From a virus, in IMG/VR virus record IMGVR_UViG_3300028887_000011, positions 1 through 51,557 of that record: 51,557 nucleotides of DNA, one strand, 5' to 3'. Positions 1-51,557 of this stretch are shown here, in pieces. The translations under genes were made by a program, and so were the position numbers. Positions within the stretch are counted from its first letter, which is position 1, and every line of letters starts with the position of its first letter. The notes beneath the pieces were generated by a model. That model saw nothing but the letters and a program-made list of their open reading frames with translations, did not search any database and was not told the origin of the DNA.

Positions 1-127
1 AAGAATGGACATTAAATTTGAGAATAAAGGTAAGCAAATTTCAGGAGTATCAAAATATTGGTTGGTATGGTTTATATTCATACTTGTTTTGATGTATATG
101 TTCGATTCAAAATTACCATTATTTCTG
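1..127. repeat. Left copy of the 127-bp terminal direct repeat, identical to 51431..51557
   Basis: Read directly. Both copies run from aagaatggacattaaatttg to aattaccattatttctg. Confidence 0.95.
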
Positions 128-205
128 ATAGTTCCTGCAGTGGTATGTGTGCCAGTTGGAAATCCAATACAAATGATACTGGAGGTAAGAAAATGCTCAA
201 AATAG
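5..205 (+). CDS. Small predicted membrane protein (66 aa, two hydrophobic segments)
   Basis: ATG 5 equals ATG 51435, which follows AGGAGAGG (51421-51428) by 6 nt. Hydrophobic stretches are YWLVWFIFILVLMYMF and LPLFLIVPAVVCVPV. The gene spans the artificial contig junction. Confidence 0.45.
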   Translation: MDIKFENKGKQISGVSKYWLVWFIFILVLMYMFDSKLPLFLIVPAVVCVPVGNPIQMILEVRKCSK

Positions 206-858
206 AAAATGTAGAAACAATGAATTGGAGAGCTGCTATTCGTGGTATGAGAAATCCACTTGAAAGTTGGCATAAATCAGATAGTGGATTTAGTACAGGT
301 AATTTTGATTTGCCATGTATTATAGGTCCTAATGACCTTGATTTAATGCAGAGACTTGCTAATGCAGGTACCGACCATTCAAAGTTCCTTAGAATGATAA
401 CTGTAAGTTTTGATATTTCTGCACCATTATATTGGTGGAAGGAATTTGATACTTATAAAATTGGTACTGTAAGAAACAGCTGCTCTACTATGCATAAGAT
501 AGAATCAAAAGAACTTTGCATACTTGATTTTTCAATCGATGGTTTGGAGTATGAAGATTTAAATGTACTTAAGGTTGTCATAAATCGAATAAACACATTG
601 ATTGATGTATATAATAATCATTTTCAATCTGATGCAGAATACAGAAAACGTCTGCACAGAAGAATAATAAAACTTCTGCCAGATTGTTATATGCAAAGGG
701 CAACAATAACAACCAATTATCAGGTATTAAGGGCAATCAGAAATTCACAAAGAAAAACACATAAGCTTGAAGAGTGGGCAGATGATTTTATGAAATTTAT
801 TGATAGCTTACCATATGCAAAGGAGCTGCTAATTGATGAAAAGAGAACAAATATGTAA
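193..858 (+). CDS. ThyX (Thy1)-fold protein with a degenerate active-site motif
   Basis: ORF 58..858 trimmed to ATG 193 behind GGAGGTAAG (181-189). HSKFLRMITVSFDISAPLYWWKEF and TTNYQVLRAIRNSQR resemble the ThyX core. The RHRxxS...SxR dUMP-binding motif is replaced by TYKIGT...CST. Confidence 0.5.
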   Translation: MLKIENVETMNWRAAIRGMRNPLESWHKSDSGFSTGNFDLPCIIGPNDLDLMQRLANAGTDHSKFLRMITVSFDISAPLYWWKEFDTYKIGTVRNSCSTMHKIESKELCILDFSIDGLEYEDLNVLKVVINRINTLIDVYNNHFQSDAEYRKRLHRRIIKLLPDCYMQRATITTNYQVLRAIRNSQRKTHKLEEWADDFMKFIDSLPYAKELLIDEKRTNM

Positions 859-979
859 GCAACAAATTCATTGTTTAAGTTGCCCTCTATCGATAAGAAA
901 AACAGGAAAAGAATGTTATAGATTAACAGAAAAAGAAATTGAAAAAATAATAAAGGAGAATGAAAAATGCCAGAAATAA
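836..979 (+). CDS. Possible 47-aa Cys-rich small protein, below the ORF-track size cutoff
   Basis: Hand translation gives MKREQICKQQIHCLSCPLSIRKTGKECYRLTEKEIEKIIKENEKCQK. AGGAG lies at 821-825. It overlaps both neighbouring genes. Confidence 0.3.
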   Translation: MKREQICKQQIHCLSCPLSIRKTGKECYRLTEKEIEKIIKENEKCQK

Positions 980-1206
980 TTCGTGTAAATGGAAAAGACT
1001 ATAGTGTTTCTGAAATAAAAGCAGAAATGAAAAGACTTCAGCAAGAAAATGAAGAAATTAAAAAGTTTGCAGAGCAGAGAGATAAAGATGCAAAGATGTT
1101 TGGCAAAGCATGGCAAGAGCTTAGTGATAAAGTAAAGGAACTTGAAAAGTCAGTTGATATTTATAAAACTGTTGCCAATAATCTTCTTGGAAAGGAAATA
1201 ATATAA
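967..1206 (+). CDS. Hypothetical coiled-coil protein (79 aa)
   Basis: ORF with AAGGAG at 953-958 upstream. Charged heptad-like sequence. TAATG overlap with the next gene. Confidence 0.55.
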   Translation: MPEIIRVNGKDYSVSEIKAEMKRLQQENEEIKKFAEQRDKDAKMFGKAWQELSDKVKELEKSVDIYKTVANNLLGKEII

Positions 1207-1571
1207 TGCTCATAATGTTTTTATTAGGTTTGATATTTGGAATAATATTTATTGCAGGCATATTTGCTCTCAGTCGATTAATATTGGAATACCCAGAAGA
1301 AGAAGTAGAAAAGCAGCAGATAAATCACCCAACACATTATAACATTCCTGGACGCAAAGAATGTATTGTGGAAATGGAAGAAAAATTTGGTCCTTTGGCA
1401 GTGTATCATTTCTGTATTTGCAACAATTATAAGTATGTTTACAGAGCTGGAGAAAAAGAAAGCACAACAGAAAGTGATGATATGAAAAAGGCAGGTTGGT
1501 ATGCAAAGTATGCAGATGAAATTTATAAAAGGATAGGTGAAGAAAATAAATGTCAGAGTGGGGAGAACTGA
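1206..1571 (+). CDS. DUF3310-like phage protein with an N-terminal transmembrane segment
   Basis: NHPTHYNIPG...NNYKYVYRAGEK...DDMKKAGWYAKY matches the remembered DUF3310 pattern (HPxHY ... KYxxRxxxK ... DLxKAxWY). Confidence 0.65.
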   Translation: MLIMFLLGLIFGIIFIAGIFALSRLILEYPEEEVEKQQINHPTHYNIPGRKECIVEMEEKFGPLAVYHFCICNNYKYVYRAGEKESTTESDDMKKAGWYAKYADEIYKRIGEENKCQSGEN

Positions 1572-1735
1572 AAGAACAGGTAATAAAAACAAAATACAAA
1601 CTTTATAATGGACAAACAGGCAAATATGTATGTGATAAAAATGGAGATGTAAGAATATTTGATACAAAAGAAGAAATAGTAGCTTATATTCAGCATAACC
1701 ATTTAAGCAATGTATACGAAATCAAACAGGCTTAA
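1550..1735 (+). CDS. Hypothetical protein (61 aa)
   Basis: ORF only. Weak SD. Overlaps the previous gene by 22 nt. Confidence 0.4.
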   Translation: MSEWGELKEQVIKTKYKLYNGQTGKYVCDKNGDVRIFDTKEEIVAYIQHNHLSNVYEIKQA

Positions 1736-1839
1736 TCGAGAACGCCCTATAATTGATTTATTAAAGTTTCAATGATAATTATATTGATTCTTGATAAGTT
1801 GATTATAGGGCTGTTTGTATTTATTTAGGAGGTATTATT

Positions 1840-2184
1840 ATGTACGGTTTAAATTTGAAAATGTTTCAGAAAATATATATTGTTTATGGTGACCCTAAAA
1901 ACCAATGTATATTATCTGCAAAAGTAAGAGGTATTGTTATAAATGCAGATAGAGAAAAGACAAATAAATATTCTGCTTATTTTACTTATAACGATATTAA
2001 GTTTGTTAGAAGCAAAGGAAAAGTATCAAAAACATTAGGCAATGAAATGCTACAATGTGGTTCCGTTGACAATGACTTAATTGACCTTGAGGAACCAGTA
2101 GCAATCAATTCATATGCAATGCATAATTGGCCTGTATTTTCATCAAAAGAAAAGTGCATTGAATATCTCAGGAGGTGCAAATAA
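1840..2184 (+). CDS. Hypothetical protein (114 aa)
   Basis: ORF preceded by TAGGAGGT at 1826-1833. Confidence 0.55.
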   Translation: MYGLNLKMFQKIYIVYGDPKNQCILSAKVRGIVINADREKTNKYSAYFTYNDIKFVRSKGKVSKTLGNEMLQCGSVDNDLIDLEEPVAINSYAMHNWPVFSSKEKCIEYLRRCK

Positions 2185-2185
2185 A

Positions 2186-2524
2186 ATGTCAAAATATTGC
2201 CCCGTTTATAATTGCACTGTTCTTTACATGGATTGTTTGGAATGTGATGAAAAGGCATGTAAATTTATTGCAGCAAGAAACTTAAAAATACGTCCTGGAG
2301 ACATTATTGATGTAAAGACAGTTTTCGGTAAAGAACAAAGATTTATGTACATAGGAAAGCAGAAGATTGATGATTATAAATGCAAAAGAATTATGTATCG
2401 TTTTGAGGACCAAAAAATAATATTTGTCGATTCAGATTTTTTCAAATTGAAGAAAGCAAAATTACAATATTCAGATAAAGAACTTTTAGCCAATATCAGA
2501 AAGGAGCATAGTGATGAAATATAA
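2186..2524 (+). CDS. Hypothetical Cys-rich protein (112 aa)
   Basis: ORF 2114..2524 trimmed to ATG 2186, 7 nt after GGAGGTG (2171-2177). N-terminus is MSKYCPVYNCTVLYMDCLECDEKAC. Confidence 0.55.
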   Translation: MSKYCPVYNCTVLYMDCLECDEKACKFIAARNLKIRPGDIIDVKTVFGKEQRFMYIGKQKIDDYKCKRIMYRFEDQKIIFVDSDFFKLKKAKLQYSDKELLANIRKEHSDEI

Positions 2525-3146
2525 AAAAATCATAATTGGAATTGACCAAAGTTACAAGAATACAGGTATAAGTATATCGGCTCAGTTATTTTCAGGTGAA
2601 ATAAAGTTATTGAAAGTAAGCAGTATATTCCTTGATAAGTTTTGTACTAATTCTCAGAAAAGGGAATATCTTACAAATAAGCTTAAAAGAATCCTTGAAA
2701 AGATAAGTAATAAATCAGGAGACATTGTGTGTATTATCGAACGAATAAGACTACGTTCACAAGGTTTTTTGAATATTGATTATATTAAGTCAATTGGAGC
2801 TTTAAATGCATTGATAGTCGATACAATGGCTTTTTATGGTATTCCAGTTTACTCGGTTGATACAAGATGTTGGAAGTCTCAGATAGTAGGTACATCTAAG
2901 CCAGGAAATCCAAATAATATTTGGAAAATGGAGCCAGAAAAATATCCTACTTTTGAATGGTTAAAAAATACTTATCCTGATTTATTGATGTCTGTTTTTA
3001 TTGATATGACTGAATCAAAGAAAAAGAAAAACGTATTTTCAGAAAATGGAAAATTGTGGAAAATAAATGACGATGCCTGCGATTCTGCTGCCATTTCTAT
3101 GTTTGGATTTTATGGAGAAAAAGATAAATTGAAAATAGAAAAATAG
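2514..3146 (+). CDS. RuvC-like Holliday junction resolvase
   Basis: IIIGIDQSYKNTGISI, IIERIRLRSQG and NDDACDSAAISMF resemble the catalytic D/E/D signature of phage RuvC-type resolvases. AAGGAG lies at 2501-2506. Confidence 0.6.
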   Translation: MKYKKIIIGIDQSYKNTGISISAQLFSGEIKLLKVSSIFLDKFCTNSQKREYLTNKLKRILEKISNKSGDIVCIIERIRLRSQGFLNIDYIKSIGALNALIVDTMAFYGIPVYSVDTRCWKSQIVGTSKPGNPNNIWKMEPEKYPTFEWLKNTYPDLLMSVFIDMTESKKKKNVFSENGKLWKINDDACDSAAISMFGFYGEKDKLKIEK

Positions 3147-3272
3147 AATCCTCCCAGTTATATCCCAGTTAAGCCGTATTTGATTTTTATAGATTAATCA
3201 ATATAGATTCATTCTAAATTTTAGATATGGCTTCTGGCTGATTCTGGTTGATGTTAGAAAGGTGTGTATTTT

Positions 3273-3473
3273 ATGATTATTTATAATTCGATAATAAGGT
3301 GTTGTTATAAGTGTCAGAAAAGATATGTCAAGTATGAAGATGGTAAAGCAATAACTTGTCATAGTTCATGCAAAGAATATAAGGAGCAAAAGGAAAAGTT
3401 TGAAAGAATCAAGGAAAAAGAAAAGGCAGAATATGTATTTTTGTCCCTGAATGAAAGGAGGAGGAAGTTATAA
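3273..3473 (+). CDS. Small Cys-rich protein (CCYKCQ...CHSSC)
   Basis: ORF 3264..3473. ATG 3273 follows AAAGGTG. A GTG 3264 start is also possible. Confidence 0.45.
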   Translation: MIIYNSIIRCCYKCQKRYVKYEDGKAITCHSSCKEYKEQKEKFERIKEKEKAEYVFLSLNERRRKL

Positions 3474-3474
3474 A

Positions 3475-3717
3475 TTGTTATTTACATTTTCTGAAGCAGC
3501 AAAATTATTGAATATTCCGAAAGAAATTTTATATAACTTTGTTGTAGATAACAAACTTTGTTATTATCGGAATTATTCAGATGAGCCAATTAGTTATGCT
3601 AAATATGCAGGAAAAGATTCTTTATTTGTAATTCGTAAAAATGAAAAAGGCAGAAAGAAAAGTTTGCTTACTGAATTTGGATTGAAATATTTTGCAAAGC
3701 AAGACTATAATATATAA
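3475..3717 (+). CDS. Small putative helix-turn-helix DNA-binding protein
   Basis: ORF 3451..3717. ATG 3451 has no SD, whereas TTG 3475 follows AAAGGAGGAGG (3454-3464). FSEAAKLLNIPKEILYNFV looks like an excisionase/MerR-type HTH. Confidence 0.45.
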   Translation: MLFTFSEAAKLLNIPKEILYNFVVDNKLCYYRNYSDEPISYAKYAGKDSLFVIRKNEKGRKKSLLTEFGLKYFAKQDYNI

Positions 3718-3812
3718 TAAATTATAAATTACTATTACTAAGTTACTAAAGTAACTTACTAATACTAATTTATGTATAATATAAAGTAAAATAAAAACTT
3801 TTCTATTTTCTA

Positions 3813-3841
3813 TTGACAAATAAGGAATTGTGTGATATAAT
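3813..3841 (+). promoter_or_regulatory. Consensus sigma-A/sigma-70 promoter P1 (TTGACA, 17 nt, TGaTATAAT)
   Basis: TTGACA 3813-3818, TG 3833-3834, TATAAT 3836-3841. Confidence 0.8.
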
Positions 3842-3928
3842 GTTATTAGTGAAAGAGAAATACCACTAATGATTAAGTGGTTACACAAAGAGTATTAAAG
3901 ATTAATAGAGACAAGGGAGGACCTTATA

Positions 3929-4747
3929 ATGAAAGTATCAGAAGGAAAAGTAAGTGAATCAAAAGTTGTTGAGTATAACAGCATGAATGAATTTTACAAG
4001 TACATCTGTGAAACTCCTTTTAATGACAGTTTCAGATGGGAAAACCATCAGTCAGTAACAGCATCGAAACCATTTACACAGACAGAAAATTTTGACGAGG
4101 CAGTTGAGTTAATGAAGAACGGTTGGCAGGACATGTCCAAGAAGTTAACTCAGAAGCTTAAGGTTGAAGAAAAAAGACTTGAACCTACAACAAAAGCAAA
4201 GAATGTATATGGTGTAGCTGGTTATCAGGCAGTAGTTCCTCTGTATCTGAATGGTGTTCCAACAAATATGATAAGCAGAAAGCAAGTGCCTGTAAAGCAA
4301 AAGGTAATTACACTAAATAAGTGCATAAATTACTCATGGTATGTCAATACAGAAGAAATCATTGAGGAAAGCATAAAGGCATTTACGATTATCAAGAAGC
4401 TTGAAGCTCAGGGATATAGGTGTAACCTTAATGTTATTGTAGCTCCAAGTAAACCTGATTACAGATATGTTGTAAAAATAAGAGTGAAGAACTCAACAGA
4501 AAAGCTGAATCTTTCAAAACTCGCTTTTCCTCTGGTTCACCCATCAATGCTCAGACGTTTATATTTAAGATGGCTTGAAGTATTTCCTGGTGTTCCAAAG
4601 AGTTTCGTTAGTGGCTATGGTGTTCCAATGAAAGTCGATGAAATCAAGAAAACAATCGCACTTGAAAATGGCGAGTATATCCTTCCAGCAAAGATAACAA
4701 AGGATATAAGCAAGATAAATTCAATTGAGGACTTGGGGGACATTTAA
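3929..4747 (+). CDS. Hypothetical protein (272 aa), first gene after P1, upstream partner of the AAA+ ATPase
   Basis: ORF with AAGGGAGGA upstream. No family recognised. No MIDAS DxSxS motif seen. Confidence 0.7.
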   Translation: MKVSEGKVSESKVVEYNSMNEFYKYICETPFNDSFRWENHQSVTASKPFTQTENFDEAVELMKNGWQDMSKKLTQKLKVEEKRLEPTTKAKNVYGVAGYQAVVPLYLNGVPTNMISRKQVPVKQKVITLNKCINYSWYVNTEEIIEESIKAFTIIKKLEAQGYRCNLNVIVAPSKPDYRYVVKIRVKNSTEKLNLSKLAFPLVHPSMLRRLYLRWLEVFPGVPKSFVSGYGVPMKVDEIKKTIALENGEYILPAKITKDISKINSIEDLGDI

Positions 4748-4819
4748 GTCTCCCGCTCCTCGGGAATAAAGTTAAAATAAAAAAATAAAGTTTTTTTGCA
4801 AAATTTTTTCAAAAACCTA

Positions 4820-4848
4820 TTGACAAACCCAAAATTACATGATATAAT
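4820..4848 (+). promoter_or_regulatory. Consensus promoter P2 with extended -10
   Basis: TTGACA 4820-4825, TG 4840-4841, TATAAT 4843-4848. Shares the block ttttcaaaaacctattgacaaa with P6 and P7. Confidence 0.8.
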
Positions 4849-4917
4849 AAATACAGAGATTGAGAGATACAACTCAATCAGAAAATTTAAGTTTCAAGTT
4901 TGAAAGGAAGTATTATT

Positions 4918-6006
4918 ATGGCAAGCACAGTTAATTTTGAGGTAAACAAGATTGGTAAGGCAAACAAACCTGGATTCGTAGTTGCAGAAATCAAGTTTAA
5001 TGACAGCGACAAAGTTTACACTTACGTAAGAAAAGCTTACAATAACAAGTTCATCGTAGACGGAACAGAAATCGAGTTCGATTCTCGCTACAATGTAGTT
5101 TCAATCACTAAGGTGTATGAGACTAAGGGTGTAAAGAAGTCAGACACAAGCAACCAGTCAAAAACATCAAACAAAATAAAATCTGAAATGCAGAAAAGCG
5201 GAATTGAAATTCCTAAGGCAAATCCAATTCCAAACGTTGAGGCAAACAACGGAGAGGTTCACCACGAAAAGTACGATGAAATCAAGGTTTGCTTAGAGTG
5301 TAACATTCCAATATATCTTGCAGGTCCTGCAGGTTCTGGTAAGAATCACACAGTAGAGCAGATTGCAAAGGAACTTGGTTGGAACTTCTACTTTAGCAAT
5401 TCAGTTCAGCAGGAATACAAGCTGACAGGATTCATTGATGCAGGTGGCGACTTCCATGAAACAGAATTTTATAAGGCTTGCACAGATGAAAACGAATGTG
5501 TATTTTTCCTTGATGAAATGGACGCATCAATACCTGAGGTTCTGGTTCTTCTTAATGCAGCAATTGCAAATGGTTACTTTGAGTTTCCTACAGGCAGAGT
5601 AAATCTGAAGCATGTGCACTTTGTAGCAGCAGGCAATACAGTTGGTTCTGGTGCAGATGAAATGTACACAGGCAGAATGGTTCTTGACCAAGCAACACTT
5701 GACAGATTTGCAATCATTGACTTTGATTACTCAATGAGAATAGAAATGGCAATTTCAAAGAACAATGCAGACCTCGTAAGTTTTGTACATGAACTTAGAG
5801 ATGTGGCAGCAGAAAACGGAATTAGAGCTACTTTCTCATACAGATGTATCACAATGGTAACCAAACTTGAAAAGGCAGGTATGGACCTCGTAACAATCAT
5901 CAAAATAGCAGTTATGAAGGGCCTTGACAAAGATACAATCGGTACATTCAATGTATCAAGTGCAACCAAATATGGTAAGGCTCTGAATGAATTAAAGGCG
6001 GCTTAA
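4918..6006 (+). CDS. MoxR/CbbQ-type AAA+ ATPase (AAA_5-like) with a ~120-aa N-terminal extension
   Basis: Walker A LAGPAGSGKNH, Walker B VFFLDEMDAS, then VLLNAAIANGYFEFPTG and AAGNT...DQATLDRF. The ORF-track TTG 4900 was trimmed to ATG 4918. Confidence 0.75.
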   Translation: MASTVNFEVNKIGKANKPGFVVAEIKFNDSDKVYTYVRKAYNNKFIVDGTEIEFDSRYNVVSITKVYETKGVKKSDTSNQSKTSNKIKSEMQKSGIEIPKANPIPNVEANNGEVHHEKYDEIKVCLECNIPIYLAGPAGSGKNHTVEQIAKELGWNFYFSNSVQQEYKLTGFIDAGGDFHETEFYKACTDENECVFFLDEMDASIPEVLVLLNAAIANGYFEFPTGRVNLKHVHFVAAGNTVGSGADEMYTGRMVLDQATLDRFAIIDFDYSMRIEMAISKNNADLVSFVHELRDVAAENGIRATFSYRCITMVTKLEKAGMDLVTIIKIAVMKGLDKDTIGTFNVSSATKYGKALNELKAA

Positions 6007-6022
6007 AAACCGCCTCCCCCGT

Positions 6023-6097
6023 TGGGGTATGGCCAAGAGGTAAGGCATCAGACTTTGACTCTGTGTACCGTGAGTTCGATTCTCACTACCCCAACCA
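6023..6097 (+). tRNA. tRNA-Gln (anticodon UUG) with encoded CCA
   Basis: Hand-folded cloverleaf. Acceptor TGGGGTA/TACCCCA with the U1-A72 pair typical of bacterial tRNA-Gln. Anticodon loop CTTTGAC. T-arm GTGAG-TTCGATT-CTCAC. Confidence 0.85.
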
Positions 6098-6102
6098 ATA
6101 AT

Positions 6103-6189
6103 GTCTCTGTGGTGGAATTGGCAGACACGATTGACTCAAAATCAATTATCTGAAAAGATGTACGAGTTCGACTCTCGTCAGAGGCACCA
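6103..6189 (+). tRNA. tRNA-Leu (anticodon CAA), class II long variable arm, encoded CCA
   Basis: Acceptor GTCTCTG/CAGAGGC. Anticodon stem ATTGA/TCAAT with loop CTCAAAA. Variable arm ATCT-GAAA-AGAT. T-arm ACGAG-TTCGACT-CTCGT. Confidence 0.85.
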
Positions 6190-6219
6190 GCTTACACCAG
6201 TTTGATTCTTTGGTGTAGC
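6190..6219 (+). other. Hairpin immediately 3' of the tRNA pair (TACACCA/TGGTGTA stem)
   Basis: gcttacaccag-tttgattct-ttggtgtagc. Sequence is related to the arms of the 10345..10438 element. No U-tract follows. Confidence 0.4.
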
Positions 6220-6291
6220 AATATAAATATAAAGGGAGGCCATCAAAATGAATAAAAATGGCTTTACAGTTACTCAGAGGAGGACAAGAAT

Positions 6292-6618
6292 ATGTCAATA
6301 AAAATGAGAATTTCAAAAGAAAAACATGCATGTTGCAATGCCTGTGGTAATGATGAAAAACAATCTGTTGTAATGTTCGACATGCGATTGGCCATAAAAG
6401 GTCAAAATGGGCTTGTATTACATCTGTGCGATAGGTGTGTATCTGAAATGATGGACAAAACACTCAAGGCAAGATGTATGGTTGACGGCATGGTAAAATC
6501 ACCACAGCAGATGCGTGTAATTAACGGCAGAAAGCAGGCAGAAATGAGACAGAGAGAGAAGGCAGAAGCTGAAATGGTAAACAAGATGAAAGAGAGGTAT
6601 GTAGGCGATGGCGATTAA
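6292..6618 (+). CDS. Hypothetical zinc-ribbon-like protein (CCNACG...CDRC)
   Basis: ORF with AGAGGAGG (6276-6283) 8 nt upstream. Confidence 0.6.
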   Translation: MSIKMRISKEKHACCNACGNDEKQSVVMFDMRLAIKGQNGLVLHLCDRCVSEMMDKTLKARCMVDGMVKSPQQMRVINGRKQAEMRQREKAEAEMVNKMKERYVGDGD

Positions 6619-6949
6619 TCAAAAAGAACTTATCTTGCGAGAATATGAAGAAAAGCAATGTATAGCATTTGTGTATGTTTTATATTCAGAAAAGCAAGAA
6701 GAAATTGCACGTTTCATGTACAGAAAACAGAGTCCGCAGAAGTGGAAAATAATTGCCTTTATCCCCGACTGTTTAACAACAGATTTTCTTTCAATGGTAC
6801 AATTTATCTTTGAATTACCAAAAGAGAAAATGCCGCTTGAAACAATTGCTGCTATTGGTGTTTCCTTGTTTCAGATTCAGCTCAAAGAACAGATACAGAC
6901 ATATACCAATCTTGACTTTGATATAGGTCAAGTGATAAAGGACATGTAA
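6608..6949 (+). CDS. Hypothetical protein (113 aa)
   Basis: ORF only. Overlaps the previous gene by 11 nt. Confidence 0.5.
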   Translation: MAINQKELILREYEEKQCIAFVYVLYSEKQEEIARFMYRKQSPQKWKIIAFIPDCLTTDFLSMVQFIFELPKEKMPLETIAAIGVSLFQIQLKEQIQTYTNLDFDIGQVIKDM

Positions 6950-6950
6950 C

Positions 6951-7430
6951 ATGAAGAGGTCTGGAAAATTTTATCGGAAAAATGAGGCCGAGGTGATGAA
7001 ATTACTTGGCTTTGAACCTACACCAAATTCTGGTTCGGGGTGGGTAGTAAAAGAGGACGGTATTTCAGAAGAGTGTTTGTGTCAATTGAAATCAACAGAT
7101 GCAAATAGTATCAAGATAAATAAAAGGGATATTGATACATTGCTTTATAATTCAAATGTGGCTCGTAAATTACCTGTGTTTGCGATTCAATTTTTGCAAA
7201 GCAATGAAATATATTTGGTGTTAAAACCAGAAGATTTGCAAGATGCAGCAAGGTACATAAAAACAGGAGAATATACCACAAATGAAGAATTTGTAGGTAT
7301 TGATATAAATGCACTTGAAGAAGAAAAACCGAACATAAAATGCAAGGTAAAATCAAGTGTAAGTGCTCGTGAAAAGTATAATCGCGAATGGCTAAATAAA
7401 TTTGAAAAGAAAGGAAAAAGTGCAAAGTGA
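6951..7430 (+). CDS. Putative Hjc-like / PD-(D/E)xK-fold nuclease
   Basis: NEAEVMKLLGF...PNSGSGWVVKEDG...CQLKST loosely fits the E...SG...D...(E/Q)xK layout of archaeal-type resolvases. The function call is weak. Confidence 0.35.
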   Translation: MKRSGKFYRKNEAEVMKLLGFEPTPNSGSGWVVKEDGISEECLCQLKSTDANSIKINKRDIDTLLYNSNVARKLPVFAIQFLQSNEIYLVLKPEDLQDAARYIKTGEYTTNEEFVGIDINALEEEKPNIKCKVKSSVSAREKYNREWLNKFEKKGKSAK

Positions 7431-7792
7431 ATATAAAAGTAAAACAGATTGTAAAGTACGATGGGCATAGCTTATATGCTAATGGTTCTGTCAATTTCAA
7501 TCTGAAATCGGGATATGATGAGCTTGCAAATTCAGTAAAGCTAATGCAAATGCTCAACAATGATGTGAGAATAAAAGCAAAGATAGGCTCAGGCAAAGCA
7601 ATGAACTTAGGTTCTTTCAGAATAAAGCAAATTGTTATTGACGGCGACGGCGAATCCAAGCTTAAGTTTAATGGGCTTAACGATTATGTCGAAATGGATA
7701 ACCTTAATTTGCTTCCGCTTAATACTGACGATGCTCAGCTATTCACTGTGCTCTTTGAAGCAGATATTGAAGAAGAGGAGGACGAAGAATAA
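7427..7792 (+). CDS. Hypothetical protein with an acidic C-terminus (EEEEDEE)
   Basis: GTG start overlapping the upstream stop (GTGA). Confidence 0.5.
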   Translation: MNIKVKQIVKYDGHSLYANGSVNFNLKSGYDELANSVKLMQMLNNDVRIKAKIGSGKAMNLGSFRIKQIVIDGDGESKLKFNGLNDYVEMDNLNLLPLNTDDAQLFTVLFEADIEEEEDEE

Positions 7793-8061
7793 TGGCTGAA
7801 ATAAAATATTCTGAAATCAGCAGGGCCAAGATTGCAGATACACGAAATGCAGTAATTTCTGAATGTTCAAAGGGAGGCTTTACTCTGGCTCAGCAGCTTG
7901 AGGTGAGAGAGGGAGACGGAAAAACCGTGGTATTTCTTAAGGGAGCACTTCACATTGATTCAATCGAGGGGCTGCATGAACTCAGAGATGCAATTAATGT
8001 TGCAATAATGAAAGTTGAAGGTCCAAAGGACTTCGAGAACGACGACGAATGGGAAGATTAA
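7792..8061 (+). CDS. Hypothetical protein (89 aa) ending in the acidic/Trp tail NDDEWED
   Basis: ORF with TAATG overlap to the upstream gene. Confidence 0.55.
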   Translation: MAEIKYSEISRAKIADTRNAVISECSKGGFTLAQQLEVREGDGKTVVFLKGALHIDSIEGLHELRDAINVAIMKVEGPKDFENDDEWED

Positions 8062-8089
8062 ATTAAAACAAAAAATTTTAAAAAAACCG

Positions 8090-8118
8090 TTGACAAACCC
8101 ATTTTGTTGTGATATAAT
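8090..8118 (+). promoter_or_regulatory. Consensus promoter P3 with extended -10
   Basis: TTGACA 8090-8095, TG 8110-8111, TATAAT 8113-8118. A-tract upstream. Confidence 0.8.
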
Positions 8119-8232
8119 GTAATTACAGAAGAACAAAGAGAACACAAACTTAGAGTTCTTCAACGGTAAGGTAAAGTCCTCAGATGAGGGTAACAAAATC
8201 AAAATTTATTTATTTAAAAGGAGAAATGAAAA

Positions 8233-9045
8233 ATGGCTAAGAACTACACACTTAAGGAAGCTGCTAACATCATCGCAGAGGGTAAGAAGAAGGACGAAAT
8301 CATGGAAATCGGCAAGCGTTTTCCGCTCCTCGCTGTTTCACTTTCAGCAGTAATTGCTAAGGCAAACGATTCATTCCTTGACTTCATCAACTATATGCCC
8401 GACCACATCACAGCAAACAAGATTAACTCGGCTATGAAGGCAGACATTGAGGATTCAGATACAGACGAAGATATAGAGGCAGCTGAAGCAGAGGCTCCTG
8501 CAAGTAAGCCTGCAAAGAAGACTAAGAAGTCAGAAGAGGCAGAAACAGAATCTGATTACAATGCAATCAGCGGCTCAAAGCTTTATGACATGATTAAGGC
8601 AGCAGGTAAGATTAAGGACCTTAAGGCAAAGGGCTTCGGTACAAAGAAGGCAGACCTTGTGGCTTATCTTGAAAAGTTCCCCCTTGATTCAGAAGATGCA
8701 GACGACGAGGACGAGGCAGAGGCTGAAACAGAGACAGAGGAAAGCGGCAAGTATGATGATATGAATGCAATGGAACTCTTCAAGGAGTGCAAGAAGCGTG
8801 GCATAAAGGCAGCTCCCAAGAAGCCTGCTAAGTTCTATGTTGAACTTCTTGAAAAGAACGATGCAGAGAATGCAGAAGATGAAGCTGAGGCAGACGAAAA
8901 TGAGGATTGGGACGAAGAGCCTGAGGAAAAGCCTGCTAAGCCTGCTAAGTCTGAAAAGAAGGCAGAAAAGAAGGCAAAGCCTGCAAAGAAGGCTGAACCT
9001 AAGGAAGAGCCTGAGGACGATGAGGACGACGATTGGGACATCTAA
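8233..9045 (+). CDS. Highly acidic, Lys/Glu/Asp/Ala-rich protein with two HeH/SAP-like motifs
   Basis: AAAGGAG upstream. Motifs are SKLYDMIKAAGKIKDLKAKGFGTKKADLVAYLEKF and MELFKECKKRGIKAAPKKPAKFYVELLEK. Ends in EDDEDDDWDI. Confidence 0.7.
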   Translation: MAKNYTLKEAANIIAEGKKKDEIMEIGKRFPLLAVSLSAVIAKANDSFLDFINYMPDHITANKINSAMKADIEDSDTDEDIEAAEAEAPASKPAKKTKKSEEAETESDYNAISGSKLYDMIKAAGKIKDLKAKGFGTKKADLVAYLEKFPLDSEDADDEDEAEAETETEESGKYDDMNAMELFKECKKRGIKAAPKKPAKFYVELLEKNDAENAEDEAEADENEDWDEEPEEKPAKPAKSEKKAEKKAKPAKKAEPKEEPEDDEDDDWDI

Positions 9046-9074
9046 TATAAATCAATCGAATACTTCATATAATT

Positions 9075-9100
9075 GGGGTGGCCGAACAATCGGCCGCTCC
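9075..9100 (+). terminator. GC-rich hairpin, putative intrinsic terminator after the acidic-protein gene
   Basis: GGGGTGGCCGA-acaa-TCGGCCGCTCC gives 11 bp including 2 G-U pairs. The following T-tract is only weak. Confidence 0.45.
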
Positions 9101-9123
9101 TACTCCTTATTGGAGGTGAAACA

Positions 9124-9603
9124 GTGAAAAGAATATTTACAGATGGAGCTTGCAGCTGCAATCCTGGTCCAGGAGGGTGGGCATTTATAGTTCTTCATGA
9201 AAAAGATATTGAAACAATATCAGGTGGAGAGCGACAGACGACAAACAATCGTATGGAGTTAAAAGCAATAGTTGAAAGTTTGAGATATATTTGTTTGCAT
9301 TATGTGGCAAATCAGAGTGAAAAAGATTTTTGTATTATTTCAGATTCAGCATATGTTATTAATTCGATAAATGCAAATTGGATAAATTCTTGGAAGATGA
9401 ATGGTTGGAAAACAACCAAAGGCCAGACGGTAAAAAATCGAGATTTATGGCAAGATTTTTTGAGATATTTGTCGTATATGCACAAAGACAAAATGAAAGT
9501 AACTTTTGAAAAAGTAAAAGGACACAGCGGAAATTCATTCAATGAAATGGTGGATATAGCTGCGAAAAATGAAGTATACAAAATACAAAGAGGTGAAAGC
9601 TAA
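9124..9603 (+). CDS. rnhA: Ribonuclease H (RNase HI type)
   Basis: FTDGACSCNPGPGGWA, TNNRMEL, ISDSAYV and KVKGHSG...NEMVDIAAK. GTG 9124 lies 6 nt after GGAGGTG. Confidence 0.85.
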   Translation: MKRIFTDGACSCNPGPGGWAFIVLHEKDIETISGGERQTTNNRMELKAIVESLRYICLHYVANQSEKDFCIISDSAYVINSINANWINSWKMNGWKTTKGQTVKNRDLWQDFLRYLSYMHKDKMKVTFEKVKGHSGNSFNEMVDIAAKNEVYKIQRGES

Positions 9604-9983
9604 TGCGCCAGAAATATTCGCAAGAATTTTACAGAAAAGAGTTCAATGGTGAAACGGTAAAAGATGCATATTTAAAAGCATGCAAATGGTATGCAACAAA
9701 TGTAATAAGTGCAGATGAATTTGAAGGTGTTCAAGTAGAATTTGAAAAAGGACAAAACAAAGAATTTCCATCTGTTATCATACATTTGTTTGTCGCAGTT
9801 GATGAAAACAAATTGAAAAAAGAACACTGCGAAGTTTGTCATGAAGCGCACAGATTGTTTTACATGAATGATATTAATTGCCAGAATTGCAATGTGGCAG
9901 GTTATCAGAACAGAAGCAAAAGTGTGCTTGATGTAAAAAAGCAATTTTACAGAGAGAAGTTGAAGCAAAGATGTGGAAGTTAA
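9603..9983 (+). CDS. Hypothetical protein (126 aa) with a C-terminal CxxC...CxxC region
   Basis: ORF with TAATG overlap to rnhA. Confidence 0.55.
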   Translation: MRQKYSQEFYRKEFNGETVKDAYLKACKWYATNVISADEFEGVQVEFEKGQNKEFPSVIIHLFVAVDENKLKKEHCEVCHEAHRLFYMNDINCQNCNVAGYQNRSKSVLDVKKQFYREKLKQRCGS

Positions 9984-10339
9984 TCTTGACATCGTTTTTG
10001 GAATTTCTCTTGGATATATTACTTTGGTTTAAGGAAAACATAAGACTATTTGTGGGAATGATACAATTGGCAATGCCATATTTGATGTATTGGTTAGGTT
10101 GCAAACATGATTTTATGATTGTGTTTTTGATTATTCCTATTGTAAGTTTTTTGTTCCAAGTAATATTGAACCGAACAAACGAAAAGCTTGGTCAAGGCAA
10201 AGAAATTCCAATACCTGAAAGTAGGTTTACAAAGGAAGATTCAGATGGTGAAGTGTCAATTGATACAAACCGCCTGCAAGAAATGATTCTTTATGTAGCC
10301 GACGTAGAAGATTATTTGCAAAGAAAACATTTGATATAA
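9971..10339 (+). CDS. Predicted multi-pass membrane protein (122 aa)
   Basis: Three hydrophobic segments in the N-terminal 70 aa. Weak SD. Confidence 0.5.
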   Translation: MWKLILTSFLEFLLDILLWFKENIRLFVGMIQLAMPYLMYWLGCKHDFMIVFLIIPIVSFLFQVILNRTNEKLGQGKEIPIPESRFTKEDSDGEVSIDTNRLQEMILYVADVEDYLQRKHLI

Positions 10340-10344
10340 GCTAC

Positions 10345-10438
10345 TTACACCAGGACACCACTTATTCATTCAGTTGCCATAGGTGAATAAATTTATCTTG
10401 TCAGAAATGAAGCCTCCTAATTAGGTGTCCTGGTGTAA
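10345..10438. other. Long inverted-repeat / structured intergenic element (15-bp perfect arms, 64-nt interior)
   Basis: TTACACCAGGACACC (10345-10359) pairs with GGTGTCCTGGTGTAA (10424-10438). Inner hairpin is TTATTCA/TGAATAA (10362-10368/10384-10390). Palindrome CCTAATTAGG lies at 10416-10425. Confidence 0.7.
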
Positions 10439-10457
10439 AATATAAAGGAATGATAAA

Positions 10458-10757
10458 ATGGAAAAATTTACATTGCTCGGCAAAGCAATAGAATGTAAGT
10501 CACCAAACAAAAATGATTATCATGAAAAAAGATATGGAGAAGTTTTTGGTTATGATGAAAACAAACCTATTGTTTATGTAGTTTCTTGGTTCGATTCTTT
10601 TGTCGGTTATGAGGTGTTAATGGTACCAATTGCAAACATAATTGGTATTGGAAGAAAAATAAAAGACGAATATGAAAGAAGAAAAATGCAAAAAGCAATT
10701 GAAGAATTTTGCAATTCCGAAGAAGGTAAAAGGTGTAAAAGGTATGCAGAATTATGA
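10458..10757 (+). CDS. Hypothetical protein (99 aa)
   Basis: ORF only. Confidence 0.55.
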   Translation: MEKFTLLGKAIECKSPNKNDYHEKRYGEVFGYDENKPIVYVVSWFDSFVGYEVLMVPIANIIGIGRKIKDEYERRKMQKAIEEFCNSEEGKRCKRYAEL

Positions 10758-10896
10758 TACAAGTAATGAAAGTAAGTTCTTTGAAAAGCTAATGGCCGAT
10801 GGTCAAAGGATAAAAAGACAAGAAGAAGAAAAATGCAAAAACTGTTCCTATGAAATATGTGATGAATGTCAAATCAGAAAAGGAGTAAAACAATGA
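10744..10896 (+). CDS. Small Cys-rich protein (CKNCSYEICDEC)
   Basis: ORF 10672..10896 trimmed to ATG 10744 to limit overlap with the upstream gene. Confidence 0.4.
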   Translation: MQNYDTSNESKFFEKLMADGQRIKRQEEEKCKNCSYEICDECQIRKGVKQ

Positions 10897-11168
10897 AAGC
10901 TATTTTAATCGGTGCATTACTTTTACCGATAGTTGCCTTAGGTTTAGGAGTACTTACATGTCTTTCAGATTGGATAGGAGATATCTGCGAAAAAGCAATA
11001 GAGTTTACCAAGTATACAATGTACATTGGAGGTCTCAGAATAAAATCAATATTTCAATTTGATTCAATCGAGAAAGCTATGAGCTTGGCTTATATGTATA
11101 ACTTTAAAGAGGCCAGACGTCATATATTTACAATAGATGATATCAAGATATGGAAGGCATTCATATAA
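10893..11168 (+). CDS. Small protein with an N-terminal signal/transmembrane segment
   Basis: ATG 10893 after AAGGAG, with ATGA overlap. N-terminus is MKAILIGALLLPIVALGLGVL. Confidence 0.5.
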   Translation: MKAILIGALLLPIVALGLGVLTCLSDWIGDICEKAIEFTKYTMYIGGLRIKSIFQFDSIEKAMSLAYMYNFKEARRHIFTIDDIKIWKAFI

Positions 11169-11269
11169 TTGACCAGTATCAAGCTGGCTTTGATTTGAAT
11201 GTATAGGCCATATAGAATATCTAAAATAAATTAAGTGCGACTGGCTTGATTACGGTGAGACTGACAATA

Positions 11270-11296
11270 TGTTGAATTGTTGAAAACTATGTTGAA
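11270..11296 (+). repeat. Three direct copies of TGTTGAA upstream of P4
   Basis: Copies at 11270-11276, 11278-11284 and 11290-11296. Flanked by CTGAC/GTCAG. Confidence 0.6.
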
Positions 11297-11339
11297 AGTC
11301 AGATATATAATTAAAATAAAAAAATATATCAAGAAAGTA

Positions 11340-11368
11340 TTGACAAACAAAATATTTCATGGTATAAT
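11340..11368 (+). promoter_or_regulatory. Consensus promoter P4 with extended -10
   Basis: TTGACA 11340-11345, TG 11360-11361, TATAAT 11363-11368. Confidence 0.8.
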
Positions 11369-11427
11369 TAATACATAAGATAAAACAACACTTCAAATGA
11401 AGCAAGACCTTAGAGGAGGAAAAGAAT

Positions 11428-11628
11428 ATGACAGGTACAGTTAGAACAACAACAGTAAATGGAGTTACTTTTGAAGTATGGAGCGATTTTATCGCAAGAG
11501 GTACATTTGCAAAAAACATTCAGACAGGTGAAACAAAGAAGATTCAGGGAAGTGGATATATTCACAAAGACCTGACAGTAAGAAAAGCAATTGCTCTGAT
11601 ATTCCAGATGCCAACATTCAGAAAGTGA
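11428..11628 (+). CDS. Hypothetical protein (66 aa), first gene after P4
   Basis: AGAGGAGG upstream. Confidence 0.6.
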   Translation: MTGTVRTTTVNGVTFEVWSDFIARGTFAKNIQTGETKKIQGSGYIHKDLTVRKAIALIFQMPTFRK

Positions 11629-11643
11629 AAAGGAGTGTTAAGT

Positions 11644-11877
11644 ATGACAAACATTAATGAGAAAATGATAGCTAATATCAATACAATTGCAAAAGAAAAT
11701 TGGGAAAAAGCTCAGGGAATGCTCGATATGTTAAATGAGCTTGCAGGAACAAAGTTTGGTTGGTTAAACAAAAGAGTGGTAAGGTTTGAGAATCCTGATG
11801 GCTCTACAGCTGAAAGATATGCAAATGCTCATGATTTAGAGGCAGAACTTTGGTGCAAAGAAAAATTTGAAAACTAA
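11644..11877 (+). CDS. Hypothetical protein (77 aa)
   Basis: ORF 11635..11877 trimmed to ATG 11644, 8 nt after AAAGGAG. Confidence 0.55.
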   Translation: MTNINEKMIANINTIAKENWEKAQGMLDMLNELAGTKFGWLNKRVVRFENPDGSTAERYANAHDLEAELWCKEKFEN

Positions 11878-11922
11878 GGTGAAATTAATACACTTTTCAG
11901 TAAATAGAAATTTTGAATAGGT

Positions 11923-11950
11923 TCCGTAACTGTTGATTCAGATTTACGGA
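11923..11950 (+). other. Hairpin TCCGTAA/TTACGGA upstream of the small terminase gene
   Basis: 7-bp stem with a 14-nt loop. No U-tract. Confidence 0.3.
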
Positions 11951-11995
11951 GCCCATTCTTGTTATATAGAGAATTTTAAAGGAAAGGAGAAGCTC

Positions 11996-12619
11996 ATGGG
12001 CAAGCAAAGGAAGTCAAGAATAGACCAATTATTTGATGAAGATATGTTGGTATTAATAGAAGGTTTGGCACGCGACGGCTATACCAATCAGGACATCGCT
12101 CGTCGAATAGGAGTTGAGCCTTCGGTGTTATATAATGCCAAGCGAGAACGCCCAGAAATCAATGCCGCTATCAATCGTGGTAAGCAATTGGTAGATTATA
12201 AAGTAGAGAATGCTCTACTTAAATCTGCTTTAGGTTATCGAACAAAAGAAGTAAAGGTGACAACCATAATGAGATATGGCAAGGTGGTAGAAGAGCAAAA
12301 GGAAGTTCTTGAAAAAGATGTAGCACCTAATTCAATATCATGTCAAGTATGGCTGTATAATAGATGCCCTGATAAATGGAAACGTAATCGAGATAAATTG
12401 CTTGAAGATGATGAAGAAGCAACAATCCAAGTAACAGTAAAAAGAGCTTCAGAGAATGAAACAGAAGAATCTGAGGAAGATACTGAGTGGCAAGACGAAG
12501 TAAATGAATCAGTAACAGTAAAGAATAAAAAGCAAAATAAAGATAATAATAAAAAGGAAGATAAAACACAAGATAGAGATTATTGGCCAGATGATTGGTC
12601 AGAAGATGAGGAGTGGTAA
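11996..12619 (+). CDS. terS: Terminase small subunit
   Basis: Sits directly upstream of terL. HTH-like GYTNQDIARRIGVEPSVLYNAKR. ATG 11996 follows AAAGGAGAAG. Acidic tail ends DDWSEDEEW. Confidence 0.7.
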   Translation: MGKQRKSRIDQLFDEDMLVLIEGLARDGYTNQDIARRIGVEPSVLYNAKRERPEINAAINRGKQLVDYKVENALLKSALGYRTKEVKVTTIMRYGKVVEEQKEVLEKDVAPNSISCQVWLYNRCPDKWKRNRDKLLEDDEEATIQVTVKRASENETEESEEDTEWQDEVNESVTVKNKKQNKDNNKKEDKTQDRDYWPDDWSEDEEW

Positions 12620-12622
12620 GGT

Positions 12623-13990
12623 ATGCCAAAGATAACATTAAAAGTAGGACCTGTATTTGAGGACTTTATTTTTAACTGGGACTATGAAACATATTTGCTA
12701 ATTGGAGGATATGGCTCAGGTAAGAGTTATCAAGTGGCTACTAAAATCATTCTGAAATTACTAAAGGAAAAAAGAAAGTGCTTAGTAGTTCGTGAGGTAT
12801 TTGAAACTTTATCCGAATCATGTTTTGATTTATTCAAAGAGATATTGGATAAAATGGGATTGCTTACTGAGGACCCTTACGAATACAAAAGGAAAAGGAC
12901 TAAAGTATTGGCTCAGAAATCACCAATGCAAGTAAAGTTTCCAAATGGAAGTAGGATAATATTCAAAGGAATGGATAAGCCTGCTAAAGTAAAGTCATTG
13001 AATGGTGTAAGTATTGTATGGCTTGAGGAATGTTCTGAAATAAAGTATGATGGTTATAAAGAACTATTAGGAAGAATCAGAACACCAAATGTAAGTATGC
13101 ATTTCATTTTATCTTGCAATCCAGTATCGAGAGATAACTGGGTGTACAATAGATTCTTTATTACAACAGATAATGAAGGTAAAACAAAAGTAATATGTAA
13201 GGAAGATGAATTTTATAGTAAGAAGTGCTTAGTAAAGAATGGCATATATTATCATCATTCTACACCGACAGACAATCCATGGTTACCAGAAGCTTATCTA
13301 AAAAGATTAGAAGGAATAAAGGACTATGATTATCCTTTATACATGGTAGCAAGATGGGGACAGTTCGGTGCAACAGGTACAAGAGTTCTCCCTCAGCTTA
13401 TGGTATATTCTAAACCAAAAGAATTTAAGAGTATCATAAATAGGCTTGGACCAGAAAATCAGTACTTTGGTTTTGACTTTGGTTTTGAAGAAAGTTACAA
13501 TGCAGTGATAAGCATGTCAGTAGATATAGCTAATGGAGCATTATACATTTGGGACGAGATATACATCAATCATGTAACCGATGATAAGATGGCAAACCTT
13601 GAGGAAATGCAAGCTTTAAAGCAAAGGCTATTATCGTATAACAATTCAGGTTATAACAAAATGATAGTAGCAGATAATGAGGACCCTAAAGCAATAAGCT
13701 ATTATAGGCAGTTAGGTTTTCCTATTCGTGCTTGTAGAAATAAGTTTGCAGGTTCAAGATTATCAAATACAAGAAAAATAAAAAGATTCAGAAGAATATA
13801 TGTAAGCCCTAAATGCAAAAATGTAATCAGAGAATTAAAGGACCTTACGTATCGAAAAGACAATAAAGGTAATGTGGTGTATGATGAATTTAACATTGAC
13901 CCGCATAGCTTTTCTGCTATTTGGTATGCATTAGACATGGTGACGGTAGCAGACCTTAAAGAAAAGGAGTTTAATTCAAGAGGAGGTTAA
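12623..13990 (+). CDS. terL: Terminase large subunit (PBSX/Terminase_6-like ATPase-nuclease)
   Basis: Walker A LIGGYGSGKSY and Walker B IVWLEECSE. Size and position are typical. Confidence 0.9.
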   Translation: MPKITLKVGPVFEDFIFNWDYETYLLIGGYGSGKSYQVATKIILKLLKEKRKCLVVREVFETLSESCFDLFKEILDKMGLLTEDPYEYKRKRTKVLAQKSPMQVKFPNGSRIIFKGMDKPAKVKSLNGVSIVWLEECSEIKYDGYKELLGRIRTPNVSMHFILSCNPVSRDNWVYNRFFITTDNEGKTKVICKEDEFYSKKCLVKNGIYYHHSTPTDNPWLPEAYLKRLEGIKDYDYPLYMVARWGQFGATGTRVLPQLMVYSKPKEFKSIINRLGPENQYFGFDFGFEESYNAVISMSVDIANGALYIWDEIYINHVTDDKMANLEEMQALKQRLLSYNNSGYNKMIVADNEDPKAISYYRQLGFPIRACRNKFAGSRLSNTRKIKRFRRIYVSPKCKNVIRELKDLTYRKDNKGNVVYDEFNIDPHSFSAIWYALDMVTVADLKEKEFNSRGG

Positions 13991-13991
13991 A

Positions 13992-14174
13992 TTGAAAATG
14001 GAAAATGCAAGAATAGAAATCACTTTTAGAAGTGGTGAATCAGTAATATACAACCCAGAAGATTGGGACGACTATGCTTATGACGGTAAGTCTGTCATAG
14101 TAAAGAAGAATGGTTCATGGATAGGAATATATAACTTTGATTATGTGTTCTGCGTTGAATTGAAAGAAGGGTGA
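13992..14174 (+). CDS. Hypothetical protein (60 aa)
   Basis: Starts at TTG 13992 or ATG 13998 after AGGAGG (13981-13986). Confidence 0.45.
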   Translation: MKMENARIEITFRSGESVIYNPEDWDDYAYDGKSVIVKKNGSWIGIYNFDYVFCVELKEG

Positions 14175-14377
14175 ATATGCCTAAGAAATTTATAAAGGCC
14201 ACATTGATTCGTGCTGGCCACACTACAGCTCAAACGGCTCTTGGTATGATAGGCACATCGGTATTCATATCAGATATTAAATGGCCTCAGCTACTGAGTG
14301 CTGTAGGACTTGCTACAATGGTATCTATTTTGAAGTCAATAACCTTAGGTTTACCAGAAATAGATAAGGAGGAATGA
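14171..14377 (+). CDS. Holin (r1t/LL-H-like family)
   Basis: FIKATLIRAGHTTAQTALGMIG...WPQLLSAVGLATMVSILKSI matches the remembered r1t-holin pattern. It lies directly upstream of the endolysin. The start is either 14171 or 14177. Confidence 0.65.
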   Translation: MNMPKKFIKATLIRAGHTTAQTALGMIGTSVFISDIKWPQLLSAVGLATMVSILKSITLGLPEIDKEE

Positions 14378-14383
14378 AACAAA

Positions 14384-14911
14384 ATGAATAGTCCATATGA
14401 AGGAAAATTTTATATATCACAAGCTTTCAAAGGTTCAGCCCATGATGGATTGGATTTAGTCGGTATTGATTCAAAAGACATACATGCAACTGCAAATGGA
14501 AAAGTAATATTTGCTGGTTGGGAAAATCCAAATAACCATTATCAAGGCTTTGGTCAATATGTTGTGATTCAAGATGCAACAGGAAAAATGTTCCATTTCG
14601 GCCATTTATCTGAAATCAAATGTAATGTAGGTGACATAGTAAAAATCACTGATGTAATTGGTGTCGAAGGAAGTACAGGTCATTCTACAGGAAGTCATTG
14701 TCATTATTGTGTAAGAACCTCATTAAATCCCGGAACATTTCTTGATGTAAATGCTATTTCAGGTATTCCAAATATTGAGGGTGCTACCTATGATGATGGC
14801 TACAGACCAAATCAAAAGCAAGAAGTAAAAGAATCTGATACAAATAAAACAGTTGAAGCAATAATTGAGATTGAAGGACACAAATATTCAGGTTTACTTT
14901 CGGAGGTGTAA
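14384..14911 (+). CDS. Endolysin, M23 (LytM-type) metallopeptidase
   Basis: HDGLDL (HxxxD), ANGKVIFAG and GSTGHSTGSHCHY (HxH). TAAGGAGG upstream. Confidence 0.8.
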   Translation: MNSPYEGKFYISQAFKGSAHDGLDLVGIDSKDIHATANGKVIFAGWENPNNHYQGFGQYVVIQDATGKMFHFGHLSEIKCNVGDIVKITDVIGVEGSTGHSTGSHCHYCVRTSLNPGTFLDVNAISGIPNIEGATYDDGYRPNQKQEVKESDTNKTVEAIIEIEGHKYSGLLSEV

Positions 14912-14918
14912 ATGGAAT

Positions 14919-15167
14919 ATGGTAACATTGAGAGATTGTAAGCAAGTTGGAATGACAAATACTTTCCCACCTAAAAAGATTATTATAGCAGATATTCAAG
15001 TCGATGAAGAAGAGGAACTTGAATCAATAACAACAACAAGTATTCCTGGTTTTATTTTATTTCAAGGAAGTATAGTTTGGGTAATTTCAACAGGTGCATT
15101 TTATGCTATGACATCAGGCGGGCAATGGAAGTCACAAGGTGAAGGAGAATCAAGCGAGGGAACATAA
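14919..15167 (+). CDS. Hypothetical protein (82 aa)
   Basis: ORF 14865..15167 trimmed to ATG 14919, 10 nt after GGAGGTG. Confidence 0.45.
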   Translation: MVTLRDCKQVGMTNTFPPKKIIIADIQVDEEEELESITTTSIPGFILFQGSIVWVISTGAFYAMTSGGQWKSQGEGESSEGT

Positions 15168-15376
15168 TGCATAAAAATCAAGATTTAGGTTTATATGAAT
15201 TACTTAAGCAAAGATGTTTCCAAAGCATTCAATGTGGAATAAGCTTTTATGAAATATTAAAAGCAAAAGCTTTTTCAAAGAAGGTTAATTTGCAATCGCG
15301 GGTATTATTTACATCTGAAAATGAGATTTTTGTTACAAGCGATGGAAAATATATTTTTTTAAGAAAGGAGAGATAG
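15167..15376 (+). CDS. Hypothetical protein (69 aa)
   Basis: ORF with TAATG overlap. Confidence 0.45.
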   Translation: MHKNQDLGLYELLKQRCFQSIQCGISFYEILKAKAFSKKVNLQSRVLFTSENEIFVTSDGKYIFLRKER

Positions 15377-15378
15377 AT

Positions 15379-18300
15379 GTGCCACAAGTTATTGTTTTAG
15401 AAGATGGTACTACAATTGTTCCATACAATTCAGATAGAACGGGTGCTCAGATGGATAGAGCAATGGACAGAGGAGATTCTGTAGGCGATATATCACAACT
15501 GAATACAACCGATAAATCAAGTATTGTAGGGGCAATAAATGAAACAAGTTCAGAAATTGCTAATGTGACACCTGCTGCCACGGCGGCAAGTAAGAATTTT
15601 GCAAATGAGTATGCTAAAAACACAAGAAGTATTTTTGCATCAGGATTGGCATGGGAGCAGGGTACAAGATATGAAAATGGTACAACAGCATCTGCAACAA
15701 ACAGAATCCGTAGTATGGTTGGCTTGTCACTCCCTGTCGGAACAACATTTACAGCTGCAACAGGATATAAAATTACTGTTATCGGTGCAAATGAAGCATC
15801 GACTACATGGTATTTTACAAGTGGCTGGGTTACAACATATACATTGAAGGACAATTGCAATTGTTATCTTCTTATTGCAAAGTCCGACGATACATCAATT
15901 AATATTGGTGATGTCGATATTGATTCTATTCTTGGAATTGTAGTTCCGAATGATTCAAGTGCTTATTACACAGATATAAATGTTGCAGCAGTTGGTGTCA
16001 TTGATACAACAACGGGTCAGCCAAGCTCAACTACAAATCGTGCTTATACAGATTTTACTAGTGTAAGAAGTGGCGACATTATCGGAGCAAAATTCGGAAA
16101 TGATGTCAGGATATATGTTCACAAATATGATTTTGAAAGAGCTTATCTTGGAAACAACGGAGCATGGATAAAAGGTGGTTATTACACAGTCGGTAGTGAG
16201 GCATTTATTAGGCTTTCAATTTCTTATGCAGACGACAGAACAGTTACAACGACTGACTTTGCAACATTTGAGTCTGATATCTATGTACAACGCAAAACGG
16301 CATCATTGTATGATGCAAGTACAGCACAAGAAGAAAAAATTTCTGATATCAATGCAGAAGTTGTTTCGCATAATATGAATCTTGCAGGTGAATACAGTGA
16401 AGGTGTAAGAAAGCTTTATACATCATATCTTGCATGGGAGCAAGGTACAAGGCAAGCAGATGGTTCAACTGGTTCGGCTGCAAACAGAATCCGTAGTATG
16501 ACAGGATTGATGTTACCTGTTGGCACAGTGGTTAAAGCTACATCTAATTATAAGGTAGTAATTATTGGAGCAAATAAAGATTCTGATGAATGGTACTTCA
16601 CAAGTGGATGGGTAAATGAGTTCACCGTTAAGGATAATTGTAATTGTTATTTTGTATTATCTAAAGCCAATAGTGCAAATTTGTCTGTAGATGATACACC
16701 AATAGATAGCATAGTTACAGTGGAAGTACCAACAGAACCTATTTTTACCACAGGTATTACAATGTCGGCTGTAGGTACAATTGATACATCAACTGGTCAG
16801 CCATCATCCACAACCAATCGTGCATATACAGAATTTTTCAATGTCAATGCAGGAGATTTAATTGGCATAAGAAACGGTAATAATGATAGAATCTATGTAC
16901 ATAAGTATGATGAAAGGTATAACTACTTAGGCAATAATGGTGCATGGATAAAAGGCAGTTTTTATACCGTTGGAACTGAAAAATATATACGTCTTACCAC
17001 ATCTTTCTCAGACGATAGAACAGTTACAACAGATATGTTTGCAACTTTTGAAGCAGACATCTATGTTCAGCGTAAAGTCGTAAATCTGTACAATGCAGAT
17101 GGGGAACAAGCTGATAATTCAACTGCTCTTAAAAATGGTTTTGCTATTGAACAGATGCCATATTTAATTCAGCAAGGAGGATACGATGGTAGTGGTGGAA
17201 TTGTATCAAATAACAAGAGAGTGCGTTCCTCAGACTGGTTTGAACTTGATTCTGATTGCGTTATCAAGAACTTAGACCCTGCTATTGGTGTAAATCTTGT
17301 CTGGAAAACAGGAACATCTATTGGTTCATGGGGATGGATTGAAGGTGCGTTTGAGTATGAAATACCTTATGTTGAAGGCAGAGTGTTTAAGATTACGGCA
17401 CATTATACAGATGAAGCAACAGCACTCTCAATTGGTGACTATCTGAGCAACGTACATATCTTTAAGACAAGCGATGCTATTACTATCGACAAAGATGAAT
17501 TACTTCCAAACTGGAAATCAAAAGTCAATGAAATACAAGCTTTGCAAGGAACCAAGTTTACATTTGGTGTGCAAACAGATAACCACGGTTATGACATAGA
17601 TACAAATGTTAAAATTACTCCTCTGAAAAACCTTACAAAATATATAGGTTTTGATTTTATCTGTAACCTCGGAGACGTTGTTCATGGTTACTCAGCTGAT
17701 ACCAAGGAGTCAATGCAGCTTTCTCTTACAGAGGCTATTAAGAGATATACAGACGGTGTATGTTGTCCATTCCTGTATGCACTTGGTAACCATGAGGATG
17801 ATATACTTTATACAACAGAGGGAACACAAAATAATGACCTTGACGAGGTTATCCTCGGTGATGAACTTTATGGAAGAACTATTGCTAAGGTTAAAAATAC
17901 TTGCCAGATACATCAACCATACAGAGGCTTCTATTATTACGTTGACTTTGATGAAATTCGTGTAATTGTTCTCAATACACGTGATATAGCATGGCAAGCA
18001 ATTAGCAGTTCTGATATTGATATCTCACATCATGTTATAAGTCAGACTCAAATAACATGGCTTAATGATGTTGCTTTTAATACAACTAAGAAAGTAATAA
18101 TTCTCAGTCATGTTCCTCTGCTTGATAGTCTTAATGCTGGTATCGACAATCCTGTCGAGAATGGTGCTGCTGTTCGGTCAGTTATTGAGGCACATGCTAA
18201 TCAGATGATAGGATGTTTCAGTGGTCATACTCATCGTCAGGCAAGCGATACAAGCAACGGCATTACTTATATTGTTTTTGCTAATGGCGGTCAGTTTGCT

Positions 18301-18393
18301 GAAGTAGTTATGGTTGATACAACTGAAAGAACTATTGAAACAAAAATGGTTGGCTATTATGGCAGTAGACAAGACCGAAGTTTTGAGTATTAA
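15379..18393 (+). CDS. Tail-fibre-like protein with tandem duplicated modules and a C-terminal calcineurin-like metallophosphoesterase domain
   Basis: GTG start after AAAGGAGAG. The N-terminal SIVGAINE motif is common in phage fibres. Phosphoesterase motifs are TDNHG, GDVVHG, GNHED, SHVPL and GHTHRQ. Confidence 0.7.
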   Translation: MPQVIVLEDGTTIVPYNSDRTGAQMDRAMDRGDSVGDISQLNTTDKSSIVGAINETSSEIANVTPAATAASKNFANEYAKNTRSIFASGLAWEQGTRYENGTTASATNRIRSMVGLSLPVGTTFTAATGYKITVIGANEASTTWYFTSGWVTTYTLKDNCNCYLLIAKSDDTSINIGDVDIDSILGIVVPNDSSAYYTDINVAAVGVIDTTTGQPSSTTNRAYTDFTSVRSGDIIGAKFGNDVRIYVHKYDFERAYLGNNGAWIKGGYYTVGSEAFIRLSISYADDRTVTTTDFATFESDIYVQRKTASLYDASTAQEEKISDINAEVVSHNMNLAGEYSEGVRKLYTSYLAWEQGTRQADGSTGSAANRIRSMTGLMLPVGTVVKATSNYKVVIIGANKDSDEWYFTSGWVNEFTVKDNCNCYFVLSKANSANLSVDDTPIDSIVTVEVPTEPIFTTGITMSAVGTIDTSTGQPSSTTNRAYTEFFNVNAGDLIGIRNGNNDRIYVHKYDERYNYLGNNGAWIKGSFYTVGTEKYIRLTTSFSDDRTVTTDMFATFEADIYVQRKVVNLYNADGEQADNSTALKNGFAIEQMPYLIQQGGYDGSGGIVSNNKRVRSSDWFELDSDCVIKNLDPAIGVNLVWKTGTSIGSWGWIEGAFEYEIPYVEGRVFKITAHYTDEATALSIGDYLSNVHIFKTSDAITIDKDELLPNWKSKVNEIQALQGTKFTFGVQTDNHGYDIDTNVKITPLKNLTKYIGFDFICNLGDVVHGYSADTKESMQLSLTEAIKRYTDGVCCPFLYALGNHEDDILYTTEGTQNNDLDEVILGDELYGRTIAKVKNTCQIHQPYRGFYYYVDFDEIRVIVLNTRDIAWQAISSSDIDISHHVISQTQITWLNDVAFNTTKKVIILSHVPLLDSLNAGIDNPVENGAAVRSVIEAHANQMIGCFSGHTHRQASDTSNGITYIVFANGGQFAEVVMVDTTERTIETKMVGYYGSRQDRSFEY
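15595..17076 (+). repeat. Intragenic tandem duplication (two ~234-aa copies: 15595..16296 and 16378..17076)
   Basis: The copies align along their length, for example LAWEQGTR...NRIRSM...KDNCNCY...TGQPSSTTNRAYT...RIYVHKYD...GNNGAWIKG...DDRTVTT...ATFE.DIYVQRK. Confidence 0.85.
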
Positions 18394-18455
18394 GAAAGGA
18401 GAATGAGCTATGCGAATATCGAGAGAACTAAGCCTTGAATATGAGGTGGCAGATA

Positions 18456-19166
18456 ATGAATTTTTACGAGATACTGAAGGTTGCTAAGAACTGTAGCAAG
18501 GCATCTGATTTTTATACAACATTATATGCTCAGAAGTTCAGTGGCGGCGATAAATTACCTTCTGAATATCAAGAGGTTGAGTATATCGAGAATATAGGTA
18601 CAACACAGTATATTGATACTGGTTGGAAACGTGACTATGCAAAAGATATAGAGGTTGAAGCAATTATAAAACCATCAACGTTTGACAAACGTTATTGCAT
18701 ATTAACTGATTATAATTATATAAGCGACGAACATATGTCATTTGAAATAAATAACAGTAATTATGCGAGATTTTATGTAAATGGTAGCAACGATTTGGTT
18801 GGAACAACCAAATACAATTATGATGCATTTAACACAGTAAAATACTGTTATAATTGCTCAACAATTTATGGCACAGTCGGAATAAACGGTAATGATGATA
18901 CTAAGGCATTTACTGATATTGAAAGTGACGTTGCATTATATAGTGCAAGAATATTTATTGATATTCCTGAAAGATATAGCACTTTCAAATTTTCGTTCAA
19001 ACTTAAAAGAATGATAATAAAGGAGAACGGCATTTGTATAAGAAACTTTATTCCATGTTACCGTAAAAGTGATAATGAAGTTGGCTTATATGACATTGCC
19101 GATAATGTATTTTATACAAATCAAGGTACTGGTAGTTTTACTGCAGGTCCTGATGTTCAAGTATGA
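18456..19166 (+). CDS. Putative receptor-binding / tail-fibre module protein
   Basis: LPSEYQEVEYIENIGTTQYIDTGW and GLYDIADNVFYTNQGTGSFTAG recall a motif widespread in gut-phage fibre proteins. ATG 18456 follows GAGGTGG. Confidence 0.45.
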   Translation: MNFYEILKVAKNCSKASDFYTTLYAQKFSGGDKLPSEYQEVEYIENIGTTQYIDTGWKRDYAKDIEVEAIIKPSTFDKRYCILTDYNYISDEHMSFEINNSNYARFYVNGSNDLVGTTKYNYDAFNTVKYCYNCSTIYGTVGINGNDDTKAFTDIESDVALYSARIFIDIPERYSTFKFSFKLKRMIIKENGICIRNFIPCYRKSDNEVGLYDIADNVFYTNQGTGSFTAGPDVQV

Positions 19167-19194
19167 AAGGGGTTAACAATATGGAAAACCTCTT
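19167..19194 (+). terminator. Weak hairpin after the receptor-binding island
   Basis: AAGGGGTT / AACCTCTT gives 8 bp with one G-U pair and a 12-nt loop. No clear U-tract. Confidence 0.3.
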
Positions 19195-19237
19195 AGTACT
19201 TGAGCATTAAGTATTACAAATAAAGGAGGTGAAACAG

Positions 19238-20818
19238 ATGGCTAAAGATATAAACGTACTCAGTGAAGAGCAAATGCAAATGGCTCTTATGAATATGGAT
19301 TCGGGTAAAATATATGCTTATAATAAAATCCCATATGGATTGATAAGCAAAGAAGTAGAAGGCGAAAGTGTTCAAGGATTGCTTGAAGAGCTTGGACAAA
19401 TTTGTAATTATTACAAAGTATATAAATCAGGTGCTCCTTTTATTCCTGAAGGTACTAATGGTGACTATGTACCAGCCGATTTAAAATTCAAAATGGTTTA
19501 TACCTTAATCAATAAGGAGGCAAGATTTTTATTTGCAGAAACTCCTGATTTAAAGGTAGAATCGACAGGCGACAGAGATTCTGTTTCAGACGAAGTAAAG
19601 GAACAAATTGATATATTGAATCAGTTGCTTACAAAAGTATTCAATGATAATAATTTTGATGATTCTCTGCTTAAAGCTGCTAAGGATTGTTTTATTGGAA
19701 AAAGAGTTGCTGCACTGGTTAATTTCAACGAAGATGATGGTATAACAATTACTTTTCTTAATTCAACTCAATTTGTTTATCAGACAAAACCAGGAAATCC
19801 AAATGTACTTACCAAATTTGCTGCTTTTATTGTTACAGAAGAGGCAAAAAATGGAAGGGCAAATAAAATCTTCAAAAAGAAATATACACTTGAAAATGGA
19901 AAGGTTTATTTGCAAGAGGAATTGTATGCAGGTTCAGGTGCATTGATTGAGGAAGTAACAAAAAGAACCAAGCTCGATATTGACTTTATACCTGCTGTCA
20001 TTTTCATTAACGATGGTTTAACTGCTGATATTCAAGGAGAATCTGAAATATTTGCTCTTGATGGTTTTGAGCAATGGTACTCTAAACTATCTGGTGCAGA
20101 TATGGATGCGGAGCGAAAGGGAATGAACCCGATAAAATATGCAATTGATATGGAAAGTAATTCGACAAAGGGACTTTCCACTTCTGCAGGTTCTTTTTGG
20201 GATTTGCAAACAGACCAGAATCTTGACAATGCAAATACTAAAGTTGGTATTCTTGAAAATAATATGAATTATTCCAACAGTCTTAAAACTACTCTTGATA
20301 GAATCAAAACAACAGCTTATGAGGCAGTAGATGTTCCAAACATAACCCTTGAAAGTTTGCAAGGTGCAATTACATCAGGAAAAGCCCTTAAAGCAATTTA
20401 TTGGCCTTTGATTGTAAGGTGTAAAGAAAAGATGAAGATGTGGGGACCTAAGCTTAAGCAGGTAATTGATATTATTATAAAAGGTTCTTACACTTATCCA
20501 AATTGCATAGTTGATTATATTTCAGAACCACTTTCGCCTATTGACTATGAAATTAAAGTTGAACAAAATTTGCCACTTCCCGAAGACGAGATAGAGGAAA
20601 AATCAATTGACATTTCAGAAGTTGATGCTAAGCTTATGTCGAAAAAGACTTACATGAAAAAATGGCGAGGTTTGACAGATGCTGAAGTCGATGAAGAACT
20701 TAAACAAATGGCTCTTGAAAGACAATTGCTTGAAGATAGTACATTTGTAGGTAACACAGATTCGTTACCTTATCCCAGTGATAATCAAAATCAAGCTGGT
20801 TCGTTGTTTGATATATAA
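19238..20818 (+). CDS. Portal protein (SPP1 gp6-like by size and synteny)
   Basis: 526 aa. AAAGGAGGTG upstream. Immediately followed by the gp7/Mu F-like head protein. Confidence 0.7.
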   Translation: MAKDINVLSEEQMQMALMNMDSGKIYAYNKIPYGLISKEVEGESVQGLLEELGQICNYYKVYKSGAPFIPEGTNGDYVPADLKFKMVYTLINKEARFLFAETPDLKVESTGDRDSVSDEVKEQIDILNQLLTKVFNDNNFDDSLLKAAKDCFIGKRVAALVNFNEDDGITITFLNSTQFVYQTKPGNPNVLTKFAAFIVTEEAKNGRANKIFKKKYTLENGKVYLQEELYAGSGALIEEVTKRTKLDIDFIPAVIFINDGLTADIQGESEIFALDGFEQWYSKLSGADMDAERKGMNPIKYAIDMESNSTKGLSTSAGSFWDLQTDQNLDNANTKVGILENNMNYSNSLKTTLDRIKTTAYEAVDVPNITLESLQGAITSGKALKAIYWPLIVRCKEKMKMWGPKLKQVIDIIIKGSYTYPNCIVDYISEPLSPIDYEIKVEQNLPLPEDEIEEKSIDISEVDAKLMSKKTYMKKWRGLTDAEVDEELKQMALERQLLEDSTFVGNTDSLPYPSDNQNQAGSLFDI

Positions 20819-20893
20819 TCAATAATTCTTATATCTGAAAAATAAAATTGAACCAGCTTGAACTGGCGAATTAATTAGAAAGGAGGTTCTGTA

Positions 20894-23020
20894 ATGGCAA
20901 ACAATCCATTAATTTATAAAAATGCTGAAAAAGTAAGGGATTCAATTACAGAATCTCAGAAAAAACAAATAGCAAAGTTATATGACGATTGGGCAAAAGA
21001 TATTGCTAAGATGGCAGAATATTACAAGAATAAAACAACAGCATCTGCTCCTTTATCAGCAAGGTATTATGAAGAACTTATGGCTCAATTAACCGAGACT
21101 TCACATCAAGTAAGTAATGAGGTGTATAAAGGACTTAAGCAAAGTATGTATCTTGTATCTGATGCGGTAATTGCAGATAATACAAAATGGCTTGAAAAGT
21201 TTGGCTTTCCAAAAGATGGATTGAATGCTGCATTTAGTTATGTTCCCGATAGTGTGGTAAGGTCAATTGCAACTGGTCAAGTATATGATTCAGGTTGGAG
21301 CTTATCGAAAAGAATTTGGGGAGATAATGAACAAACCATGCAAGACCTTTATAGGATAGTTGCTGGAGGTGTAGCTAAGCAGACACCGATTTATGATATA
21401 GCTAAACAACTTGAAAAATACGTTAAGCCAGGAGCTGCTAAACAATGGAATTTGACAGACAAAGATGGTAGAAAAATATATCCAAGACAAGTTGATTATA
21501 ATGCTCAGAGATTGGCAAGAACTTTAGTTCAGCATAGTTATCAGCAAGCATTTACTGCTGTATGTGAAAAAAATCCTTTTATAACTGATTATATTTGGAA
21601 TGCAAATGGCTCAAGAGTGTGTGAGATATGTAAAATGAGAGACGGACAACATTTCAAAAAAGACGAATTACCACTTGACCATCCAAATGGAATGTGTGTA
21701 ATGGAACCAAATGTGGTAGATGATATGACAAAGCAACTGGTAAATTGGTTTAATTCAGATGATGGAACATATCCTGAAATTGATGAATTTGCAAAGCAAT
21801 TTGGATATGATTCAAGTAAGTTTGAAGCACCAAAGTTTACCGATTTGCAAAACAAATATTTATTGCCATATGGTTTTAGTCCAAATAATATGCCAACAAA
21901 ATTTGAAGATTGGTCCTATAAAGTTTCATTTGACCAAGCATCAGAAATTCTTGCATCTATGGGAACAAGTTGGGGTGACCCACATCCATATCAAAAGCTG
22001 AAACAATATTTTGATGCTAATTTAGCAGGTGTTGGTACCAATATGCTTAATCAGCAAAAAGTTCAAGTGCAAACTCAACCTAAAAAGGAAGAAAAGAAAG
22101 TTAAGGTTGCTGAATTTACATATTGGCAGAATAAGTATCTTGGTCCTTATGGTTATAAAGCGGGCGAAAATATACCAAATTATGAAACATGGTATTTTAA
22201 TGCTACTTTCAAAGATATAAATAAAATGCAAAAAGAGGCTGAAAAGCTCGGCATGTCAATTGAAGATTTTTATGCTAAAAAAGTTGAAAAAGTCAAGTAT
22301 AAATATAAAACAGTTGAAGAGGCTAAAGTACTTGCTAGTGCAATTTCAAATGCAAATACTACCAACATTATCGACACATCAAGTTGGATAAGCATGGTTA
22401 AAAAGAACAATGAATCAGAAATTTTAGCAATAGAAGATGCAAAGAGAAAATTGCTAAGTACAGAAGAAGAAAAAGCTCTGCATAAATATACAGGTAGTGC
22501 TTATCGAACAATTAATGGATATTTGAGAGATAAAGCTGCTGGCAAGATTGATAAACCTGATGCAGATTTAGAAAAGTTAATTGCAGAAATGAGTTCAGGT
22601 TTGGAAAAGATGAAACTTGACAAAGACCTTTATGTTCGTAGAGGAACAGACTTGGGAGATTTGGCTGGTTTATTTATGACTGGCGATTTTAGTTCAAACG
22701 AATCAAGTTTATATGGAAAAACATCGGAAGAATTAAATGCAATGTTTCAAGGAGCAATTGGTGAATATGCAGGCTTTACAAGTACAAGTTCATTATGGAA
22801 CAGAGGTTTCTCTGGTTCTGTTGAAGTTGTTATGCGATTACCAGAAGGTACATCGGCTCAAAGTGTAATGAGAATAAGTCAATATGGAACAAGCGAAGGT
22901 GAAACTTTGCTTGACCATGGAATGAAAGTAAAGTGTTTGCTTATTGAAAAATCAGATGGACACCAGAGCTCAGCACACAGAGTATATCTTGATGTAATAC
23001 CTAAAAAAGAAAATAATTAA
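20894..23020 (+). CDS. SPP1 gp7 / Mu F-like minor head protein fused to a C-terminal ADP-ribosyltransferase domain
   Basis: Mu F-like signature NANGSRVCEICKMRDGQHF...PLDHPNGMCVMEP. ART motifs are YTGSAYRTINGYL, YVRRG (R), FTSTS (STS) and SEGETLL (ExE). Confidence 0.8.
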   Translation: MANNPLIYKNAEKVRDSITESQKKQIAKLYDDWAKDIAKMAEYYKNKTTASAPLSARYYEELMAQLTETSHQVSNEVYKGLKQSMYLVSDAVIADNTKWLEKFGFPKDGLNAAFSYVPDSVVRSIATGQVYDSGWSLSKRIWGDNEQTMQDLYRIVAGGVAKQTPIYDIAKQLEKYVKPGAAKQWNLTDKDGRKIYPRQVDYNAQRLARTLVQHSYQQAFTAVCEKNPFITDYIWNANGSRVCEICKMRDGQHFKKDELPLDHPNGMCVMEPNVVDDMTKQLVNWFNSDDGTYPEIDEFAKQFGYDSSKFEAPKFTDLQNKYLLPYGFSPNNMPTKFEDWSYKVSFDQASEILASMGTSWGDPHPYQKLKQYFDANLAGVGTNMLNQQKVQVQTQPKKEEKKVKVAEFTYWQNKYLGPYGYKAGENIPNYETWYFNATFKDINKMQKEAEKLGMSIEDFYAKKVEKVKYKYKTVEEAKVLASAISNANTTNIIDTSSWISMVKKNNESEILAIEDAKRKLLSTEEEKALHKYTGSAYRTINGYLRDKAAGKIDKPDADLEKLIAEMSSGLEKMKLDKDLYVRRGTDLGDLAGLFMTGDFSSNESSLYGKTSEELNAMFQGAIGEYAGFTSTSSLWNRGFSGSVEVVMRLPEGTSAQSVMRISQYGTSEGETLLDHGMKVKCLLIEKSDGHQSSAHRVYLDVIPKKENN

Positions 23021-23044
23021 AATAATAAAATATATATTTATCTA

Positions 23045-23073
23045 TTGACAAATAAATATAAGTATGATATAAT
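23045..23073 (+). promoter_or_regulatory. Consensus promoter P5 with extended -10, inside the head module
   Basis: TTGACA 23045-23050, TG 23065-23066, TATAAT 23068-23073. Confidence 0.8.
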
Positions 23074-23165
23074 ATATTAAAGGGTATATTATATATTCTT
23101 GTAGTGTTTAAGATAAACAAAGGAGAATTAATTATGTGAGATTTAAGTTGAAAAGAGGAAGTAAA

Positions 23166-23375
23166 ATGTCAAAAGATTCAGAATTTGAAAAAAGAATTAA
23201 AAGTGAGCAAAAGGCGACAAGACCAATACGAAATTCTGATTTGATTTGTAAAGATTGTATTTTACGTTTCGATGATTCGGAAATTCTTGGAAATACTTCA
23301 AAATGTGAAATGTACGATAGCAAACCAAATGAGATAATAAATGGAAATGGCTGTCCATTTCACACAGTAAATTAA
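23166..23375 (+). CDS. Small zinc-ribbon-like protein (moron gene)
   Basis: CKDC...C...C..H pattern. ATG 23166 follows GAGGAAG (GTG 23136 is also possible). Bracketed by P5 and a terminator. Confidence 0.55.
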   Translation: MSKDSEFEKRIKSEQKATRPIRNSDLICKDCILRFDDSEILGNTSKCEMYDSKPNEIINGNGCPFHTVN

Positions 23376-23387
23376 AAAGTCGTGCAG

Positions 23388-23434
23388 ATAACGAGTGCAA
23401 TTCATGAGAAATGATTTGTGCTCGTTATTTTTGT
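23388..23434 (+). terminator. Rho-independent terminator
   Basis: ATAACGAG...CTCGTTAT stem (23388-23395/23421-23428) followed by TTTTTG. Confidence 0.65.
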
Positions 23435-23461
23435 TTAGTACATCTGAAAAGGAGAAGAAAA

Positions 23462-23887
23462 ATGTACATAACATTTGAATGTCATAAATGTAAAGTATCA
23501 CAGAAGGAAAGTCCAATAAATGTAAAAACAGAGCATGCAAATTTTAATGGGCAAACAATAGAGTTAAAATATTACGATTGCCCAGTGTGTAGAGCACGAA
23601 ATTTTGTTCAGGCAGACAATAAATTTTCTCAGAAATTATTGACTGATTGCAACAAAATGATAAGAAATCAAATGCTTTTGAATAGCATGGGTAAAAGTGG
23701 AAAACAATCAGGTAAAATGAAGAAAATGCAAATCCACCTGAGGAAAGTCAGGAATACACTCCTTAAAGAGCTTTCTGGAAATCAGATAAGCACAGGAGAG
23801 ATTGTGCATTTTGTAACTTATGAAATTGTAGGTGACAATAATGATGAAACAATCGTCAATAAAAGCAAGGCAAATGATATGCGATAA
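23462..23887 (+). CDS. Zinc-ribbon protein (CHKC...CPVC), paralog of the next gene
   Basis: ORF 23411..23887 trimmed to ATG 23462 after AAAGGAGAAG. The longer ORF would begin inside the terminator. Confidence 0.55.
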   Translation: MYITFECHKCKVSQKESPINVKTEHANFNGQTIELKYYDCPVCRARNFVQADNKFSQKLLTDCNKMIRNQMLLNSMGKSGKQSGKMKKMQIHLRKVRNTLLKELSGNQISTGEIVHFVTYEIVGDNNDETIVNKSKANDMR

Positions 23888-24278
23888 ATGTGAAAATACA
23901 TTTCTTTATTCGCCTGTTGATATAAAAACAACCAATATAAAAATCGACAACCAAGATTTATTATTGCAGTGTTTTGTATGTCCTGAGTGTGATGCTTTAT
24001 ATCCTATTCTGTTAATCAGAATTAATGATATGCATTATCTGAAAGACGTACAAGAATCACTAGCGGCGTATAGAAGTTCATTTAACGCAAATAGTCAGGG
24101 GCTCGATAAGAAATTGGAGCTTATCAATAAAGCTGAAGAAAAGTACAAAGATAGTCGAAAAAAATTAAGTTCGGCTATTCTTGAAACACGTAAAAGGCTT
24201 TCTGGGTATTTCACCTATGATAAGCAAACACAAAAAATTTACTACCATGAGAAAAACATGGAAGAAAAGGAGAAGTAA
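23841..24278 (+). CDS. Zinc-ribbon protein (CDKC...CPEC), paralog of the previous gene
   Basis: Same layout as the upstream gene: CxxC, about 35 aa, CPxC, then a helical basic tail. Confidence 0.5.
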   Translation: MMKQSSIKARQMICDKCENTFLYSPVDIKTTNIKIDNQDLLLQCFVCPECDALYPILLIRINDMHYLKDVQESLAAYRSSFNANSQGLDKKLELINKAEEKYKDSRKKLSSAILETRKRLSGYFTYDKQTQKIYYHEKNMEEKEK

Positions 24279-24280
24279 AA

Positions 24281-24997
24281 ATGGAAAAGTCAATGTTTAA
24301 AATTCCTATGCAATTCTTTGCAGAAGATGGAAAAAATCCCGATGATGATAAAAATGGTTCAAACGACAGCAATGAGGGAACACAGAATAATTCAGACGAC
24401 ACAAACAACTCAAAGAATAACGAAGGCGATAACAATTCTTCTGGCTCAGGAGAGGGCGACAAGAAGGAAAAAATGTTTTCACAAGAGCAAGTCAATCGTA
24501 TGATGGCCAAAGAAAAGAACCAAGGAAGAAATGCTGTGTATAATGAACTCGGAATCAATCCTAAAGATACAAAGCAGATTGAGTCCCTCAAGGCTTATCT
24601 TGAAAGTCAAAAGACTGATGCCCAGAAGGAAGCTGAAAAGCAGATTGCTGCTGATAATGCTGTAAAAGAGGCAGAGGAAAGAGCAAAGATTGCAGAGGCA
24701 AAAGCAGAGGCAATGATGCTCGGCATTAAGCCACAGTTCGTTGAAGATGCAGTGACACTTGCACTTTCAAAGTCAGACGACAGAGATATCAAGTCGGTTC
24801 TTTCAGAATTTAAGACAAAGTACCCTGTATGGTTTAACAAAGATGATGAAAATAAGCCAAAGGGTACTGGTTCTTCGCTGAAGGGTTCGCAAGGAAATAA
24901 GGGTAATAATGATGGCACAAAGCCGCAGGGAATTGGTGCTCGACTGGCAGCCCAAAGAAAGGGCACTAAAACAAAGACCAGTTATTGGTCAAAATAA
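24281..24997 (+). CDS. Capsid scaffolding protein (DUF4355-like)
   Basis: MFSQEQVNRMMAKEKNQGRN plus an Ala/Glu/Lys coiled coil. Low-complexity N-terminus. Positioned before the capsid genes. Confidence 0.65.
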   Translation: MEKSMFKIPMQFFAEDGKNPDDDKNGSNDSNEGTQNNSDDTNNSKNNEGDNNSSGSGEGDKKEKMFSQEQVNRMMAKEKNQGRNAVYNELGINPKDTKQIESLKAYLESQKTDAQKEAEKQIAADNAVKEAEERAKIAEAKAEAMMLGIKPQFVEDAVTLALSKSDDRDIKSVLSEFKTKYPVWFNKDDENKPKGTGSSLKGSQGNKGNNDGTKPQGIGARLAAQRKGTKTKTSYWSK

Positions 24998-25014
24998 TAA
25001 GGAGGAAATAATAA

Positions 25015-25728
25015 ATGCTTAACAGAGATGGTGTAAAGGTACAGAGTTATGGTAGCGGTACACAGATTCTTGCTAACGTTGATTTGCAGGCATCTGTCGG
25101 CTGTATTGTTCCTCAGAGTCTTGTTGCTGAGGCAGATGCAAATGGCAAAAAGATTGCTAAAGCAGGAACACCTATTGTGGTTGATTTTTCAAATCTTCAG
25201 GCAGATGTTTCAGCTTCTGTAGGTCCTACACTCGGTGTATTTACAGTTCAGATTACAACAGCTTTTGCTGCTGATGAAAAGATTACAATTGAAGGTGTAG
25301 ATTATACATGTGCTGCAACCGAAGATGTGGCAAATAAGAAATTTGCAGGTGCTAATGCAGCTGCTCAGATTACTTCACTTTTGAAGATGGTTACCACAGA
25401 TAAATATGACGTGGCTGCTGTAGAAGGTGCAACAGATAAGCTTGGCTTTACTCAGAAGGTTGTAGATGTATCAGATACTACAGGTCCTACAGTTACAAAG
25501 ACAAGTTCAACAGGTGCTATCGGCTCGGTAACTAAGGTAACTACTCCTGATGCAGGTGCTACAGCCAATGCTGTTCTTCTTCATGATGTTGATGTAACAG
25601 CAAGTAAGGCAAATGGAACAGCACTTTACTTTGGTGTTGTAAATATCAATAGACTTGATACAGCAACACAGGCAAAGATTGTTCCTGGTGTAAACACAAT
25701 CGGTTCTGTTACTTTCGTAAAGGCATAA
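25015..25728 (+). CDS. Head protein between scaffold and major capsid, possibly a decoration protein
   Basis: Assigned by synteny only (the lambda D position). Ala/Thr/Val-rich. Confidence 0.35.
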   Translation: MLNRDGVKVQSYGSGTQILANVDLQASVGCIVPQSLVAEADANGKKIAKAGTPIVVDFSNLQADVSASVGPTLGVFTVQITTAFAADEKITIEGVDYTCAATEDVANKKFAGANAAAQITSLLKMVTTDKYDVAAVEGATDKLGFTQKVVDVSDTTGPTVTKTSSTGAIGSVTKVTTPDAGATANAVLLHDVDVTASKANGTALYFGVVNINRLDTATQAKIVPGVNTIGSVTFVKA

Positions 25729-25747
25729 AGAAAGGAGAAATAAAAAC

Positions 25748-26785
25748 ATGACAATTTTTGACCTTGTTACTTCACAGGAAATTACAGCTTACTGGGAGAC
25801 ACTTTCTCAGGACGAGGCTCCTTACCCTTGTGAGGAACTTTTCCCGAATCAGAAGAAACTTGGACTTTCACTTAAGTGGCTTAAGGGTTCAAGAGGACTT
25901 CCTATTGTTCTTAAAGTTTCAGCATTTGATGTGCATGCAATTCCGAGACCTCGTATTGGTTTTGAAAAGCTTTCAGCTGAAATGCCATATTTCAAAGAAT
26001 CGACATACATCGATGAAGAGTTGAGACAAGAGCTCAATATGGTTATTGAAACAGGTAATCAGGCATATATTGATTCTGTTATGAATCGTATATTTGATGA
26101 TGAAATGAATCTGCTCAGAGCTGCTCGTGCATCACGTGAGCGTATGCGTATGATGGCACTTACAACAGGTACCATTTCAATGGCTTCAAATGGTCAGGCA
26201 TTTACTTACGATTATCAGGTTCCAAATTCACATAAGTCTACTGTTGCAACTTCATGGTCCTCAACATCAACTGCAGATCCAATTGAAGATATAAGGGTTG
26301 CAAAACAGCTTATTCAAGATGAAACAGGTACAACAATCACAAGAGCAATGTGCGACGGCGTTACTTGGAGAAATATCCGTAACAATGTAAATATTCAGAA
26401 GAAAATATTTGTTCTTTCAAATGGTGTCGGTTCTATTTCAGACAAGAGACTTCAGCAGTACATTCTCGATGAAGTTGGTATTTCAGTTGTTATCAATGAC
26501 AAGAGATACATGGACGAGAACGGTAATACACTCAAGTTCATGCCTTCAAATACATTTGTTATGTTCCCTGATGGCAACCTTGGTAATACTTGGTTTGGTA
26601 CAACACCTGCCGAGAGTGACCTTATGTCCTCTGGAGTAGCCAATGTATCAATTACCGATATGGGTGTTGCAGTAACAACTGTAAAGAAGGCTGACCCTGT
26701 AAATGTAGAAACAATCGTTTCTCAGATTTGTCTGCCTTCATTCGAGCAGGCAAACAATATTTACATTCTTGATACAGAAGCATAA
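25748..26785 (+). CDS. Major capsid protein (lambda gpE-like family)
   Basis: 345 aa. Layout is collinear with lambda gpE as remembered, for example FMPSNTFVMFPDG versus FLPDNTMVLG and ADPVNVETIVSQ versus GDPAREFTMIQS. Confidence 0.75.
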   Translation: MTIFDLVTSQEITAYWETLSQDEAPYPCEELFPNQKKLGLSLKWLKGSRGLPIVLKVSAFDVHAIPRPRIGFEKLSAEMPYFKESTYIDEELRQELNMVIETGNQAYIDSVMNRIFDDEMNLLRAARASRERMRMMALTTGTISMASNGQAFTYDYQVPNSHKSTVATSWSSTSTADPIEDIRVAKQLIQDETGTTITRAMCDGVTWRNIRNNVNIQKKIFVLSNGVGSISDKRLQQYILDEVGISVVINDKRYMDENGNTLKFMPSNTFVMFPDGNLGNTWFGTTPAESDLMSSGVANVSITDMGVAVTTVKKADPVNVETIVSQICLPSFEQANNIYILDTEA

Positions 26786-26799
26786 TGGAGGTGTAAATA

Positions 26800-27150
26800 T
26801 TGGTTAACATTACAAATGGTATTAATACCTTTACGGTAACAAAGGGTGCCTTTGAAGGCATATATAAGGCTCAAGGTTATAAATTGGTCCACGATTACGC
26901 CAGCGAGACTGTAAGTTCTGAAAGTAAGAATGACACAGAAGATGTTACAGCGGCTGCCAGCGTTGATACAGATATTCCTGTGGAGGCACCAATTCACGAA
27001 GAGGTTCCGCTTATTGAGAAGCCGATAAGCCAATGGTCAAAGGCCGAAGTAAAGCAGTTTGCTGCCGAGAATGACATTTCGCTTGAGGGTACAAAGAATG
27101 TCAACGAGGCTAAGGAAATCATAAAGGCATACATCGACGGCATGAAGTGA
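26800..27150 (+). CDS. Hypothetical head-associated protein with a C-terminal HeH/Rho-N-like motif
   Basis: TTG start 6 nt after GGAGGTG. C-terminal motif is WSKAEVKQFAAENDISLEGTKNVNEAKEIIKAYI. Confidence 0.5.
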   Translation: MVNITNGINTFTVTKGAFEGIYKAQGYKLVHDYASETVSSESKNDTEDVTAAASVDTDIPVEAPIHEEVPLIEKPISQWSKAEVKQFAAENDISLEGTKNVNEAKEIIKAYIDGMK

Positions 27151-27160
27151 GGTGTAAAAC

Positions 27161-27412
27161 ATGACAGATATTGACAGAATAAAAAAGGAACTCAGAGAGG
27201 AACAATCGCCTTACTTTGAAGCAGATGATTTTGCATATTATCTTGAAAAAAATCAAGGTGATGTAAATGCAACAATTTATGAAATGCTAATAATAAAGTC
27301 AGAAGATTCTAAAATATCTGTCAATGGACTTAACACCGAGGACACAAGCAAATATTTCAAAAGATTAGCCTCCCGCTATAAAACTTTCAACTCGGGAGTT
27401 TTGGGAGGTTGA
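27161..27412 (+). CDS. Head-tail joining module protein, function unassigned
   Basis: ORF plus synteny. Confidence 0.45.
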   Translation: MTDIDRIKKELREEQSPYFEADDFAYYLEKNQGDVNATIYEMLIIKSEDSKISVNGLNTEDTSKYFKRLASRYKTFNSGVLGG

Positions 27413-27416
27413 TATT

Positions 27417-27797
27417 TTGGTAAATACAAAGTTTGAGGTATACAAAATCCAAAGAGAGATAAAGCGTTCAGGAGTAGATGTTGAGTTTTACAGACCATCT
27501 GAAAATGACTATGGGGAAAAAGATTATAACAATATAGTGTCGATTGGTTCAATACGTGGTTTATACCATGAAATAAATACCCATGTATCATTACAAACTG
27601 GCGAAATAACTCAATATCGAACAAAAAAAGAACCAGCAATATTATCCATATGGAATGATGTTAATTTGCATAATCTCAGAACTGGAGATATTGCTATTGT
27701 AAATGGAAAAAATTTTTTGGTGACAAAAGTTGCAAATATTCAAGAATGGAACTTAATTGCAGATATTAACTTGGAGGTGCAAGACATTGGCCTTTGA
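27417..27797 (+). CDS. Head-tail joining module protein, possibly head closure
   Basis: TTG start after GGGAGGTTG. Assigned by synteny. Confidence 0.45.
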   Translation: MVNTKFEVYKIQREIKRSGVDVEFYRPSENDYGEKDYNNIVSIGSIRGLYHEINTHVSLQTGEITQYRTKKEPAILSIWNDVNLHNLRTGDIAIVNGKNFLVTKVANIQEWNLIADINLEVQDIGL

Positions 27798-28149
27798 GCT
27801 TAATTATAATCAAAGTAATTTGAGCCAAAATCTTGATAAACTGTCAGTTAAACTTGGTGCAATGATTCTTATGTATGCATCAACTAAAGCAATAAAATTG
27901 CAATCTGAAATGCAAAAGAATAGACCATGGACTGATAGAACAGGAATGGCAAAAGCTACTTTGAGAGCAGTTGTATCACAGCCAAATGAAAACATGATAC
28001 GAATAACATTATCACATGGTGTTTCTTATGGAATTTGGCTTGAGCTGGCACATCAAAAACAATTTGCAATTATAGGTCCAACAGTGCAAAAAGAATCACC
28101 AAAAATTGTAACTGAATTACAAGGCATAATGAATCAAATAAAGTTGTAA
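27787..28149 (+). CDS. Head-tail joining module protein (HK97 gp10-like?)
   Basis: ORF 27757..28149 trimmed to TTG 27787, 7 nt after GGAGGTG (27773-27779). Confidence 0.4.
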   Translation: MAFELNYNQSNLSQNLDKLSVKLGAMILMYASTKAIKLQSEMQKNRPWTDRTGMAKATLRAVVSQPNENMIRITLSHGVSYGIWLELAHQKQFAIIGPTVQKESPKIVTELQGIMNQIKL

Positions 28150-28163
28150 GGAATGACGAAATA

Positions 28164-28517
28164 ATGGGCAAATCACAATGGCAACAGCTTTATGATTTTT
28201 TGAAATCGAAAAAGCTAAATATTTATTCTCCATCACAACCGATAGGAGAATGCAAAAACAAATATATTGCTATAAAATATGCCGGTTCTACTCGTCATGC
28301 TTACTGTAGTACCGACGTAGATATTTATACAATATTTTGCTATGTTCCAAAAAATAATTACAGTGAAATTGAGGGATATGTTCAAGAAGTAAAGAGTGCA
28401 ATGAAAGGAATATATCCACAATTTATTCCCACAGGTCAACAAACACCAAGCTTTTATGATGAAGATATAAAGGCACATATGGTGAGTATTGATTACAAAA
28501 ACTATAAGAAAATATAA
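28164..28517 (+). CDS. Tail completion/terminator-position protein
   Basis: ORF plus synteny, immediately before the major tail protein. Confidence 0.4.
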   Translation: MGKSQWQQLYDFLKSKKLNIYSPSQPIGECKNKYIAIKYAGSTRHAYCSTDVDIYTIFCYVPKNNYSEIEGYVQEVKSAMKGIYPQFIPTGQQTPSFYDEDIKAHMVSIDYKNYKKI

Positions 28518-28529
28518 GGAGGAACTAAA

Positions 28530-29327
28530 ATGCCTACACCGAGAAAATCAAAGGCAGAGATACCAACAATTGATTGTGCTTTGGTCACAGTTGAAATTGA
28601 CGGCGATGAATTTGGATTTGATACATCAAATCGTGTGCAAGTTGAATCGGCAACAGAAGAAATTGCTGCTGTTCGATTGGTGGTTAAAGGAATTTTAAGA
28701 GCCCAGAAAAAGAGAAAGTTTACTATTGTTGGTACAACAATTACTCTTACTGATAATGTATTCAATCCAGACTTGGTTCTTGCATTGCAGGGAGGAACTT
28801 GTACATATGACAATGCAACAGGTGCTCTTAATGGATATACACCTCCAGTTATAGGTTCAAAGGAAGAGCTTACACCATTTACTTTGAATTGCTATTCGGC
28901 ACAGTATGATGCTTCTGGCGATATTGTAAACTATGAAAAAATATCATATCCAAACTGCACAGGTCAGCCAATTGTATTTTCCTCAGAAGATGATGTATTC
29001 AGGGCTCCTGAGTATGTAATTGATTCGGCTCCAAAGAAGGGACAGGCACCATATTCAATTACATATGTTGATGAGCTCCCAGAGCTTAGAGAGCTGTCTA
29101 CATATTCTGTTACGCAGAATCTTACAAATGCAACTTCTTCATTTACTGGTACATCGATTACAGAGGGTATTCCGTTTAATGCAACTCTTACTGCTACATC
29201 GGGAACTCTCGGTTCAATTACGGTAACAATGGGAGGAACAAATATTTCTACAACGGCTGTTACCGGTAATACCATCAGTATTCCATCTGTAACAGGTGCA
29301 ATTGTAATTACTGCAACTGCATCATAA
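28530..29327 (+). CDS. Major tail protein with a C-terminal Ig-like domain
   Basis: TAAGGAGG upstream. Sits before the chaperone and tape measure genes. The C-terminal Thr/Ser-rich beta-strand repeats look Big_2-like. Confidence 0.55.
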   Translation: MPTPRKSKAEIPTIDCALVTVEIDGDEFGFDTSNRVQVESATEEIAAVRLVVKGILRAQKKRKFTIVGTTITLTDNVFNPDLVLALQGGTCTYDNATGALNGYTPPVIGSKEELTPFTLNCYSAQYDASGDIVNYEKISYPNCTGQPIVFSSEDDVFRAPEYVIDSAPKKGQAPYSITYVDELPELRELSTYSVTQNLTNATSSFTGTSITEGIPFNATLTATSGTLGSITVTMGGTNISTTAVTGNTISIPSVTGAIVITATAS

Positions 29328-29358
29328 ATTAAACTTAAAACGAAAGGAAAATAAAAAA

Positions 29359-29886
29359 ATGGAATTAACAAGAGATAATTTAAAATCATATGGTTGTTTT
29401 ACCGATGAACAGATAGATGCAATTGTTAATCAGGCAAATCTTAATTCTGAAAAAGTAGAGTTTGTTACAAAGGTTGACTACAAACAACCACTTACTCCAA
29501 GTGATATCACTACACCCACCCAGCTGAATGAGTATGCTAAAGGTAATATTGTAAGATTACCAGACTTCTCAGAAGGCCAGCCGCTTATAGTAGTTCTTCG
29601 TAGGCCATCATTACTTGTTCTTATGAAAACAGGAAAGATACCAAATACATTGCTTAATACTGCTTCAGAATTATTTGAAGGCAAAAGTAAGGCTTCGACA
29701 GCCGAACCTGAAAGTATAAGCAAAATGTATGATGTGATGAATATTATAGCAGAGGCTTCTTTAGTTTCTCCAACATTTGAAGAAATAAAAAATGCAGGTA
29801 TTCAGTTGACCGATGAACAGCTTATTGCAATTTTTAATTATTCGCAAAGAGGAGTTCAAGGATTGCAGTCCTTTCGTGAAGAATAA
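29359..29886 (+). CDS. Tail assembly chaperone (gpG position)
   Basis: Assigned by synteny, directly upstream of the tape measure gene with an overlapping downstream ORF. Confidence 0.55.
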   Translation: MELTRDNLKSYGCFTDEQIDAIVNQANLNSEKVEFVTKVDYKQPLTPSDITTPTQLNEYAKGNIVRLPDFSEGQPLIVVLRRPSLLVLMKTGKIPNTLLNTASELFEGKSKASTAEPESISKMYDVMNIIAEASLVSPTFEEIKNAGIQLTDEQLIAIFNYSQRGVQGLQSFREE

Positions 29887-30100
29887 AAGTATAATTAATT
29901 TTATTGGGCTGGCAGAACATTATAAATGTCGGCCCAGTTCTTTTATAGATTCAGACGAATATACTGCTTTTTGTTTTGACGAGGTATGTGCATACATAAA
30001 ATCGAGAATAAAAAATGGAGAAACACCGAATTTTAACAGGATAAAATTGAAAGAAAATTACAAGAGTTTTAGTGATTATTACAACGATGTACTATCTTGA
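29813..30100 (+). CDS. Tail assembly chaperone extension (gpT position), probably made by frameshifting from 29359..29886
   Basis: No SD before ATG 29813. Overlaps the 3' end of the upstream ORF in the +1 frame. Confidence 0.45.
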   Translation: MNSLLQFLIIRKEEFKDCSPFVKNKSIINFIGLAEHYKCRPSSFIDSDEYTAFCFDEVCAYIKSRIKNGETPNFNRIKLKENYKSFSDYYNDVLS

Positions 30101-30119
30101 TTGAAAGGAGGTTTTGCTG

Positions 30120-33100
30120 ATGGCTATTGATGTAGGTTCTGCTGTCGGCTATTTAGACCTTGATATAAGTGGTTTTCTGAATGGTTTAAGGAATGCACAA
30201 GACCAAGCAGGAGCCACATCTACAACGATTACAGGTAAGCTTGATTCTATTGGAAGTAAACTTACTTCGGTAGGAACAAAGCTTACAGCAACAATTACTA
30301 CGCCAATTATAGGAGTTGGTACAGCTTCTGTTAAAACGGCAGCAAATTTTGAATCAGCCATGAGTAAAGTTTCTGCTATATCAGGAGCTACTGGCGAAGA
30401 TTTATCAAGATTGAATGAAAAGGCAAAAGAGATGGGTGCCTCAACAAAGTTTTCTGCTACTGAATCGGCCGAAGCTTTTCAATATATGGCAATGGCAGGA
30501 TGGGACACAGAATCAATGCTCAATGGTATTGCAGGCATTATGGATTTGGCAGCAGCAGATGGTTTGGATTTGGCTACCACCTCAGATATTGTAACCGATG
30601 CACTTACTGCTTTTGGTTTAAAGGCAGAAGATGCAGGTCATTTTGCAGATGTTCTTGCAACTGCTTCAAGTTCGGCAAATACTAATGTTTCTATGTTAGG
30701 TGAGTCATTTAAGTATGTGGCTCCTCTTGCTGGAACAATGGGATATTCTGTTGAAGATACAGCCACTGCTTTAGGCTTAATGGCAAATTCAGGAATTAAA
30801 GCAAGTCAAGCAGGTACCACTTTAAGAACAGCCATAACAAGAATGATTAAGCCAACAGATGCTATTCAAAGTGCAATGGACGAACTCGGAATTACCATGA
30901 TAAATGAAGATGGTTCGATGAAGAGTTTAAGTGAAGTAATGGATATGCTCAGAGAAAAGCTAAATCCACTGACTGAAGAACAAGTTGCATTGAATTATCG
31001 AATGGCACAAACCCCTGAAAAAATGGGACATTTAATGGACGGCTGGGATAGTTTAACTGAATCAGAAAAGAAGTACAAAACAGAATTAAGTGAGGGTATG
31101 TATATCCTCGAAGCAATGTCAGAAGCAGAGTTGAAAGAAGTTGCTTCAGCCAGATTAGGAATTGAGTTGAATGAAGAAAGAACTTTGTCAATGGAAGAGT
31201 ATGATGCTCTTGCTCAACAATTAGGTAGAGAAACATTGGTAGGTTTAACAGATTCAATGCAAGCTCAAAATGCTGCAACGATATTTGGACAAGAGGCTTT
31301 ATCTGGTATGTTAGCCATTGTAACTGCTTCCGAAGATGATTATAATAATTTGGCTAATGCCATAGATAATGCCGATGGAAAAGCAAAGCAAATGGCAGAT
31401 ACCATGATAGATAATTTAAGTGGACAGTTGACCATTCTGAAATCTCAGCTTGAAGGTTTAGCAATTCAGATTGGTAATATATTGATGCCTGTAATTAAAA
31501 GAATTGTTGAAAAAATACAAGCTTTTGCAGAATGGTTATCAAAATTATCAAAAGAGCAACAGGAACTGGTTGTAAAAATTGGATTGGTTGCGGCTGCGAT
31601 AGGTCCTTTGTTAATTGTTATCGGTACTTTAATTTCAAAGGTTAGTAGTACAATAACAATTTATACCAAACTTGCTACAAATATAACCACAAAATTAATT
31701 CCTGCAATAACTGGTATTTCTGCCCCTGTATTAGCAGTTGTGGCTGTTATAGGTGTATTAATTGCAGCATTTGTAAACCTTTGGAAAAACAACGAAGAGT
31801 TTAGAGAGAATATATTAGCTTTATGGGAAAAGTTGAAAAATGTTTTTTCTGAATTTATCCAAAGTTTTGTTGACAAAATTGAAGAGTTGAAGAATAAAAC
31901 AGAACCACTTATCGAAAAGATAAAAGTAATTTGGAATAAATTCTGTGAGTTTTTAGCTCCAGTTTTTGAAGGTACATTTGCCCAGATTATTACAATACTA
32001 AAAACAGCTTTTGATTTAATACTTGATGCATTGGATATTTTTATTTCTGTGTTTAGCGGAGATTGGGATGGTGTATTAAACGGAATAAAAAAGTTGTTTG
32101 AAAATGTATGGGAAAATATAAAAGAAATATTTGAAAATGTGTTGAACACATTAAAAGGTATTGCAGATGTATTTCTTGGATGGTTTGGAACTTCATGGGA
32201 AGAGTTATGGAATGAAACGAAAGAATCATTTATTGAAATATGGGAAAGTATAACGGGCTTTTTCTCAAAAATAATAGATAAGTTTTCAAAATTGCTTGGT
32301 GATATGAAAACCACTTTTTCTGAAACATGTAAAAGCATAACAGATTTTTTCTCAAAGACAGCAGATAAACTTTCAGAGTTATTTGGCAATATAAAAAATG
32401 CTTTTTTGGAAACATGGGAAAATATAACAAGCTTTTTCTCAAAAACAGCAGACAAGTTTTCAAATTTGCTTGATAATATAAAGACTGCTTTTTCTGAAAC
32501 ATGGAAAGGAATAAAACTGACATGGGATGAAGTTAGTCCTTACTTTGAAAATATATGGAATTTCATAAAAAATGTATTTGTCAAGGTTCCCGAAACATTA
32601 TCTGAATTTTTCAGAAATGCATGGGAAAAGATAAAAGAAATTTGGAATGCTGTAAATATGTTTTTCAGAGATGTATGGGAAGGTATAAAACAGATTTTTG
32701 AACCTGTTTCTATTTTCTTTGAAACAACTTTTAATAGCGGTTGGGAATCAATCAAAAATATTTTCAATGCCGCTTCAGACTTCTTTGCTGGCATTTGGAA
32801 TAAAATACAACAGGTGTTCAGTAATGTTGGAAAGTTTTTCTGGGACACCTTTACAGAAGGTTTTAATTGTGCCACTTATGTATTCAAAGATATAGCAGAC
32901 CATTTCAGTTGGTTATGGGGAAATGTTAAAGGAGTTTTCTGGGATGTTTCAAGTTTCTTTAGAGATACTTTTACAAGAGGCTTCAATGAAATAAAAAATG
33001 TATTCAACGGAATTGGTGGATTCTTTGAGGGTGTTTGGGAAACTGTATCAGATAAGGCAAGAAATGGAATGAACTGGTTTATGGGAAGAATTGAGGATAG

Positions 33101-33581
33101 TTTAAATAGGGCTATTGACTTCCTTAACAGATGGGGGTTTGAACTTCCTAATGGCGATTGGTTTGGCTTGGCAATAAATTATGTAAATTTACCACGACTT
33201 GAAAAAGGTGGTATATTGAAAAAAGGACAAGTCGGATTGCTTGAAGGTAATGGTTCGGAAGCTGTAATTCCATTGGAAAAAAATCTGGGGTGGATAAAGC
33301 AAATTGCCAAAGGAATAACAGAAAATATGCTTGTAGATATTACACCATTAATGAGTTTAATGTCTGCTTATCATGAAATTTCAAAAAGCATGCTTATATC
33401 TGTTAATTCGGTTATGGAGAAGCAAAACGAAATCTTACAAACAATTCCAGAAGCCAAAAGTGAATATCGAGGTGGTGGAAATACGTATAATTTTTATAGT
33501 CCAAAGCCAATTGATGAATATGAAGCTAAAAGGCAAATTGAAAAAGCCGAAAGAGATTTGGCCGAGGGATATTATGTGTAA
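30120..33581 (+). CDS. Tail tape measure protein
   Basis: The TP901-type core FESAMSKVSAISGATGEDL...STKFSATESAEAFQYMAMAGW, transmembrane helices, and a long Trp/Phe-periodic repeat region. ATG 30120 follows AAAGGAGG. Confidence 0.9.
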   Translation: MAIDVGSAVGYLDLDISGFLNGLRNAQDQAGATSTTITGKLDSIGSKLTSVGTKLTATITTPIIGVGTASVKTAANFESAMSKVSAISGATGEDLSRLNEKAKEMGASTKFSATESAEAFQYMAMAGWDTESMLNGIAGIMDLAAADGLDLATTSDIVTDALTAFGLKAEDAGHFADVLATASSSANTNVSMLGESFKYVAPLAGTMGYSVEDTATALGLMANSGIKASQAGTTLRTAITRMIKPTDAIQSAMDELGITMINEDGSMKSLSEVMDMLREKLNPLTEEQVALNYRMAQTPEKMGHLMDGWDSLTESEKKYKTELSEGMYILEAMSEAELKEVASARLGIELNEERTLSMEEYDALAQQLGRETLVGLTDSMQAQNAATIFGQEALSGMLAIVTASEDDYNNLANAIDNADGKAKQMADTMIDNLSGQLTILKSQLEGLAIQIGNILMPVIKRIVEKIQAFAEWLSKLSKEQQELVVKIGLVAAAIGPLLIVIGTLISKVSSTITIYTKLATNITTKLIPAITGISAPVLAVVAVIGVLIAAFVNLWKNNEEFRENILALWEKLKNVFSEFIQSFVDKIEELKNKTEPLIEKIKVIWNKFCEFLAPVFEGTFAQIITILKTAFDLILDALDIFISVFSGDWDGVLNGIKKLFENVWENIKEIFENVLNTLKGIADVFLGWFGTSWEELWNETKESFIEIWESITGFFSKIIDKFSKLLGDMKTTFSETCKSITDFFSKTADKLSELFGNIKNAFLETWENITSFFSKTADKFSNLLDNIKTAFSETWKGIKLTWDEVSPYFENIWNFIKNVFVKVPETLSEFFRNAWEKIKEIWNAVNMFFRDVWEGIKQIFEPVSIFFETTFNSGWESIKNIFNAASDFFAGIWNKIQQVFSNVGKFFWDTFTEGFNCATYVFKDIADHFSWLWGNVKGVFWDVSSFFRDTFTRGFNEIKNVFNGIGGFFEGVWETVSDKARNGMNWFMGRIEDSLNRAIDFLNRWGFELPNGDWFGLAINYVNLPRLEKGGILKKGQVGLLEGNGSEAVIPLEKNLGWIKQIAKGITENMLVDITPLMSLMSAYHEISKSMLISVNSVMEKQNEILQTIPEAKSEYRGGGNTYNFYSPKPIDEYEAKRQIEKAERDLAEGYYV

Positions 33582-33593
33582 GGAGGTGTTTGT

Positions 33594-34532
33594 ATGATTG
33601 AAGAAATCACAATAGTTAATAATACTCAGCAAAGTGAATTTACAATGGATAAGCTTACAACTGAGGACTATATTTTGGAAAGGGTAAATTTTGGAGAAGT
33701 ACCAATTGATTATACTACTAATAGGTTTTTAAATCAAATAGGTTCTACAGTTTCATACCAAAAAGTTTCTGAAAGAGAAATTGAAATTGTTGGAAATATT
33801 ATTGCTGATTCAGAATTGCAAATGACCGAAAGAAAAGTATTTTTAAATAAGTTCTTCAATCCAATTGAAACCTTTACTGCAAAATATAAGAATTATACTA
33901 TTGATTTTAGGCTTGAACGTTCGATACGATATACAGCCGAGGAAAGAACAAACAATGAAGTTGTTTGCAATTTTAAAGTAGAAGCTATTGCCCATTATCC
34001 ATTGTTTTTGGAAAAAGAAGCAACGAATGAAATAATTGCCGGTTTTCGACCAATGTTTCATTTTCCACTTATACTTCGTGAAGATTTACATAACGAGGTT
34101 CCACCGGCTTTACATAAACAAAGAGGTATAGTCTTTGGAAAAAAGAACAAAGACACAAAGACGGCTATTATATCAAATTTGGGAGATGTAGAAGTTGGAA
34201 TGGAAATAATTATTATGGCTACTGGTGGAACAGTAGAAAATCCAAAAATAATTAACATTTTAACTGGCGAATTTTTTGAAATAAATAAAACAATGGCCGA
34301 TGGGGAAGTAATAAAGATAAACACAGAACTGGGAAAAAAGAGTATTATAGGTTCGATTGATGGAGAAGCAACTTTTACAAATTACTTCATGTATAAAACA
34401 CTCAATAGTACATGGCTTGTTTGTAGGAAGGGTGCTAATTCATTCGAGTATGAAGCTATAAATGGAGAGGATAATTTACAAATTGATGTAAAATATACAT
34501 CGGCTTATATGGAGGTGCAACAATGCTTTTAG
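33594..34532 (+). CDS. Distal tail protein (Dit-like)
   Basis: Position after the tape measure gene and a typical size (312 aa). Confidence 0.55.
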   Translation: MIEEITIVNNTQQSEFTMDKLTTEDYILERVNFGEVPIDYTTNRFLNQIGSTVSYQKVSEREIEIVGNIIADSELQMTERKVFLNKFFNPIETFTAKYKNYTIDFRLERSIRYTAEERTNNEVVCNFKVEAIAHYPLFLEKEATNEIIAGFRPMFHFPLILREDLHNEVPPALHKQRGIVFGKKNKDTKTAIISNLGDVEVGMEIIIMATGGTVENPKIINILTGEFFEINKTMADGEVIKINTELGKKSIIGSIDGEATFTNYFMYKTLNSTWLVCRKGANSFEYEAINGEDNLQIDVKYTSAYMEVQQCF

Positions 34533-35629
34533 TTCCTCCAAGATTTATAATTTGCGAATATCAAAATGGAATAATTCCAATAGCAGAATTTGAAAATTAT
34601 AATTCAGCAGTTTGGGGTGTTGCTTTTTCAGAATTTTACAAGTTTCAAATACAAGCATTAATGACAGAAGATAATGTTGATATTTTGAAAGTTGGAAGGC
34701 TAATATGCGATACTCAATATGGAATTAGTGGGCTTATAGAAATTGTAAATTATGTAAAAAATGAGAATGGTTCTATAAGTATTATTGCTAAAGGACGAAC
34801 TTTAGAATGTATATTATCATACAGAGCTATTTCAAGCATCGAGATTTTTAAAAATACTAATGTAACAACAATTATGTATAATTTGGTTGATAAGCATATA
34901 ATAAATCCAGTAATTTCTGAAAGAAAAATTTATGGATTTATTAGCTCAAGTGATGAACAGGCTGGGCCAATTATAACAACACAAATTACAGGTAAAAATC
35001 TTTATGACTTTTGTAACGATTTAGCCATTAGTCATAATTGTGGATTTAATGTTACAATTGATTTAGCTCAATCGGCATTTGTGTTTACTTCAAAATCATA
35101 TGTCGATAAAACAATAAATCAGAACATATTGCCTCCTATAATCTTTAGTAATGAAACTGAGGATATATTGACTGACGAATATTATATAAATAAACAGGGA
35201 TATTGTACTATGGCTTATGTGGCTGGTGAAGCCAGAGAAGGTGAACAAAGAACAATGATTGAGGTGAACAAAAATCCTGAATTGACTGGCTTCAATAGGC
35301 GAGAGTTATTTGTGGATGCAAGAGATTTGCAAACTGAATCAGGAATGACAGAGCAAGAATATGAAAATACATTGGAGCAAAGAGGCTTGACTAAACTTTC
35401 TGAAAATGATATTGTGGAAAGCTTTAGTACAAAGTTGAATTTATCGAGAATGAGTTTTGGTGAGGACTTTAAAGTCGGCGATAAGGTAACAATATTTGAT
35501 TCAGATTTGGGAGTCACCACCGATTCTTTATTGACAAAGGCTGAGCTGATAATTTCTGCAGATAAAGGTGTAGATTTATCGGTAACGTTTGGTAATAGTT
35601 TACCAAGCTTATACAAAAGAATGAAGTAA
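34523..35629 (+). CDS. Tail tip/baseplate protein (Tal position)
   Basis: Synteny. GGAGGTG upstream. Confidence 0.4.
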   Translation: MLLVPPRFIICEYQNGIIPIAEFENYNSAVWGVAFSEFYKFQIQALMTEDNVDILKVGRLICDTQYGISGLIEIVNYVKNENGSISIIAKGRTLECILSYRAISSIEIFKNTNVTTIMYNLVDKHIINPVISERKIYGFISSSDEQAGPIITTQITGKNLYDFCNDLAISHNCGFNVTIDLAQSAFVFTSKSYVDKTINQNILPPIIFSNETEDILTDEYYINKQGYCTMAYVAGEAREGEQRTMIEVNKNPELTGFNRRELFVDARDLQTESGMTEQEYENTLEQRGLTKLSENDIVESFSTKLNLSRMSFGEDFKVGDKVTIFDSDLGVTTDSLLTKAELIISADKGVDLSVTFGNSLPSLYKRMK

Positions 35630-35641
35630 GGAGGTTTAAAG

Positions 35642-36910
35642 ATGCCAGAAAAAAGTGGATTTTTTGATGCCGTATATGTCAATGGAACTTATGATAGAGT
35701 GTATAATGCTGATTCTTTTGCAGATTATTTTTCATCGTTTATAAGTAATGGTGTTTTTGCTGGTAAAGAACAAGAATTGCTTGTTGCATCAACTTCTCCA
35801 GCCGCCAATATGTCGGTTACAGTCCTTTCAGGCAGAGCATATATAAAAGGATATTGGTACCAAACAACCGAAGCTAAAGTGTTAAGTTTGTCCGCTTCGC
35901 ATCCTACTAACTCAAGAATAGATTCGGTAGTTGTTAGACTTAACCATAATGACAGAGCAATTGGATTGGCAATAGTTGAAGGTGAAACTTCTGCATCACC
36001 AGTTCCACCGACACTTTCACCAAATGAAATTCAATTGGCAACAATAAATGTATCGGCAGGAAAAACTGCAATACTTAATTCAGATATAACAGATACCAGA
36101 TGGGATAAAAATGTTTGTGGAGCTGTCGGTGCAATTGTTAATCAGATAGATACAAATGATTTTTATAATCAGGTAAATGAGCTTTGTAATTATTATTATG
36201 GATTAGCAGAAGGTTCGTATAATACATATCTTACCAGATTGCAAACTTTGGTTGATGTTATGGAGCAAACAATAATTGAAGGAGATTTATCTGCTTTACA
36301 AGTTGAAGTTGCCAACAAACTGAAAGCTCCATACAAAAATATATCAAGCGGTTTTGTTTATGAAGATGAAAACGACGATGTATATTTGGTTCCACCAAAT
36401 GGGTTAGGTGGAGAGGTTCAATTACTTGAGGATGTTGATTTTTTTACGGAAGCTGAAGATACAAATACAATAGCTACACAATTAATAAATATACCAATAT
36501 ATCGAAAGGTGCAAAAGTGCTTAGTGTTTTTGCAATTTGATTCAGAAATAGAATTGGACAATGAAAATGGACCAATGACTGCCATGTTAAATTTCAATGT
36601 GGAAGCTTTTGGAGGTTCAAGCGAAGAAGATTACCCTGTAAATATATTTTGGCCACAAAATGTAGGAGATGGAACAACTTTCAAAAATAGTCATACATTT
36701 TGTTTTAGTTTTGAAAGGGCTACTCCTGGTATTCAAGGTATTTTTATAAGTCCAACTATAAGCATAACAAATGGTACATTGACGGCTTTAAAATGTAAAG
36801 TAAAAGCAGTGACTTTAAATCATTCATCTGATACAACAAGTGCTATGTTTACAACTGATGGTCAATTGGTTGTAACATCTAATGGCCAATACATTTCACC
36901 TAATACATGA
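35642..36910 (+). CDS. Putative tail fibre / receptor-binding protein
   Basis: The N-terminal SGFFDAVYVNGTYDRVYNADSFADYFSSFISNGVF motif recurs in Gram-positive phage fibre proteins, as I remember them. Confidence 0.45.
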   Translation: MPEKSGFFDAVYVNGTYDRVYNADSFADYFSSFISNGVFAGKEQELLVASTSPAANMSVTVLSGRAYIKGYWYQTTEAKVLSLSASHPTNSRIDSVVVRLNHNDRAIGLAIVEGETSASPVPPTLSPNEIQLATINVSAGKTAILNSDITDTRWDKNVCGAVGAIVNQIDTNDFYNQVNELCNYYYGLAEGSYNTYLTRLQTLVDVMEQTIIEGDLSALQVEVANKLKAPYKNISSGFVYEDENDDVYLVPPNGLGGEVQLLEDVDFFTEAEDTNTIATQLINIPIYRKVQKCLVFLQFDSEIELDNENGPMTAMLNFNVEAFGGSSEEDYPVNIFWPQNVGDGTTFKNSHTFCFSFERATPGIQGIFISPTISITNGTLTALKCKVKAVTLNHSSDTTSAMFTTDGQLVVTSNGQYISPNT

Positions 36911-36962
36911 TGATATAGCCTTAATGGCTTTATCAAATATATTTTAAAGGAGGTATTTCTAT

Positions 36963-37511
36963 ATGGAATACTCATCAAACGCAAAGGGAAATCTTGGTGT
37001 CACTCTTGGAGCCGTAGGTACTGGCCTTGGTCTGCTTGATGGAGGTGCAAGTCTTATCGGAAAAATGCTTGGAGGTGGAGGCGGTTCAATTAATGGTTCT
37101 CCCGAGGATAGACCTGTTACTCGTTATGAGATGGGACTTATCAGAGAATCAATGGACCAGAAGATTGAAAACAGTTATCTTAGAGGACAGCTTGATACCG
37201 CAGCAAAGTTTGAAGGTGTGCAAAAGCAGTTCACAGAACAGGTTGGCTTCAATGCTTCTATGAGTGCTAATCTCAATGCTGTTGCAGGTCAGACAGCAGA
37301 CCTCAATCGTCGTTTTGACCGTCTTACAAGAGAGTTTGTGCCAAATGAAAATGTTGCTCCTGGTTGGGGCAGAGCTAATGTTCAGCCGGCTCCTCCACTT
37401 CCACCATATCCTTATGCTCCTTACGGTCCTTATGTTCCTTTTTCACCATTTTTCCCACCTCAGCCACCTCAGACTGAAACCACACAGTCTACTACTTCAA
37501 GTAATGGTTGA
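36963..37511 (+). CDS. Gly-rich N-terminus / Pro-Tyr-rich C-terminus protein of unknown function
   Basis: GVTLGAVGTGLGLLDGGASLIGKMLGGGGGS ... PPLPPYPYAPYGPYVPFSPFFPPQPPQ. AAAGGAGG upstream. Confidence 0.6.
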   Translation: MEYSSNAKGNLGVTLGAVGTGLGLLDGGASLIGKMLGGGGGSINGSPEDRPVTRYEMGLIRESMDQKIENSYLRGQLDTAAKFEGVQKQFTEQVGFNASMSANLNAVAGQTADLNRRFDRLTREFVPNENVAPGWGRANVQPAPPLPPYPYAPYGPYVPFSPFFPPQPPQTETTQSTTSSNG

Positions 37512-37522
37512 TAAACAAATTT

Positions 37523-37550
37523 CCTCTGCTGGCTTAAATGCCGGCAGGGG
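37523..37550 (+). terminator. GC-rich hairpin, putative terminator
   Basis: CCTCTGCTGGC-ttaaat-GCCGGCAGGGG gives 11 bp including 2 G-U pairs. No clean U-tract. Confidence 0.4.
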
Positions 37551-37575
37551 TACAAATTATTAAGGAGAAAAGAGA

Positions 37576-37965
37576 ATGAAGAAAATAAATGCAGAACAAT
37601 TACTTAGAGGCTTTGTGAAATATTTAAATACAGAAATAATTCCTTGTGTCGATGATACTTTTACAAAGTTGTTACTCAGGACATTTACTATAACGGTTGA
37701 TTCAAATTCAAAAGCATACGAAAAAGTAATTTCTGATTTTTCAAAATCTGGATTTATTGCAGATATGTTGCATGTAGAAAATGATACTTTTGAAATTGAA
37801 ATGTTAATTGATGCTTTAAGACAGGCAGTAAATGAATGTGGAGAGTTGGTTGTAAAAATTCCACCAATTAAATTTGTTTCACCAGAAGAAAAGACATTGA
37901 GTTTTAATGCGGCTGATATTTCAAAACTCAAGCAATATTTTACCAATGAAATAGAAATGAAGTAA
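37576..37965 (+). CDS. Hypothetical protein (129 aa)
   Basis: AAGGAGAA upstream. Confidence 0.55.
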   Translation: MKKINAEQLLRGFVKYLNTEIIPCVDDTFTKLLLRTFTITVDSNSKAYEKVISDFSKSGFIADMLHVENDTFEIEMLIDALRQAVNECGELVVKIPPIKFVSPEEKTLSFNAADISKLKQYFTNEIEMK

Positions 37966-37979
37966 TGGAGGTGTTTCGC

Positions 37980-38279
37980 ATGGATTTTTATGAGGAATTA
38001 CAAAAGAGGGTTGAAGCAGAAGCGAGTGACAAAGATGAATATTTGGAGTTAGCAAAGATTGCACCTACAGAAAAGGCAAGAAAAATTTTAAAAGATATTG
38101 CATCAGAAGAAAAGATGCATAGAAGATATTTGCAGGAGCTTTTGGAGGAAAGGCCAAGTTCAGATTGCAAATCGGAAAATAAATCTGGTTCAAATTCAAG
38201 ATTGGATGCAGATAACAACATCAGCTATCCGTCTCATATTGAGAACGTTGGAGTAGACCCCGACGAACTTATGGACTAA
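37980..38279 (+). CDS. Small ferritin/rubrerythrin-like helical protein
   Basis: EAEASDKDEYLELAKIAPTEKARKILKDIASEEKMHRRYLQELL fits an E...Y..LA...ExxH half-ferritin pattern. ATG 37980 lies 6 nt after GGAGGTG. Confidence 0.4.
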   Translation: MDFYEELQKRVEAEASDKDEYLELAKIAPTEKARKILKDIASEEKMHRRYLQELLEERPSSDCKSENKSGSNSRLDADNNISYPSHIENVGVDPDELMD

Positions 38280-38292
38280 TGGAGGTGTAACA

Positions 38293-38571
38293 ATGGAAGC
38301 TTCTTTAGCAACAATCATAGTGGCAGTAATTGGTTTTTGTGGTTCGATAGCAACTACAATAATTTCTAATATTTCTATTAACAGAAAAATGCAAGAGCAA
38401 ATTGTTACAAGTCAGGCCGTTACTAATGTAAAGTTAGAAGAACTTACAAAAGAAGTTGCAAGGCATAATCAGTTTGCTGAAGAAATACCTGTAATGAAGT
38501 ATAGACTTCAGCAAATTGATTCAGAGATTGCAAATATAAAATCTGAATTGCAAGGAAGGCCAAATAATTAA
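38293..38571 (+). CDS. Small membrane-anchored coiled-coil protein (N-terminal TM)
   Basis: LATIIVAVIGFCGSIATTIISNI followed by a charged helix. GGAGGTG upstream. Confidence 0.55.
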   Translation: MEASLATIIVAVIGFCGSIATTIISNISINRKMQEQIVTSQAVTNVKLEELTKEVARHNQFAEEIPVMKYRLQQIDSEIANIKSELQGRPNN

Positions 38572-38594
38572 AAAATAAAATTTTCAAAAACCTA

Positions 38595-38623
38595 TTGACA
38601 AATGAAAAATTATGTGGTATAAT
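38595..38623 (+). promoter_or_regulatory. Consensus promoter P6 with extended -10
   Basis: TTGACA 38595-38600, TG 38615-38616, TATAAT 38618-38623. Confidence 0.8.
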
Positions 38624-38686
38624 GTAATCAAGATAAAACAAACCACACAAACCGAAAGGTTTAAGTTCTCAGAGGAGGAAAAGAAA

Positions 38687-38926
38687 ATGAAAGTTTTAAA
38701 AAAGGCAACACAGAAAAATGCAATGGTAGATACTGAAATGTATTCAGAGCGAGAGCTGAAAAGCATGGAGGCGCTTGGATTCATATTCAAGATAGATGAA
38801 AATGATGTTTACCGTGTAGGACTTTCGACAGGTGATGAACTGACAGTAATTTACAATGAAGAGTATGGTTTTTATAATACTGTTGTAAAGAAGAGCAGTA
38901 TAGGCACAATTTATGTAACATTATAA
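38687..38926 (+). CDS. Hypothetical protein (79 aa), sole gene between P6 and a hairpin
   Basis: ORF 38612..38926 trimmed to ATG 38687 after AGAGGAGG. The longer ORF would start inside the promoter. Confidence 0.6.
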   Translation: MKVLKKATQKNAMVDTEMYSERELKSMEALGFIFKIDENDVYRVGLSTGDELTVIYNEEYGFYNTVVKKSSIGTIYVTL

Positions 38927-38937
38927 TTATACAATAT

Positions 38938-38956
38938 GGGGAGGCAATCCCTCCCC
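38938..38956 (+). terminator. GC-rich hairpin GGGGAGG-caatc-CCTCCCC
   Basis: 7-bp G/C stem right after the stop codon. An A/T tract follows but there is no immediate U-run. Confidence 0.45.
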
Positions 38957-38998
38957 TGAATCACCAAAAAATTTTTTCAAAAAATTTTCAAAAACCTA

Positions 38999-39027
38999 TT
39001 GACAAACACAAATTTACGTGATATAAT
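38999..39027 (+). promoter_or_regulatory. Consensus promoter P7 with extended -10
   Basis: TTGACA 38999-39004, TG 39019-39020, TATAAT 39022-39027. The upstream A/T block is duplicated. Confidence 0.8.
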
Positions 39028-39164
39028 TAATACATAAGATAAATCAAAACCGAATCAATCAAATGGCTTCCGCATCTCAGAGTAGAACGAAGAACCAACG
39101 GAGTGAATGGGAGCAATAGTTTCCATAATCCATTTGAGATTCAAAGTTTCAAGGAGGAAATATT

Positions 39165-39479
39165 ATGGCTGCAAAGGTAAAAAATGAGACATTAAAGAAG
39201 CTTACACACGAAGAAATCAATAACCTTGGTTTATTCGATATCGGAGTTGTATGTGTAAAGGGAATTGCAAAGGCAAGAGTGAAGGGATATAAAACAACCC
39301 TTAAATCAGAAACAGAAATGCATTACACAAATGAAGAAAAGAACTTCAGGGTGGAACTCATAAAGTCAGCAGATGAAGAGTTTACAGGTTGGTCGTTTAG
39401 ATACTACGACATGGCTAAAGAAAAATATGAGTTTGTATATCTGCCAATGATAGCTTGCGAATTTGTAAAACCCGAATAA
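39165..39479 (+). CDS. Hypothetical protein (104 aa)
   Basis: CAAGGAGG upstream. Preceded by a ~137-nt leader. Confidence 0.6.
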   Translation: MAAKVKNETLKKLTHEEINNLGLFDIGVVCVKGIAKARVKGYKTTLKSETEMHYTNEEKNFRVELIKSADEEFTGWSFRYYDMAKEKYEFVYLPMIACEFVKPE

Positions 39480-39577
39480 GTGCTTAGACAAGATGTATGA
39501 TGGTCGCATCGATAAATAAGTACCATTGCCATTCCCGAAAGGGATATAAAATATTAAGATTAATGGAGGTCATTATT

Positions 39578-40063
39578 ATGGCAAATGTTGAAAAGTTTAC
39601 AGTTAAGGAACTCAGAGAGGTTGCAAAGGACCTTGGCATCAAGGGCAGATGGGACATGACAAAGGCTCAGCTTATTGAAGCAATTACAGGAGCAGAGAGC
39701 AAGAATGCAAACACAAACGAAGCAGAGAGTGCTACAGAAGAAAAGGTAATTGACAATGCAATACCTGCAGAGATTGAAACAAAGGAAGAAACACCAATCA
39801 GCAAGGTAAGTGTTGAGCAGAAGATGTCATACATCGAAAATATCAAGATTGGAACAATTGTTGCATTTAAGCTTTCAGATAATAAAGCAAAATCTGCCAA
39901 GGTTGTCAAGAAGTCAACCAAGAACAGAAAGCTTCAGGTTGAAACTTCTTACGGTGCACAGTATGTCATTCCTTTCGAGAATGTTATATGGGTTAAGACA
40001 GGTGCTCGTTGGCCTAAGGGTGTATATCGCATGCTGAAGGGAATGAACGACAATGAAGAATGA
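39578..40063 (+). CDS. Protein with an N-terminal Rho-N/SAP-like motif
   Basis: FTVKELREVAKDLGIKGRWDMTKAQLIEAI. ORF 39497..40063 trimmed to ATG 39578 after TGGAGGT. Confidence 0.55.
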   Translation: MANVEKFTVKELREVAKDLGIKGRWDMTKAQLIEAITGAESKNANTNEAESATEEKVIDNAIPAEIETKEETPISKVSVEQKMSYIENIKIGTIVAFKLSDNKAKSAKVVKKSTKNRKLQVETSYGAQYVIPFENVIWVKTGARWPKGVYRMLKGMNDNEE

Positions 40064-40586
40064 TGGCAAAGCAGACAAAGAGTACGAGGCATGGAAACAG
40101 TCTGTAATTGACTTTTATCTGATAGGCAAAAATTTCAAAGAGCAGAAAATCGCTTTTGATAAAAGAAGGGAAAAATTCTATGCACAAGCAGATGAATATT
40201 TCGTAGATAAGTCTGAAACAAAAGAAATTTTTGCCACAGATGATTTTTCTTCGCCTGCAATTTGTACAGTAAACAAGGTTCAGCATACTGTGGTCAATTT
40301 TGATGCTGATAAGCTTGAGGATAAATTGGGTAAGGAATATTGCCAAGAATTTATCAATAAGTCCTACGAAGTACAGGATATGGCTGGCTTAATCGAGTAT
40401 CTGAAATCATGCGGTGTAAGTCCAAAGAAATTCAAGAGTTTTTTAAAGGTGACAAAGACAGTTGATACAAAGAAAATTGACCAGCTTTTTTTAACCGCCA
40501 AACTTTCTGAAAAGGATGTCGAAGGATGCTACACAGCCGAGAAAAAAAGCAGGTACTACACAGTGAAAGTGGAAAAGAAAAAGTAA
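40053..40586 (+). CDS. Hypothetical replication-module protein (177 aa)
   Basis: ORF only. No NTP-binding motif seen. Confidence 0.5.
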   Translation: MKNDGKADKEYEAWKQSVIDFYLIGKNFKEQKIAFDKRREKFYAQADEYFVDKSETKEIFATDDFSSPAICTVNKVQHTVVNFDADKLEDKLGKEYCQEFINKSYEVQDMAGLIEYLKSCGVSPKKFKSFLKVTKTVDTKKIDQLFLTAKLSEKDVEGCYTAEKKSRYYTVKVEKKK

Positions 40587-41539
40587 TTTCAGAAGGTGAA
40601 AAGCTTGCAAAAGTTTTATGGTATTATAACCTGATACCAAGTGTTCAATCAGGGACAGACAAAATTGTTTGTCCATTCCATGAAGATGTTAACCCAAGCA
40701 TGATTGTAAATTATCAAGATGGTTCATGGTATTGCTTTGGTTGTAATTTATCTGGAAATGCACAAAGATTTGTCTCCCTGATGGAACAGAAATATAATGG
40801 CTTGAATGACCTACAGGCTTTATCGAAATATCACAAAATACTGAAATCAAAAAAGTGCAGTAATATCAAGCTTAAAGTGAATCATAAACAACAGAAATTA
40901 GCAAAGGCTGATTTGTATAACGAAGCATGTGATTATTACTATGGATTGAAAACAGTAGACTGGAGATATTCAGAAGAACAAGAGGTCGTAGAAGCCAAAG
41001 CATATATGAATAAACGAGGCTTTAAATCTTATGTTTTAAAGAAGTGTAAAGCCAAGATAACATACAATAAAAGTTATGGTTTGATATTTCCTATGCTTGA
41101 CAATGGAGAGTTTAAGGGCTGGGTGTGCAGGACAATGCTGGCTGAGATAGAAAAGAAAAGAAAGTATCTTTATAATACAGGCTTTTCAAGGGCTACTACG
41201 TTGGTAGGAGATTACGGTAGCAAAGATTATGTTTTCGTAGTTGAAGGCTATATGGACAGATTGAAATTCATTCAATTTGGAGAAACAAATGTGGTGGCTA
41301 TTCTCGGCTGGAAAATGACTACTCAGCAGATTCAGAAGTTAAAAGATAAAGGAATAAAAACCATAGTCAGCGCACTTGACAATGATTCTTGTGGCAAAAG
41401 GGGAACAGAATACTTGAAAGGATTTTTTAAGGTTGTTCGTTTTCGATACCTTAAAGGAATAAAGGACCCAGGAGAAATGACAAAAGAATCATTTGACAAG
41501 ATGTATAATAAAACTATAAAAAGCTTAAAGGAGAAGTAA
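40526..41539 (+). CDS. DNA primase (CHC2 zinc finger plus TOPRIM), with no helicase domain
   Basis: VCPFHEDVNPSMIV...WYCFGCNLSGN (CHC2). VVEGYMD and ALDNDSCGKRG (TOPRIM). No other in-frame start exists downstream of 40526. Confidence 0.8.
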   Translation: MLHSREKKQVLHSESGKEKVISEGEKLAKVLWYYNLIPSVQSGTDKIVCPFHEDVNPSMIVNYQDGSWYCFGCNLSGNAQRFVSLMEQKYNGLNDLQALSKYHKILKSKKCSNIKLKVNHKQQKLAKADLYNEACDYYYGLKTVDWRYSEEQEVVEAKAYMNKRGFKSYVLKKCKAKITYNKSYGLIFPMLDNGEFKGWVCRTMLAEIEKKRKYLYNTGFSRATTLVGDYGSKDYVFVVEGYMDRLKFIQFGETNVVAILGWKMTTQQIQKLKDKGIKTIVSALDNDSCGKRGTEYLKGFFKVVRFRYLKGIKDPGEMTKESFDKMYNKTIKSLKEK

Positions 41540-41542
41540 AAA

Positions 41543-42391
41543 ATGGGTTTACTCGATAAAATCAAATCAGATGTTGCTAAATCAGGCAGCAACAAAGGCA
41601 AGTTTATCTATTTCAGAGAAGGTCAAAAGGTCCGTGTACGTTTCCTCAATGACATGGACGAGGGCATGGAAGTAAAGTTCCATGACAGTTTTGAAAGAGG
41701 TATAAATGTTCCTTGTCAGGAACTGTTCGGCAGAAACTGTGCATATTGCGAAGATGATGATTTAAGAACCAGAAGTCAGTATGTATGGTCGGTATATGAT
41801 TATGAATCAAAGGAAGTTAAACTGTTCATGTTTGCAGTAAATAACTGTTCACCAATACCTGCTCTTATGGCAATGTATGAAACATATGGAACATTAACTG
41901 ACAGAGATTTTGTAATAACTGTGACAGGTAAGCAGCAGAACAAAACATTCTCTGTGGTTCCTATGGACAAAAACAAATTCAGAAATGAAAAGGCAAAACC
42001 TTTCTCAGAAAAGGCAATACTTAAAATGCTTGATAAGGCATTTCCTGCTGATGATTCAGACGACGACGAGGACGACGACGAGGACGAAGATGAGGACGAA
42101 AGACCTGCAAAGAAATCTAAGTCAACAAAGGGAGGCAATACAAGGGCAAAAGCCAAGGCTGAGCCTGAAGAAGATGATGCAGACTGGGAGGACGATGATG
42201 AAGCCGAGCAGGACTATTCAGAAATGACGCCTAAGGAACTTTTCAAGCTCTGCAAAGATAGAGACATTGAAGTTGTTCCAAAGAAGCCAGCGAAGTACTA
42301 CATCAACCTGCTTGAGGAATATGATGCTGCTCAGGAAGATTGGTCGGAAGATGATGAGGACGACGAAGAGGAGTGGGAAGATGATGAGTGA
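41543..42391 (+). CDS. T4 gp32-like ssDNA-binding protein with an acidic C-terminal region containing a HeH-like module
   Basis: VRVRFLND...KFHDSF...PC...NCAYC parallels the gp32 RFLP...H...C...CxxC zinc site. QYVWSVYDY corresponds to SYWANILVV. The tail ends EEEWEDDE. Confidence 0.6.
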   Translation: MGLLDKIKSDVAKSGSNKGKFIYFREGQKVRVRFLNDMDEGMEVKFHDSFERGINVPCQELFGRNCAYCEDDDLRTRSQYVWSVYDYESKEVKLFMFAVNNCSPIPALMAMYETYGTLTDRDFVITVTGKQQNKTFSVVPMDKNKFRNEKAKPFSEKAILKMLDKAFPADDSDDDEDDDEDEDEDERPAKKSKSTKGGNTRAKAKAEPEEDDADWEDDDEAEQDYSEMTPKELFKLCKDRDIEVVPKKPAKYYINLLEEYDAAQEDWSEDDEDDEEEWEDDE

Positions 42392-42818
42392 ATCGCAAAA
42401 TGGCTCGACACAGAAGAGGTCCCTTTCTGATTGGAATAAAATGATTGTTCCAAATGAAACTGCTTTTAGTACACTGTTTAAAATGCAGATGAAAAATCAG
42501 GATTTAATAATGTCCACAGGCTTGTATGAGGGATTTGTATATGAGCAAAAAGATTTGCCAACCGATGATACAAAATTGATGTCATATCATATTTTGCAAT
42601 TAATGTCAGAGATTGGCGAACTGCTTGATTCAGATAAGCGTTGGAAGAATTTTCGCAATGCAAAGTTTGAAAAGGACGAGAAGCTCATGGAACTTGCAGA
42701 TTGCTTTATTGTCTTAATGAACATAACAATATTTTCAGGATTTTCTGCCGATGAAATTGTGCAAGCAATTGCTGATAAGATAGTGACAGTGCGAAAGCGA
42801 ATAGAAGATAAGATGTAA
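42381..42818 (+). CDS. All-alpha NTP pyrophosphohydrolase (MazG / dimeric dUTPase-dCTPase superfamily)
   Basis: ILQLMSEIGELLDSDKRWKNF and KLMELADCFIVLMNI fit the ExxE...WK...ExxD pattern. ATG 42381 overlaps the end of the SSB gene. Confidence 0.55.
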   Translation: MMSESQNGSTQKRSLSDWNKMIVPNETAFSTLFKMQMKNQDLIMSTGLYEGFVYEQKDLPTDDTKLMSYHILQLMSEIGELLDSDKRWKNFRNAKFEKDEKLMELADCFIVLMNITIFSGFSADEIVQAIADKIVTVRKRIEDKM

Positions 42819-42826
42819 CAAAATCG

Positions 42827-42867
42827 GGAACGAGGAGTATGTGGTGTACTCCTCAGGTTCCTTATTT
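42827..42867 (+). terminator. Intrinsic terminator-like hairpin (13 bp with a 2-nt bulge) followed by TTATTT
   Basis: GGAACGAGGAGTA-tgtggtg-TACTCCTCagGTTCC, then TTATTTCT. Confidence 0.55.
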
Positions 42868-42879
42868 CTGGAGGGAAAA

Positions 42880-43431
42880 ATGGTTATAATAGTTGAAGGC
42901 ATTGACCGTATAGGAAAAACAACTTTATGCAATGCTTTATCAAAAAAGCTCGGTTTTCCAATTTACAAAGAACTTGGTGTCGAAAAGAAATCAAGAGAGG
43001 GAAATGTAAGGTCGCAAATGGCTCTTATAGGCCTGTGTCAGAAAACAGATTGCAATGTAATATTTGACAGAATGTTTACATCAGAGTGTGTCTATGGAAT
43101 GATTGACAGAGGGTACCCAATAAAATATGCAATTAATGATTTTAATTGTGCTCTTGCTGAGGCGGCTAAAATACCACATCTGGTATATGTTGGAATGAAG
43201 TCAACTGACATAAAAAAATCATCGGCAGAACATGGAAAAGAATTATCAAAACATGAGTGCATGTTTGATACAATGCAAAATTTTGTAAAGGAAAAAATTG
43301 ACAAGGTTTTTCTTGAATGCACTTATTTTGATATTGATAATCTTGTTGAAAAAATTTATGCTTATTATCTTGATTGTAAGGAGGAAATAGAGCATGCAAA
43401 GTGTACAGGTACAATTGACAACGAAGTGTAA
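42880..43431 (+). CDS. Thymidylate-kinase-fold dNMP kinase
   Basis: P-loop IVEGIDRIGKTT (compare EGxDGxGKTT) and FDRMFTSECVYG (DRY/F motif). ATG 42880 follows GGAGGG. Confidence 0.6.
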   Translation: MVIIVEGIDRIGKTTLCNALSKKLGFPIYKELGVEKKSREGNVRSQMALIGLCQKTDCNVIFDRMFTSECVYGMIDRGYPIKYAINDFNCALAEAAKIPHLVYVGMKSTDIKKSSAEHGKELSKHECMFDTMQNFVKEKIDKVFLECTYFDIDNLVEKIYAYYLDCKEEIEHAKCTGTIDNEV

Positions 43432-44260
43432 TGAAAGATGCTTTATGTGTAGGAAATACACATGGGAAAAGAAAGAAATTCCTTTTGAAGTTTTATTTGA
43501 AAAAATAAATAAGTACAAAGAAGCTAATTTCACATTTTCAGGCGGCGACCCACTTGAGTATTCAGAATTAAAAGCCTTGACTGAATTGCTCGTAAAAAAT
43601 AATATACGTTATCAGGTGTTTACAAATATGAATTATAATTTGACACCTGCTATGGAAGAATTTTTGCAGAATGCAGAATGCATACAAGTAAGCTTAGATG
43701 GCTCAACAGAAGAAGTATATAATTATGTTCGCAGACCAATTGAAAATGGTTTGATGTATGTAATTCACAATATTGAAAGATTCAAGTTAAAGGTCAAGGC
43801 AAATTGCACAGTATCAAATAGAAATTATCTTGATGTTCCAAATATCTATAACTTGGCAAAGCAGCTTGATGTTCCTATCAGATTTTTCCCTGTGCATACG
43901 CATGATGATGCAATGATAACATCTGAAATGTATAAAAGACTGGAATATAAAGTTTTAGGAGAAGAACCTCCCGAGGAAATTCAGAAATTATGCAAATTAA
44001 TGTCAGAAGGCAGACCGGAGTTCAGCAGTTGCTGGGTAAAGAGAGAGCACAGGGTGATAGATGAAAGTGGAAAAGAATATCCTTGTTGCAGAGCAATAAA
44101 TGATAATGGGGAAGATTGGGACGGAAAATATTCAATAGATAATTTGGAAGGTATAGAAAATGAAAATATTTTATATCCTTTCTGCAAAGGTTGCGATAGA
44201 TACATTAAGTTCAATACAAACAAAGAAAAGTATAAAAGAAAGGTTGGTCAATATTTATGA
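43394..44260 (+). CDS. Radical SAM enzyme with a Cys-rich (SPASM/twitch-like) C-terminal region
   Basis: CNERCFMC (CxxxCxxC, nt 43427-43450), FSGGDPLE and QVSLDGSTEEVYNYVRR. C-terminal cysteines are C...CC...CKGC. GGAGG upstream. Confidence 0.75.
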   Translation: MQSVQVQLTTKCNERCFMCRKYTWEKKEIPFEVLFEKINKYKEANFTFSGGDPLEYSELKALTELLVKNNIRYQVFTNMNYNLTPAMEEFLQNAECIQVSLDGSTEEVYNYVRRPIENGLMYVIHNIERFKLKVKANCTVSNRNYLDVPNIYNLAKQLDVPIRFFPVHTHDDAMITSEMYKRLEYKVLGEEPPEEIQKLCKLMSEGRPEFSSCWVKREHRVIDESGKEYPCCRAINDNGEDWDGKYSIDNLEGIENENILYPFCKGCDRYIKFNTNKEKYKRKVGQYL

Positions 44261-45405
44261 AAATTTTGTGGATACCGCAGATAAGCAGCAAGTCGATGGA
44301 CGGAAAAGTTTTATTGAATAAAGATAGCAATATGTCAGTTCTCAGAAACTTAATAGGAACCGATTTGACAGAAAAAAATAAAATAACCGTTGCATTTGAA
44401 TTTGCACCCGGAAACTGCCTCATAGATAAAGAGGTAAAAAATAATTTTGATTTGGTGTTCGATGAAACACATGAGTTTACAAATGCAATGCTTGAAAGAA
44501 TGCATTTTAATATCGATTATTTTATTGATATTAGAAAAATGAATTTTGACATTGTATTTACAAACGAACCGACAAAGGTTATTCCTTTAAGGAAGATTTT
44601 TACGAATATCCCAGTTGTCTGCTATAACCATTGGTTGGCATTCAAAAATATGCCAGAAATATCATTGAGGCAGGTAGAAGGAATGGCAGCAGCTGATTGT
44701 TGTTTCGTTAATTCAAACTATGTAGCCGAAATGGTAAATAATCATTATGTTGGTACATCAGATTTGAGTAGAATACATTTTGTTAAAGCTCAGCCGTCTT
44801 TTGCTGGCGATATTTATCCGGTTAATAAGGTAGATTCATCTGCAGCATTTATTTACAATCACAGGCTCAGTTCTGACCCCTACTATGCTGATGCTTATAA
44901 ATCTTTATGTCAAATATGCGACATATTAGAAAAGTACTTAGGAAAAGAAGGCAAGCCAATGCCAACAATATATTTTACAAATCCAAGCGGTAAGAGTTTC
45001 AAGTTTGATAAGGAATATTTTAAAGAGATACATTTGGAATCGCAAGAGGAATATAGAAAGTTTTTGAGGTCAAATAAAATCTGCGGTCATTTGAATACAT
45101 TTTTTAATTCAGCAGGAATGTGGTCAATGTCAACAGTTGATTGTGCTGCTGCTGGCAATCCTTGTATTGTTCCAAAAAAATATGGATATGCAGAAATATT
45201 TGAGGAAACATATTATGGATATGTCAAAAATGTGGAAGAGGCTGCTTTCAAAATATATGAATTAATTATGCACCCTGAAGTATGTGTAAAATATAAAAAT
45301 TCATTTATCGAGAATCACACAAATAAAGTGATAGGTAAATTGATGAATGATGAGCTTGAAAAGTGGGTAAATATATATAATATTCCAGTGTGTGGAGGAA
45401 AATAA
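44257..45405 (+). CDS. GT-B fold (GT4-like) glycosyltransferase
   Basis: DIVFTNEP, ADCCFVNSNYVAEMV, FIYNHRLS and GMWSMSTVDCAAAGNPCIVPKKYGYAEIFEE resemble the GT4 layout, but the EX7E glutamates are not conserved. ATGA overlap with the radical SAM gene. Confidence 0.5.
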   Translation: MKILWIPQISSKSMDGKVLLNKDSNMSVLRNLIGTDLTEKNKITVAFEFAPGNCLIDKEVKNNFDLVFDETHEFTNAMLERMHFNIDYFIDIRKMNFDIVFTNEPTKVIPLRKIFTNIPVVCYNHWLAFKNMPEISLRQVEGMAAADCCFVNSNYVAEMVNNHYVGTSDLSRIHFVKAQPSFAGDIYPVNKVDSSAAFIYNHRLSSDPYYADAYKSLCQICDILEKYLGKEGKPMPTIYFTNPSGKSFKFDKEYFKEIHLESQEEYRKFLRSNKICGHLNTFFNSAGMWSMSTVDCAAAGNPCIVPKKYGYAEIFEETYYGYVKNVEEAAFKIYELIMHPEVCVKYKNSFIENHTNKVIGKLMNDELEKWVNIYNIPVCGGK

Positions 45406-45406
45406 A

Positions 45407-46078
45407 ATGTATATCAATATGGTATGTGAATGTGATACTGCTACACAAGCTTTCGATTGGTGGTACGATAAACTTGTTCGTATGAGTGATTCACAAGAAT
45501 CAAGAGACGGAGAAGTGCACGGCGAAATTATAAATGCAATAACAGTTATCTCAGACCCAACAAGAAATATCTGCAAGTCAGATATACGCAAGTTGTCTAT
45601 GAGATATGCAATGGGAGAATTTCTTTGGTACTTGTCTGGCAACAATAATCTTTCAGAAATTCAGAAATACACAAACAACTGGGACAGAATGTCAGATGAT
45701 GGTAAAACAGTAAACTCAAATTATGGTTATTGTATTCAGCATAAATATGGCTTTAATCAGTTAGATTATATTTATAATTTGCTGAAAGAAAAGCCAGAGA
45801 CGAGGCAGGCTGTTATCCATATAAAAGCACCTGATAATTCAGAAAGCAAAGATGTAAATTGCACGGTTTGTTTACAATTTTTCATTCGAGAAAATAAGTT
45901 GTATATGACAACCTACATGAGGTCAAATGATATATGGCTTGGTTTTCCATATGATGTTTTTCAATTCTGCAATTTGCAGATATTACTGAGTATGAAACTC
46001 GGCATAGAGCTTGGCTCATATACACATATTGCAGGTTCATTGCATTTGTATGAAAGAGATGTGAAAAAAGATGTTTGA
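45407..46078 (+). CDS. Thymidylate-synthase-fold pyrimidine hydroxymethylase, T4 gp42 (dCMP hydroxymethylase)-like
   Basis: EFLWYLSG, VNSNYGY, PETRQAVIH, NCT (Cys152, nt 45860-45862), MRSNDIWLGFPYDV (Asp183, nt 45953-45955) and GSLHLYERD. Closely parallels the gp42 segments INSNYGW, MRSNDVVFGFRNDY and GSLHVYSRH. Confidence 0.75.
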   Translation: MYINMVCECDTATQAFDWWYDKLVRMSDSQESRDGEVHGEIINAITVISDPTRNICKSDIRKLSMRYAMGEFLWYLSGNNNLSEIQKYTNNWDRMSDDGKTVNSNYGYCIQHKYGFNQLDYIYNLLKEKPETRQAVIHIKAPDNSESKDVNCTVCLQFFIRENKLYMTTYMRSNDIWLGFPYDVFQFCNLQILLSMKLGIELGSYTHIAGSLHLYERDVKKDV

Positions 46079-48806
46079 TTTGCATAGGCATGATAATTTT
46101 TCAATATTCGATGGGTTTGGAAATCCAAAAGAACTAGCTGCTTTAGCAAAAGAAATAGGATATACTGCCTTAGGTATAACCAATCATGGAAATACAAATG
46201 GATTGGTTCAGCATTATTTCGCATGCAAAGAAGCAGGCATTAAGCCAGTGCTTGGAGTAGAGGGCTACTTTCTCCCTAAATATAAATCTCAGACGAGGGG
46301 CTACCATTTGATTTTGGTGGCAAAGAATGCAACTGGCTATAAGAACATGAACACCATACAATTCTTAGGAGAAAAGCAAAAGTATTATAACCCAATATGG
46401 GATTTTTCAATGCTGGAAAAATATCACGAAGGATTGATTTGTTCGTCTGCTTGTGTGGCTGGATTTTTAGCTCAGTGCATTATAAAAAATGAGTATGAAA
46501 AAGCAGAAAAGTTTTTGAGAAAAATGCAGGATATTTTTGAAGATGATTTTTATGTAGAGATTCAGCCATACAAAATATCCGATGAAGGTGTGCAAGAGCA
46601 TATCAATGTAGAATCAATAAAGTTAGCAAAGAAGCTTGGTATAAAATGTATTTTGACTTCTGACTCGCATAGAGGTAGAAAAGAGGATTTTGATTCGTAT
46701 TTGAAAATGCATGAAATTTCAAAGCATGATGAAGCATGGGTAAGGGGAACATATGAGGAAAGATATATGCCTGCTCCAACAGAAATGCAAAAGAGATTTG
46801 TAAAAATGCATATAAAAGATTTTGGAAAAGAAAAGGCTATTAAGCTGGCAAAAGAAATGGCTAAGAATGTAGCAGAGATAGAAGAAAAAGTTGAGCCCGA
46901 TATAATGGAACAACTCGAGTTGGTGATGCCAAAGATTGAGGATTCAGATTCGGTACAAAATCTGAAAAATGAAGTTATCAAAGGTTTGAAAGAAAAAGGC
47001 CTGTATAAAAAAGAGTATATTGAAAGATGCAAAGAAGAATTAAAGGTAATCATAAGTCATGGTTTTGCTGACTACTTTTTGGTTGTGCAAGATTATGTAA
47101 GATGGGCAAAACAAAGAGGAATTATAGTTGGACCAGGAAGAGGTTCTGTTTGTAATTCAGAAGTTGCTTATGCTTTAGGAATTACAGAAGTGGATTCAAT
47201 TATGTTTGGCTTGGACTTCAGACGTTTTCTTCGTATGGATAAAAAGAAAATACCTGATATTGACTTGGATTTTGAAACATCACGAAGAAAAGAAGTTATT
47301 GATTATCTAATAAAAAAGTATGAAGGTCATGCGGCAAGAATATGTGCTTACGGTTTATATCGAGTTGACAATACAATAAATGATTTGGCTTCTGTTTGTG
47401 GTTTAAGATTTTCCGGAACAGATTTGGACGAATCAGAAAAGAAGCGAAATAAATCAATTGTTGCAGATATAAAAGCATTTGCTAAACAATATGTTGAAGG
47501 CGAGGAACTTGATAAAGATGGCTTAATGTCAGATGATAGATACAAGATGTATAATGCAGAATATGATAACATAATGAAGCACTTTACAAAATTGTATAAA
47601 AAGGTTAGATACATCGGAACTCATGCTGCAGGTGTTGCTATTACAGGTGGAGATTTATCGCAATATACAGCAGTAAGAATCGATAAAGATGGAAACTATT
47701 TCACAAATTATGATTTGATAGACATTGAAAAAGTCAATGTAATTAAGTTCGATATTCTCGGCCTGCAAACAATGGAAAGTATAGGAGATTTAAGAAAGTC
47801 GACAGGTGTCACAGTTGATTATTCAGAAGTTGTAAATGATGAAAAGATTTTGAAAGCATTCAGAGAAGGAACATGCGATGGTATATTCCAGTTCGATTCT
47901 GTAACACCAAGGGGGATTCTAAAAAAGATTGAATGCGATTGTTTTGAAGATGCGGTTGCTGCTTCATCTATGAATCGTCCAGGACCATTGCAATTAAAAA
48001 TGCCAGATATGTATGCCGAGAATAAAACTAATGTTGAAGATGCAAGGGCAAGTAAATATTGGGAATATACTCAGGACACTTATGGCACAATTGTTTACCA
48101 AGAACAGATTATGCTAATTTGTGTAAATATAGGTGAAATGGAATGGGCAACTGCTGATAAAATTATCAAGATGATGAAGTCAACTTCTCAGAAGGCAGAA
48201 GAGGCTGCAGAGCAAAAAAGACTTGGTCAAAATTTATTGGAGGAGTTTTGGACAGGTGCTAAAAAGAAAGGATTTACAAAAGAAGAAGCCGAAGATTTAT
48301 TTGTAAAAATGACAGATTCATATTCATTCAACAAAGGACATGGTGTAGGCTATACATTAATATCATTCGAGGAAATGTTTTATAAAGTTTATTATCCGAC
48401 TGAATATTGGTTTTCCAAAATTAAGTATGCAAAAGATGATAAGCAATATAGAATATTTTGCGAAAAAGCTGTAAAAGATGGTTCAATAGTTTTCTTGCCA
48501 CATGTCAATTATTCTTCGGAAAGAACAAGGCTCAGAAAGATTGAAGGGGAAAATGCAATCCAGCAAGGTTTATCAGATATATTGGGTGTAGGAGAAAAGG
48601 CAGCTCAATATATTTTTGAAGAAAGAAAAAAGAACGGTGTATTTATTTCGTACGATGATTTTTATGACAGGTGCAAATCAAGAGTGGTGACATCAAGGGT
48701 AATAAATATATTGTTAGAATCAGGTGCACTTGAGTTCAATAAAAAGACATATATTAGCAGAATAAAAAAATATAATTCTGCATTATATGCACAAGCAAAT
48801 AGATGA
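46071..48806 (+). CDS. dnaE: DNA polymerase III alpha-type replicative polymerase (PHP plus Pol IIIa core), compact 911 aa
   Basis: FDLHRHDNFSIFDG (PHP), GPGRGSVCNSEVAYALGIT, DIDLDFE, KFDILGLQT, GIFQFDS, MNRPGP, YQEQIM and FNKGHGVGY. Confidence 0.9.
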   Translation: MFDLHRHDNFSIFDGFGNPKELAALAKEIGYTALGITNHGNTNGLVQHYFACKEAGIKPVLGVEGYFLPKYKSQTRGYHLILVAKNATGYKNMNTIQFLGEKQKYYNPIWDFSMLEKYHEGLICSSACVAGFLAQCIIKNEYEKAEKFLRKMQDIFEDDFYVEIQPYKISDEGVQEHINVESIKLAKKLGIKCILTSDSHRGRKEDFDSYLKMHEISKHDEAWVRGTYEERYMPAPTEMQKRFVKMHIKDFGKEKAIKLAKEMAKNVAEIEEKVEPDIMEQLELVMPKIEDSDSVQNLKNEVIKGLKEKGLYKKEYIERCKEELKVIISHGFADYFLVVQDYVRWAKQRGIIVGPGRGSVCNSEVAYALGITEVDSIMFGLDFRRFLRMDKKKIPDIDLDFETSRRKEVIDYLIKKYEGHAARICAYGLYRVDNTINDLASVCGLRFSGTDLDESEKKRNKSIVADIKAFAKQYVEGEELDKDGLMSDDRYKMYNAEYDNIMKHFTKLYKKVRYIGTHAAGVAITGGDLSQYTAVRIDKDGNYFTNYDLIDIEKVNVIKFDILGLQTMESIGDLRKSTGVTVDYSEVVNDEKILKAFREGTCDGIFQFDSVTPRGILKKIECDCFEDAVAASSMNRPGPLQLKMPDMYAENKTNVEDARASKYWEYTQDTYGTIVYQEQIMLICVNIGEMEWATADKIIKMMKSTSQKAEEAAEQKRLGQNLLEEFWTGAKKKGFTKEEAEDLFVKMTDSYSFNKGHGVGYTLISFEEMFYKVYYPTEYWFSKIKYAKDDKQYRIFCEKAVKDGSIVFLPHVNYSSERTRLRKIEGENAIQQGLSDILGVGEKAAQYIFEERKKNGVFISYDDFYDRCKSRVVTSRVINILLESGALEFNKKTYISRIKKYNSALYAQANR

Positions 48807-48825
48807 AATAATATGCTTTTATTAA

Positions 48826-48854
48826 TTGACATTTTTCAGAAAATGTGATATAAT
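48826..48854 (+). promoter_or_regulatory. Consensus promoter P8 with extended -10
   Basis: TTGACA 48826-48831, TG 48846-48847, TATAAT 48849-48854. Confidence 0.8.
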
Positions 48855-48883
48855 GATAATGTCAGAATTGATTCAAAATGAAA

Positions 48884-48917
48884 TAGATACTGGACGTTAG
48901 TTCGTCCAGTTTATCTA
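48884..48917 (+). other. 5' leader stem-loop upstream of recA
   Basis: TAGAT-ACTGGACG-ttagtt-CGTCCAGT-tt-ATCTA gives 13 bp with a 2-nt bulge. It lies between the -10 element and the SD. Confidence 0.6.
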
Positions 48918-48937
48918 AGTAATTTAAGGAGGAAAAT

Positions 48938-49885
48938 ATGGCGAAAACCAATAAAGCAGAAATAATAAAACTCTGCAACGAGATTAACAAAAAAGAGGGT
49001 GAAGGTTCCATTTATTCGATTGGTAGTAAACATGCAAATCTGAAAATAAACAGATGGTCAACAGGCATTGAAGATTTAGATGCTATCATCGGAGGAGGTA
49101 TGCCAGAAGGCAGAGTGGTAGAAATATTTGGTCCCGAATCATCGGGAAAAACAACACTGTTATATCATTTGTGTGGATTGCATAGTATGTGTTTAGATAT
49201 ACCAATTGAAGGCACGTTTGATGCAGACAGAGCAAGGATATTTGGTAATAGGCCAAAACAAATGTTAATCTATCGTGCAAAGTACGGCGAAGATGCATTT
49301 AATAAAACAATAAAGTTTGCCAAGGCTGGCATTCCACTTATTGGAATTGATTCAGTACCAAGTATGGTTCCAAAAGATGATGCGGAAAAAGTTTTGAAAT
49401 CGGCAGAGAGAGATTCAATTGAGGAACAAAGAATCGGTGGTACGGCCAGATTGATGAACAAGTATTTGCCGACGGTTGAGGAAATAATCGAGATAACTGG
49501 TACAACATTGATTTTTATAAATCAGGTTCGTGATAAGATGAATGCAATGTTGTTTGGAGAAAAGACAGATACTCCTGGAGGTAGAAAGCTCAAGCATGCA
49601 TGTTCTTTGAGAATACAGGTTGCAAGAAAAGCATGGATTGAAATACCAAATAAAAATCCTCATAATTCTGCAACAACAGAAAAAATCGGTTTGATAATGA
49701 AATGCAAAGTTGTGAAATCAAAAATAAGCAATCCACAAGGAGAATGTGAAATACCTTTAATTTTTGAAAGGGGATTTGTAAGCTTTGATGATGTTCCTAC
49801 AATTCGCAAAGAGATTATGAAACAGAGAGCTGAAAAGTATGGTAAAAGAGTTCCAAAAGAATTTTATGAGGAGGACGACGAGTGA
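48938..49885 (+). CDS. recA: RecA-family recombinase
   Basis: STGIEDLDAIIGGGMPEGRVVEIFGPESSGKTT, IGIDSV and LIFINQVRDKM...TPGGRKLKHACSLRI are collinear with E. coli RecA. Confidence 0.85.
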   Translation: MAKTNKAEIIKLCNEINKKEGEGSIYSIGSKHANLKINRWSTGIEDLDAIIGGGMPEGRVVEIFGPESSGKTTLLYHLCGLHSMCLDIPIEGTFDADRARIFGNRPKQMLIYRAKYGEDAFNKTIKFAKAGIPLIGIDSVPSMVPKDDAEKVLKSAERDSIEEQRIGGTARLMNKYLPTVEEIIEITGTTLIFINQVRDKMNAMLFGEKTDTPGGRKLKHACSLRIQVARKAWIEIPNKNPHNSATTEKIGLIMKCKVVKSKISNPQGECEIPLIFERGFVSFDDVPTIRKEIMKQRAEKYGKRVPKEFYEEDDE

Positions 49886-50073
49886 TGGAAAAGTGTAAGA
49901 ATTGCAAATGCTTTGATAACAAAAGACCTGTATCGACATCGACAAGAAATGATGCATATAAAAATGCAGAAAAGTACATTGGATATTGTAAAAATACAAA
50001 TAGGCCAACAATGATGAATGATGGCTGCTTATATTTTGAACCGAAGGAGAAAAGCAATGAGCAGATTAAGTAA
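49885..50073 (+). CDS. Small Cys-rich protein (CKNCKC...C...C)
   Basis: ATG 49885 overlaps the recA stop (TGATG). GAGGAGGA lies 9 nt upstream. Confidence 0.45.
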   Translation: MEKCKNCKCFDNKRPVSTSTRNDAYKNAEKYIGYCKNTNRPTMMNDGCLYFEPKEKSNEQIK

Positions 50074-50494
50074 AGATGAATATTATTTGCAGATTGCAAA
50101 TGCTGTTTCTGAAAGAAGTACTTGCTTAAAAAGAAAGTATGGTTGTGTAATTGTCAAGAATGATGAAATTATTGCAACAGGTTATAATGGAAATCCAAGG
50201 GGAGAAAAAAATTGTTGTGATGTAGGAAAATGTGGAAGAATGAATAAGCCACATAATTCTGGCGATTATTCAGATTGTCACAGTGTTCATGCAGAACAGA
50301 ATGCCATGTTATCAGCTGCAAGAAAAGATATGATTGGTTCGACAATGTATATTGCAGGTATTGAGCCAATTCCTTTTTCTGGATATACCCAAGAAATATA
50401 TCCTTGCGAACCATGCCCCATTTGTGAAAGAATGATACGAAATGCAGGTATAAAAAAAGTGGTAACAATAAGTGGGGTAAAAGATTATGAGTAA
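50057..50494 (+). CDS. dCMP deaminase (ComEB/Cd type)
   Basis: STCLKRKYGCVIV, GYNG, HAEQNA and PCPICERMIRNAGI. ATG 50057 follows GAAGGAG. Confidence 0.85.
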   Translation: MSRLSKDEYYLQIANAVSERSTCLKRKYGCVIVKNDEIIATGYNGNPRGEKNCCDVGKCGRMNKPHNSGDYSDCHSVHAEQNAMLSAARKDMIGSTMYIAGIEPIPFSGYTQEIYPCEPCPICERMIRNAGIKKVVTISGVKDYE

Positions 50495-51317
50495 TGGCTT
50501 GATAGGAGAAATCAAAAAGGCAGCAAAGAAGAACGGCACAAAAATACAAACATCAGAATCTGCTCAGCTTGAAAAAATCCTTAATGCTACTTTTTATCTT
50601 GAAAGAAATATTGAGGAAGAAACAAGGTTTATAAAACAGGTAATGACAAGAGGAGCAGAGACTCAGGAAAGAGTAGGACTTCATGCATCGGCATTAATTG
50701 CTGGTGAAAAAGACTTTTGTATCAGACAACAAGTATTAAGTTTAATTTACAAACAGCTTCAGGGTGAACAGATTGAAGTAGGTTTAAAAAGAATATTTGA
50801 GCAAGGTAATGCTATCCATGAAAAGTGGCAGAGATTATTTATTCGTGCTGGATATTCTACGGCAGACGACCTTGATGTTACTCAGTTCAATGAAGAATAT
50901 AAAATCAGTTTTACTCCTGACATTATTTGTTCGATACCTGAATTTTACAAAGGAAAAATGATAGGTGAAATCAAATCTGTAAATACATTTCAATTTCAGA
51001 AAATGACAAAGCATCCATCAGCTTATAAGCAATGCCAATGGTATATGTTTTTGACTGGTATTAAAAAGGGCTTTGTTCTTTCAGAAGATAAAAACACACA
51101 AGACTTCAAAATTGAAGTATATGACTTTGATTCAGAATTAATTGCTCCATTTCAAGATAGGGCAGAACAGATAATGTATTATTACAACAGAGTTCTAAAC
51201 GAACATAAAATGGTTAGCAGACCAAATGATTGCAAATCAGCAGATTACAAAAGATGTTCACGATGTGCTATGAGAGAGGCATGTTGGAATATCGGAAAAG
51301 GAAAAATTAAAATATAA
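50487..51317 (+). CDS. Cas4/RecB-like PD-(D/E)xK exonuclease with a four-Cys cluster
   Basis: One N-terminal Cys (DFCIRQ), then PDIICS...GEIKSV (D...ExK), then C-terminal CSRCAMREAC. Confidence 0.55.
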   Translation: MSNGLIGEIKKAAKKNGTKIQTSESAQLEKILNATFYLERNIEEETRFIKQVMTRGAETQERVGLHASALIAGEKDFCIRQQVLSLIYKQLQGEQIEVGLKRIFEQGNAIHEKWQRLFIRAGYSTADDLDVTQFNEEYKISFTPDIICSIPEFYKGKMIGEIKSVNTFQFQKMTKHPSAYKQCQWYMFLTGIKKGFVLSEDKNTQDFKIEVYDFDSELIAPFQDRAEQIMYYYNRVLNEHKMVSRPNDCKSADYKRCSRCAMREACWNIGKGKIKI

Positions 51318-51329
51318 GTCAGAATCATT

Positions 51330-51402
51330 GCAGGATAAGCCATATTAAATTTATGATGGTTAGGCCTAATAGATTTATTAAAATAAACATGGCTTATCCT
51401 GC
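51330..51402. repeat. 14-bp perfect inverted repeat enclosing a 45-nt AT-rich interior with the central palindrome TTAGGCCTAA
   Basis: GCAGGATAAGCCAT (51330-51343) pairs with ATGGCTTATCCTGC (51389-51402). The palindrome is at 51360-51369. Confidence 0.7.
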
Positions 51403-51430
51403 TTGATACTGGTGTAAAATAGGAGAGGTC

Positions 51431-51557
51431 AAGAATGGACATTAAATTTGAGAATAAAGGTAAGCAAATTTCAGGAGTATCAAAATATTGGTTGGTATGG
51501 TTTATATTCATACTTGTTTTGATGTATATGTTCGATTCAAAATTACCATTATTTCTG
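51431..51557. repeat. Right copy of the 127-bp terminal direct repeat, identical to 1..127
   Basis: Read directly. Confidence 0.95.

What the first reader, a model, noticed from the sequence alone, without database searches (positions are those of the whole stretch)
42381..46078. T4-style cytosine-replacement gene set plus an extra radical SAM enzyme: candidate undescribed DNA hypermodification pathway
What the sequence shows:
- One tightly packed run encodes an all-alpha NTP pyrophosphatase (42381..42818), a Tmk-fold dNMP kinase (42880..43431), a radical SAM enzyme (43394..44260), a GT-B glycosyltransferase (44257..45405) and a gp42-like pyrimidine hydroxymethylase (45407..46078).
- The radical SAM gene overlaps the kinase gene by 38 nt. 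The glycosyltransferase overlaps the radical SAM gene by ATGA. The hydroxymethylase starts 1 nt after the glycosyltransferase stop and overlaps dnaE.
- A dCMP deaminase (50057..50494) and a ThyX-like gene (193..858) lie close by across the circular junction.

Established knowledge: T4 replaces C with glucosyl-5hmC using gp42 (hydroxymethylase), gp1 (kinase), gp56 (dCTPase), a glucosyltransferase, Cd and Td.

Inference: every T4 role has a candidate here, in a siphovirus-like Gram-positive-type phage. The radical SAM/Cys-rich enzyme sits between kinase and glycosyltransferase and has no T4 counterpart. This predicts 5-hydroxymethyl-pyrimidine DNA that is glycosylated and possibly tailored further. 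An alternative reading is that the kinase acts on hydroxymethyl groups in DNA, as in the thymidine hypermodification systems that also use radical SAM enzymes.
Basis: partly seen in the sequence, partly recalled or inferred. Interest (0 to 1): 0.85.

Follow-up and report, generated by a model that had tools for sequence, protein, structure and literature searches.

The report
Phage cytosine-hypermodification island with radical SAM
A gut-type phage carries the T4-like genes for replacing cytosine with 5-hydroxymethylcytosine, plus a new sugar transferase and a radical SAM enzyme that always travel together, which predicts a DNA base modification that has not yet been described.

Summary
The five genes are real, tightly packed, and probably co-transcribed with primase, SSB and DnaE.

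- **Hydroxymethylase:** the thymidylate-synthase homologue has the T4 gp42/MilA signature (Cys146, L143D, N177D, Asp169 kept). It lacks the D169N signature of the RB69-type 5-hydroxy-dCMP synthases. 5hm-dCMP is therefore the predicted product.
- **Kinase:** it is Tmk/YorR-like, not like the thymidine base kinases (5-HMUDK).
- **Transferase:** it is a confident GT-B/GT4-like fold from a small phage-only family.
- **Radical SAM enzyme:** it is a twitch/SPASM-type enzyme from an equally small phage-only family. Its nearest solved structure is BlsE, which decarboxylates a sugar attached to cytosine.

Across 45 related phage contigs the backbone NTPase–kinase–[cassette]–hydroxymethylase–[cassette]–DnaE is constant, while the cassette varies.
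- 28 contigs carry a radical SAM enzyme.
- Each radical SAM subtype is locked to one transferase family.
- Several relatives add NDP-heptose or mannose-type sugar-activation genes.

What failed: the "ThyX-like" gene is not supported, and the thymidine-type reading is rejected.

Verdict: a probable glycosyl-5hmC pathway with radical tailoring. It is a new variant of a known kind, and the chemistry is unproven.

The parts
38999..39027 (+). Perfect sigma-70-type promoter (12/12 with TG). It is the likely start of the transcription unit that runs through dnaE.
   Evidence: No other 12/12 promoter lies on the + strand between here and 48826. This is a consensus match only.
42381..42818 (+). All-alpha NTP pyrophosphatase (dUTPase_2/MazG-like). 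Candidate dCTPase that removes dCTP from the pool, the role of T4 gp56.
   Evidence: Pfam PF08761 6.7e-5 (23.7 bits, cut-off 22.9) and phrog_173 2.8e-9. Conserved at this position in 46 loci. Substrate not determined.
42880..43431 (+). P-loop dNMP kinase (Tmk/YorR-like). Candidate 5hm-dCMP kinase, the role of T4 gp1.
   Evidence: Thymidylate_kin 3e-6, phrog_761 2e-12, PDB YorR 2axp 0.004 with a shared DR motif. The nearest phage hits are YorR/thymidylate kinases, and no 5-HMUDK phage is hit.
43394..44260 (+). Radical SAM enzyme with a C-terminal twitch/partial-SPASM cysteine cluster. Candidate tailoring enzyme.
   Evidence: PF04055 2.9e-10. The family conserves C12/C16 (at least 90%) and C19, Met18 and the GG of the SGGDP motif (invariant), plus C213, C231, C232, C264 and C267. 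AF2 pLDDT 91.7. Best fold hit is BlsE 7vob, E 1.3e-12, TMq 0.67. Only 35 close clusters were found, all metagenomic, several on phage-sized contigs.
44257..45405 (+). GT-B-fold (GT4-like) glycosyltransferase of a small phage-only family. Candidate DNA 5hmC glycosyltransferase.
   Evidence: AF2 pLDDT 92.1. Foldseek hits: ManT 7qsg, MshA, BshA, PglA and the phage HY126 glycosyltransferase 9ir0. Viral hits: Arthrobacter phage and SP-15 GTs and phage DNA alpha-GTs. It lies directly after the window-type rSAM in every locus that holds it. Some relatives fuse it to a mannose-6-P-isomerase cupin.
45407..46078 (+). Thymidylate-synthase-fold dCMP hydroxymethylase (T4 gp42/MilA type).
   Evidence: PF00303 1.4e-27. 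Best PDB hit is MilA CMP hydroxymethylase, 1.2e-27. Alignment with E. coli ThyA and T4 gp42 shows C146 kept, L143D, N177D and D169 kept. The residue rules come from PMC13326640.
46071..48806 (+). DnaE-type replicative polymerase, translationally coupled to the hydroxymethylase. It would have to incorporate 5hm-dCTP.
   Evidence: 8-nt overlap. PHP/DNA_pol3_alpha domains in the homologues.
50057..50494 (+). dCMP deaminase, the role of T4 Cd. It supplies dUMP.
   Evidence: PF00383 3.6e-22 and phrog_174 2.9e-47.

Best explanation
This is the DNA-modification island of a roughly 51.4-kb siphovirus-like phage of anaerobic Firmicutes.

**Before replication (inferred from homology and diagnostic residues)**
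- The NTP pyrophosphatase depletes dCTP.
- The TS-fold enzyme converts dCMP to 5-hydroxymethyl-dCMP.
- The Tmk-like kinase phosphorylates that product.
- The phage DnaE then builds 5hmC DNA.
- The dCMP deaminase feeds dUMP to the host thymidylate synthase.

**After replication (inferred from fold and context)**
- The GT-B transferase puts a sugar from an NDP-sugar onto the 5-hydroxymethyl group. The donor is host-supplied in this phage. In relatives it appears to be phage-made and heptose- or mannose-type.

**Radical SAM step (inferred, chemistry unknown)**
- The twitch/SPASM radical SAM enzyme is genetically locked to this transferase. It remodels that sugar by hydrogen-atom abstraction, either on the DNA or on the donor.
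- My preferred specific guess is a BlsE-like oxidative/decarboxylative or rearranging step on a base-linked sugar.

The product would protect the DNA from host nucleases.
For: **Gene set and coupling**
- Searches give the gene set and the overlaps.
- There is no strong internal promoter between 39.0 and 48.8 kb.

**Hydroxymethylase:** L143D, N177D, D169 and C146 are shared with T4 gp42 and with all relatives. The rules are stated in PMC13326640. The best solved relative is MilA.

**Transferase:** a high-confidence GT-B model. It resembles retaining GT4 enzymes and phage glycosyltransferases, including annotated DNA alpha-GTs.

**rSAM**
- The motifs are intact across 25 diverse members.
- The nearest structure is BlsE, both by single-sequence search (2.7e-5) and by fold.
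- It shares BlsE's unusual CxxxCxMC motif.

**Comparative genomics**
- 45 distinct contigs keep NTPase-kinase-[cassette]-TS-[cassette]-DnaE.
- 28 of them have an rSAM.
- rSAM subtype 0 goes with GT#7 in all loci, subtype 1 with u#5+u#6 (9/9), and subtype 2 with u#10 (6/6).
- Every rSAM locus has a transferase, but 14 transferase loci have no rSAM.
- Relatives add HddA plus an HddC/GmhB/GmhA fusion (a full NDP-heptose route), RfaE-domain-II-like nucleotidyltransferases, a PMI cupin fused to the GT, and a second GT8-like gene.
- The cultured relative, Agathobaculum phage AB434P2, has the same backbone with a different cassette.
Against: - There are no chemical data of any kind.
- The NTPase match is at threshold and its substrate is unknown.
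- The kinase matches Tmk mainly at the P-loop.
- The GT has no sequence-level match to any characterised DNA glycosyltransferase. There is no canonical EX7E spacing from the invariant Glu313 (my reading).
- The rSAM and GT families have near-neutral pI, so there is no sign of a DNA-binding surface.
- BlsE is only marginally ahead of the sactisynthases, viperins and MoaA. The NCBIfam BlsE model scores 30.8 bits against a cut-off of 400.
- A decarboxylase reading does not fit the heptose genes of the relatives.
- No thymidylate synthase was found in the phage.
Confidence: 0.6

Rival explanations
1. The pathway is the same, but the radical SAM enzyme works before transfer. It would convert a host NDP-sugar, or a phage-made NDP-heptose/mannose, into an unusual donor. 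The GT-B enzyme then transfers that donor to 5hmC DNA. No radical chemistry happens on the DNA itself.
For: - GT#7 is never found without the window-type rSAM. That would follow if the GT needs an rSAM-made donor.
- DesII, an rSAM that acts on a nucleotide sugar (my recollection, not tested here), is among the fold hits.
- Neutral pI gives no hint of DNA binding.
Against: - The closest structure, BlsE, acts on a sugar already joined to a base.
- The only rSAM proven in DNA hypermodification, M6 gp53, acts on polymeric DNA (PMC8989533).
- The rSAM-GT pair stays the same whether or not relatives carry sugar-activation genes, and whichever kind they carry.
Confidence: 0.2
2. The transferase and the radical SAM enzyme do not touch DNA. 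They would glycosylate or modify a virion protein, a host envelope polymer or a peptide. On this reading they merely sit in the replication operon.
For: - GT4-like folds are typical of envelope and protein glycosylation.
- The next-best structural relatives of the rSAM are peptide-modifying sactisynthases (CteB, SuiB, SkfB).
- There is no sequence match to a known DNA glycosyltransferase.
Against: - In all 45 contigs the variable transferase/rSAM cassettes occupy only the slots flanking the hydroxymethylase, inside the nucleotide/replication operon. Start and stop codons overlap there.
- No precursor peptide or envelope gene matched among the cassette representatives that were scanned.
Confidence: 0.1
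3. This is an RB69/DLP3-type pathway. The TS homologue would make 5-hydroxy-dCMP, and the sugar would be attached by an ether link directly to C5-OH.
For: - The architecture is the same: a TS homologue, a dNMP kinase, GT-B transferases and phage sugar-nucleotide genes (PMC13326640).
- The HY126 glycosyltransferase is among the fold hits.
Against: - The diagnostic D169N substitution is absent. Asp169 is invariant in the window protein and in all relatives.
- That chemistry needs a flavin and O2. An oxygen-labile radical SAM partner suggests an anaerobic host, although the host itself was not identified here.
Confidence: 0.04
4. This is thymidine-type hypermodification. The TS homologue would make 5hm-dUMP, the kinase would phosphorylate 5hmU in DNA, and the rSAM would act like the M6 gp53 isomerase.
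For: A P-loop kinase and a radical SAM enzyme lie side by side, as in phage M6 (PMC8989533).
Against: - Position 177 is Asp (dCMP-type), not Asn.
- No aGPT-Pplase/AADT and no PLP enzyme matched among the island, flanking and other window proteins that were scanned.
- The kinase is Tmk/YorR-like and finds no 5-HMUDK-bearing phage.
- The rSAM has no tblastn match in any of 50,697 phage records, a collection that should include M6.
Confidence: 0.03

Closest known systems
T4 (Tequatrovirus) glucosyl-5-hydroxymethylcytosine system: gp56, gp42, gp1, alpha/beta-glucosyltransferases, Cd
   Same: - The logic and roles match: an NTP pyrophosphatase, a TS-fold dCMP hydroxymethylase with L143D/N177D, a dNMP kinase, a GT-B transferase and a dCMP deaminase.
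- In T4, too, the hydroxymethylase gene lies next to a glucosyltransferase gene.
   Different: - The transferase is GT4-like and finds no phage record by tblastn, a collection that includes T4.
- The hydroxymethylase is nearer to MilA than to gp42.
- The kinase is Tmk/YorR-like.
- The polymerase is DnaE.
- No Td or ThyX was found.
- A radical SAM enzyme is added.
- The predicted donor sugars in relatives are heptose/mannose-type, not glucose.
Arabinosyl-5-hydroxycytosine pathways of RB69, DLP3 and HY126 (PMC13326640)
   Same: A TS homologue, a dNMP kinase and GT-B DNA glycosyltransferases, with phage-encoded isomerase, kinase, phosphatase and nucleotidyltransferase for the sugar donor. Some relatives of this phage have that same four-activity layout.
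   Different: - The D169N signature is absent here.
- The sugar genes of the relatives match the heptose enzymes HddA, GmhB and GmhA rather than arabinose-5-P enzymes.
- The known systems have no radical SAM enzyme: the word 'radical' occurs 0 times in that paper.
Phage M6 5-NedU thymidine hypermodification with radical SAM isomerase gp53 (PMC8989533)
   Same: It is the only proven case of a radical SAM enzyme installing a DNA hypermodification. There the rSAM tailors a group already attached to a 5-hydroxymethylpyrimidine in polymeric DNA, within a combinatorial cassette system.
   Different: - The base is thymine rather than cytosine.
- An amino acid is attached through 5-HMUDK and AADT, not a sugar through a GT.
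- The window rSAM is not detectably related to any phage rSAM in INPHARED.
Mildiomycin/blasticidin S nucleoside-antibiotic enzymes MilA, MilC/BlsD and MilG/BlsE
   Same: - The trio of activities matches: a TS-fold cytosine-nucleotide hydroxymethylase (the best PDB hit of the window enzyme), a sugar transferase, and a radical SAM enzyme acting on a sugar linked to cytosine.
- BlsE is the best PDB hit by sequence and by fold, and it shares the CxxxCxMC motif.
   Different: - Those are small-molecule pathways in Streptomyces, where the sugar is on N1 of the free base.
- The window rSAM is far below the BlsE family cut-off (30.8 bits against 400). It also has five conserved C-terminal cysteines.
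- Whether the transferases are related was not tested.
Agathobaculum phage AB434P2/AB434P3 (OP172633/OP172634), the closest cultured relatives
   Same: - The backbone is the same: SSB-like, NTPase, kinase, cassette, TS homologue (71% identical), DnaE, RecA and a Cas4-like exonuclease.
- The TS homologue also has Asp177.
   Different: The cassette holds a protein with an N-terminal EcbF/BcbF-like phosphatase region and a weak C-terminal choline-kinase-like match, an RfaE-domain-II-like nucleotidyltransferase, and two members of the u#13/u#6 transferase superfamily. It has no rSAM and no GT#7.

Membership tests
TS-fold dCMP hydroxymethylase (T4 gp42 / MilA type) | Catalytic cysteine equivalent to E. 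coli ThyA Cys146 | tested here: met
   Invariant in alignment A3 with E. coli ThyA and T4 gp42.
TS-fold dCMP hydroxymethylase (T4 gp42 / MilA type) | Asp in place of Asn177 (cytosine rather than uracil substrate) | tested here: met
   FPYD in the window protein. Asp is present in T4 gp42 and in all 9 family members aligned. The rule comes from PMC13326640.
TS-fold dCMP hydroxymethylase (T4 gp42 / MilA type) | Acidic residue in place of Leu143 (lets water in, so the product is hydroxymethyl rather than methyl) | tested here: met
   Asp at this column in the window protein, in T4 gp42 and in all relatives. MilA aligns D-V-A-C with D-V-N-C.
TS-fold dCMP hydroxymethylase (T4 gp42 / MilA type) | Formation of 5hm-dCMP from dCMP and methylene-tetrahydrofolate | not testable with these tools
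   This needs an enzyme assay, or the in vivo plasmid assay of PMC13326640.
5-hydroxy-dCMP synthase (RB69 gp48 / DLP3 gp80 type) | Asn in place of Asp169 | tested here: not met
   Asp169 is invariant in A3. The rule comes from PMC13326640.
Radical SAM superfamily | CX3CX2C cluster motif, a GGE/GGD SAM-binding motif and a partial TIM-barrel fold | tested here: met
   C12/C16/C19 and SGGDP are conserved. PF04055 2.9e-10, above its cut-off. The model matches rSAM structures at E down to 1e-12.
SPASM/twitch subgroup of radical SAM enzymes | C-terminal cysteine-rich domain that binds one or two auxiliary [4Fe-4S] clusters | tested here: inconclusive
   - Five conserved cysteines: C213, C231, C232, C264, C267.
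- Pfam SPASM scores only 15.8 bits against a cut-off of 21.5.
- The related subtypes pass SPASM.
- The best NCBIfam hits are SPASM enzymes, all far below their cut-offs.
- Metal content cannot be tested here.
BlsE/MilG cytosylglucuronate decarboxylase (TIGR04466) | Score at or above the family's curated cut-off (400 bits) | tested here: not met
   30.8 bits. BlsE is the nearest solved structure and shares the CxxxCxMC motif, but this protein is not a member of the family.
GT-B glycosyltransferase, GT4-like | Two Rossmann-like domains with the GT-B topology | tested here: met
   AF2 pLDDT 92.1, pTM 0.89. TM 0.64-0.70 to ManT, MshA, HepE, PglA and BshA.
GT-B glycosyltransferase, GT4-like | Pfam GT4/GT1 domain score above the gathering threshold | tested here: not met
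   Glyco_transf_4 scores 24.7 bits against 28.5, and Glyco_trans_1_2 scores 20.7 against 25. The family profile finds nothing in PDB sequences.
Phage DNA glycosyltransferase acting on a 5-hydroxymethylpyrimidine | Transfer of a sugar from an NDP-sugar to 5hmC in duplex DNA | not testable with these tools
   The only support is from context and from fold resemblance to the phage HY126, SP-15 and alpha-GT proteins.
Thymidine hypermodification system (5-HMUDK + aGPT-Pplase/AADT) | Presence of an aGPT-Pplase/AADT gene and a 5-HMUDK-type P-loop kinase | tested here: not met
   - No aGPT-Pplase match among the island, flanking and other window proteins that were scanned.
- The kinase's only relatives are YorR/Tmk-like.
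ThyX (flavin-dependent thymidylate synthase), claimed for 193-858 | Match to Thy1/PF02511, and the RHRxxS motif | tested here: not met
   No Pfam, NCBIfam or PDB match. Only phrog_6721, of unknown function. The translation has no RHR motif.

The most novel reading that the evidence does not exclude
The radical SAM enzyme carries out radical chemistry on a sugar already attached to 5-hydroxymethylcytosine in polymeric DNA. Candidate reactions are decarboxylation, ring contraction, dehydration or sugar-base cross-linking.

That would make it:
- a previously unseen class of hypermodified cytosine;
- the first radical SAM enzyme in cytosine hypermodification.

It would also be one module of a combinatorial 'plug-in' island. 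In phages of anaerobic gut and rumen Firmicutes, at least three rSAM subtypes are each paired with their own transferase family in this island.
Probability: 0.35. Interest if true: 0.85.

Novelty: new variant of a known kind. Interest (0 to 1): 0.72.

Why it matters
**Context.** Hypermodified phage DNA defeats restriction enzymes and CRISPR nucleases. It has also supplied reagents for epigenetics; T4 beta-glucosyltransferase is the standard example.

**What would be new.**
- In the literature I searched, cytosine hypermodifications are built by glycosyl or similar group transfer.
- Radical SAM tailoring has been shown only for thymidine, in phage M6.
- A radical SAM step on glycosyl-5hmC would add new DNA chemistry.
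- It would also be an oxygen-independent route, suited to anaerobic hosts.

**Why it is tractable.**
- The conserved backbone with swappable cassettes gives a ready-made comparative series of 45 contigs and at least six cassette types for enzyme discovery.
- A cultured relative, Agathobaculum phage AB434P2, offers an experimental entry point.

**Practical consequence.** Such DNA may be under-represented or miscalled in gut virome sequencing.

Tried and rejected
**Searches that found nothing**
- tblastn of the rSAM and of the GT against 50,697 phage records found no match. These families are therefore absent from cultured phages in that collection.
- The GT family profile against PDB sequences found nothing. 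Only the fold search was informative.

**Functions rejected for the rSAM**
- NrdG-like activase: phrog_626 scores only 0.0035, and no NrdD was seen among the ORFs scanned.
- QueE / 7-deazaguanine: phrog_2076 3.5e-5 and PDB QueE 0.11, with no other deazaguanine gene found in the island.
- Viperin-like: the fold is similar (TM about 0.57), but the NCBIfam viperin model scores 34 bits against a cut-off of 180.

**Searches that were uninformative**
- The exhaustive profile search of 1.84 billion representatives found about 45 proteins at E below 1e-30, then a continuum of rSAM/SPASM proteins. None of the 10 clusters I looked up carries a name. No cellular parent family could be named.
- pI and net charge, used as a proxy for DNA binding, were neutral and uninformative.
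- Literature searches found no description of such a cluster in the held library. I searched radical SAM + hydroxymethylcytosine + phage + glycosyltransferase, dCMP hydroxymethylase + radical SAM, cytosine hypermodification + radical, and 'Agathobaculum phage'. Subscription-only papers were not searched.

**Other checks**
- The ThyX reading of 193-858 is rejected.
- Profile-profile comparison shows that GT#7 is unrelated to the other cassette transferases (probability 1.6% or less). The families u#5, u#6, u#10 and u#13 are mostly linked to one another at 89-96%, though the u#6-u#13 pair reaches only 41%.

Full report
**1. Observation**

The ORF table reproduces the five genes and their junctions.
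- The NTPase gene (42381-42818) overlaps the stop of the upstream SSB-like gene.
- The kinase gene is 42880-43431.
- The radical SAM gene (43394-44260) overlaps the kinase gene by 38 nt.
- The transferase gene (44257-45405) starts with an ATGA overlap.
- The TS-like gene (45407-46078) starts one base after the transferase stop. It overlaps dnaE (46071-48806) by 8 nt.

Profile scans support each assignment.
- The NTPase is only just above the Pfam threshold.
- The kinase matches Tmk mainly at its N-terminus.
- The transferase is below the Pfam thresholds.

The dCMP deaminase (50057-50494) is solid. The circular-junction claim holds, because bases 1-127 equal 51431-51557.

The 'ThyX-like' gene (193-858) fails every test.

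A consensus scan finds three perfect promoters, at 38595, 38999 and 48826. It finds none inside 39.1-48.8 kb. The five genes are therefore probably co-transcribed with the Rho_N-like gene, primase, SSB-like gene and dnaE. That is an inference from consensus matches only.

**2. Which base and which C5 group**

The best solved relative of the TS homologue is MilA, a CMP 5-hydroxymethylase (1.2e-27).

I fetched E. coli thyA and T4 gene 42 and aligned them with the window protein and eight relatives.
- Cys146 is invariant.
- Leu143 is Asp in T4 gp42 and in every family member.
- Asn177 is Asp likewise.
- Asp169 is invariant.

According to PMC13326640:
- N177D marks dCMP as the substrate;
- L143D/E marks hydroxymethyl rather than methyl products;
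- D169N marks the flavin- and O2-dependent 5-hydroxy-dCMP synthases of RB69 and DLP3.

The window enzyme therefore has the gp42/MilA signature, and 5hm-dCMP is the predicted product. The closest cultured homologue is annotated as a dUMP hydroxymethyltransferase, but it has the same Asp177. That annotation is probably wrong.

**3. Kinase and the thymidine-type alternative**

- The kinase aligns with SPbeta YorR and with Tmk, including the DR motif.
- Its only phage relatives are YorR/thymidylate kinases and the Agathobaculum phage protein.
- No aGPT-Pplase/AADT matched among the window proteins I scanned.

Together with Asp177, this rejects the 5-HMUDK reading (features taken from PMC8989533).

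**4. Transferase**

- A 35-sequence alignment gave a model with pLDDT 92.1.
- It is a GT-B fold. The closest structures are retaining GT4 enzymes: ManT, MshA, HepE, PglA and BshA. The phage HY126 glycosyltransferase ranks 11th.
- Among viral models it matches an uncultured-phage protein (TM 0.75-0.78), Arthrobacter phage and Bacillus phage SP-15 glycosyltransferases, and annotated DNA alpha-glucosyltransferases.
- The family is small: 46 clusters, almost all metagenomic, several on phage-sized contigs.
- Several members carry a C-terminal mannose-6-phosphate-isomerase cupin.

**5. Radical SAM enzyme**

*Family size.* The word-indexed search found 35 close clusters, 44-96% identical, and then dropped to E 1.9e-5. 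The family is absent from 50,697 phage records.

*Conserved features.*
- The CX3CX2C cluster cysteines: C12 and C16 in at least 90% of members, C19 in all.
- An invariant Met18, giving CxxxCxMC.
- An SGGDP motif.
- Five C-terminal cysteines, consistent with one auxiliary cluster (twitch or partial SPASM).

*Structure.* The model has pLDDT 91.7. Its best structural match is BlsE, the cytosylglucuronate decarboxylase (E 1.3e-12, TMq 0.67). Next come the sactisynthases, viperins, MoaA and DesII.

*How specific the BlsE link is.*
- BlsE is also the best single-sequence PDB hit.
- BlsE has the same unusual CxxxCxMC motif (PMC3715490).
- However, the family profile ranks SkfB and a viperin-like enzyme slightly higher.
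- The BlsE family model scores 30.8 bits against a cut-off of 400.

BlsE is therefore a mechanistic lead, not a family assignment.

*Exhaustive search.* It shows a second tier of 330-357-residue relatives and then a continuum of rSAM/SPASM proteins. None of the ten clusters I looked up carries a name.

**6. Comparative genomics (the main new evidence)**

I gathered loci through the rSAM and through the TS homologue. I then mapped the window proteins onto them and clustered the genes that lie between the NTPase and DnaE.

Forty-five distinct contigs keep the order NTPase-kinase-[cassette]-TS-[cassette]-DnaE. The cassette content varies.

| Cassette family | What it looks like |
|---|---|
| rSAM | three to four subtypes |
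| GT#7 | the window's transferase |
| u#5, u#6, u#10, u#13 | weak GT-B or GT47-like matches for the first three, none for u#13; mostly linked to one another by profile comparison at 89-96% (u#6-u#13 only 41%); unrelated to GT#7 |
| u#9 | GT8-like |
| u#8, u#12 | RfaE-domain-II-like nucleotidyltransferases |
| u#11 | N-terminal EcbF/BcbF-like phosphatase region with a weak choline-kinase-like C-terminal match |

Four contigs also carry, after DnaE, an HddA-like kinase and an HddC-GmhB-GmhA fusion. Together these make a complete NDP-D-glycero-D-manno-heptose pathway.

rSAM distribution:
- 28 contigs carry an rSAM.
- 14 have only transferases.
- 3, including the cultured Agathobaculum phage, have the kinase/nucleotidyltransferase cassette.

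rSAM-transferase pairing:
- The window-type rSAM goes with GT#7 in every locus that holds either.
- Subtype 1 goes with u#5+u#6 (9/9).
- Subtype 2 goes with u#10 (6/6).
- No rSAM occurs without a transferase.

This pattern is what one expects of tailoring enzymes in a modular hypermodification island.

**7. Mechanism**

*Shown by sequence and structure prediction:* the enzyme classes, the diagnostic residues, intact cofactor motifs, and the conserved linkage.

*Inferred:*
- dCTP depletion;
- 5hm-dCMP synthesis and phosphorylation;
- incorporation by DnaE;
- post-replicative glycosylation;
- radical remodelling of the sugar.

This window has no sugar-activation gene among the ORFs I scanned. 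The donor would therefore be a host NDP-sugar.

My rough probabilities are:

| Statement | Probability |
|---|---|
| 5hmC-based replacement | 0.75 |
| The sugar is placed on DNA by this GT | 0.65 |
| The rSAM is part of the DNA-modification pathway | 0.65 |
| The rSAM acts on DNA-linked sugar | 0.35 |
| The rSAM acts on the NDP-sugar donor | 0.2 |
| The reaction is specifically a BlsE-like decarboxylation | 0.15 or less (the heptose/mannose genes of the relatives do not fit a uronic-acid substrate) |

**8. Novelty**

The searches of the held literature found:
- rSAM involvement only in thymidine hypermodification (M6 gp53);
- no rSAM in the 2026 study of glycosylated 5-hydroxycytosine;
- no paper that combines a dCMP hydroxymethylase with an rSAM in a phage cluster.

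Subscription literature was not covered.

I classify the finding as a new variant of a known kind. The scaffold is T4-like cytosine replacement and glycosylation. The additions are an unrelated transferase family, a dedicated radical SAM partner, and a combinatorial island in phages that are probably of anaerobic Firmicutes. The host evidence is a Clostridia MAG label on one homologue and the Agathobaculum host of the closest isolates.

All functional statements remain predictions until the nucleosides are measured.

Noticed in passing
window 1-127 and 51431-51557: An exact 127-bp direct repeat joins the two ends. It is most simply an assembler overlap of a circular or terminally redundant genome of about 51,430 bp.
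   Followed up: partly
It has no ThyX motif or match. It recurs in relatives L007 and L008 downstream of recA. No thymidylate synthase was found in the phage.
   Followed up: partly
window 20894-23020: A 708-aa Mu-F-like minor head protein carries a C-terminal ADP-ribosyltransferase exoenzyme domain (PF03496, 6e-28). It may be a virion-delivered toxin or effector.
   Followed up: no
window 15379-18393: A 1004-aa ORF lies between the putative terminase and portal genes. Its C-terminus is a calcineurin-like metallophosphoesterase domain, and the rest has no Pfam match.
   Followed up: no
window 6023-6189: Two adjacent tRNA genes: tRNA-Gln(TTG) and tRNA-Leu(CAA).
   Followed up: no
window 38595-38623, 38999-39027, 48826-48854: Three perfect 12/12 sigma-70 consensus promoters with an extended -10 TG, all on the + strand. 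The third lies exactly between dnaE and recA.
   Followed up: no
L002 13574-16411 (also L003, L006, L016): Relatives encode an HddA-like heptose-7-phosphate kinase and a single 613-aa fusion of nucleotidyltransferase, GmhB phosphatase and GmhA isomerase. Two genes therefore cover a whole NDP-heptose pathway, which suggests heptosylated DNA.
   Followed up: partly
L001 3838-4500 (Agathobaculum phage AB434P2, OP172633): The gene is annotated as a deoxyuridylate hydroxymethyltransferase. The protein has Asp at ThyA position 177 and Asp at 143, so it is more likely a dCMP hydroxymethylase. Its neighbours (a protein with an EcbF/BcbF-like phosphatase N-terminus and a weak kinase-like C-terminus, a nucleotidyltransferase and two transferase-like proteins) are all annotated as hypothetical.
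   Followed up: partly
L033 4380-6730: One relative carries two different radical SAM genes (subtypes 3 and 1) flanking the kinase, plus u#5 and u#6 transferases. This may be a more elaborate modification.
   Followed up: no
L010 11178-12776: Between dnaE and recA, one relative carries a DUF932 gene and a T4 endonuclease V-like pyrimidine-dimer DNA glycosylase (PF03013, 1.3e-20).
   Followed up: no
window 3929-6006: A DUF7192 protein (2e-34) is followed by an AAA ATPase (AAA_5/AAA) that matches phrog_249, labelled 'porphyrin biosynthesis'. The function of this pair in the phage is unknown.
   Followed up: no

Follow-up and report, generated by a model that had tools for sequence, protein, structure and literature searches.

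Phages hypermodify their DNA as a defence against restriction enzymes and CRISPR nucleases, and the enzymes that install these hypermodifications are also used in epigenetic sequencing and DNA labelling. To our knowledge, the known pathways that attach sugars to cytosine use group-transfer chemistry only, and we know of no member of the SPASM/twitch subfamily of radical SAM enzymes in a DNA-modification pathway. Hexose, HexNAc or heptose on 5-hydroxymethylcytosine (5hmC) is known from phage clusters (bioRxiv 10.1101/2023.12.21.572611). Only one radical SAM enzyme, phage M6 gp53, an SPL-like isomerase, has been reported to install a DNA modification; it belongs to a thymidine pathway (PMC8989533) and bears out the statement, made in an initial annotation of the locus described here, that such enzymes occur in thymidine hypermodification clusters. 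That annotation knew of none in an hmC/glycosyl context, in agreement with our literature search, which returned no paper on a radical SAM enzyme in a 5hmC pathway, nor on the phage family itself. Here we describe a twitch-type radical SAM gene in a viral sequence of 51,557 nucleotides (IMG/VR record IMGVR_UViG_3300028887_000011, positions 1 to 51,557; hereafter the window) and its linkage, new to this work, to a kinase-like gene and a thymidylate-synthase (TS) homolog across 31 family loci. The cassette suggests that phage DNA modification can include a radical step not described before.

The radical SAM ORF (43394..44260, + strand; 288 aa) was reproduced at exactly the coordinates first assigned to it, and has an ATG start codon with an AAGGAGG Shine–Dalgarno (SD) sequence 8 nt 5′ of it. 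The first 38 nt of the gene overlap the kinase ORF, which runs to 43431, and at the other end the TGA stop (44258-44260) and the start codon of the downstream glycosyltransferase (GT) gene (44257) overlap as ATGA; both overlaps had been pointed out at the outset. Such overlapping codons suggest, rather than prove, translational coupling of the gene with its neighbours, and tight packing of this kind is likewise present in relatives. The two N-terminal motifs are located as described: CNERCFMC (CxxxCxxC) at aa 12-19, in which C12, C16 and C19 (43427..43450, + strand) form the presumed SAM-binding [4Fe-4S] site, here in the variant CxxxCxMC, and FSGGDPLE at aa 48-55. Among 36 aligned sequences, C19 and M18 are invariant and C12 and C16 are kept in at least 90%, and every second-tier sequence that has an N terminus contains all three cysteines. 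F48-S-G-G-D52, the GGE-type SAM-binding motif, is invariant or nearly so in the family alignment. The protein matches the Pfam family Radical_SAM (PF04055) at 41 bits (gathering score 29.5), and its AF2 model (pLDDT 91.2, pTM 0.90) contains a partial TIM barrel of alternating β/α elements from E3 to E166. Foldseek gave a probability of 1.00 against many radical SAM structures, the best matches being BlsE, CteB, viperins, anSME, DesII and MoaA.

Five further cysteines had been remarked on near the C terminus, and all five (C213, C231, C232, C264 and C267) are found within the last 76 aa. They make up a twitch-like domain (44030..44215, + strand) of the pattern C213-x17-C231-C232-x31-C264-x2-C267-D-R. 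C213, C264 and C267 never vary across 35 homologs (44-96% identity), in which C231 and C232 are at least 90% conserved; all eight cysteines of the protein are present in every full-length 50%-identity cluster representative to E ~1e-35 (more than 40 sequences), a conservation that reaches down to ~25% identity, and beyond this E value a few sequences deviate at C264 or C232. Because they are conserved across homologs, the cysteines are more than a chance feature. The C-terminal 89 aa match the first half of Pfam SPASM (PF13186), with SPASM positions 1-36 aligned to aa 213-253 at 18.3 bits, just below the gathering score of 21.5, a threshold exceeded by the second-tier relatives P0052 (26.6 bits) and P0053 (26.9 bits), which align over positions 1-67. 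The full seven-cysteine SPASM pattern with its CX2CX5CX3C block does not occur in the protein, which has no CX5CX3C after C267; lacking this block, the domain is of the one-cluster twitch type as defined in PMC9012708. The second cysteine cluster that had been likened to SPASM/twitch sites is thus best read from the sequence as a truncated, twitch-like form. In the AF2 model, a β-hairpin (219-228) and a helix (268-275) flank the cysteines, which we presume to hold an auxiliary [4Fe-4S] cluster.

Profile-HMM and structure searches, advised in the initial annotation, returned twitch/SPASM-class fold neighbours, with BlsE as the best solved match, and no characterised homolog. In NCBIfam, the window protein and ten relatives gave only sub-threshold matches to many SPASM/twitch equivalogs, including 30.8 bits to the BlsE/MilG equivalog TIGR04466 (cut-off 400), and the cluster names of relatives say only “radical SAM/SPASM domain-containing protein”. 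An isomerase of the SPL-like M6 gp53 type was rejected: no SPL structure is found in the top 50 fold matches, and the neighbours are instead kinase, GT and TS genes. The idea of a glycyl-radical activase (NrdG-like) or a QueE-type 7-deazaguanine enzyme arises from weak N-terminal profile matches (NrdG2, 2.4e-4; QueE, 5e-5; PHROG QueE-like, 3.5e-5) and is effectively refuted by scores of 20.5 bits for NrdG (cut-off 131) and 23.1 bits for NCBIfam QueE (cut-off 260), and by the lack of a twitch domain in both families. Nor was any QueC, QueD, FolE, DpdA, NrdD or other glycyl-radical enzyme present among 40 window ORFs in a Pfam scan of the non-structural regions, which set aside about a dozen head/tail ORFs of at least 110 aa (~23.4-35.6 kb) and ORFs below 110 aa in 1-38 kb. 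The earlier argument against QueE, drawn from the same missing partners, therefore stands for the scanned ORFs and is strengthened by the failed cut-off.

The genes around the radical SAM gene, all on the + strand, resemble a pathway for modified cytosine. Upstream, a MazG/dUTPase_2-like NTP pyrophosphatase (42381..42818) matches Pfam dUTPase_2 (1.1e-4; 23.0 bits, cut-off 22.9) and PHROG 173 NTP pyrophosphohydrolase (4.7e-9), and relatives have MazG-like homologs at the corresponding position; its start is most likely the ATG at 42381, which has an SD sequence upstream. Next comes a TMPK-like P-loop dNMP kinase (42880..43431), recognised by a Thymidylate_kin P-loop match (4e-6), PHROG 761 thymidylate kinase (1e-12), NCBIfam dTMP kinase (1e-8) and the motifs EGIDRIGKTT and DRMF, and most likely starting at ATG 42880 (SD GGAGGG) and not at GTG 42841. 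We presume that the MazG-like enzyme removes dCTP in the manner of T4 gp56 and that the kinase acts on 5hm-dCMP. Directly downstream, a 382-aa GT (44257..45405) is of the GT-B fold, GT4-like and of retaining type. Its Pfam matches (Glyco_transf_4 and Glyco_trans_1_2) are weak, and its AF2 model (pLDDT 92.4) matches MshA (5e-11), BshA, PglA, a mannosyltransferase (7qsg, TM 0.70) and the phage HY126 DNA GT (1e-9) in Foldseek.

The TS homolog (45392..46078; Pfam Thymidylat_synt, 1.5e-27) has as its best PDB match MilA, the CMP 5-hydroxymethylase (1.2e-27), and carries a dCMP hydroxymethylase signature: C146 and D169 are retained and L143D and N177D present in the window, as they are at all loci checked. 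The residue numbering follows an E. coli ThyA reference sequence and reproduced the published residues. In published rules, N177D denotes dCMP specificity, L143D/E a hydroxymethyl product, and residue 169 is Asp and not Asn (PMC13326640). By these residues the enzyme is predicted to be a 5hm-dCMP synthase and not of the 5-hydroxy-dCMP type; the 5-hydroxy-dCMP pathway requires D169N together with O2, whereas the TS homolog retains D169. With its MilA-like TS and its GT-B/GT4 gene, the block is consistent with the nucleotide-modification operon in an hmC/glycosyl context that had been proposed. The tightly packed block ends with the gene for a DnaE-type DNA polymerase III alpha (46071..48806), assigned from the Pfam families of its homologs and 60% identical to a protein of Agathobaculum phage AB434P2. 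A perfect sigma-70 consensus (48826-48854) follows the polymerase gene. Farther on, a dCMP deaminase (50018..50494; dCMP_cyt_deam_1, 4.8e-22; PHROG 174, 1e-47) fits a context of nucleotide pool management. Neither a reductase or aminotransferase able to finish a keto-sugar intermediate nor a uronic-acid gene is present.

The radical SAM family comprises 35 close homologs and a second tier, and occurs only in uncultured phages of strict gut and rumen anaerobes. Judging by the closest isolates and a yak-colon Clostridia MAG, the hosts appear to be strictly anaerobic, Clostridia-type bacteria. Searches of 50,697 phage records gave no match for positions 42000-46500 (megablast) or for the radical SAM protein and the GT (tblastn), and with two second-tier members as tblastn queries the only matches, at 22-27%, fell in unannotated records with no TS or kinase gene nearby. 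In the BFVD viral fold search, only generic uncharacterised phage radical SAM/SPASM proteins of at most 18% identity were found.

Gene linkage was assessed at 31 family loci on ~20 distinct contigs. Wherever the flank is present, the radical SAM gene adjoins a kinase-like gene, with a UDG-like gene between the two at one locus (L025), and a TS homolog lies 1-5 genes away in all 27 loci that reach far enough downstream. All TS partners at family loci have L143D, N177D and a retained D169. A first set of 19 loci has the order kinase, radical SAM, GT, (nucleotidyltransferase), TS and PolIIIα as far as the contigs reach; in 17 of them the radical SAM gene comes straight after the kinase homolog (the two are also adjacent in L023, L037 and L038), and the GT is directly 3′ in all 19 (and in L025, L037 and L047). 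A search started from the GT added 12 further loci, 11 from IMG/VR plus L047, and 10 of these 11 share a contig with the radical SAM gene. Distant members (profile E 1e-74 to 1e-44) are found in similar cassettes (L023, L024, L025, L038 and L043). L037, a phage of 79 kb with an unrelated replication module (PolB), also encodes topoisomerase II and RNR; its cassette consists of a kinase-like gene (6e-14), the radical SAM gene, a GT homolog (4.6e-44) and TS.

This survey of gene neighbourhoods in related phages, also recommended at the start, found the kinase-like gene and TS homolog linked wherever the contigs reach far enough. It weighs on the proposal that the enzyme works outside DNA modification, as a viperin-like enzyme that makes a chain terminator from a host nucleotide, a destroyer of immune-signal nucleotides or a peptide or protein maturase, with its operon position reflecting early co-expression only. 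That proposal takes its appeal from fold neighbours: profile-to-PDB comparison ranks a fungal viperin-like enzyme first (2.8e-8), aligned over residues 3-266 and so into the C-terminal extension, the peptide maturases CteB, SuiB, SkfB and anSME are frequent among structural neighbours, and P0036, the closest relative outside the cassettes, belongs to a RiPP-like cluster. P0036, however, is only 26% identical, no precursor-peptide gene is evident, and a viperin assignment fails at 34.3 bits against the cut-off of 180 (NF038283), viperins being without the five extra cysteines. TS and kinase-like genes accompany the radical SAM gene in every locus that extends far enough, including the one with the unrelated replication module, and the gene is lost together with the GT in a cultured relative (below). 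We regard a role outside DNA modification as improbable. Fusions among remote homologs, namely duplicated radical SAM/SPASM units, one HD-CE domain and one HAD domain, give no functional clue.

Within DNA modification, the stage at which the enzyme acts is addressed by cultured relatives that lack it. The closest, Agathobaculum phage AB434P2, retains MazG, the kinase and a TS of 66% identity that carries the signature residues, and has neither the radical SAM gene nor a GT of the window type, the slot being filled by other genes; in Clostridium phage CS266P3, the corresponding slot is empty. It follows that TS and kinase need no radical SAM enzyme, and that the radical SAM and GT genes are gained and lost together. 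Since AB434P2 retains TS, kinase and MazG without the other two genes, a role at the decoration stage is indicated. We therefore favour, with about even confidence, a two-cluster tailoring enzyme of a glycosylated 5hmC hypermodification that acts with the GT at this stage.

The make-up of the cassettes also bears on the substrate. Sugar-supply genes vary by phage (an NDP-heptose route, a PMI cupin with a nucleotidyltransferase, a UDP-Galp mutase, or none), and in the distant cassettes L038, L023 and L043 the GT partner is a different protein, hhalign detecting no relation between the GT profile and the partner proteins of L038 and L023. With the radical SAM enzyme constant while sugars and GTs change, a base or hydroxymethyl substrate fits equally well; a sugar-specific tailoring enzyme is not expected to stay constant under such change, which counts against a sugar substrate, as does the absence of a reductase or aminotransferase noted above. 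Hence we also weighed, as a less likely but serious possibility, an enzyme acting at the pyrimidine level, which would take a hydrogen from the 5-CH2OH of 5hm-dCMP, 5hm-dCTP or 5hmC in DNA. The outcome would be either a 5-formyl group, formed in the manner of the BtrN/anSME dehydrogenases as the auxiliary cluster takes up the electrons, or a new C–C or C–X bond, and either would create a group later decorated by transferases. Radical SAM, kinase and TS are constant over deep divergence as GT family and sugar supply change; viperin and MoaA, to which the enzyme is related, have nucleoside triphosphates as ligands; R20, K21, R113 and R269, all basic and conserved, could serve as phosphate contacts; and fully ligated twitch/SPASM clusters typically go with two-electron oxidations (review, PMC9012708). 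The acidic pI of the protein (5.97) suits a small-molecule substrate and, with no recognisable DNA-binding domain in the protein, argues weakly against action on DNA. Against the pyrimidine level, AB434P2 has TS, kinase and MazG without the radical SAM gene, which makes the pre-replicative route independent of it; the GT that nearly always adjoins the gene could not use a 5-formyl group as its acceptor; and the reaction is without precedent.

In the preferred reading, tailoring at the decoration stage, the MazG-like enzyme would deplete dCTP, the TS homolog would make 5hm-dCMP and the TMPK-like kinase would phosphorylate it, allowing the phage polymerase to incorporate 5hmC into DNA, and the GT-B enzyme would place a sugar on the hydroxymethyl group. 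The radical SAM enzyme would cleave SAM at the CxxxCxMC cluster to a 5′-deoxyadenosyl radical, which would abstract hydrogen either from the sugar itself or in the region of the sugar-O-CH2 linkage. A nucleotide-sugar donor or a sugar already attached could be the substrate, and the auxiliary cluster would accept or return an electron. The sugar might thereby be oxidised, dehydrated, decarboxylated or epimerised to a form beyond the reach of ordinary enzymes, and the cassette as a whole would replace cytosine in the DNA with decorated 5-hydroxymethylcytosine. BlsE-type glucuronosyl decarboxylation was kept as a candidate for the specific reaction, but no gene for uronic acid is present, as noted above, and the donors supplied in relatives are of heptose or mannose type.

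A conserved radical SAM partner would imply a product that group transfer cannot reach. A broader proposal, on which we place somewhat less than even confidence, joins three elements: an undescribed cytosine hypermodification, the first SPASM/twitch enzyme of DNA modification, and a mobile cassette of four genes (kinase, radical SAM, glycosyltransferase and dCMP hydroxymethylase) that would move between unrelated phage lineages. The radical step would take place on glycosylated 5-hydroxymethylcytosine or a precursor, and its products could be deoxy-, keto-, decarboxylated or C–C-linked sugar–base adducts. If true, cytosine would join thymidine (M6 gp53) as a target of radical SAM chemistry in DNA, by way of another fold class. 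DNA so modified may resist library preparation or distort base calling, effects that would alter the visibility of these phages in metagenomes. The cassette is small (~3.7 kb) and self-contained, and amenable to direct testing.

Among characterised enzymes, BlsE (PDB 7VOB) is the best solved-structure match (sequence, 2.7e-5; fold E 4.5e-12, TM 0.65), and its CNADCFMC shares with the CNERCFMC of the window the unusual CxxxCxMC, a Met-containing variant reported for BlsE/MilG (PMC3715490). The substrate of MilG is a sugar on 5-hydroxymethylcytosine, in a pathway that starts with the TS homolog MilA and a sugar transferase (PMC3715490). Identity to BlsE, however, is 18%, and the sequence match is limited to the N-terminal 155 residues; BlsE is described as a typical single-cluster enzyme (PMC3715490), whereas the phage family has five conserved C-terminal cysteines; and in blasticidin S and mildiomycin the sugar is at N1 of a free base and not on the 5-CH2OH of a DNA base. 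Several of the closest solved structures have nucleoside, nucleotide or nucleotide-sugar substrates, namely BlsE (cytosylglucuronate decarboxylase), viperin (CTP), DesII and MoaA (GTP), and so offer precedents for a substrate of this kind.

The twitch enzymes BtrN and MoaA, and SPASM enzymes, likewise have a Cys-rich C-terminal extension in which the cysteines of one cluster are arranged around a β-hairpin and a helix. The C213-x17-C231 ... C264-x2-C267 spacing is one that we take to be similar to that of BtrN. These enzymes differ from the phage protein in having three or four cysteines in place of five with a conserved CC doublet, and in substrate and genomic context, which are entirely different from those of the phage cassette. 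Many viperin structures are among the fold matches; viperins differ in lacking cysteines for an auxiliary cluster and in being encoded by genes of host defence and not of phage modification.

The gene set as a whole is most like the T4-type glucosyl-5hmC pathway, with its dCMP-hydroxymethylase-type TS homolog, dNMP kinase, NTP pyrophosphatase and GT-B glycosyltransferase, and differs in that the NTPase here is MazG/dUTPase_2-like and the kinase TMPK-like; neither that pathway nor the metavirome 5hmC–glycan clusters (methyltransferase, TET and GT) are known to include a radical SAM enzyme, and the papers describing them nowhere mention one. M6 gp53 is also a phage radical SAM enzyme in a pyrimidine hypermodification cluster, and acts after synthesis of the hydroxymethyl-pyrimidine by a TS homolog (PMC8989533). 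It works, however, on amino-acid adducts of 5hmU in DNA, alongside 5-HMUDK, aGPT-Pplase and PLP enzymes, and it is modelled on spore photoproduct lyase, whereas the present enzyme is of the SPASM/twitch–viperin–BlsE fold class and is found with a cytosine base and a glycosyltransferase partner.

The radical SAM gene (43394..44260, + strand) encodes a protein of 288 aa and is preceded by an AAGGAGG ribosome-binding site 8 nt 5′ of its ATG, at the position given in the initial annotation. In keeping with that annotation, the protein carries CNERCFMC (aa 12–19), FSGGDPLE (aa 48–55) and five further cysteines, C213, C231, C232, C264 and C267, all within its final 76 residues; the gene starts 38 nt within the upstream kinase ORF and its TGA stop shares an ATGA overlap with the ATG of the downstream glycosyltransferase gene. 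The protein scores 41 bits against Pfam Radical_SAM, above the gathering score of 29.5. Alignment with 35 homologues (44–96% identity) shows that C213, C264 and C267 are invariant and C231/C232 nearly so, and that M18, before the last Cys of the cluster motif, is invariant, a variant that was called unusual in the BlsE paper (PMC3715490). When about 55 additional cluster representatives were aligned to the family profile, all eight cysteines were present in each full-length representative down to E ~1e-35, with R20, K21, Y22, W24, S100, D102, R113, H168, T169, H219, D223, D237, R269 and N274 mostly kept too; the cysteine pattern is no chance feature.

The AlphaFold2 model, calculated with the family alignment as input, is confident (pLDDT 91.2, pTM 0.90) and, in a Foldseek search of the PDB, falls among the SPASM/twitch, viperin and MoaA-type enzymes. 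The top match is BlsE, a cytosylglucuronate decarboxylase (E 4.5e-12, TM 0.65), followed by the sactisynthase CteB, viperins, anSME, SuiB, DesII, SkfB and MoaA. BlsE is also the closest solved relative of the single protein by sequence (2.7e-5), and the top solved match of the family profile is a fungal viperin-like enzyme (2.8e-8, residues 3–266). The C-terminal cysteines had been described as reminiscent of SPASM/twitch auxiliary clusters, a resemblance supported by alignment of the last 89 residues with the first half of Pfam SPASM. The score of 18.3 bits is slightly under the gathering score of 21.5, which two more distant family members exceed across the whole model. In the model, these cysteines are predicted to flank a β-hairpin (219–228) and a helix (268–275). 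Because the CX2CX5CX3C block of the two-cluster SPASM domain was not found in the protein, the C-terminal domain is predicted to be of the shortened, single-cluster twitch type, defined as the truncated form of SPASM (PMC9012708). We conclude that this is a radical SAM protein with a twitch-type second cysteine cluster. NCBIfam equivalog models, each scored against its own cut-off, all fail widely, so the protein belongs to none of the BlsE (31 bits; cut-off 400), viperin (34; 180), QueE (23; 260), NrdG (20.5; 131) or MoaA (about 29; 231–325) families. The earlier dismissal of QueE therefore holds, and no QueC, QueD, FolE, DpdA or NrdD was detected among the 40 window ORFs scanned, a set that leaves aside about a dozen head and tail ORFs of at least 110 aa and the shortest ORFs.

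The window is a whole siphophage genome, with a terminase, an SPP1-type portal, a major capsid protein and a 1155-aa ORF in the tail region, as well as a primase, PolIIIα, a RecA-like protein, a dCMP deaminase and a Cas4-like exonuclease. Between terminase and portal lies a 1004-aa protein (15379–18393), recognizable only by a calcineurin-like phosphoesterase domain at its C-terminus; the gene next to the portal on its far side encodes a 708-aa protein (20894–23020) that combines a MuF-like head-morphogenesis and an ADP-ribosyltransferase exoenzyme domain (6e-28). The radical SAM gene stands in a tightly packed, co-directional block: MazG/dUTPase_2-like NTPase, kinase, radical SAM, a 382-aa protein, a thymidylate-synthase homologue (TS) and PolIIIα. 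The mechanical ORF starts of two of these genes are probably too far upstream, the likely start of the MazG-like gene being ATG 42381 (not 42267), which overlaps the stop of an acidic-tailed SSB-like gene, and that of the TMPK-like P-loop kinase ATG 42880 (not 42841), with the Shine–Dalgarno sequence GGAGGG. A perfect σ70 consensus (48826–48854; TTGACA, 17 nt, TATAAT, upstream TG) is reached only 20 nt past the PolIIIα stop, ahead of the RecA-like gene, and marks the end of this modification and replication block; overall, promoter-like sites in the window are not commoner than in shuffled sequence.

Two members of the block sustain the hydroxymethylcytosine and glycosyl context assigned initially. 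The closest solved relative of the TS is MilA, a CMP 5-hydroxymethylase (1.2e-27). At the positions that PMC13326640 treats as diagnostic, the TS retains Cys146, the catalytic residue, and has N177D, which gives cytosine specificity, and L143D, which admits water to give a hydroxymethyl product; as 5-hydroxy-dCMP synthases are marked by D169N, whereas D169 is retained here, that identity is excluded. The 382-aa protein has weak GT4 matches in Pfam and is modelled (pLDDT 92.4) with a clear GT-B fold, its closest Foldseek structures being the retaining GT4 enzymes MshA, BshA, PglA and a mannosyltransferase, with the DNA glycosyltransferase of phage HY126 also among the matches. We refer to it as GT.

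The radical SAM family was seen only in metagenomic data (35 close clusters; 45 representatives with E < 1e-30 among 1.84 billion), on ten IMG/VR contigs and on a single 6.7-kb contig that had been binned with a Clostridia MAG from yak colon; 0 of 50,697 deposited phage genomes carry it. Genes called and clustered in 19 loci follow, as far as the contigs reach, the order primase, SSB-like, (MazG-like), kinase, radical SAM, GT, (nucleotidyltransferase), TS, PolIIIα. A search started from GT led to hardly any contigs beyond those already known to carry radical SAM: 10 of 11 IMG/VR loci were such contigs; in the eleventh, the GT begins 250 bases from the contig end, which places its upstream gene outside the contig, and in a fresh 60-kb contig radical SAM again lies directly 5′ of GT. 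More distant members (full-length, 320–345 aa; profile E 1e-74 to 1e-44) occupy cassettes of this type: dUTPase_2, kinase, UDG-like, radical SAM, GT homologue (2e-60), TS, PolIIIα in locus L025; dUTPase_2, radical SAM, kinase, UDG-like, UDP-galactopyranose mutase, a 351-aa protein, TS in L023 and L024; radical SAM, kinase, a different Glyco_trans_1_2 protein, TS in L038; and a 172-aa protein, radical SAM, a 302-aa protein, TS in L043. A family-4 uracil-DNA-glycosylase-like gene is part of the more distant cassettes, and in L023 the mutase (5.6e-70) adjoins radical SAM (regions L023 9558–11395 and L025 7321–8004).

The most telling case of linkage is L037, a phage of 79 kb that encodes a B-family polymerase, topoisomerase II and ribonucleotide reductase and in which a kinase-like gene (6e-14), radical SAM, a GT homologue (4.6e-44) and a TS of the same signature stand together, suggesting that these four genes behave as a mobile cassette. 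This phage also has a second radical SAM gene (14039–15124), with a lysine-2,3-aminomutase C-terminal domain, near the ribonucleotide reductase gene. The family loci number 31, spread over about 20 distinct contigs, and the neighbourhood survey that the initial annotation had proposed places a hydroxymethylase-type TS one to five genes from radical SAM in all 27 loci that reach far enough downstream. Genetically, the enzyme is tied to a 5hm-dCMP synthase and a dNMP kinase and, in nearly every case, to a GT-B transferase. It is very probably part of a 5-hydroxymethylcytosine (5hmC) hypermodification pathway; an unrelated role we consider improbable. Outside the cassette, the closest relative is P0036, at 26% identity; it lies among three radical SAM/SPASM genes arranged in tandem, within an apparent peptide cluster, and is treated as a separate family. 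Wolbachia phage WO (MN180251.1, 55295–56104) offers another pairing of GT and radical SAM in a phage: a feature labelled 'glycosyl transferase, group 1 family protein / moaA/nifB/pqqE family' shows weak similarity (25% identity, 6e-6) to a second-tier member.

Sugar-nucleotide supply genes vary among the family phages. In some relatives, two genes past the polymerase gene make up a complete NDP-glycero-manno-heptose route (L001 15574–18411; also L002, L005 and L018): one for an HddA-like heptose-7-phosphate kinase, the other for a 613-aa protein in which a sugar-1-phosphate nucleotidyltransferase, the GmhB phosphatase and the GmhA isomerase are fused. In others, a phosphomannose-isomerase (PMI)-type cupin is fused C-terminally to GT (L004 10913–12349; L006 8921–10390; L013 10888–12369; L047 7001–8464) and an RfaE-domain-II/TagD-like nucleotidyltransferase comes next; L004 also has Amidoligase_2 and γ-glutamyl cyclotransferase (GGACT) genes (5190–6719), a few kilobases 5′ of its cassette. 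A GT8-like second transferase occurs in some phages and UDP-galactopyranose mutase in one, and the window phage has none of these heptose, PMI cupin, nucleotidyltransferase, GT8-like or mutase genes.

Cultured relatives show the slot in other states. Agathobaculum phage AB434P2 (OP172633.1), the closest (PolIIIα 60% identical), keeps MazG, kinase and TS (66% identical, same signature), and its slot (416–5582) is without radical SAM and window-type GT, holding a weakly choline-kinase-like 366-aa protein, a cytidylyltransferase-like protein and two unknown proteins (328 and 361 aa) around TS. Its TS is annotated 'deoxyuridylate hydroxymethyltransferase' yet, because it has N177D and L143D, probably acts on dCMP; the slot may encode another unexplored 5hmC decoration, in a growable phage. 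In Clostridium phage CS266P3 the SSB-like gene is followed directly by the polymerase gene, the whole cassette being absent; PolIIIα of this phage is interrupted by a gene with the annotation HNH endonuclease I-HmuI, which divides it into two ORFs (6989–10555). From these comparisons, the slot is a variable DNA-modification island in which the pre-replicative trio of MazG, kinase and TS can work without radical SAM, and radical SAM and GT are gained or lost together.

We propose that the enzyme would supply a radical tailoring step in 5hmC decoration. The best explanation, though only at even odds, is that it and GT work as a unit in the decoration step, with the sugar side as the likeliest point of action, either on the donor nucleotide sugar or on the attached glycosyl-oxymethyl group. 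Sugar-side action is favoured because the AB434P2 comparison ties the enzyme to GT, not to TS and kinase. The main rival, which we regard as rather unlikely, is action on the base, at its 5-CH2OH group, or on the nucleotide, for example a BtrN- or anSME-like oxidation in which the auxiliary cluster would take up the electrons. It would better explain why radical SAM stays constant while sugars and GT families change, but accounts less well for the joint loss of radical SAM and GT. The two views can be partly reconciled: both heptose and PMI-type supply lead to manno-configured donors, and we speculate that ring positions C2–C4 could therefore be a constant target in the close clade. The acidic pI of 5.97 and lack of a DNA-binding domain lean towards a small-molecule substrate.

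Phage cytosine hypermodification through a TS homologue, kinase and GT is of a known kind, with heptosyl- and hexosyl-5hmC already described (bioRxiv 10.1101/2023.12.21.572611). We found no radical SAM member of such a system in the literature, and no characterized homologue, named family or paper for the window enzyme. The finding predicts a DNA base not yet described, a prediction testable with a cassette of about 3.7 kb. Sugar-side action is favoured also because the closest characterized relatives of the enzyme, BlsE/MilG, DesII and viperin, remove a hydrogen from a sugar carbon of nucleoside-type substrates, which in the case of MilG is a hydroxymethylcytosine glycoside. The initial annotation knew of no radical SAM enzyme in a hydroxymethylcytosine and glycosyl context, and the literature searched agrees: the only one reported to install a DNA modification is M6 gp53, an SPL-like isomerase of a thymidine pathway (PMC8989533), from which the window enzyme differs in both fold class and partners.

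Follow-up and report, generated by a model that had tools for sequence, protein, structure and literature searches.

A thymidylate synthase-like phage gene predicted to encode a dCMP hydroxymethylase within a putative DNA-modification gene cluster

The window analysed here is the whole 51,557-nucleotide stretch of IMG/VR virus record IMGVR_UViG_3300028887_000011. The phage that bears it is a gut or rumen phage. A gene for a short thymidylate synthase (TS)-like protein lies toward one end of the window, directly upstream of a replicative polymerase gene and among the following genes:

42384..42818, plus strand: all-alpha NTP pyrophosphatase-like protein, candidate dCTPase (dUTPase_2 family PF08761, E 6.6e-5, 23.7 bits, cut-off 22.9)
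42880..43431, plus strand: small P-loop nucleotide kinase (PHROG 761 thymidylate kinase, E 1e-12)
43394..44260, plus strand: lineage-specific radical SAM enzyme (CX3CX2C at residues 12-19 and C-terminal Cys motifs; PF04055, E 2.9e-10)
44257..45405, plus strand: probable GT-B-type glycosyltransferase of a distinct family (sub-threshold Pfam matches in GT-B order)
45407..46078, plus strand: TS-like gene, 223 aa, predicted 5-hydroxymethyl-dCMP synthase (dCMP hydroxymethylase) with a short thymidylate-synthase fold
46071..48806, plus strand: replicative DNA polymerase of the polymerase III alpha type (Pfam domains PHP, DNA_pol3_alpha, finger and HHH_6)
50057..50494, plus strand: dCMP deaminase family protein (Pfam PF00383, E 3.6e-22)

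The TS-like open reading frame starts with the ATG at 45407, one base past the stop of the upstream gene and about 10 nt downstream of a GGAGGA, and its TGA overlaps the polymerase III alpha ATG at 46071 (the overlap reads ATGTTTGA). Its product matched the Pfam thymidylate synthase family (PF00303 Thymidylat_synt, E 1.4e-27), and all NCBIfam thymidylate-synthase equivalog models scored below cut-off, the best with 79 bits versus 174.55. The AlphaFold2 model (pLDDT 88.6, pTM 0.87) was matched by Foldseek with a probability of 1.00 to MilA, T4 dCH and ThyA. MilA ranked first (TM 0.87), followed by T4 dCH and the HY126 dCMP hydroxylase, with ThyA proteins after these, and the best 11 PDB fold matches were all cytosine-nucleotide enzymes (MilA, T4 dCH and HY126 dCMP hydroxylase). 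When all six frames of the genome were scanned with a TS profile and for the ThyX motif, no other TS-family gene and no ThyX motif turned up.

An initial homologue search with the TS-like protein returned 4,574 proteins at E < 0.001. Bit scores against characterised enzymes were 114 for MilA, 93 for SPO1 gp29, 70 for RB69 gp48, 69 for E. coli ThyA and 61 for T4 gp42; the nearest characterised relatives are MilA and SPO1 gp29, and T4 gp42 is not among them. On these sequence scores, similarity over the whole protein says nothing about the base, the nearest enzymes being the CMP enzyme MilA and the dUMP enzyme SPO1 gp29. A T4 gp42 orthologue was ruled out, as gp42 scored below the other four enzymes; because gp42 is not nearest in sequence, we assign the protein to the dCMP hydroxymethylase functional class and not to the gp42 orthologues. 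The first-pass annotation of this DNA had described the NSNYG and GSLH.Y blocks as more like gp42 than ThyA. This is true of the motifs themselves, with NSNYG identical to T4 INSNYG (E. coli LGPVYG) and GSLHLY close to T4 GSLHVY (E. coli GDTHLY), but it does not extend to the whole sequence, over which ThyA outscores gp42. Megablast of positions 43000-49000 against GenBank phages gave zero matches, and there is thus no close annotated relative genome.

The codons on which the assignment turns are these:

45716..45724, plus strand: Ser104-Asn105-Tyr106 (tca-aat-tat), its Ser and Tyr matching T4 Ser94 and Tyr96, which position water in the hydroxymethylase signature
45851..45853, plus strand: Asp149 (gat), at Cys minus 3 (Asp145 in T4, Leu143 in E. 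coli), a marker of hydroxymethyl versus methyl product
45860..45862, plus strand: Cys152 (tgc), catalytic nucleophile in the context NCT (Cys148 in T4, Cys146 in E. coli)
45929..45931, plus strand: Asp175 (gat; Asp171 in T4, Asp169 in E. coli), Asn in flavin-dependent 5-hydroxy-dCMP synthases
45953..45955, plus strand: Asp183 (gat), base-specificity position (Asp179 in T4 gp42, Asn177 in E. coli ThyA)

Direct codon reading confirmed the gat codon for Asp183 at 45953-45955 that had been reported previously, and the catalytic Cys152 named alongside it (NCT) is present. This Cys shares a column with T4 C148 and E. coli C146 and does not vary in any homologue examined (120 close homologues and 59 loci). 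The reference segments quoted in the first-pass annotation were also right: the fetched sequences have MRSNDVVFGFRNDY with D179 in T4 gp42 and QRSCDVFLGLPFNI with N177 in E. coli ThyA, and the numbering was verified. When the protein was aligned with ThyA, gp42 and SPO1 gp29, as that annotation had proposed, Asp183 fell in the base-specificity column, which holds T4 D179, RB69 gp48 D194 and the MilA Asp, versus E. coli N177 and SPO1 gp29 N194. The MAFFT alignments behind this column (6, 9 and 156 sequences) were all concordant, and HMMER pairwise alignments with MilA and B. subtilis ThyA gave the same placement. The Asp/Asn lies 31 positions after the catalytic Cys in all four of T4 gp42, MilA, E. 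coli ThyA and the query; the structural equivalence of Asp183 is based on the alignments, this equal spacing and its secondary-structure position.

All 120 homologues of 65-88% identity retain Asp183, as do the 59 related loci. An identical TS-like protein occurs on 5 contigs, with places given as JGI, ENA and Logan samples; together with the invariance of Asp183 among homologues, this indicates that the residue is neither a sequencing error nor chance. Across the nearest 150 cluster representatives at 50% identity, the column holds Asp in 145, Asn in 2 and a gap in 3, and the Asp/Asp/Asp combination is found in 145 of these diverse representatives. The aligned characterised cytosine-nucleotide enzymes all have Asp (T4 gp42, RB69 gp48, MilA) and both uracil-nucleotide enzymes have Asn (ThyA, SPO1 gp29). 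Mutagenesis follows the same rule: T4 D179N loses dCMP binding and activity (PMC6400193), and an Asn-to-Asp mutant of ThyA becomes a dCMP methylase, according to work cited in PMC13326640. The earlier prediction of dCMP over dUMP as substrate is therefore supported, as Asp183 sits in the base-specificity column and the rule is backed by published mutagenesis.

The product is addressed by a different set of residues. The hydroxymethylase signature consists of an acidic residue at Cys minus 3 plus Ser/Thr-x-Tyr, and the roles of T4 D145, S94 and Y96 were set by the mutants D145N, S94 and Y96F (PMC6400193); the product-determining role of the residue at the T4 Asp145 position is also treated in PMC13326640. 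Asp149 of the TS-like protein is invariant in the 120 close homologues and 59 loci, Ser104 is Ser in 56 of the 59 loci (Gly in 2, gap in 1), and Tyr106 is Tyr in 58 (gap in 1). Eleven of the twelve signature residues (E71, S104, Y106, R133, Q134, D149, C152, S173, D175, D183, H213 and Y215) are identical in T4 gp42. In T4 the phosphate is bound by two Arg residues of the partner subunit (Arg123 and Arg124). Arg133 is kept, and the second phosphate-site residue is Gln134 (Gln in 43/59 and Arg in 16/59 related loci), in contrast to T4 R124 and E. coli R127; this Gln is shared with the dUMP enzyme SPO1 gp29. Folate-site residues aligned with T4 Tyr56, Glu60, Trp82, Tyr218 and Arg220 are conserved. 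The protein stops 8 residues past Tyr215, and the whole ThyA C-terminal region is missing. Hydroxymethylation had been ranked above methylation in the first-pass annotation, and Asp149, Ser104-x-Tyr106 and the absent ThyA C-terminal region uphold that order. A ThyA identity was ruled out by Asp183, Asp149 and the loss of the C-terminal part, which in ThyA shuts the active site.

Two further positions bear on which cytosine nucleotide is used and how it is modified. In MilA, K133 and A176 favour CMP, and the K133R and A176S swaps move the enzyme towards dCMP (PMC6400193). The query carries Arg133 and Ser173 at the MilA Lys133/Ala176 columns, and a deoxy rather than a ribo substrate is supported by these aligned residues. 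The position of Asp175 is Asp in 59/59 related loci, compared to N186 in RB69 gp48; because position 175 is Asp and not Asn, the protein lacks the mark of a 5-hydroxy-dCMP synthase.

The TS-like gene belongs to a conserved backbone of primase, pyrophosphatase, kinase, variable cassette, TS-like and DNA polymerase III alpha genes. Cassette contents vary among relatives and include glycosyltransferase-like (GT8-like, GT1-like), nucleotidyltransferase, sugar- or choline-kinase-like and radical SAM genes, and the backbone is retained in relatives that have neither the radical SAM gene nor the 44257..45405 transferase. Since group-transfer enzymes of the kind predicted in the cassette need a hydroxyl acceptor, we counted it in favour of a hydroxymethyl product. 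The kinds of genes found around the TS-like gene also occur in known cytosine-hypermodification clusters.

The 42384..42818 product matched PHROG 173 (NTP pyrophosphohydrolase, E 4.7e-9) and T4 gp56 dCTPase (BLASTP E 5e-5 over 107 aa, with a weak family-profile match), and a PDB search with it gave no match. Its gene lies immediately 5' of the kinase gene in 40 related loci. A dCTPase role is put forward as a proposal, the link to gp56 being weak. The top PDB sequence match of the kinase is YorR (2axp/3kb2), and its family profile matched RB69p045 with an hhalign probability of 96.5% (E 7.6e-10); a relationship to T4 gp1 was rejected, as the likeness is confined to the P-loop. In the cytosine-modification clusters of RB69 and DLP3, the genes designated 'nucleotide kinase' are RB69p045 and the YorR-like DLP3_078 (PMC13326640). 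A predicted kinase lies close to the TS homologue here, as kinases lie beside TS homologues in the DLP3, RB69 and RL38J1 clusters. The dCMP deaminase gene was found in 27 related loci and fits a dUMP-based pathway equally well. T4 also has a dCMP deaminase (gene cd), so the deaminase gene does not discriminate between a dCMP and a dUMP route.

The cassette of this phage contains a radical SAM gene and a transferase gene. Homologues of the radical SAM enzyme form only 35 protein clusters among 5.8 billion sequences, several of them on contigs of ~42-52 kb. Its sole PDB sequence match is BlsE, cytosylglucuronate decarboxylase (E 2.7e-5), and in a Foldseek search with its AlphaFold2 model (pLDDT 91) BlsE 7vob was again the top match (E 1.3e-12, TM 0.64), followed by CteB, viperin-like, anSME, SuiB, DesII and MoaA structures. 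We do not conclude that it is a specific BlsE relative, as BlsE came ninth in NCBIfam behind generic SPASM-type models and the TM was 0.64; BlsE kinship is treated as a lead. BlsE, its nearest solved relative, acts on a cytosine-attached sugar.

The adjacent 44257..45405 product is probably a GT-B-type glycosyltransferase, judging from sub-threshold Pfam matches to Glyco_transf_4 (residues 92-165, E 2.6e-5) and Glyco_trans_1_2 (residues 263-341, E 4.4e-4) that recur in 12/31 and 7/31 members of its family. Some homologues are fused to cupin or mannose-6-phosphate-isomerase domains. The family profile matched T4 beta- and alpha-glucosyltransferase with a probability of <1% and found nothing in the PDB, and a DNA glucosyltransferase of known type is unsupported on both counts. 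The radical SAM gene occurs in 23 of 36 resolved cassettes, including 9/9 of those that have a transferase of the 44257..45405 type. The two papers found to mention radical SAM enzymes alongside 5-hydroxymethylcytosine hypermodification deal with other systems.

Cultured phages provide a link between the TS-like family and DNA chemistry. The homologue in the Enterococcus phages VPE25/VFW (42.5% identity over 82% of the query for VPE25) is annotated thymidylate synthase and has the same Asp/Asp/Ser-x-Tyr signature as the query. DNA of these phages was shown to carry a glycosylated hydroxymethylcytosine-type modification, being resistant to MspI and to bisulfite conversion and cleaved by PvuRts1I (PMC4999554). 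As here, they are siphoviruses of a Firmicute host with a polymerase III alpha gene nearby, and a DNA glycosyltransferase gene lies near their homologue, where the query has a probable glycosyltransferase gene. They differ in that their homologue has 281 aa with a C-terminal extension (the query has 223 aa), their partner gene is a T4-like beta-glucosyltransferase of which the window has none, and no radical SAM gene lies within the stretch examined. The VPE25/VFW homologue gives the family an experimental anchor for cytosine modification at the level of phage DNA. The closest cultured homologue, 71% identical, is encoded by Agathobaculum phage AB434P2; it has Asp at the specificity position, and its GenBank label of deoxyuridylate hydroxymethyltransferase disagrees with a dCMP reading. 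A literature search on Agathobaculum phages found nothing. Agathobaculum is a strict anaerobe.

These data lead us, with reasonable confidence, to read the TS-like gene as that of a folate-dependent dCMP hydroxymethylase (5-hydroxymethyl-dCMP synthase) within a pre-replicative DNA-modification pathway. The substrate and product assignments draw on residue rules from enzymes of 25-36% identity, and by these the enzyme probably makes modified cytosine for phage DNA and not thymidylate, a known strategy in an unstudied phage lineage. If the mechanism follows that of its homologue T4 gp42, Cys152 would attack C6 of dCMP, Asp183 would read and protonate the N3/N4 face of the cytosine, and Glu71 would activate methylene-tetrahydrofolate. 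The C5 proton would be taken by a water that Ser104 and Tyr106 hold, and a water activated by Asp149 would add to the exocyclic methylene, giving a hydroxymethyl and not a methyl product. In the wider pathway, the gp56-like pyrophosphatase would turn dCTP into dCMP, the hydroxymethylated product would be raised to the triphosphate by the small nucleotide kinase together with host kinases, and the phage polymerase III alpha would insert the modified nucleotide instead of cytosine. The neighbouring transferase may then decorate the hydroxymethyl, and the radical SAM enzyme may modify either the donor or the group once attached. The fold, the residue equivalences with their conservation, the gene neighbourhood with its variation and the homology to a gene of phages with glycosylated hydroxymethylcytosine are observed, whereas the substrate and product, complete replacement of cytosine in the phage DNA and the tasks given here to the pyrophosphatase, the kinase, the transferase and the radical SAM enzyme are what we infer.

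Several other readings share part of this evidence. The protein might be an SPO1 gp29-type dUMP hydroxymethylase, making 5-hydroxymethyl-dUMP so that thymine is replaced and then decorated. SPO1 gp29 is the second-nearest characterised relative (32%, 93 bits) and shares the Arg-Gln pair 133/134 and the Cys minus 3 Asp, the phage dCMP deaminase could feed dUMP, the pyrophosphatase falls in the dUTPase_2 family, and the AB434P2 homologue is labelled as a dUMP type. We consider this improbable, however, as Asp183 is invariant in the family at a position that is Asn in SPO1 gp29 and ThyA, Asn-Asp swaps alter base specificity in both ThyA and T4 dCH, the VPE25/VFW relatives have modified cytosine, and a deaminase also present in T4 is non-discriminating. 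A 5-hydroxy-dCMP synthase of the RB69 gp48 or HY126 AfhB type, which would use flavin and O2 to hydroxylate C5 for an ether-linked sugar, has in common with the query the fold, the specificity Asp, the acidic residue before Cys and a similarly short C-terminus; ranks 9-10 of the fold search are HY126 structures, and glycosyltransferase and nucleotide-kinase neighbours are of the RB69/DLP3 kinds. Nine of nine tested natural 5-hydroxy-dCMP synthases have Asn at E. coli position 169, D169N has been proposed as diagnostic, and the reaction requires O2 (PMC13326640). The query and 59/59 relatives have Asp at this position (175) and the query retains the folate-site residues, which makes such an enzyme very improbable. 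In addition, the cultured relatives infect Agathobaculum, and an O2-dependent route is unlikely because the hosts are strictly anaerobic Firmicutes.

Formation of 5-methyl-dCMP by a dCMP methyltransferase of the Xp12 type, through folate hydride transfer as in ThyA N177D, was the less likely option of the first-pass annotation, and the specificity Asp alone suffices to turn ThyA into a dCMP methylase in the work that PMC13326640 cites. Judged from the ThyA Leu143 rule only, this reading is weaker still, with Asp149 standing where methyl-forming enzymes have a bulky hydrophobic residue (E. coli L143), a Ser-x-Tyr water site present, Met95 in place of Trp83 and no ThyA C-terminal region; it would also leave the adjacent transferases without a hydroxyl acceptor. 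Least probable of all is a pathway to a free cytosine-sugar nucleoside and not to modified DNA (cf. mildiomycin and blasticidin), in which a MilA-like CMP hydroxymethylase would act with the transferase and a BlsE-like radical SAM enzyme. MilA is the nearest characterised relative by both sequence and fold, BlsE is the sole PDB sequence match and top fold match of the radical SAM enzyme, and the transferase gene lies between the TS-like and radical SAM genes. Yet the MilA CMP-preference residues are of the deoxy type in the query, a scan of the adjacent cassette genes gave no candidate for a MilB/BlsM-type nucleotide hydrolase, and the BlsE match is modest (TM 0.64) with generic radical SAM enzymes close behind. 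The genes also lie between a nucleotide kinase and a replicative polymerase, and the backbone persists without the radical SAM and transferase genes.

Within the dCMP hydroxymethylase reading, it is conceivable, though we would not favour it at present, that hydroxymethylcytosine anchors an undescribed cytosine hypermodification built by the radical SAM enzyme and its constant partner, a transferase that resembles no known DNA glycosyltransferase, and that the swapped cassettes of sister phages give varied decorations of it. If true, this would be the first radical-SAM-tailored cytosine modification in DNA, among siphoviruses that infect anaerobes. The variable cassette, and chiefly the radical SAM and transferase pair, is a concrete place to seek new DNA chemistry, and the cultured Agathobaculum phages AB434P2/P3 make this chemistry directly testable. 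Databases label the TS-like protein and many of its relatives thymidylate synthase, whereas the residue evidence points to modified cytosine, and the family is widespread, in phages of strictly anaerobic Firmicutes. The DNA of these phages probably withstands many restriction enzymes and some CRISPR nucleases. It may also be targeted by modification-dependent defence systems, and it may be under-represented or mis-called by some sequencing chemistries.

Compared with characterised systems, the query has the same fold as T4 gp42 (PDB 1b5d, 6a9a), is identical to it at the positions of E60, S94, Y96, R123, D145, C148, S169, D171, D179, H216 and Y218, and shares its NSNYG, MRSND and GSLH.Y blocks. 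A glycosyltransferase gene is adjacent in T4 and a probable one here, and the replicative polymerase gene is adjacent here and nearby in T4. At 29% identity and 61 bits, however, T4 gp42 is no closer than E. coli ThyA; it has 246 aa compared to 223 in the query, which lacks the C-terminal helix after the H.Y block, and the specificity Asp is preceded by FRN in T4 gp42 and by FPY in the query. The query phage is a siphovirus with polymerase III alpha, whereas T4 is a myovirus. MilA (PDB 5b6d, 5jnh), the CMP 5-hydroxymethylase of mildiomycin biosynthesis, is 35% identical (phmmer E 1.2e-27) and also has Asp at both the specificity position and Cys minus 3, but it carries the ribonucleotide-favouring Lys133/Ala176 in place of Arg133/Ser173, its PDB chains of 316-342 aa have a C-terminal extension, and it is a bacterial enzyme that makes a small-molecule antibiotic precursor. 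SPO1 gp29 resembles the query in the Cys minus 3 Asp, the Arg-Gln phosphate pair and the hydroxymethyl product (predicted for the query) at 32% identity, and differs in Asn194 at the specificity position, Ala at the Ser104 column and a length of 383 aa with a long C-terminal domain.

RB69 gp48, DLP3 gp80 and HY126 AfhB have the short TS fold, the specificity Asp and the acidic residue before Cys, and their clusters contain glycosyltransferases and a small nucleotide kinase homologous to that of the query; they differ in having Asn at E. coli position 169, where the query has Asp175, and in their use of flavin and O2. E. coli ThyA shares with the query the fold, the catalytic Cys and the equivalents of Glu58, Arg166, Ser167, Asp169, His207 and Tyr209. 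From ThyA to the query, Asn177 becomes Asp, Leu143 becomes Asp, Trp83 becomes Met95, and a C-terminal region of ~50 residues is gone.

The thymidylate synthase-like (TS-like) gene begins with an ATG one base past the stop codon of the gene before it. GGAGGA precedes this ATG by about 10 nt, and the TGA of the TS-like gene overlaps the ATG of the downstream DNA polymerase III alpha gene (ATGTTTGA).

45407-46078, + strand, TS-like gene, 223 residues, Pfam Thymidylat_synt (E 1.4e-27)

The first-pass annotation had placed Asp at the base-specificity position of the encoded enzyme and had predicted from this that dCMP, and not dUMP, is the substrate. Read directly in the window, the codon of Asp183 is gat (45953-45955), that of Cys152 is tgc (45860-45862) within NCT, and the segment MRSNDIWLGFPYDV was found as it had been written. 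The enzyme was compared with the products of T4 gene 42, E. coli thyA, SPO1 gene 29 and RB69 ORF048 and with the homologues from VPE25 and Lactobacillus phage ATCCB. The reference genes gave MRSNDVVFGFRNDY for T4 gp42, with Asp179, and QRSCDVFLGLPFNI for E. coli ThyA, with Asn177, both as previously quoted. In alignments of 6, 9 and 156 sequences, Asp183 shared a column with T4 D179, RB69 gp48 D194 and the Asp residues of MilA and the VPE25 homologue; the same column was Asn in E. coli ThyA and in the dUMP hydroxymethylase SPO1 gp29. The distance from the catalytic Cys to this Asp or Asn is an ungapped 31 residues in the phage enzyme, T4 gp42, E. coli ThyA and MilA, and the structural model places Asp183 in the first turn of helix 180-198. 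Asp at the base-specificity position is confirmed. The Asn177/Asp rule was restated in 2026 together with the Leu143 rule (PMC13326640).

Asp183, Asp149, Asp175 and Cys152 were invariant across the 120 closest homologues (65-88% identity) and across 59 TS-like genes of related phage contigs. Of the best 150 representatives of 50%-identity clusters that an exhaustive search detected, 145 had Asp/Asp/Asp at positions 149/175/183, two had Asn at 183 and three had a gap there. Five contigs encode the identical protein, the locations shown being in JGI, ENA and Logan samples, which rules out a sequencing error as the source of Asp183. Many of the nearest diverse Asp-type relatives (homologous proteins P0121-P0270) are 440-616 aa long, a length that implies sizeable additional domains joined to the core that resembles a hydroxymethylase.

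Residues outside this column bear on the product of the reaction. In the T4 ternary complex, an acidic residue three positions before the Cys (Asp145 in T4; Leu in ThyA) activates the hydroxyl-forming water, and Ser94 and Tyr96 position the water that takes off the C5 proton; D145N, Y96F and S94N abolished activity, S94A left about 25%, and the authors put forward the Asp145/Ser94/Tyr96 set as a hydroxymethylase signature (PMC6400193). RB69 gp48 and its relatives were shown to synthesise 5-hydroxy-dCMP in a reaction that depends on flavin and O2, and their mark is Asn at the position of E. coli residue 169 (PMC13326640). The corresponding residues of the phage enzyme are as follows.

Asp149, equivalent to T4 D145 and E. 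coli L143: product hydroxymethyl rather than methyl
Ser104-x-Tyr106, equivalent to T4 S94 and Y96: positions the water removing the C5 proton
Asp175, equivalent to E. coli D169: differs from the Asn of the hydroxylases
Glu71, equivalent to T4 E60: folate activation
Arg172/Ser173, equivalent to T4 R168/S169: kept in T4 gp42 and E. coli ThyA
His213/Tyr215, equivalent to T4 H216/Y218: kept in T4 gp42 and E. coli ThyA
Tyr67, Trp92 and Arg217, equivalent to T4 Y56, W82 and R220: folate-site residues

The phage enzyme equals T4 gp42 at 11 of 12 key positions, the exception being Gln134 in place of Arg124, where SPO1 gp29 also has Gln. The NSNYG block, which had been read as more like gp42 than ThyA, proved to be the Ser94/Tyr96 site. 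Lys133 and Ala176, which give MilA its preference for CMP over dCMP, are replaced by Arg133 and Ser173, the deoxy-type residues. Because the protein ends 8 residues past Tyr215, it lacks the ThyA C-terminal region, as does RB69 gp48, a functional enzyme that ends 12 residues past the same block. No second TS gene or ThyX motif was found within the genome.

In BLASTP, the enzyme was closest to MilA (35%, 114 bits), followed by SPO1 gp29 (32%, 93 bits), RB69 gp48 (70 bits), E. coli ThyA (69 bits) and T4 gp42 (61 bits). An AlphaFold2 model (pLDDT 88.6) matched MilA best (TM 0.87), then T4 dCH and the HY126 dCMP hydroxylase, with ThyA proteins appearing only later, and all NCBIfam thymidylate-synthase equivalog models scored far under their cut-offs. 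The sequence ranking, fold matches and sub-cut-off scores together place the enzyme in a pyrimidine-hydroxymethylase-like branch. We rejected the possibility that it is a gp42 orthologue, given that gp42 scores below MilA, SPO1 gp29, RB69 gp48 and E. coli ThyA. Overall similarity alone is insufficient to tell the base, which is probably why an Agathobaculum phage protein 71% identical to the enzyme, with Asp at the specificity position, is labelled a dUMP hydroxymethyltransferase. By the same residue, the label "deoxyuridylate hydroxymethyltransferase" of the TS homologue of the cultured Agathobaculum phage AB434P2 is probably wrong.

Among phages with experimental data, the nearest homologue is a protein labelled "thymidylate synthase" in Enterococcus phages VPE25 and VFW, which is 42.5% identical over 82% of the phage enzyme, has the same signature and lies two genes before a T4-like beta-glucosyltransferase. 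PvuRts1I cuts VPE25 and VFW DNA, which withstands EcoRI and MspI as well as bisulfite conversion; the authors read this pattern as glucosylated hydroxymethylcytosine (PMC4999554). We infer that this DNA phenotype is tied to the TS homologue.

The last 127 bases of the window (51431-51557) repeat the first 127 (1-127), showing that it is a whole phage genome assembled as a circle, about 51.43 kb in size. Its sister contigs measure 51.4-51.6 kb, with near-identical ones of 51,403 and 51,571 bp from a JGI and an ENA sample. The large ORFs all lie on one strand, G+C is about 34%, and a siphovirus is indicated by genes for terminase, portal, major head, tape measure and Dit. The genes around the TS-like gene are as follows.

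40526-41539, primase
41543-42391, SSB-like protein (weakly)
42384-42818, all-alpha NTP pyrophosphatase (dUTPase_2 over the Pfam cut-off; BLASTP to T4 gp56 dCTPase E 5e-5)
42880-43431, small nucleotide kinase
43394-44260, radical SAM enzyme
44257-45405, probable GT-B glycosyltransferase
46071-48806, polymerase III alpha
48938-49885, RecA/UvsX-like protein
50057-50494, dCMP deaminase
50487-51317, Cas4-like/RecE-like exonuclease, next after the dCMP deaminase gene

Profile comparison shows the kinase family to be a homologue of RB69p045 (hhalign, 96.5% probability), and its best PDB match is YorR. Small nucleotide kinases of this type are a repeated element of the characterised cytosine-modification clusters of RB69 (RB69p045), DLP3 (YorR-like DLP3_078) and RL38J1 (RL38J1_214) (PMC13326640). 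In a viral structure library, A0A8S5MQL3 is a similar TS-fold protein fused to a dCMP-deaminase domain, a hint that some phages couple the two activities functionally.

Other features of these genomes were also observed. A 708-aa head-morphogenesis/minor head protein (20894-23020) matches an ADP-ribosyltransferase exoenzyme toxin family in its C-terminal region, over residues 517-687 (PHROG 3895, E 1e-10), and a 1004-aa ORF between the terminase and portal genes (15379-18393) had no PHROG match at E 1e-5. A DUF7192 protein (3929-4747) is followed by an AAA ATPase (4900-6006) matching PHROG 249 ("porphyrin biosynthesis", CobS/MoxR-like; E 7.6e-48). An 8-oxoguanine-glycosylase-like gene (protein cluster c13; Pfam OGG_N, E 9.5e-15) is found in related locus L011 (15450-16304), directly after the dCMP deaminase gene, and in 20 other related loci, and is absent from the window. 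Where phage DNA is modified, such a glycosylase may be directed at the DNA of the host or serve repair.

Across 36 related loci with a complete kinase-to-polymerase stretch, the backbone stayed the same and the gene content from kinase to polymerase differed. The radical SAM gene was present in 23 of the 36, and the window's transferase family in nine, each time with the radical SAM gene. Other loci carried, variously, one or more members of a GT1-like superfamily (clusters c10, c12, c40 and c116, linked by profile searches), a GT8-like protein, proteins resembling cytidylyltransferases and a protein whose domain is choline/sugar-kinase-like. The cassette of the cultured Agathobaculum phages AB434P2/P3 is unlike the window's: in AB434P2 (OP172633, 1314-5582), the TS homologue is flanked by two GT1-like genes and by one gene each of the cytidylyltransferase-like and choline/sugar-kinase-like types. 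Known pyrimidine hypermodification clusters are laid out in the manner of these loci, with a constant backbone for precursor supply and swappable genes for group transfer and sugar activation (PMC13326640). The layout fits a hydroxymethyl product and not dTMP or 5-methyl-dCMP.

The residues and cassette layout support the predicted dCMP-modifying activity and narrow it, so that the enzyme is likely a 5-hydroxymethyl-dCMP synthase feeding a cytosine-hypermodification pathway. Hydroxymethylation of dUMP is improbable, as Asp183 is invariant and the modified base in VPE25/VFW is cytosine. Synthesis of 5-hydroxy-dCMP is a poorer explanation: the enzyme has Asp175, and the reaction needs O2, but the cultured relatives infect Agathobaculum, a strict anaerobe. 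Methylation of dCMP, which had been ranked below hydroxymethylation from the outset, is slightly harder still to credit in the presence of Asp149 and Ser104, a missing C-terminus and transferase genes nearby. The least probable reading is a MilA-like small-molecule pathway, against which stand the deoxy-type residues and the retention of the backbone in loci without the radical SAM gene.

A 5-hydroxymethyl-dCMP synthase would be an enzyme of a kind already known, since the specificity rule is textbook knowledge, homologues of the Asp type abound and glycosylated hydroxymethylcytosine is known in siphoviruses of Firmicutes. The part that could be new is the radical SAM/transferase cassette; in the searchable literature, we found no cytosine-modification cluster described as containing a radical SAM enzyme. 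The transferase (44257-45405) could not be matched to either T4 glucosyltransferase, alpha or beta, or to anything in the PDB by sequence; its homologues are P0317, P0326, P0331, P0332, P0341 and P0342, and several homologues are fused to cupin/mannose-6-phosphate-isomerase domains. The radical SAM family is small, with just 35 clusters among 5.8 billion proteins, several of them on contigs of about 42-52 kb. Its only PDB sequence match was BlsE (E 2.7e-5), which was also the top fold match of a confident model (pLDDT 91; E 1.3e-12, TM 0.64), with CteB, viperin-like enzymes, anSME, SuiB, DesII and MoaA close after it; in NCBIfam, the BlsE model ranked ninth. As a lead, the substrate is probably a sugar or nucleotide-sugar and not a peptide. 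The nearest solved relative by both sequence and fold, BlsE, acts on cytosyl-glucuronate in blasticidin S biosynthesis.
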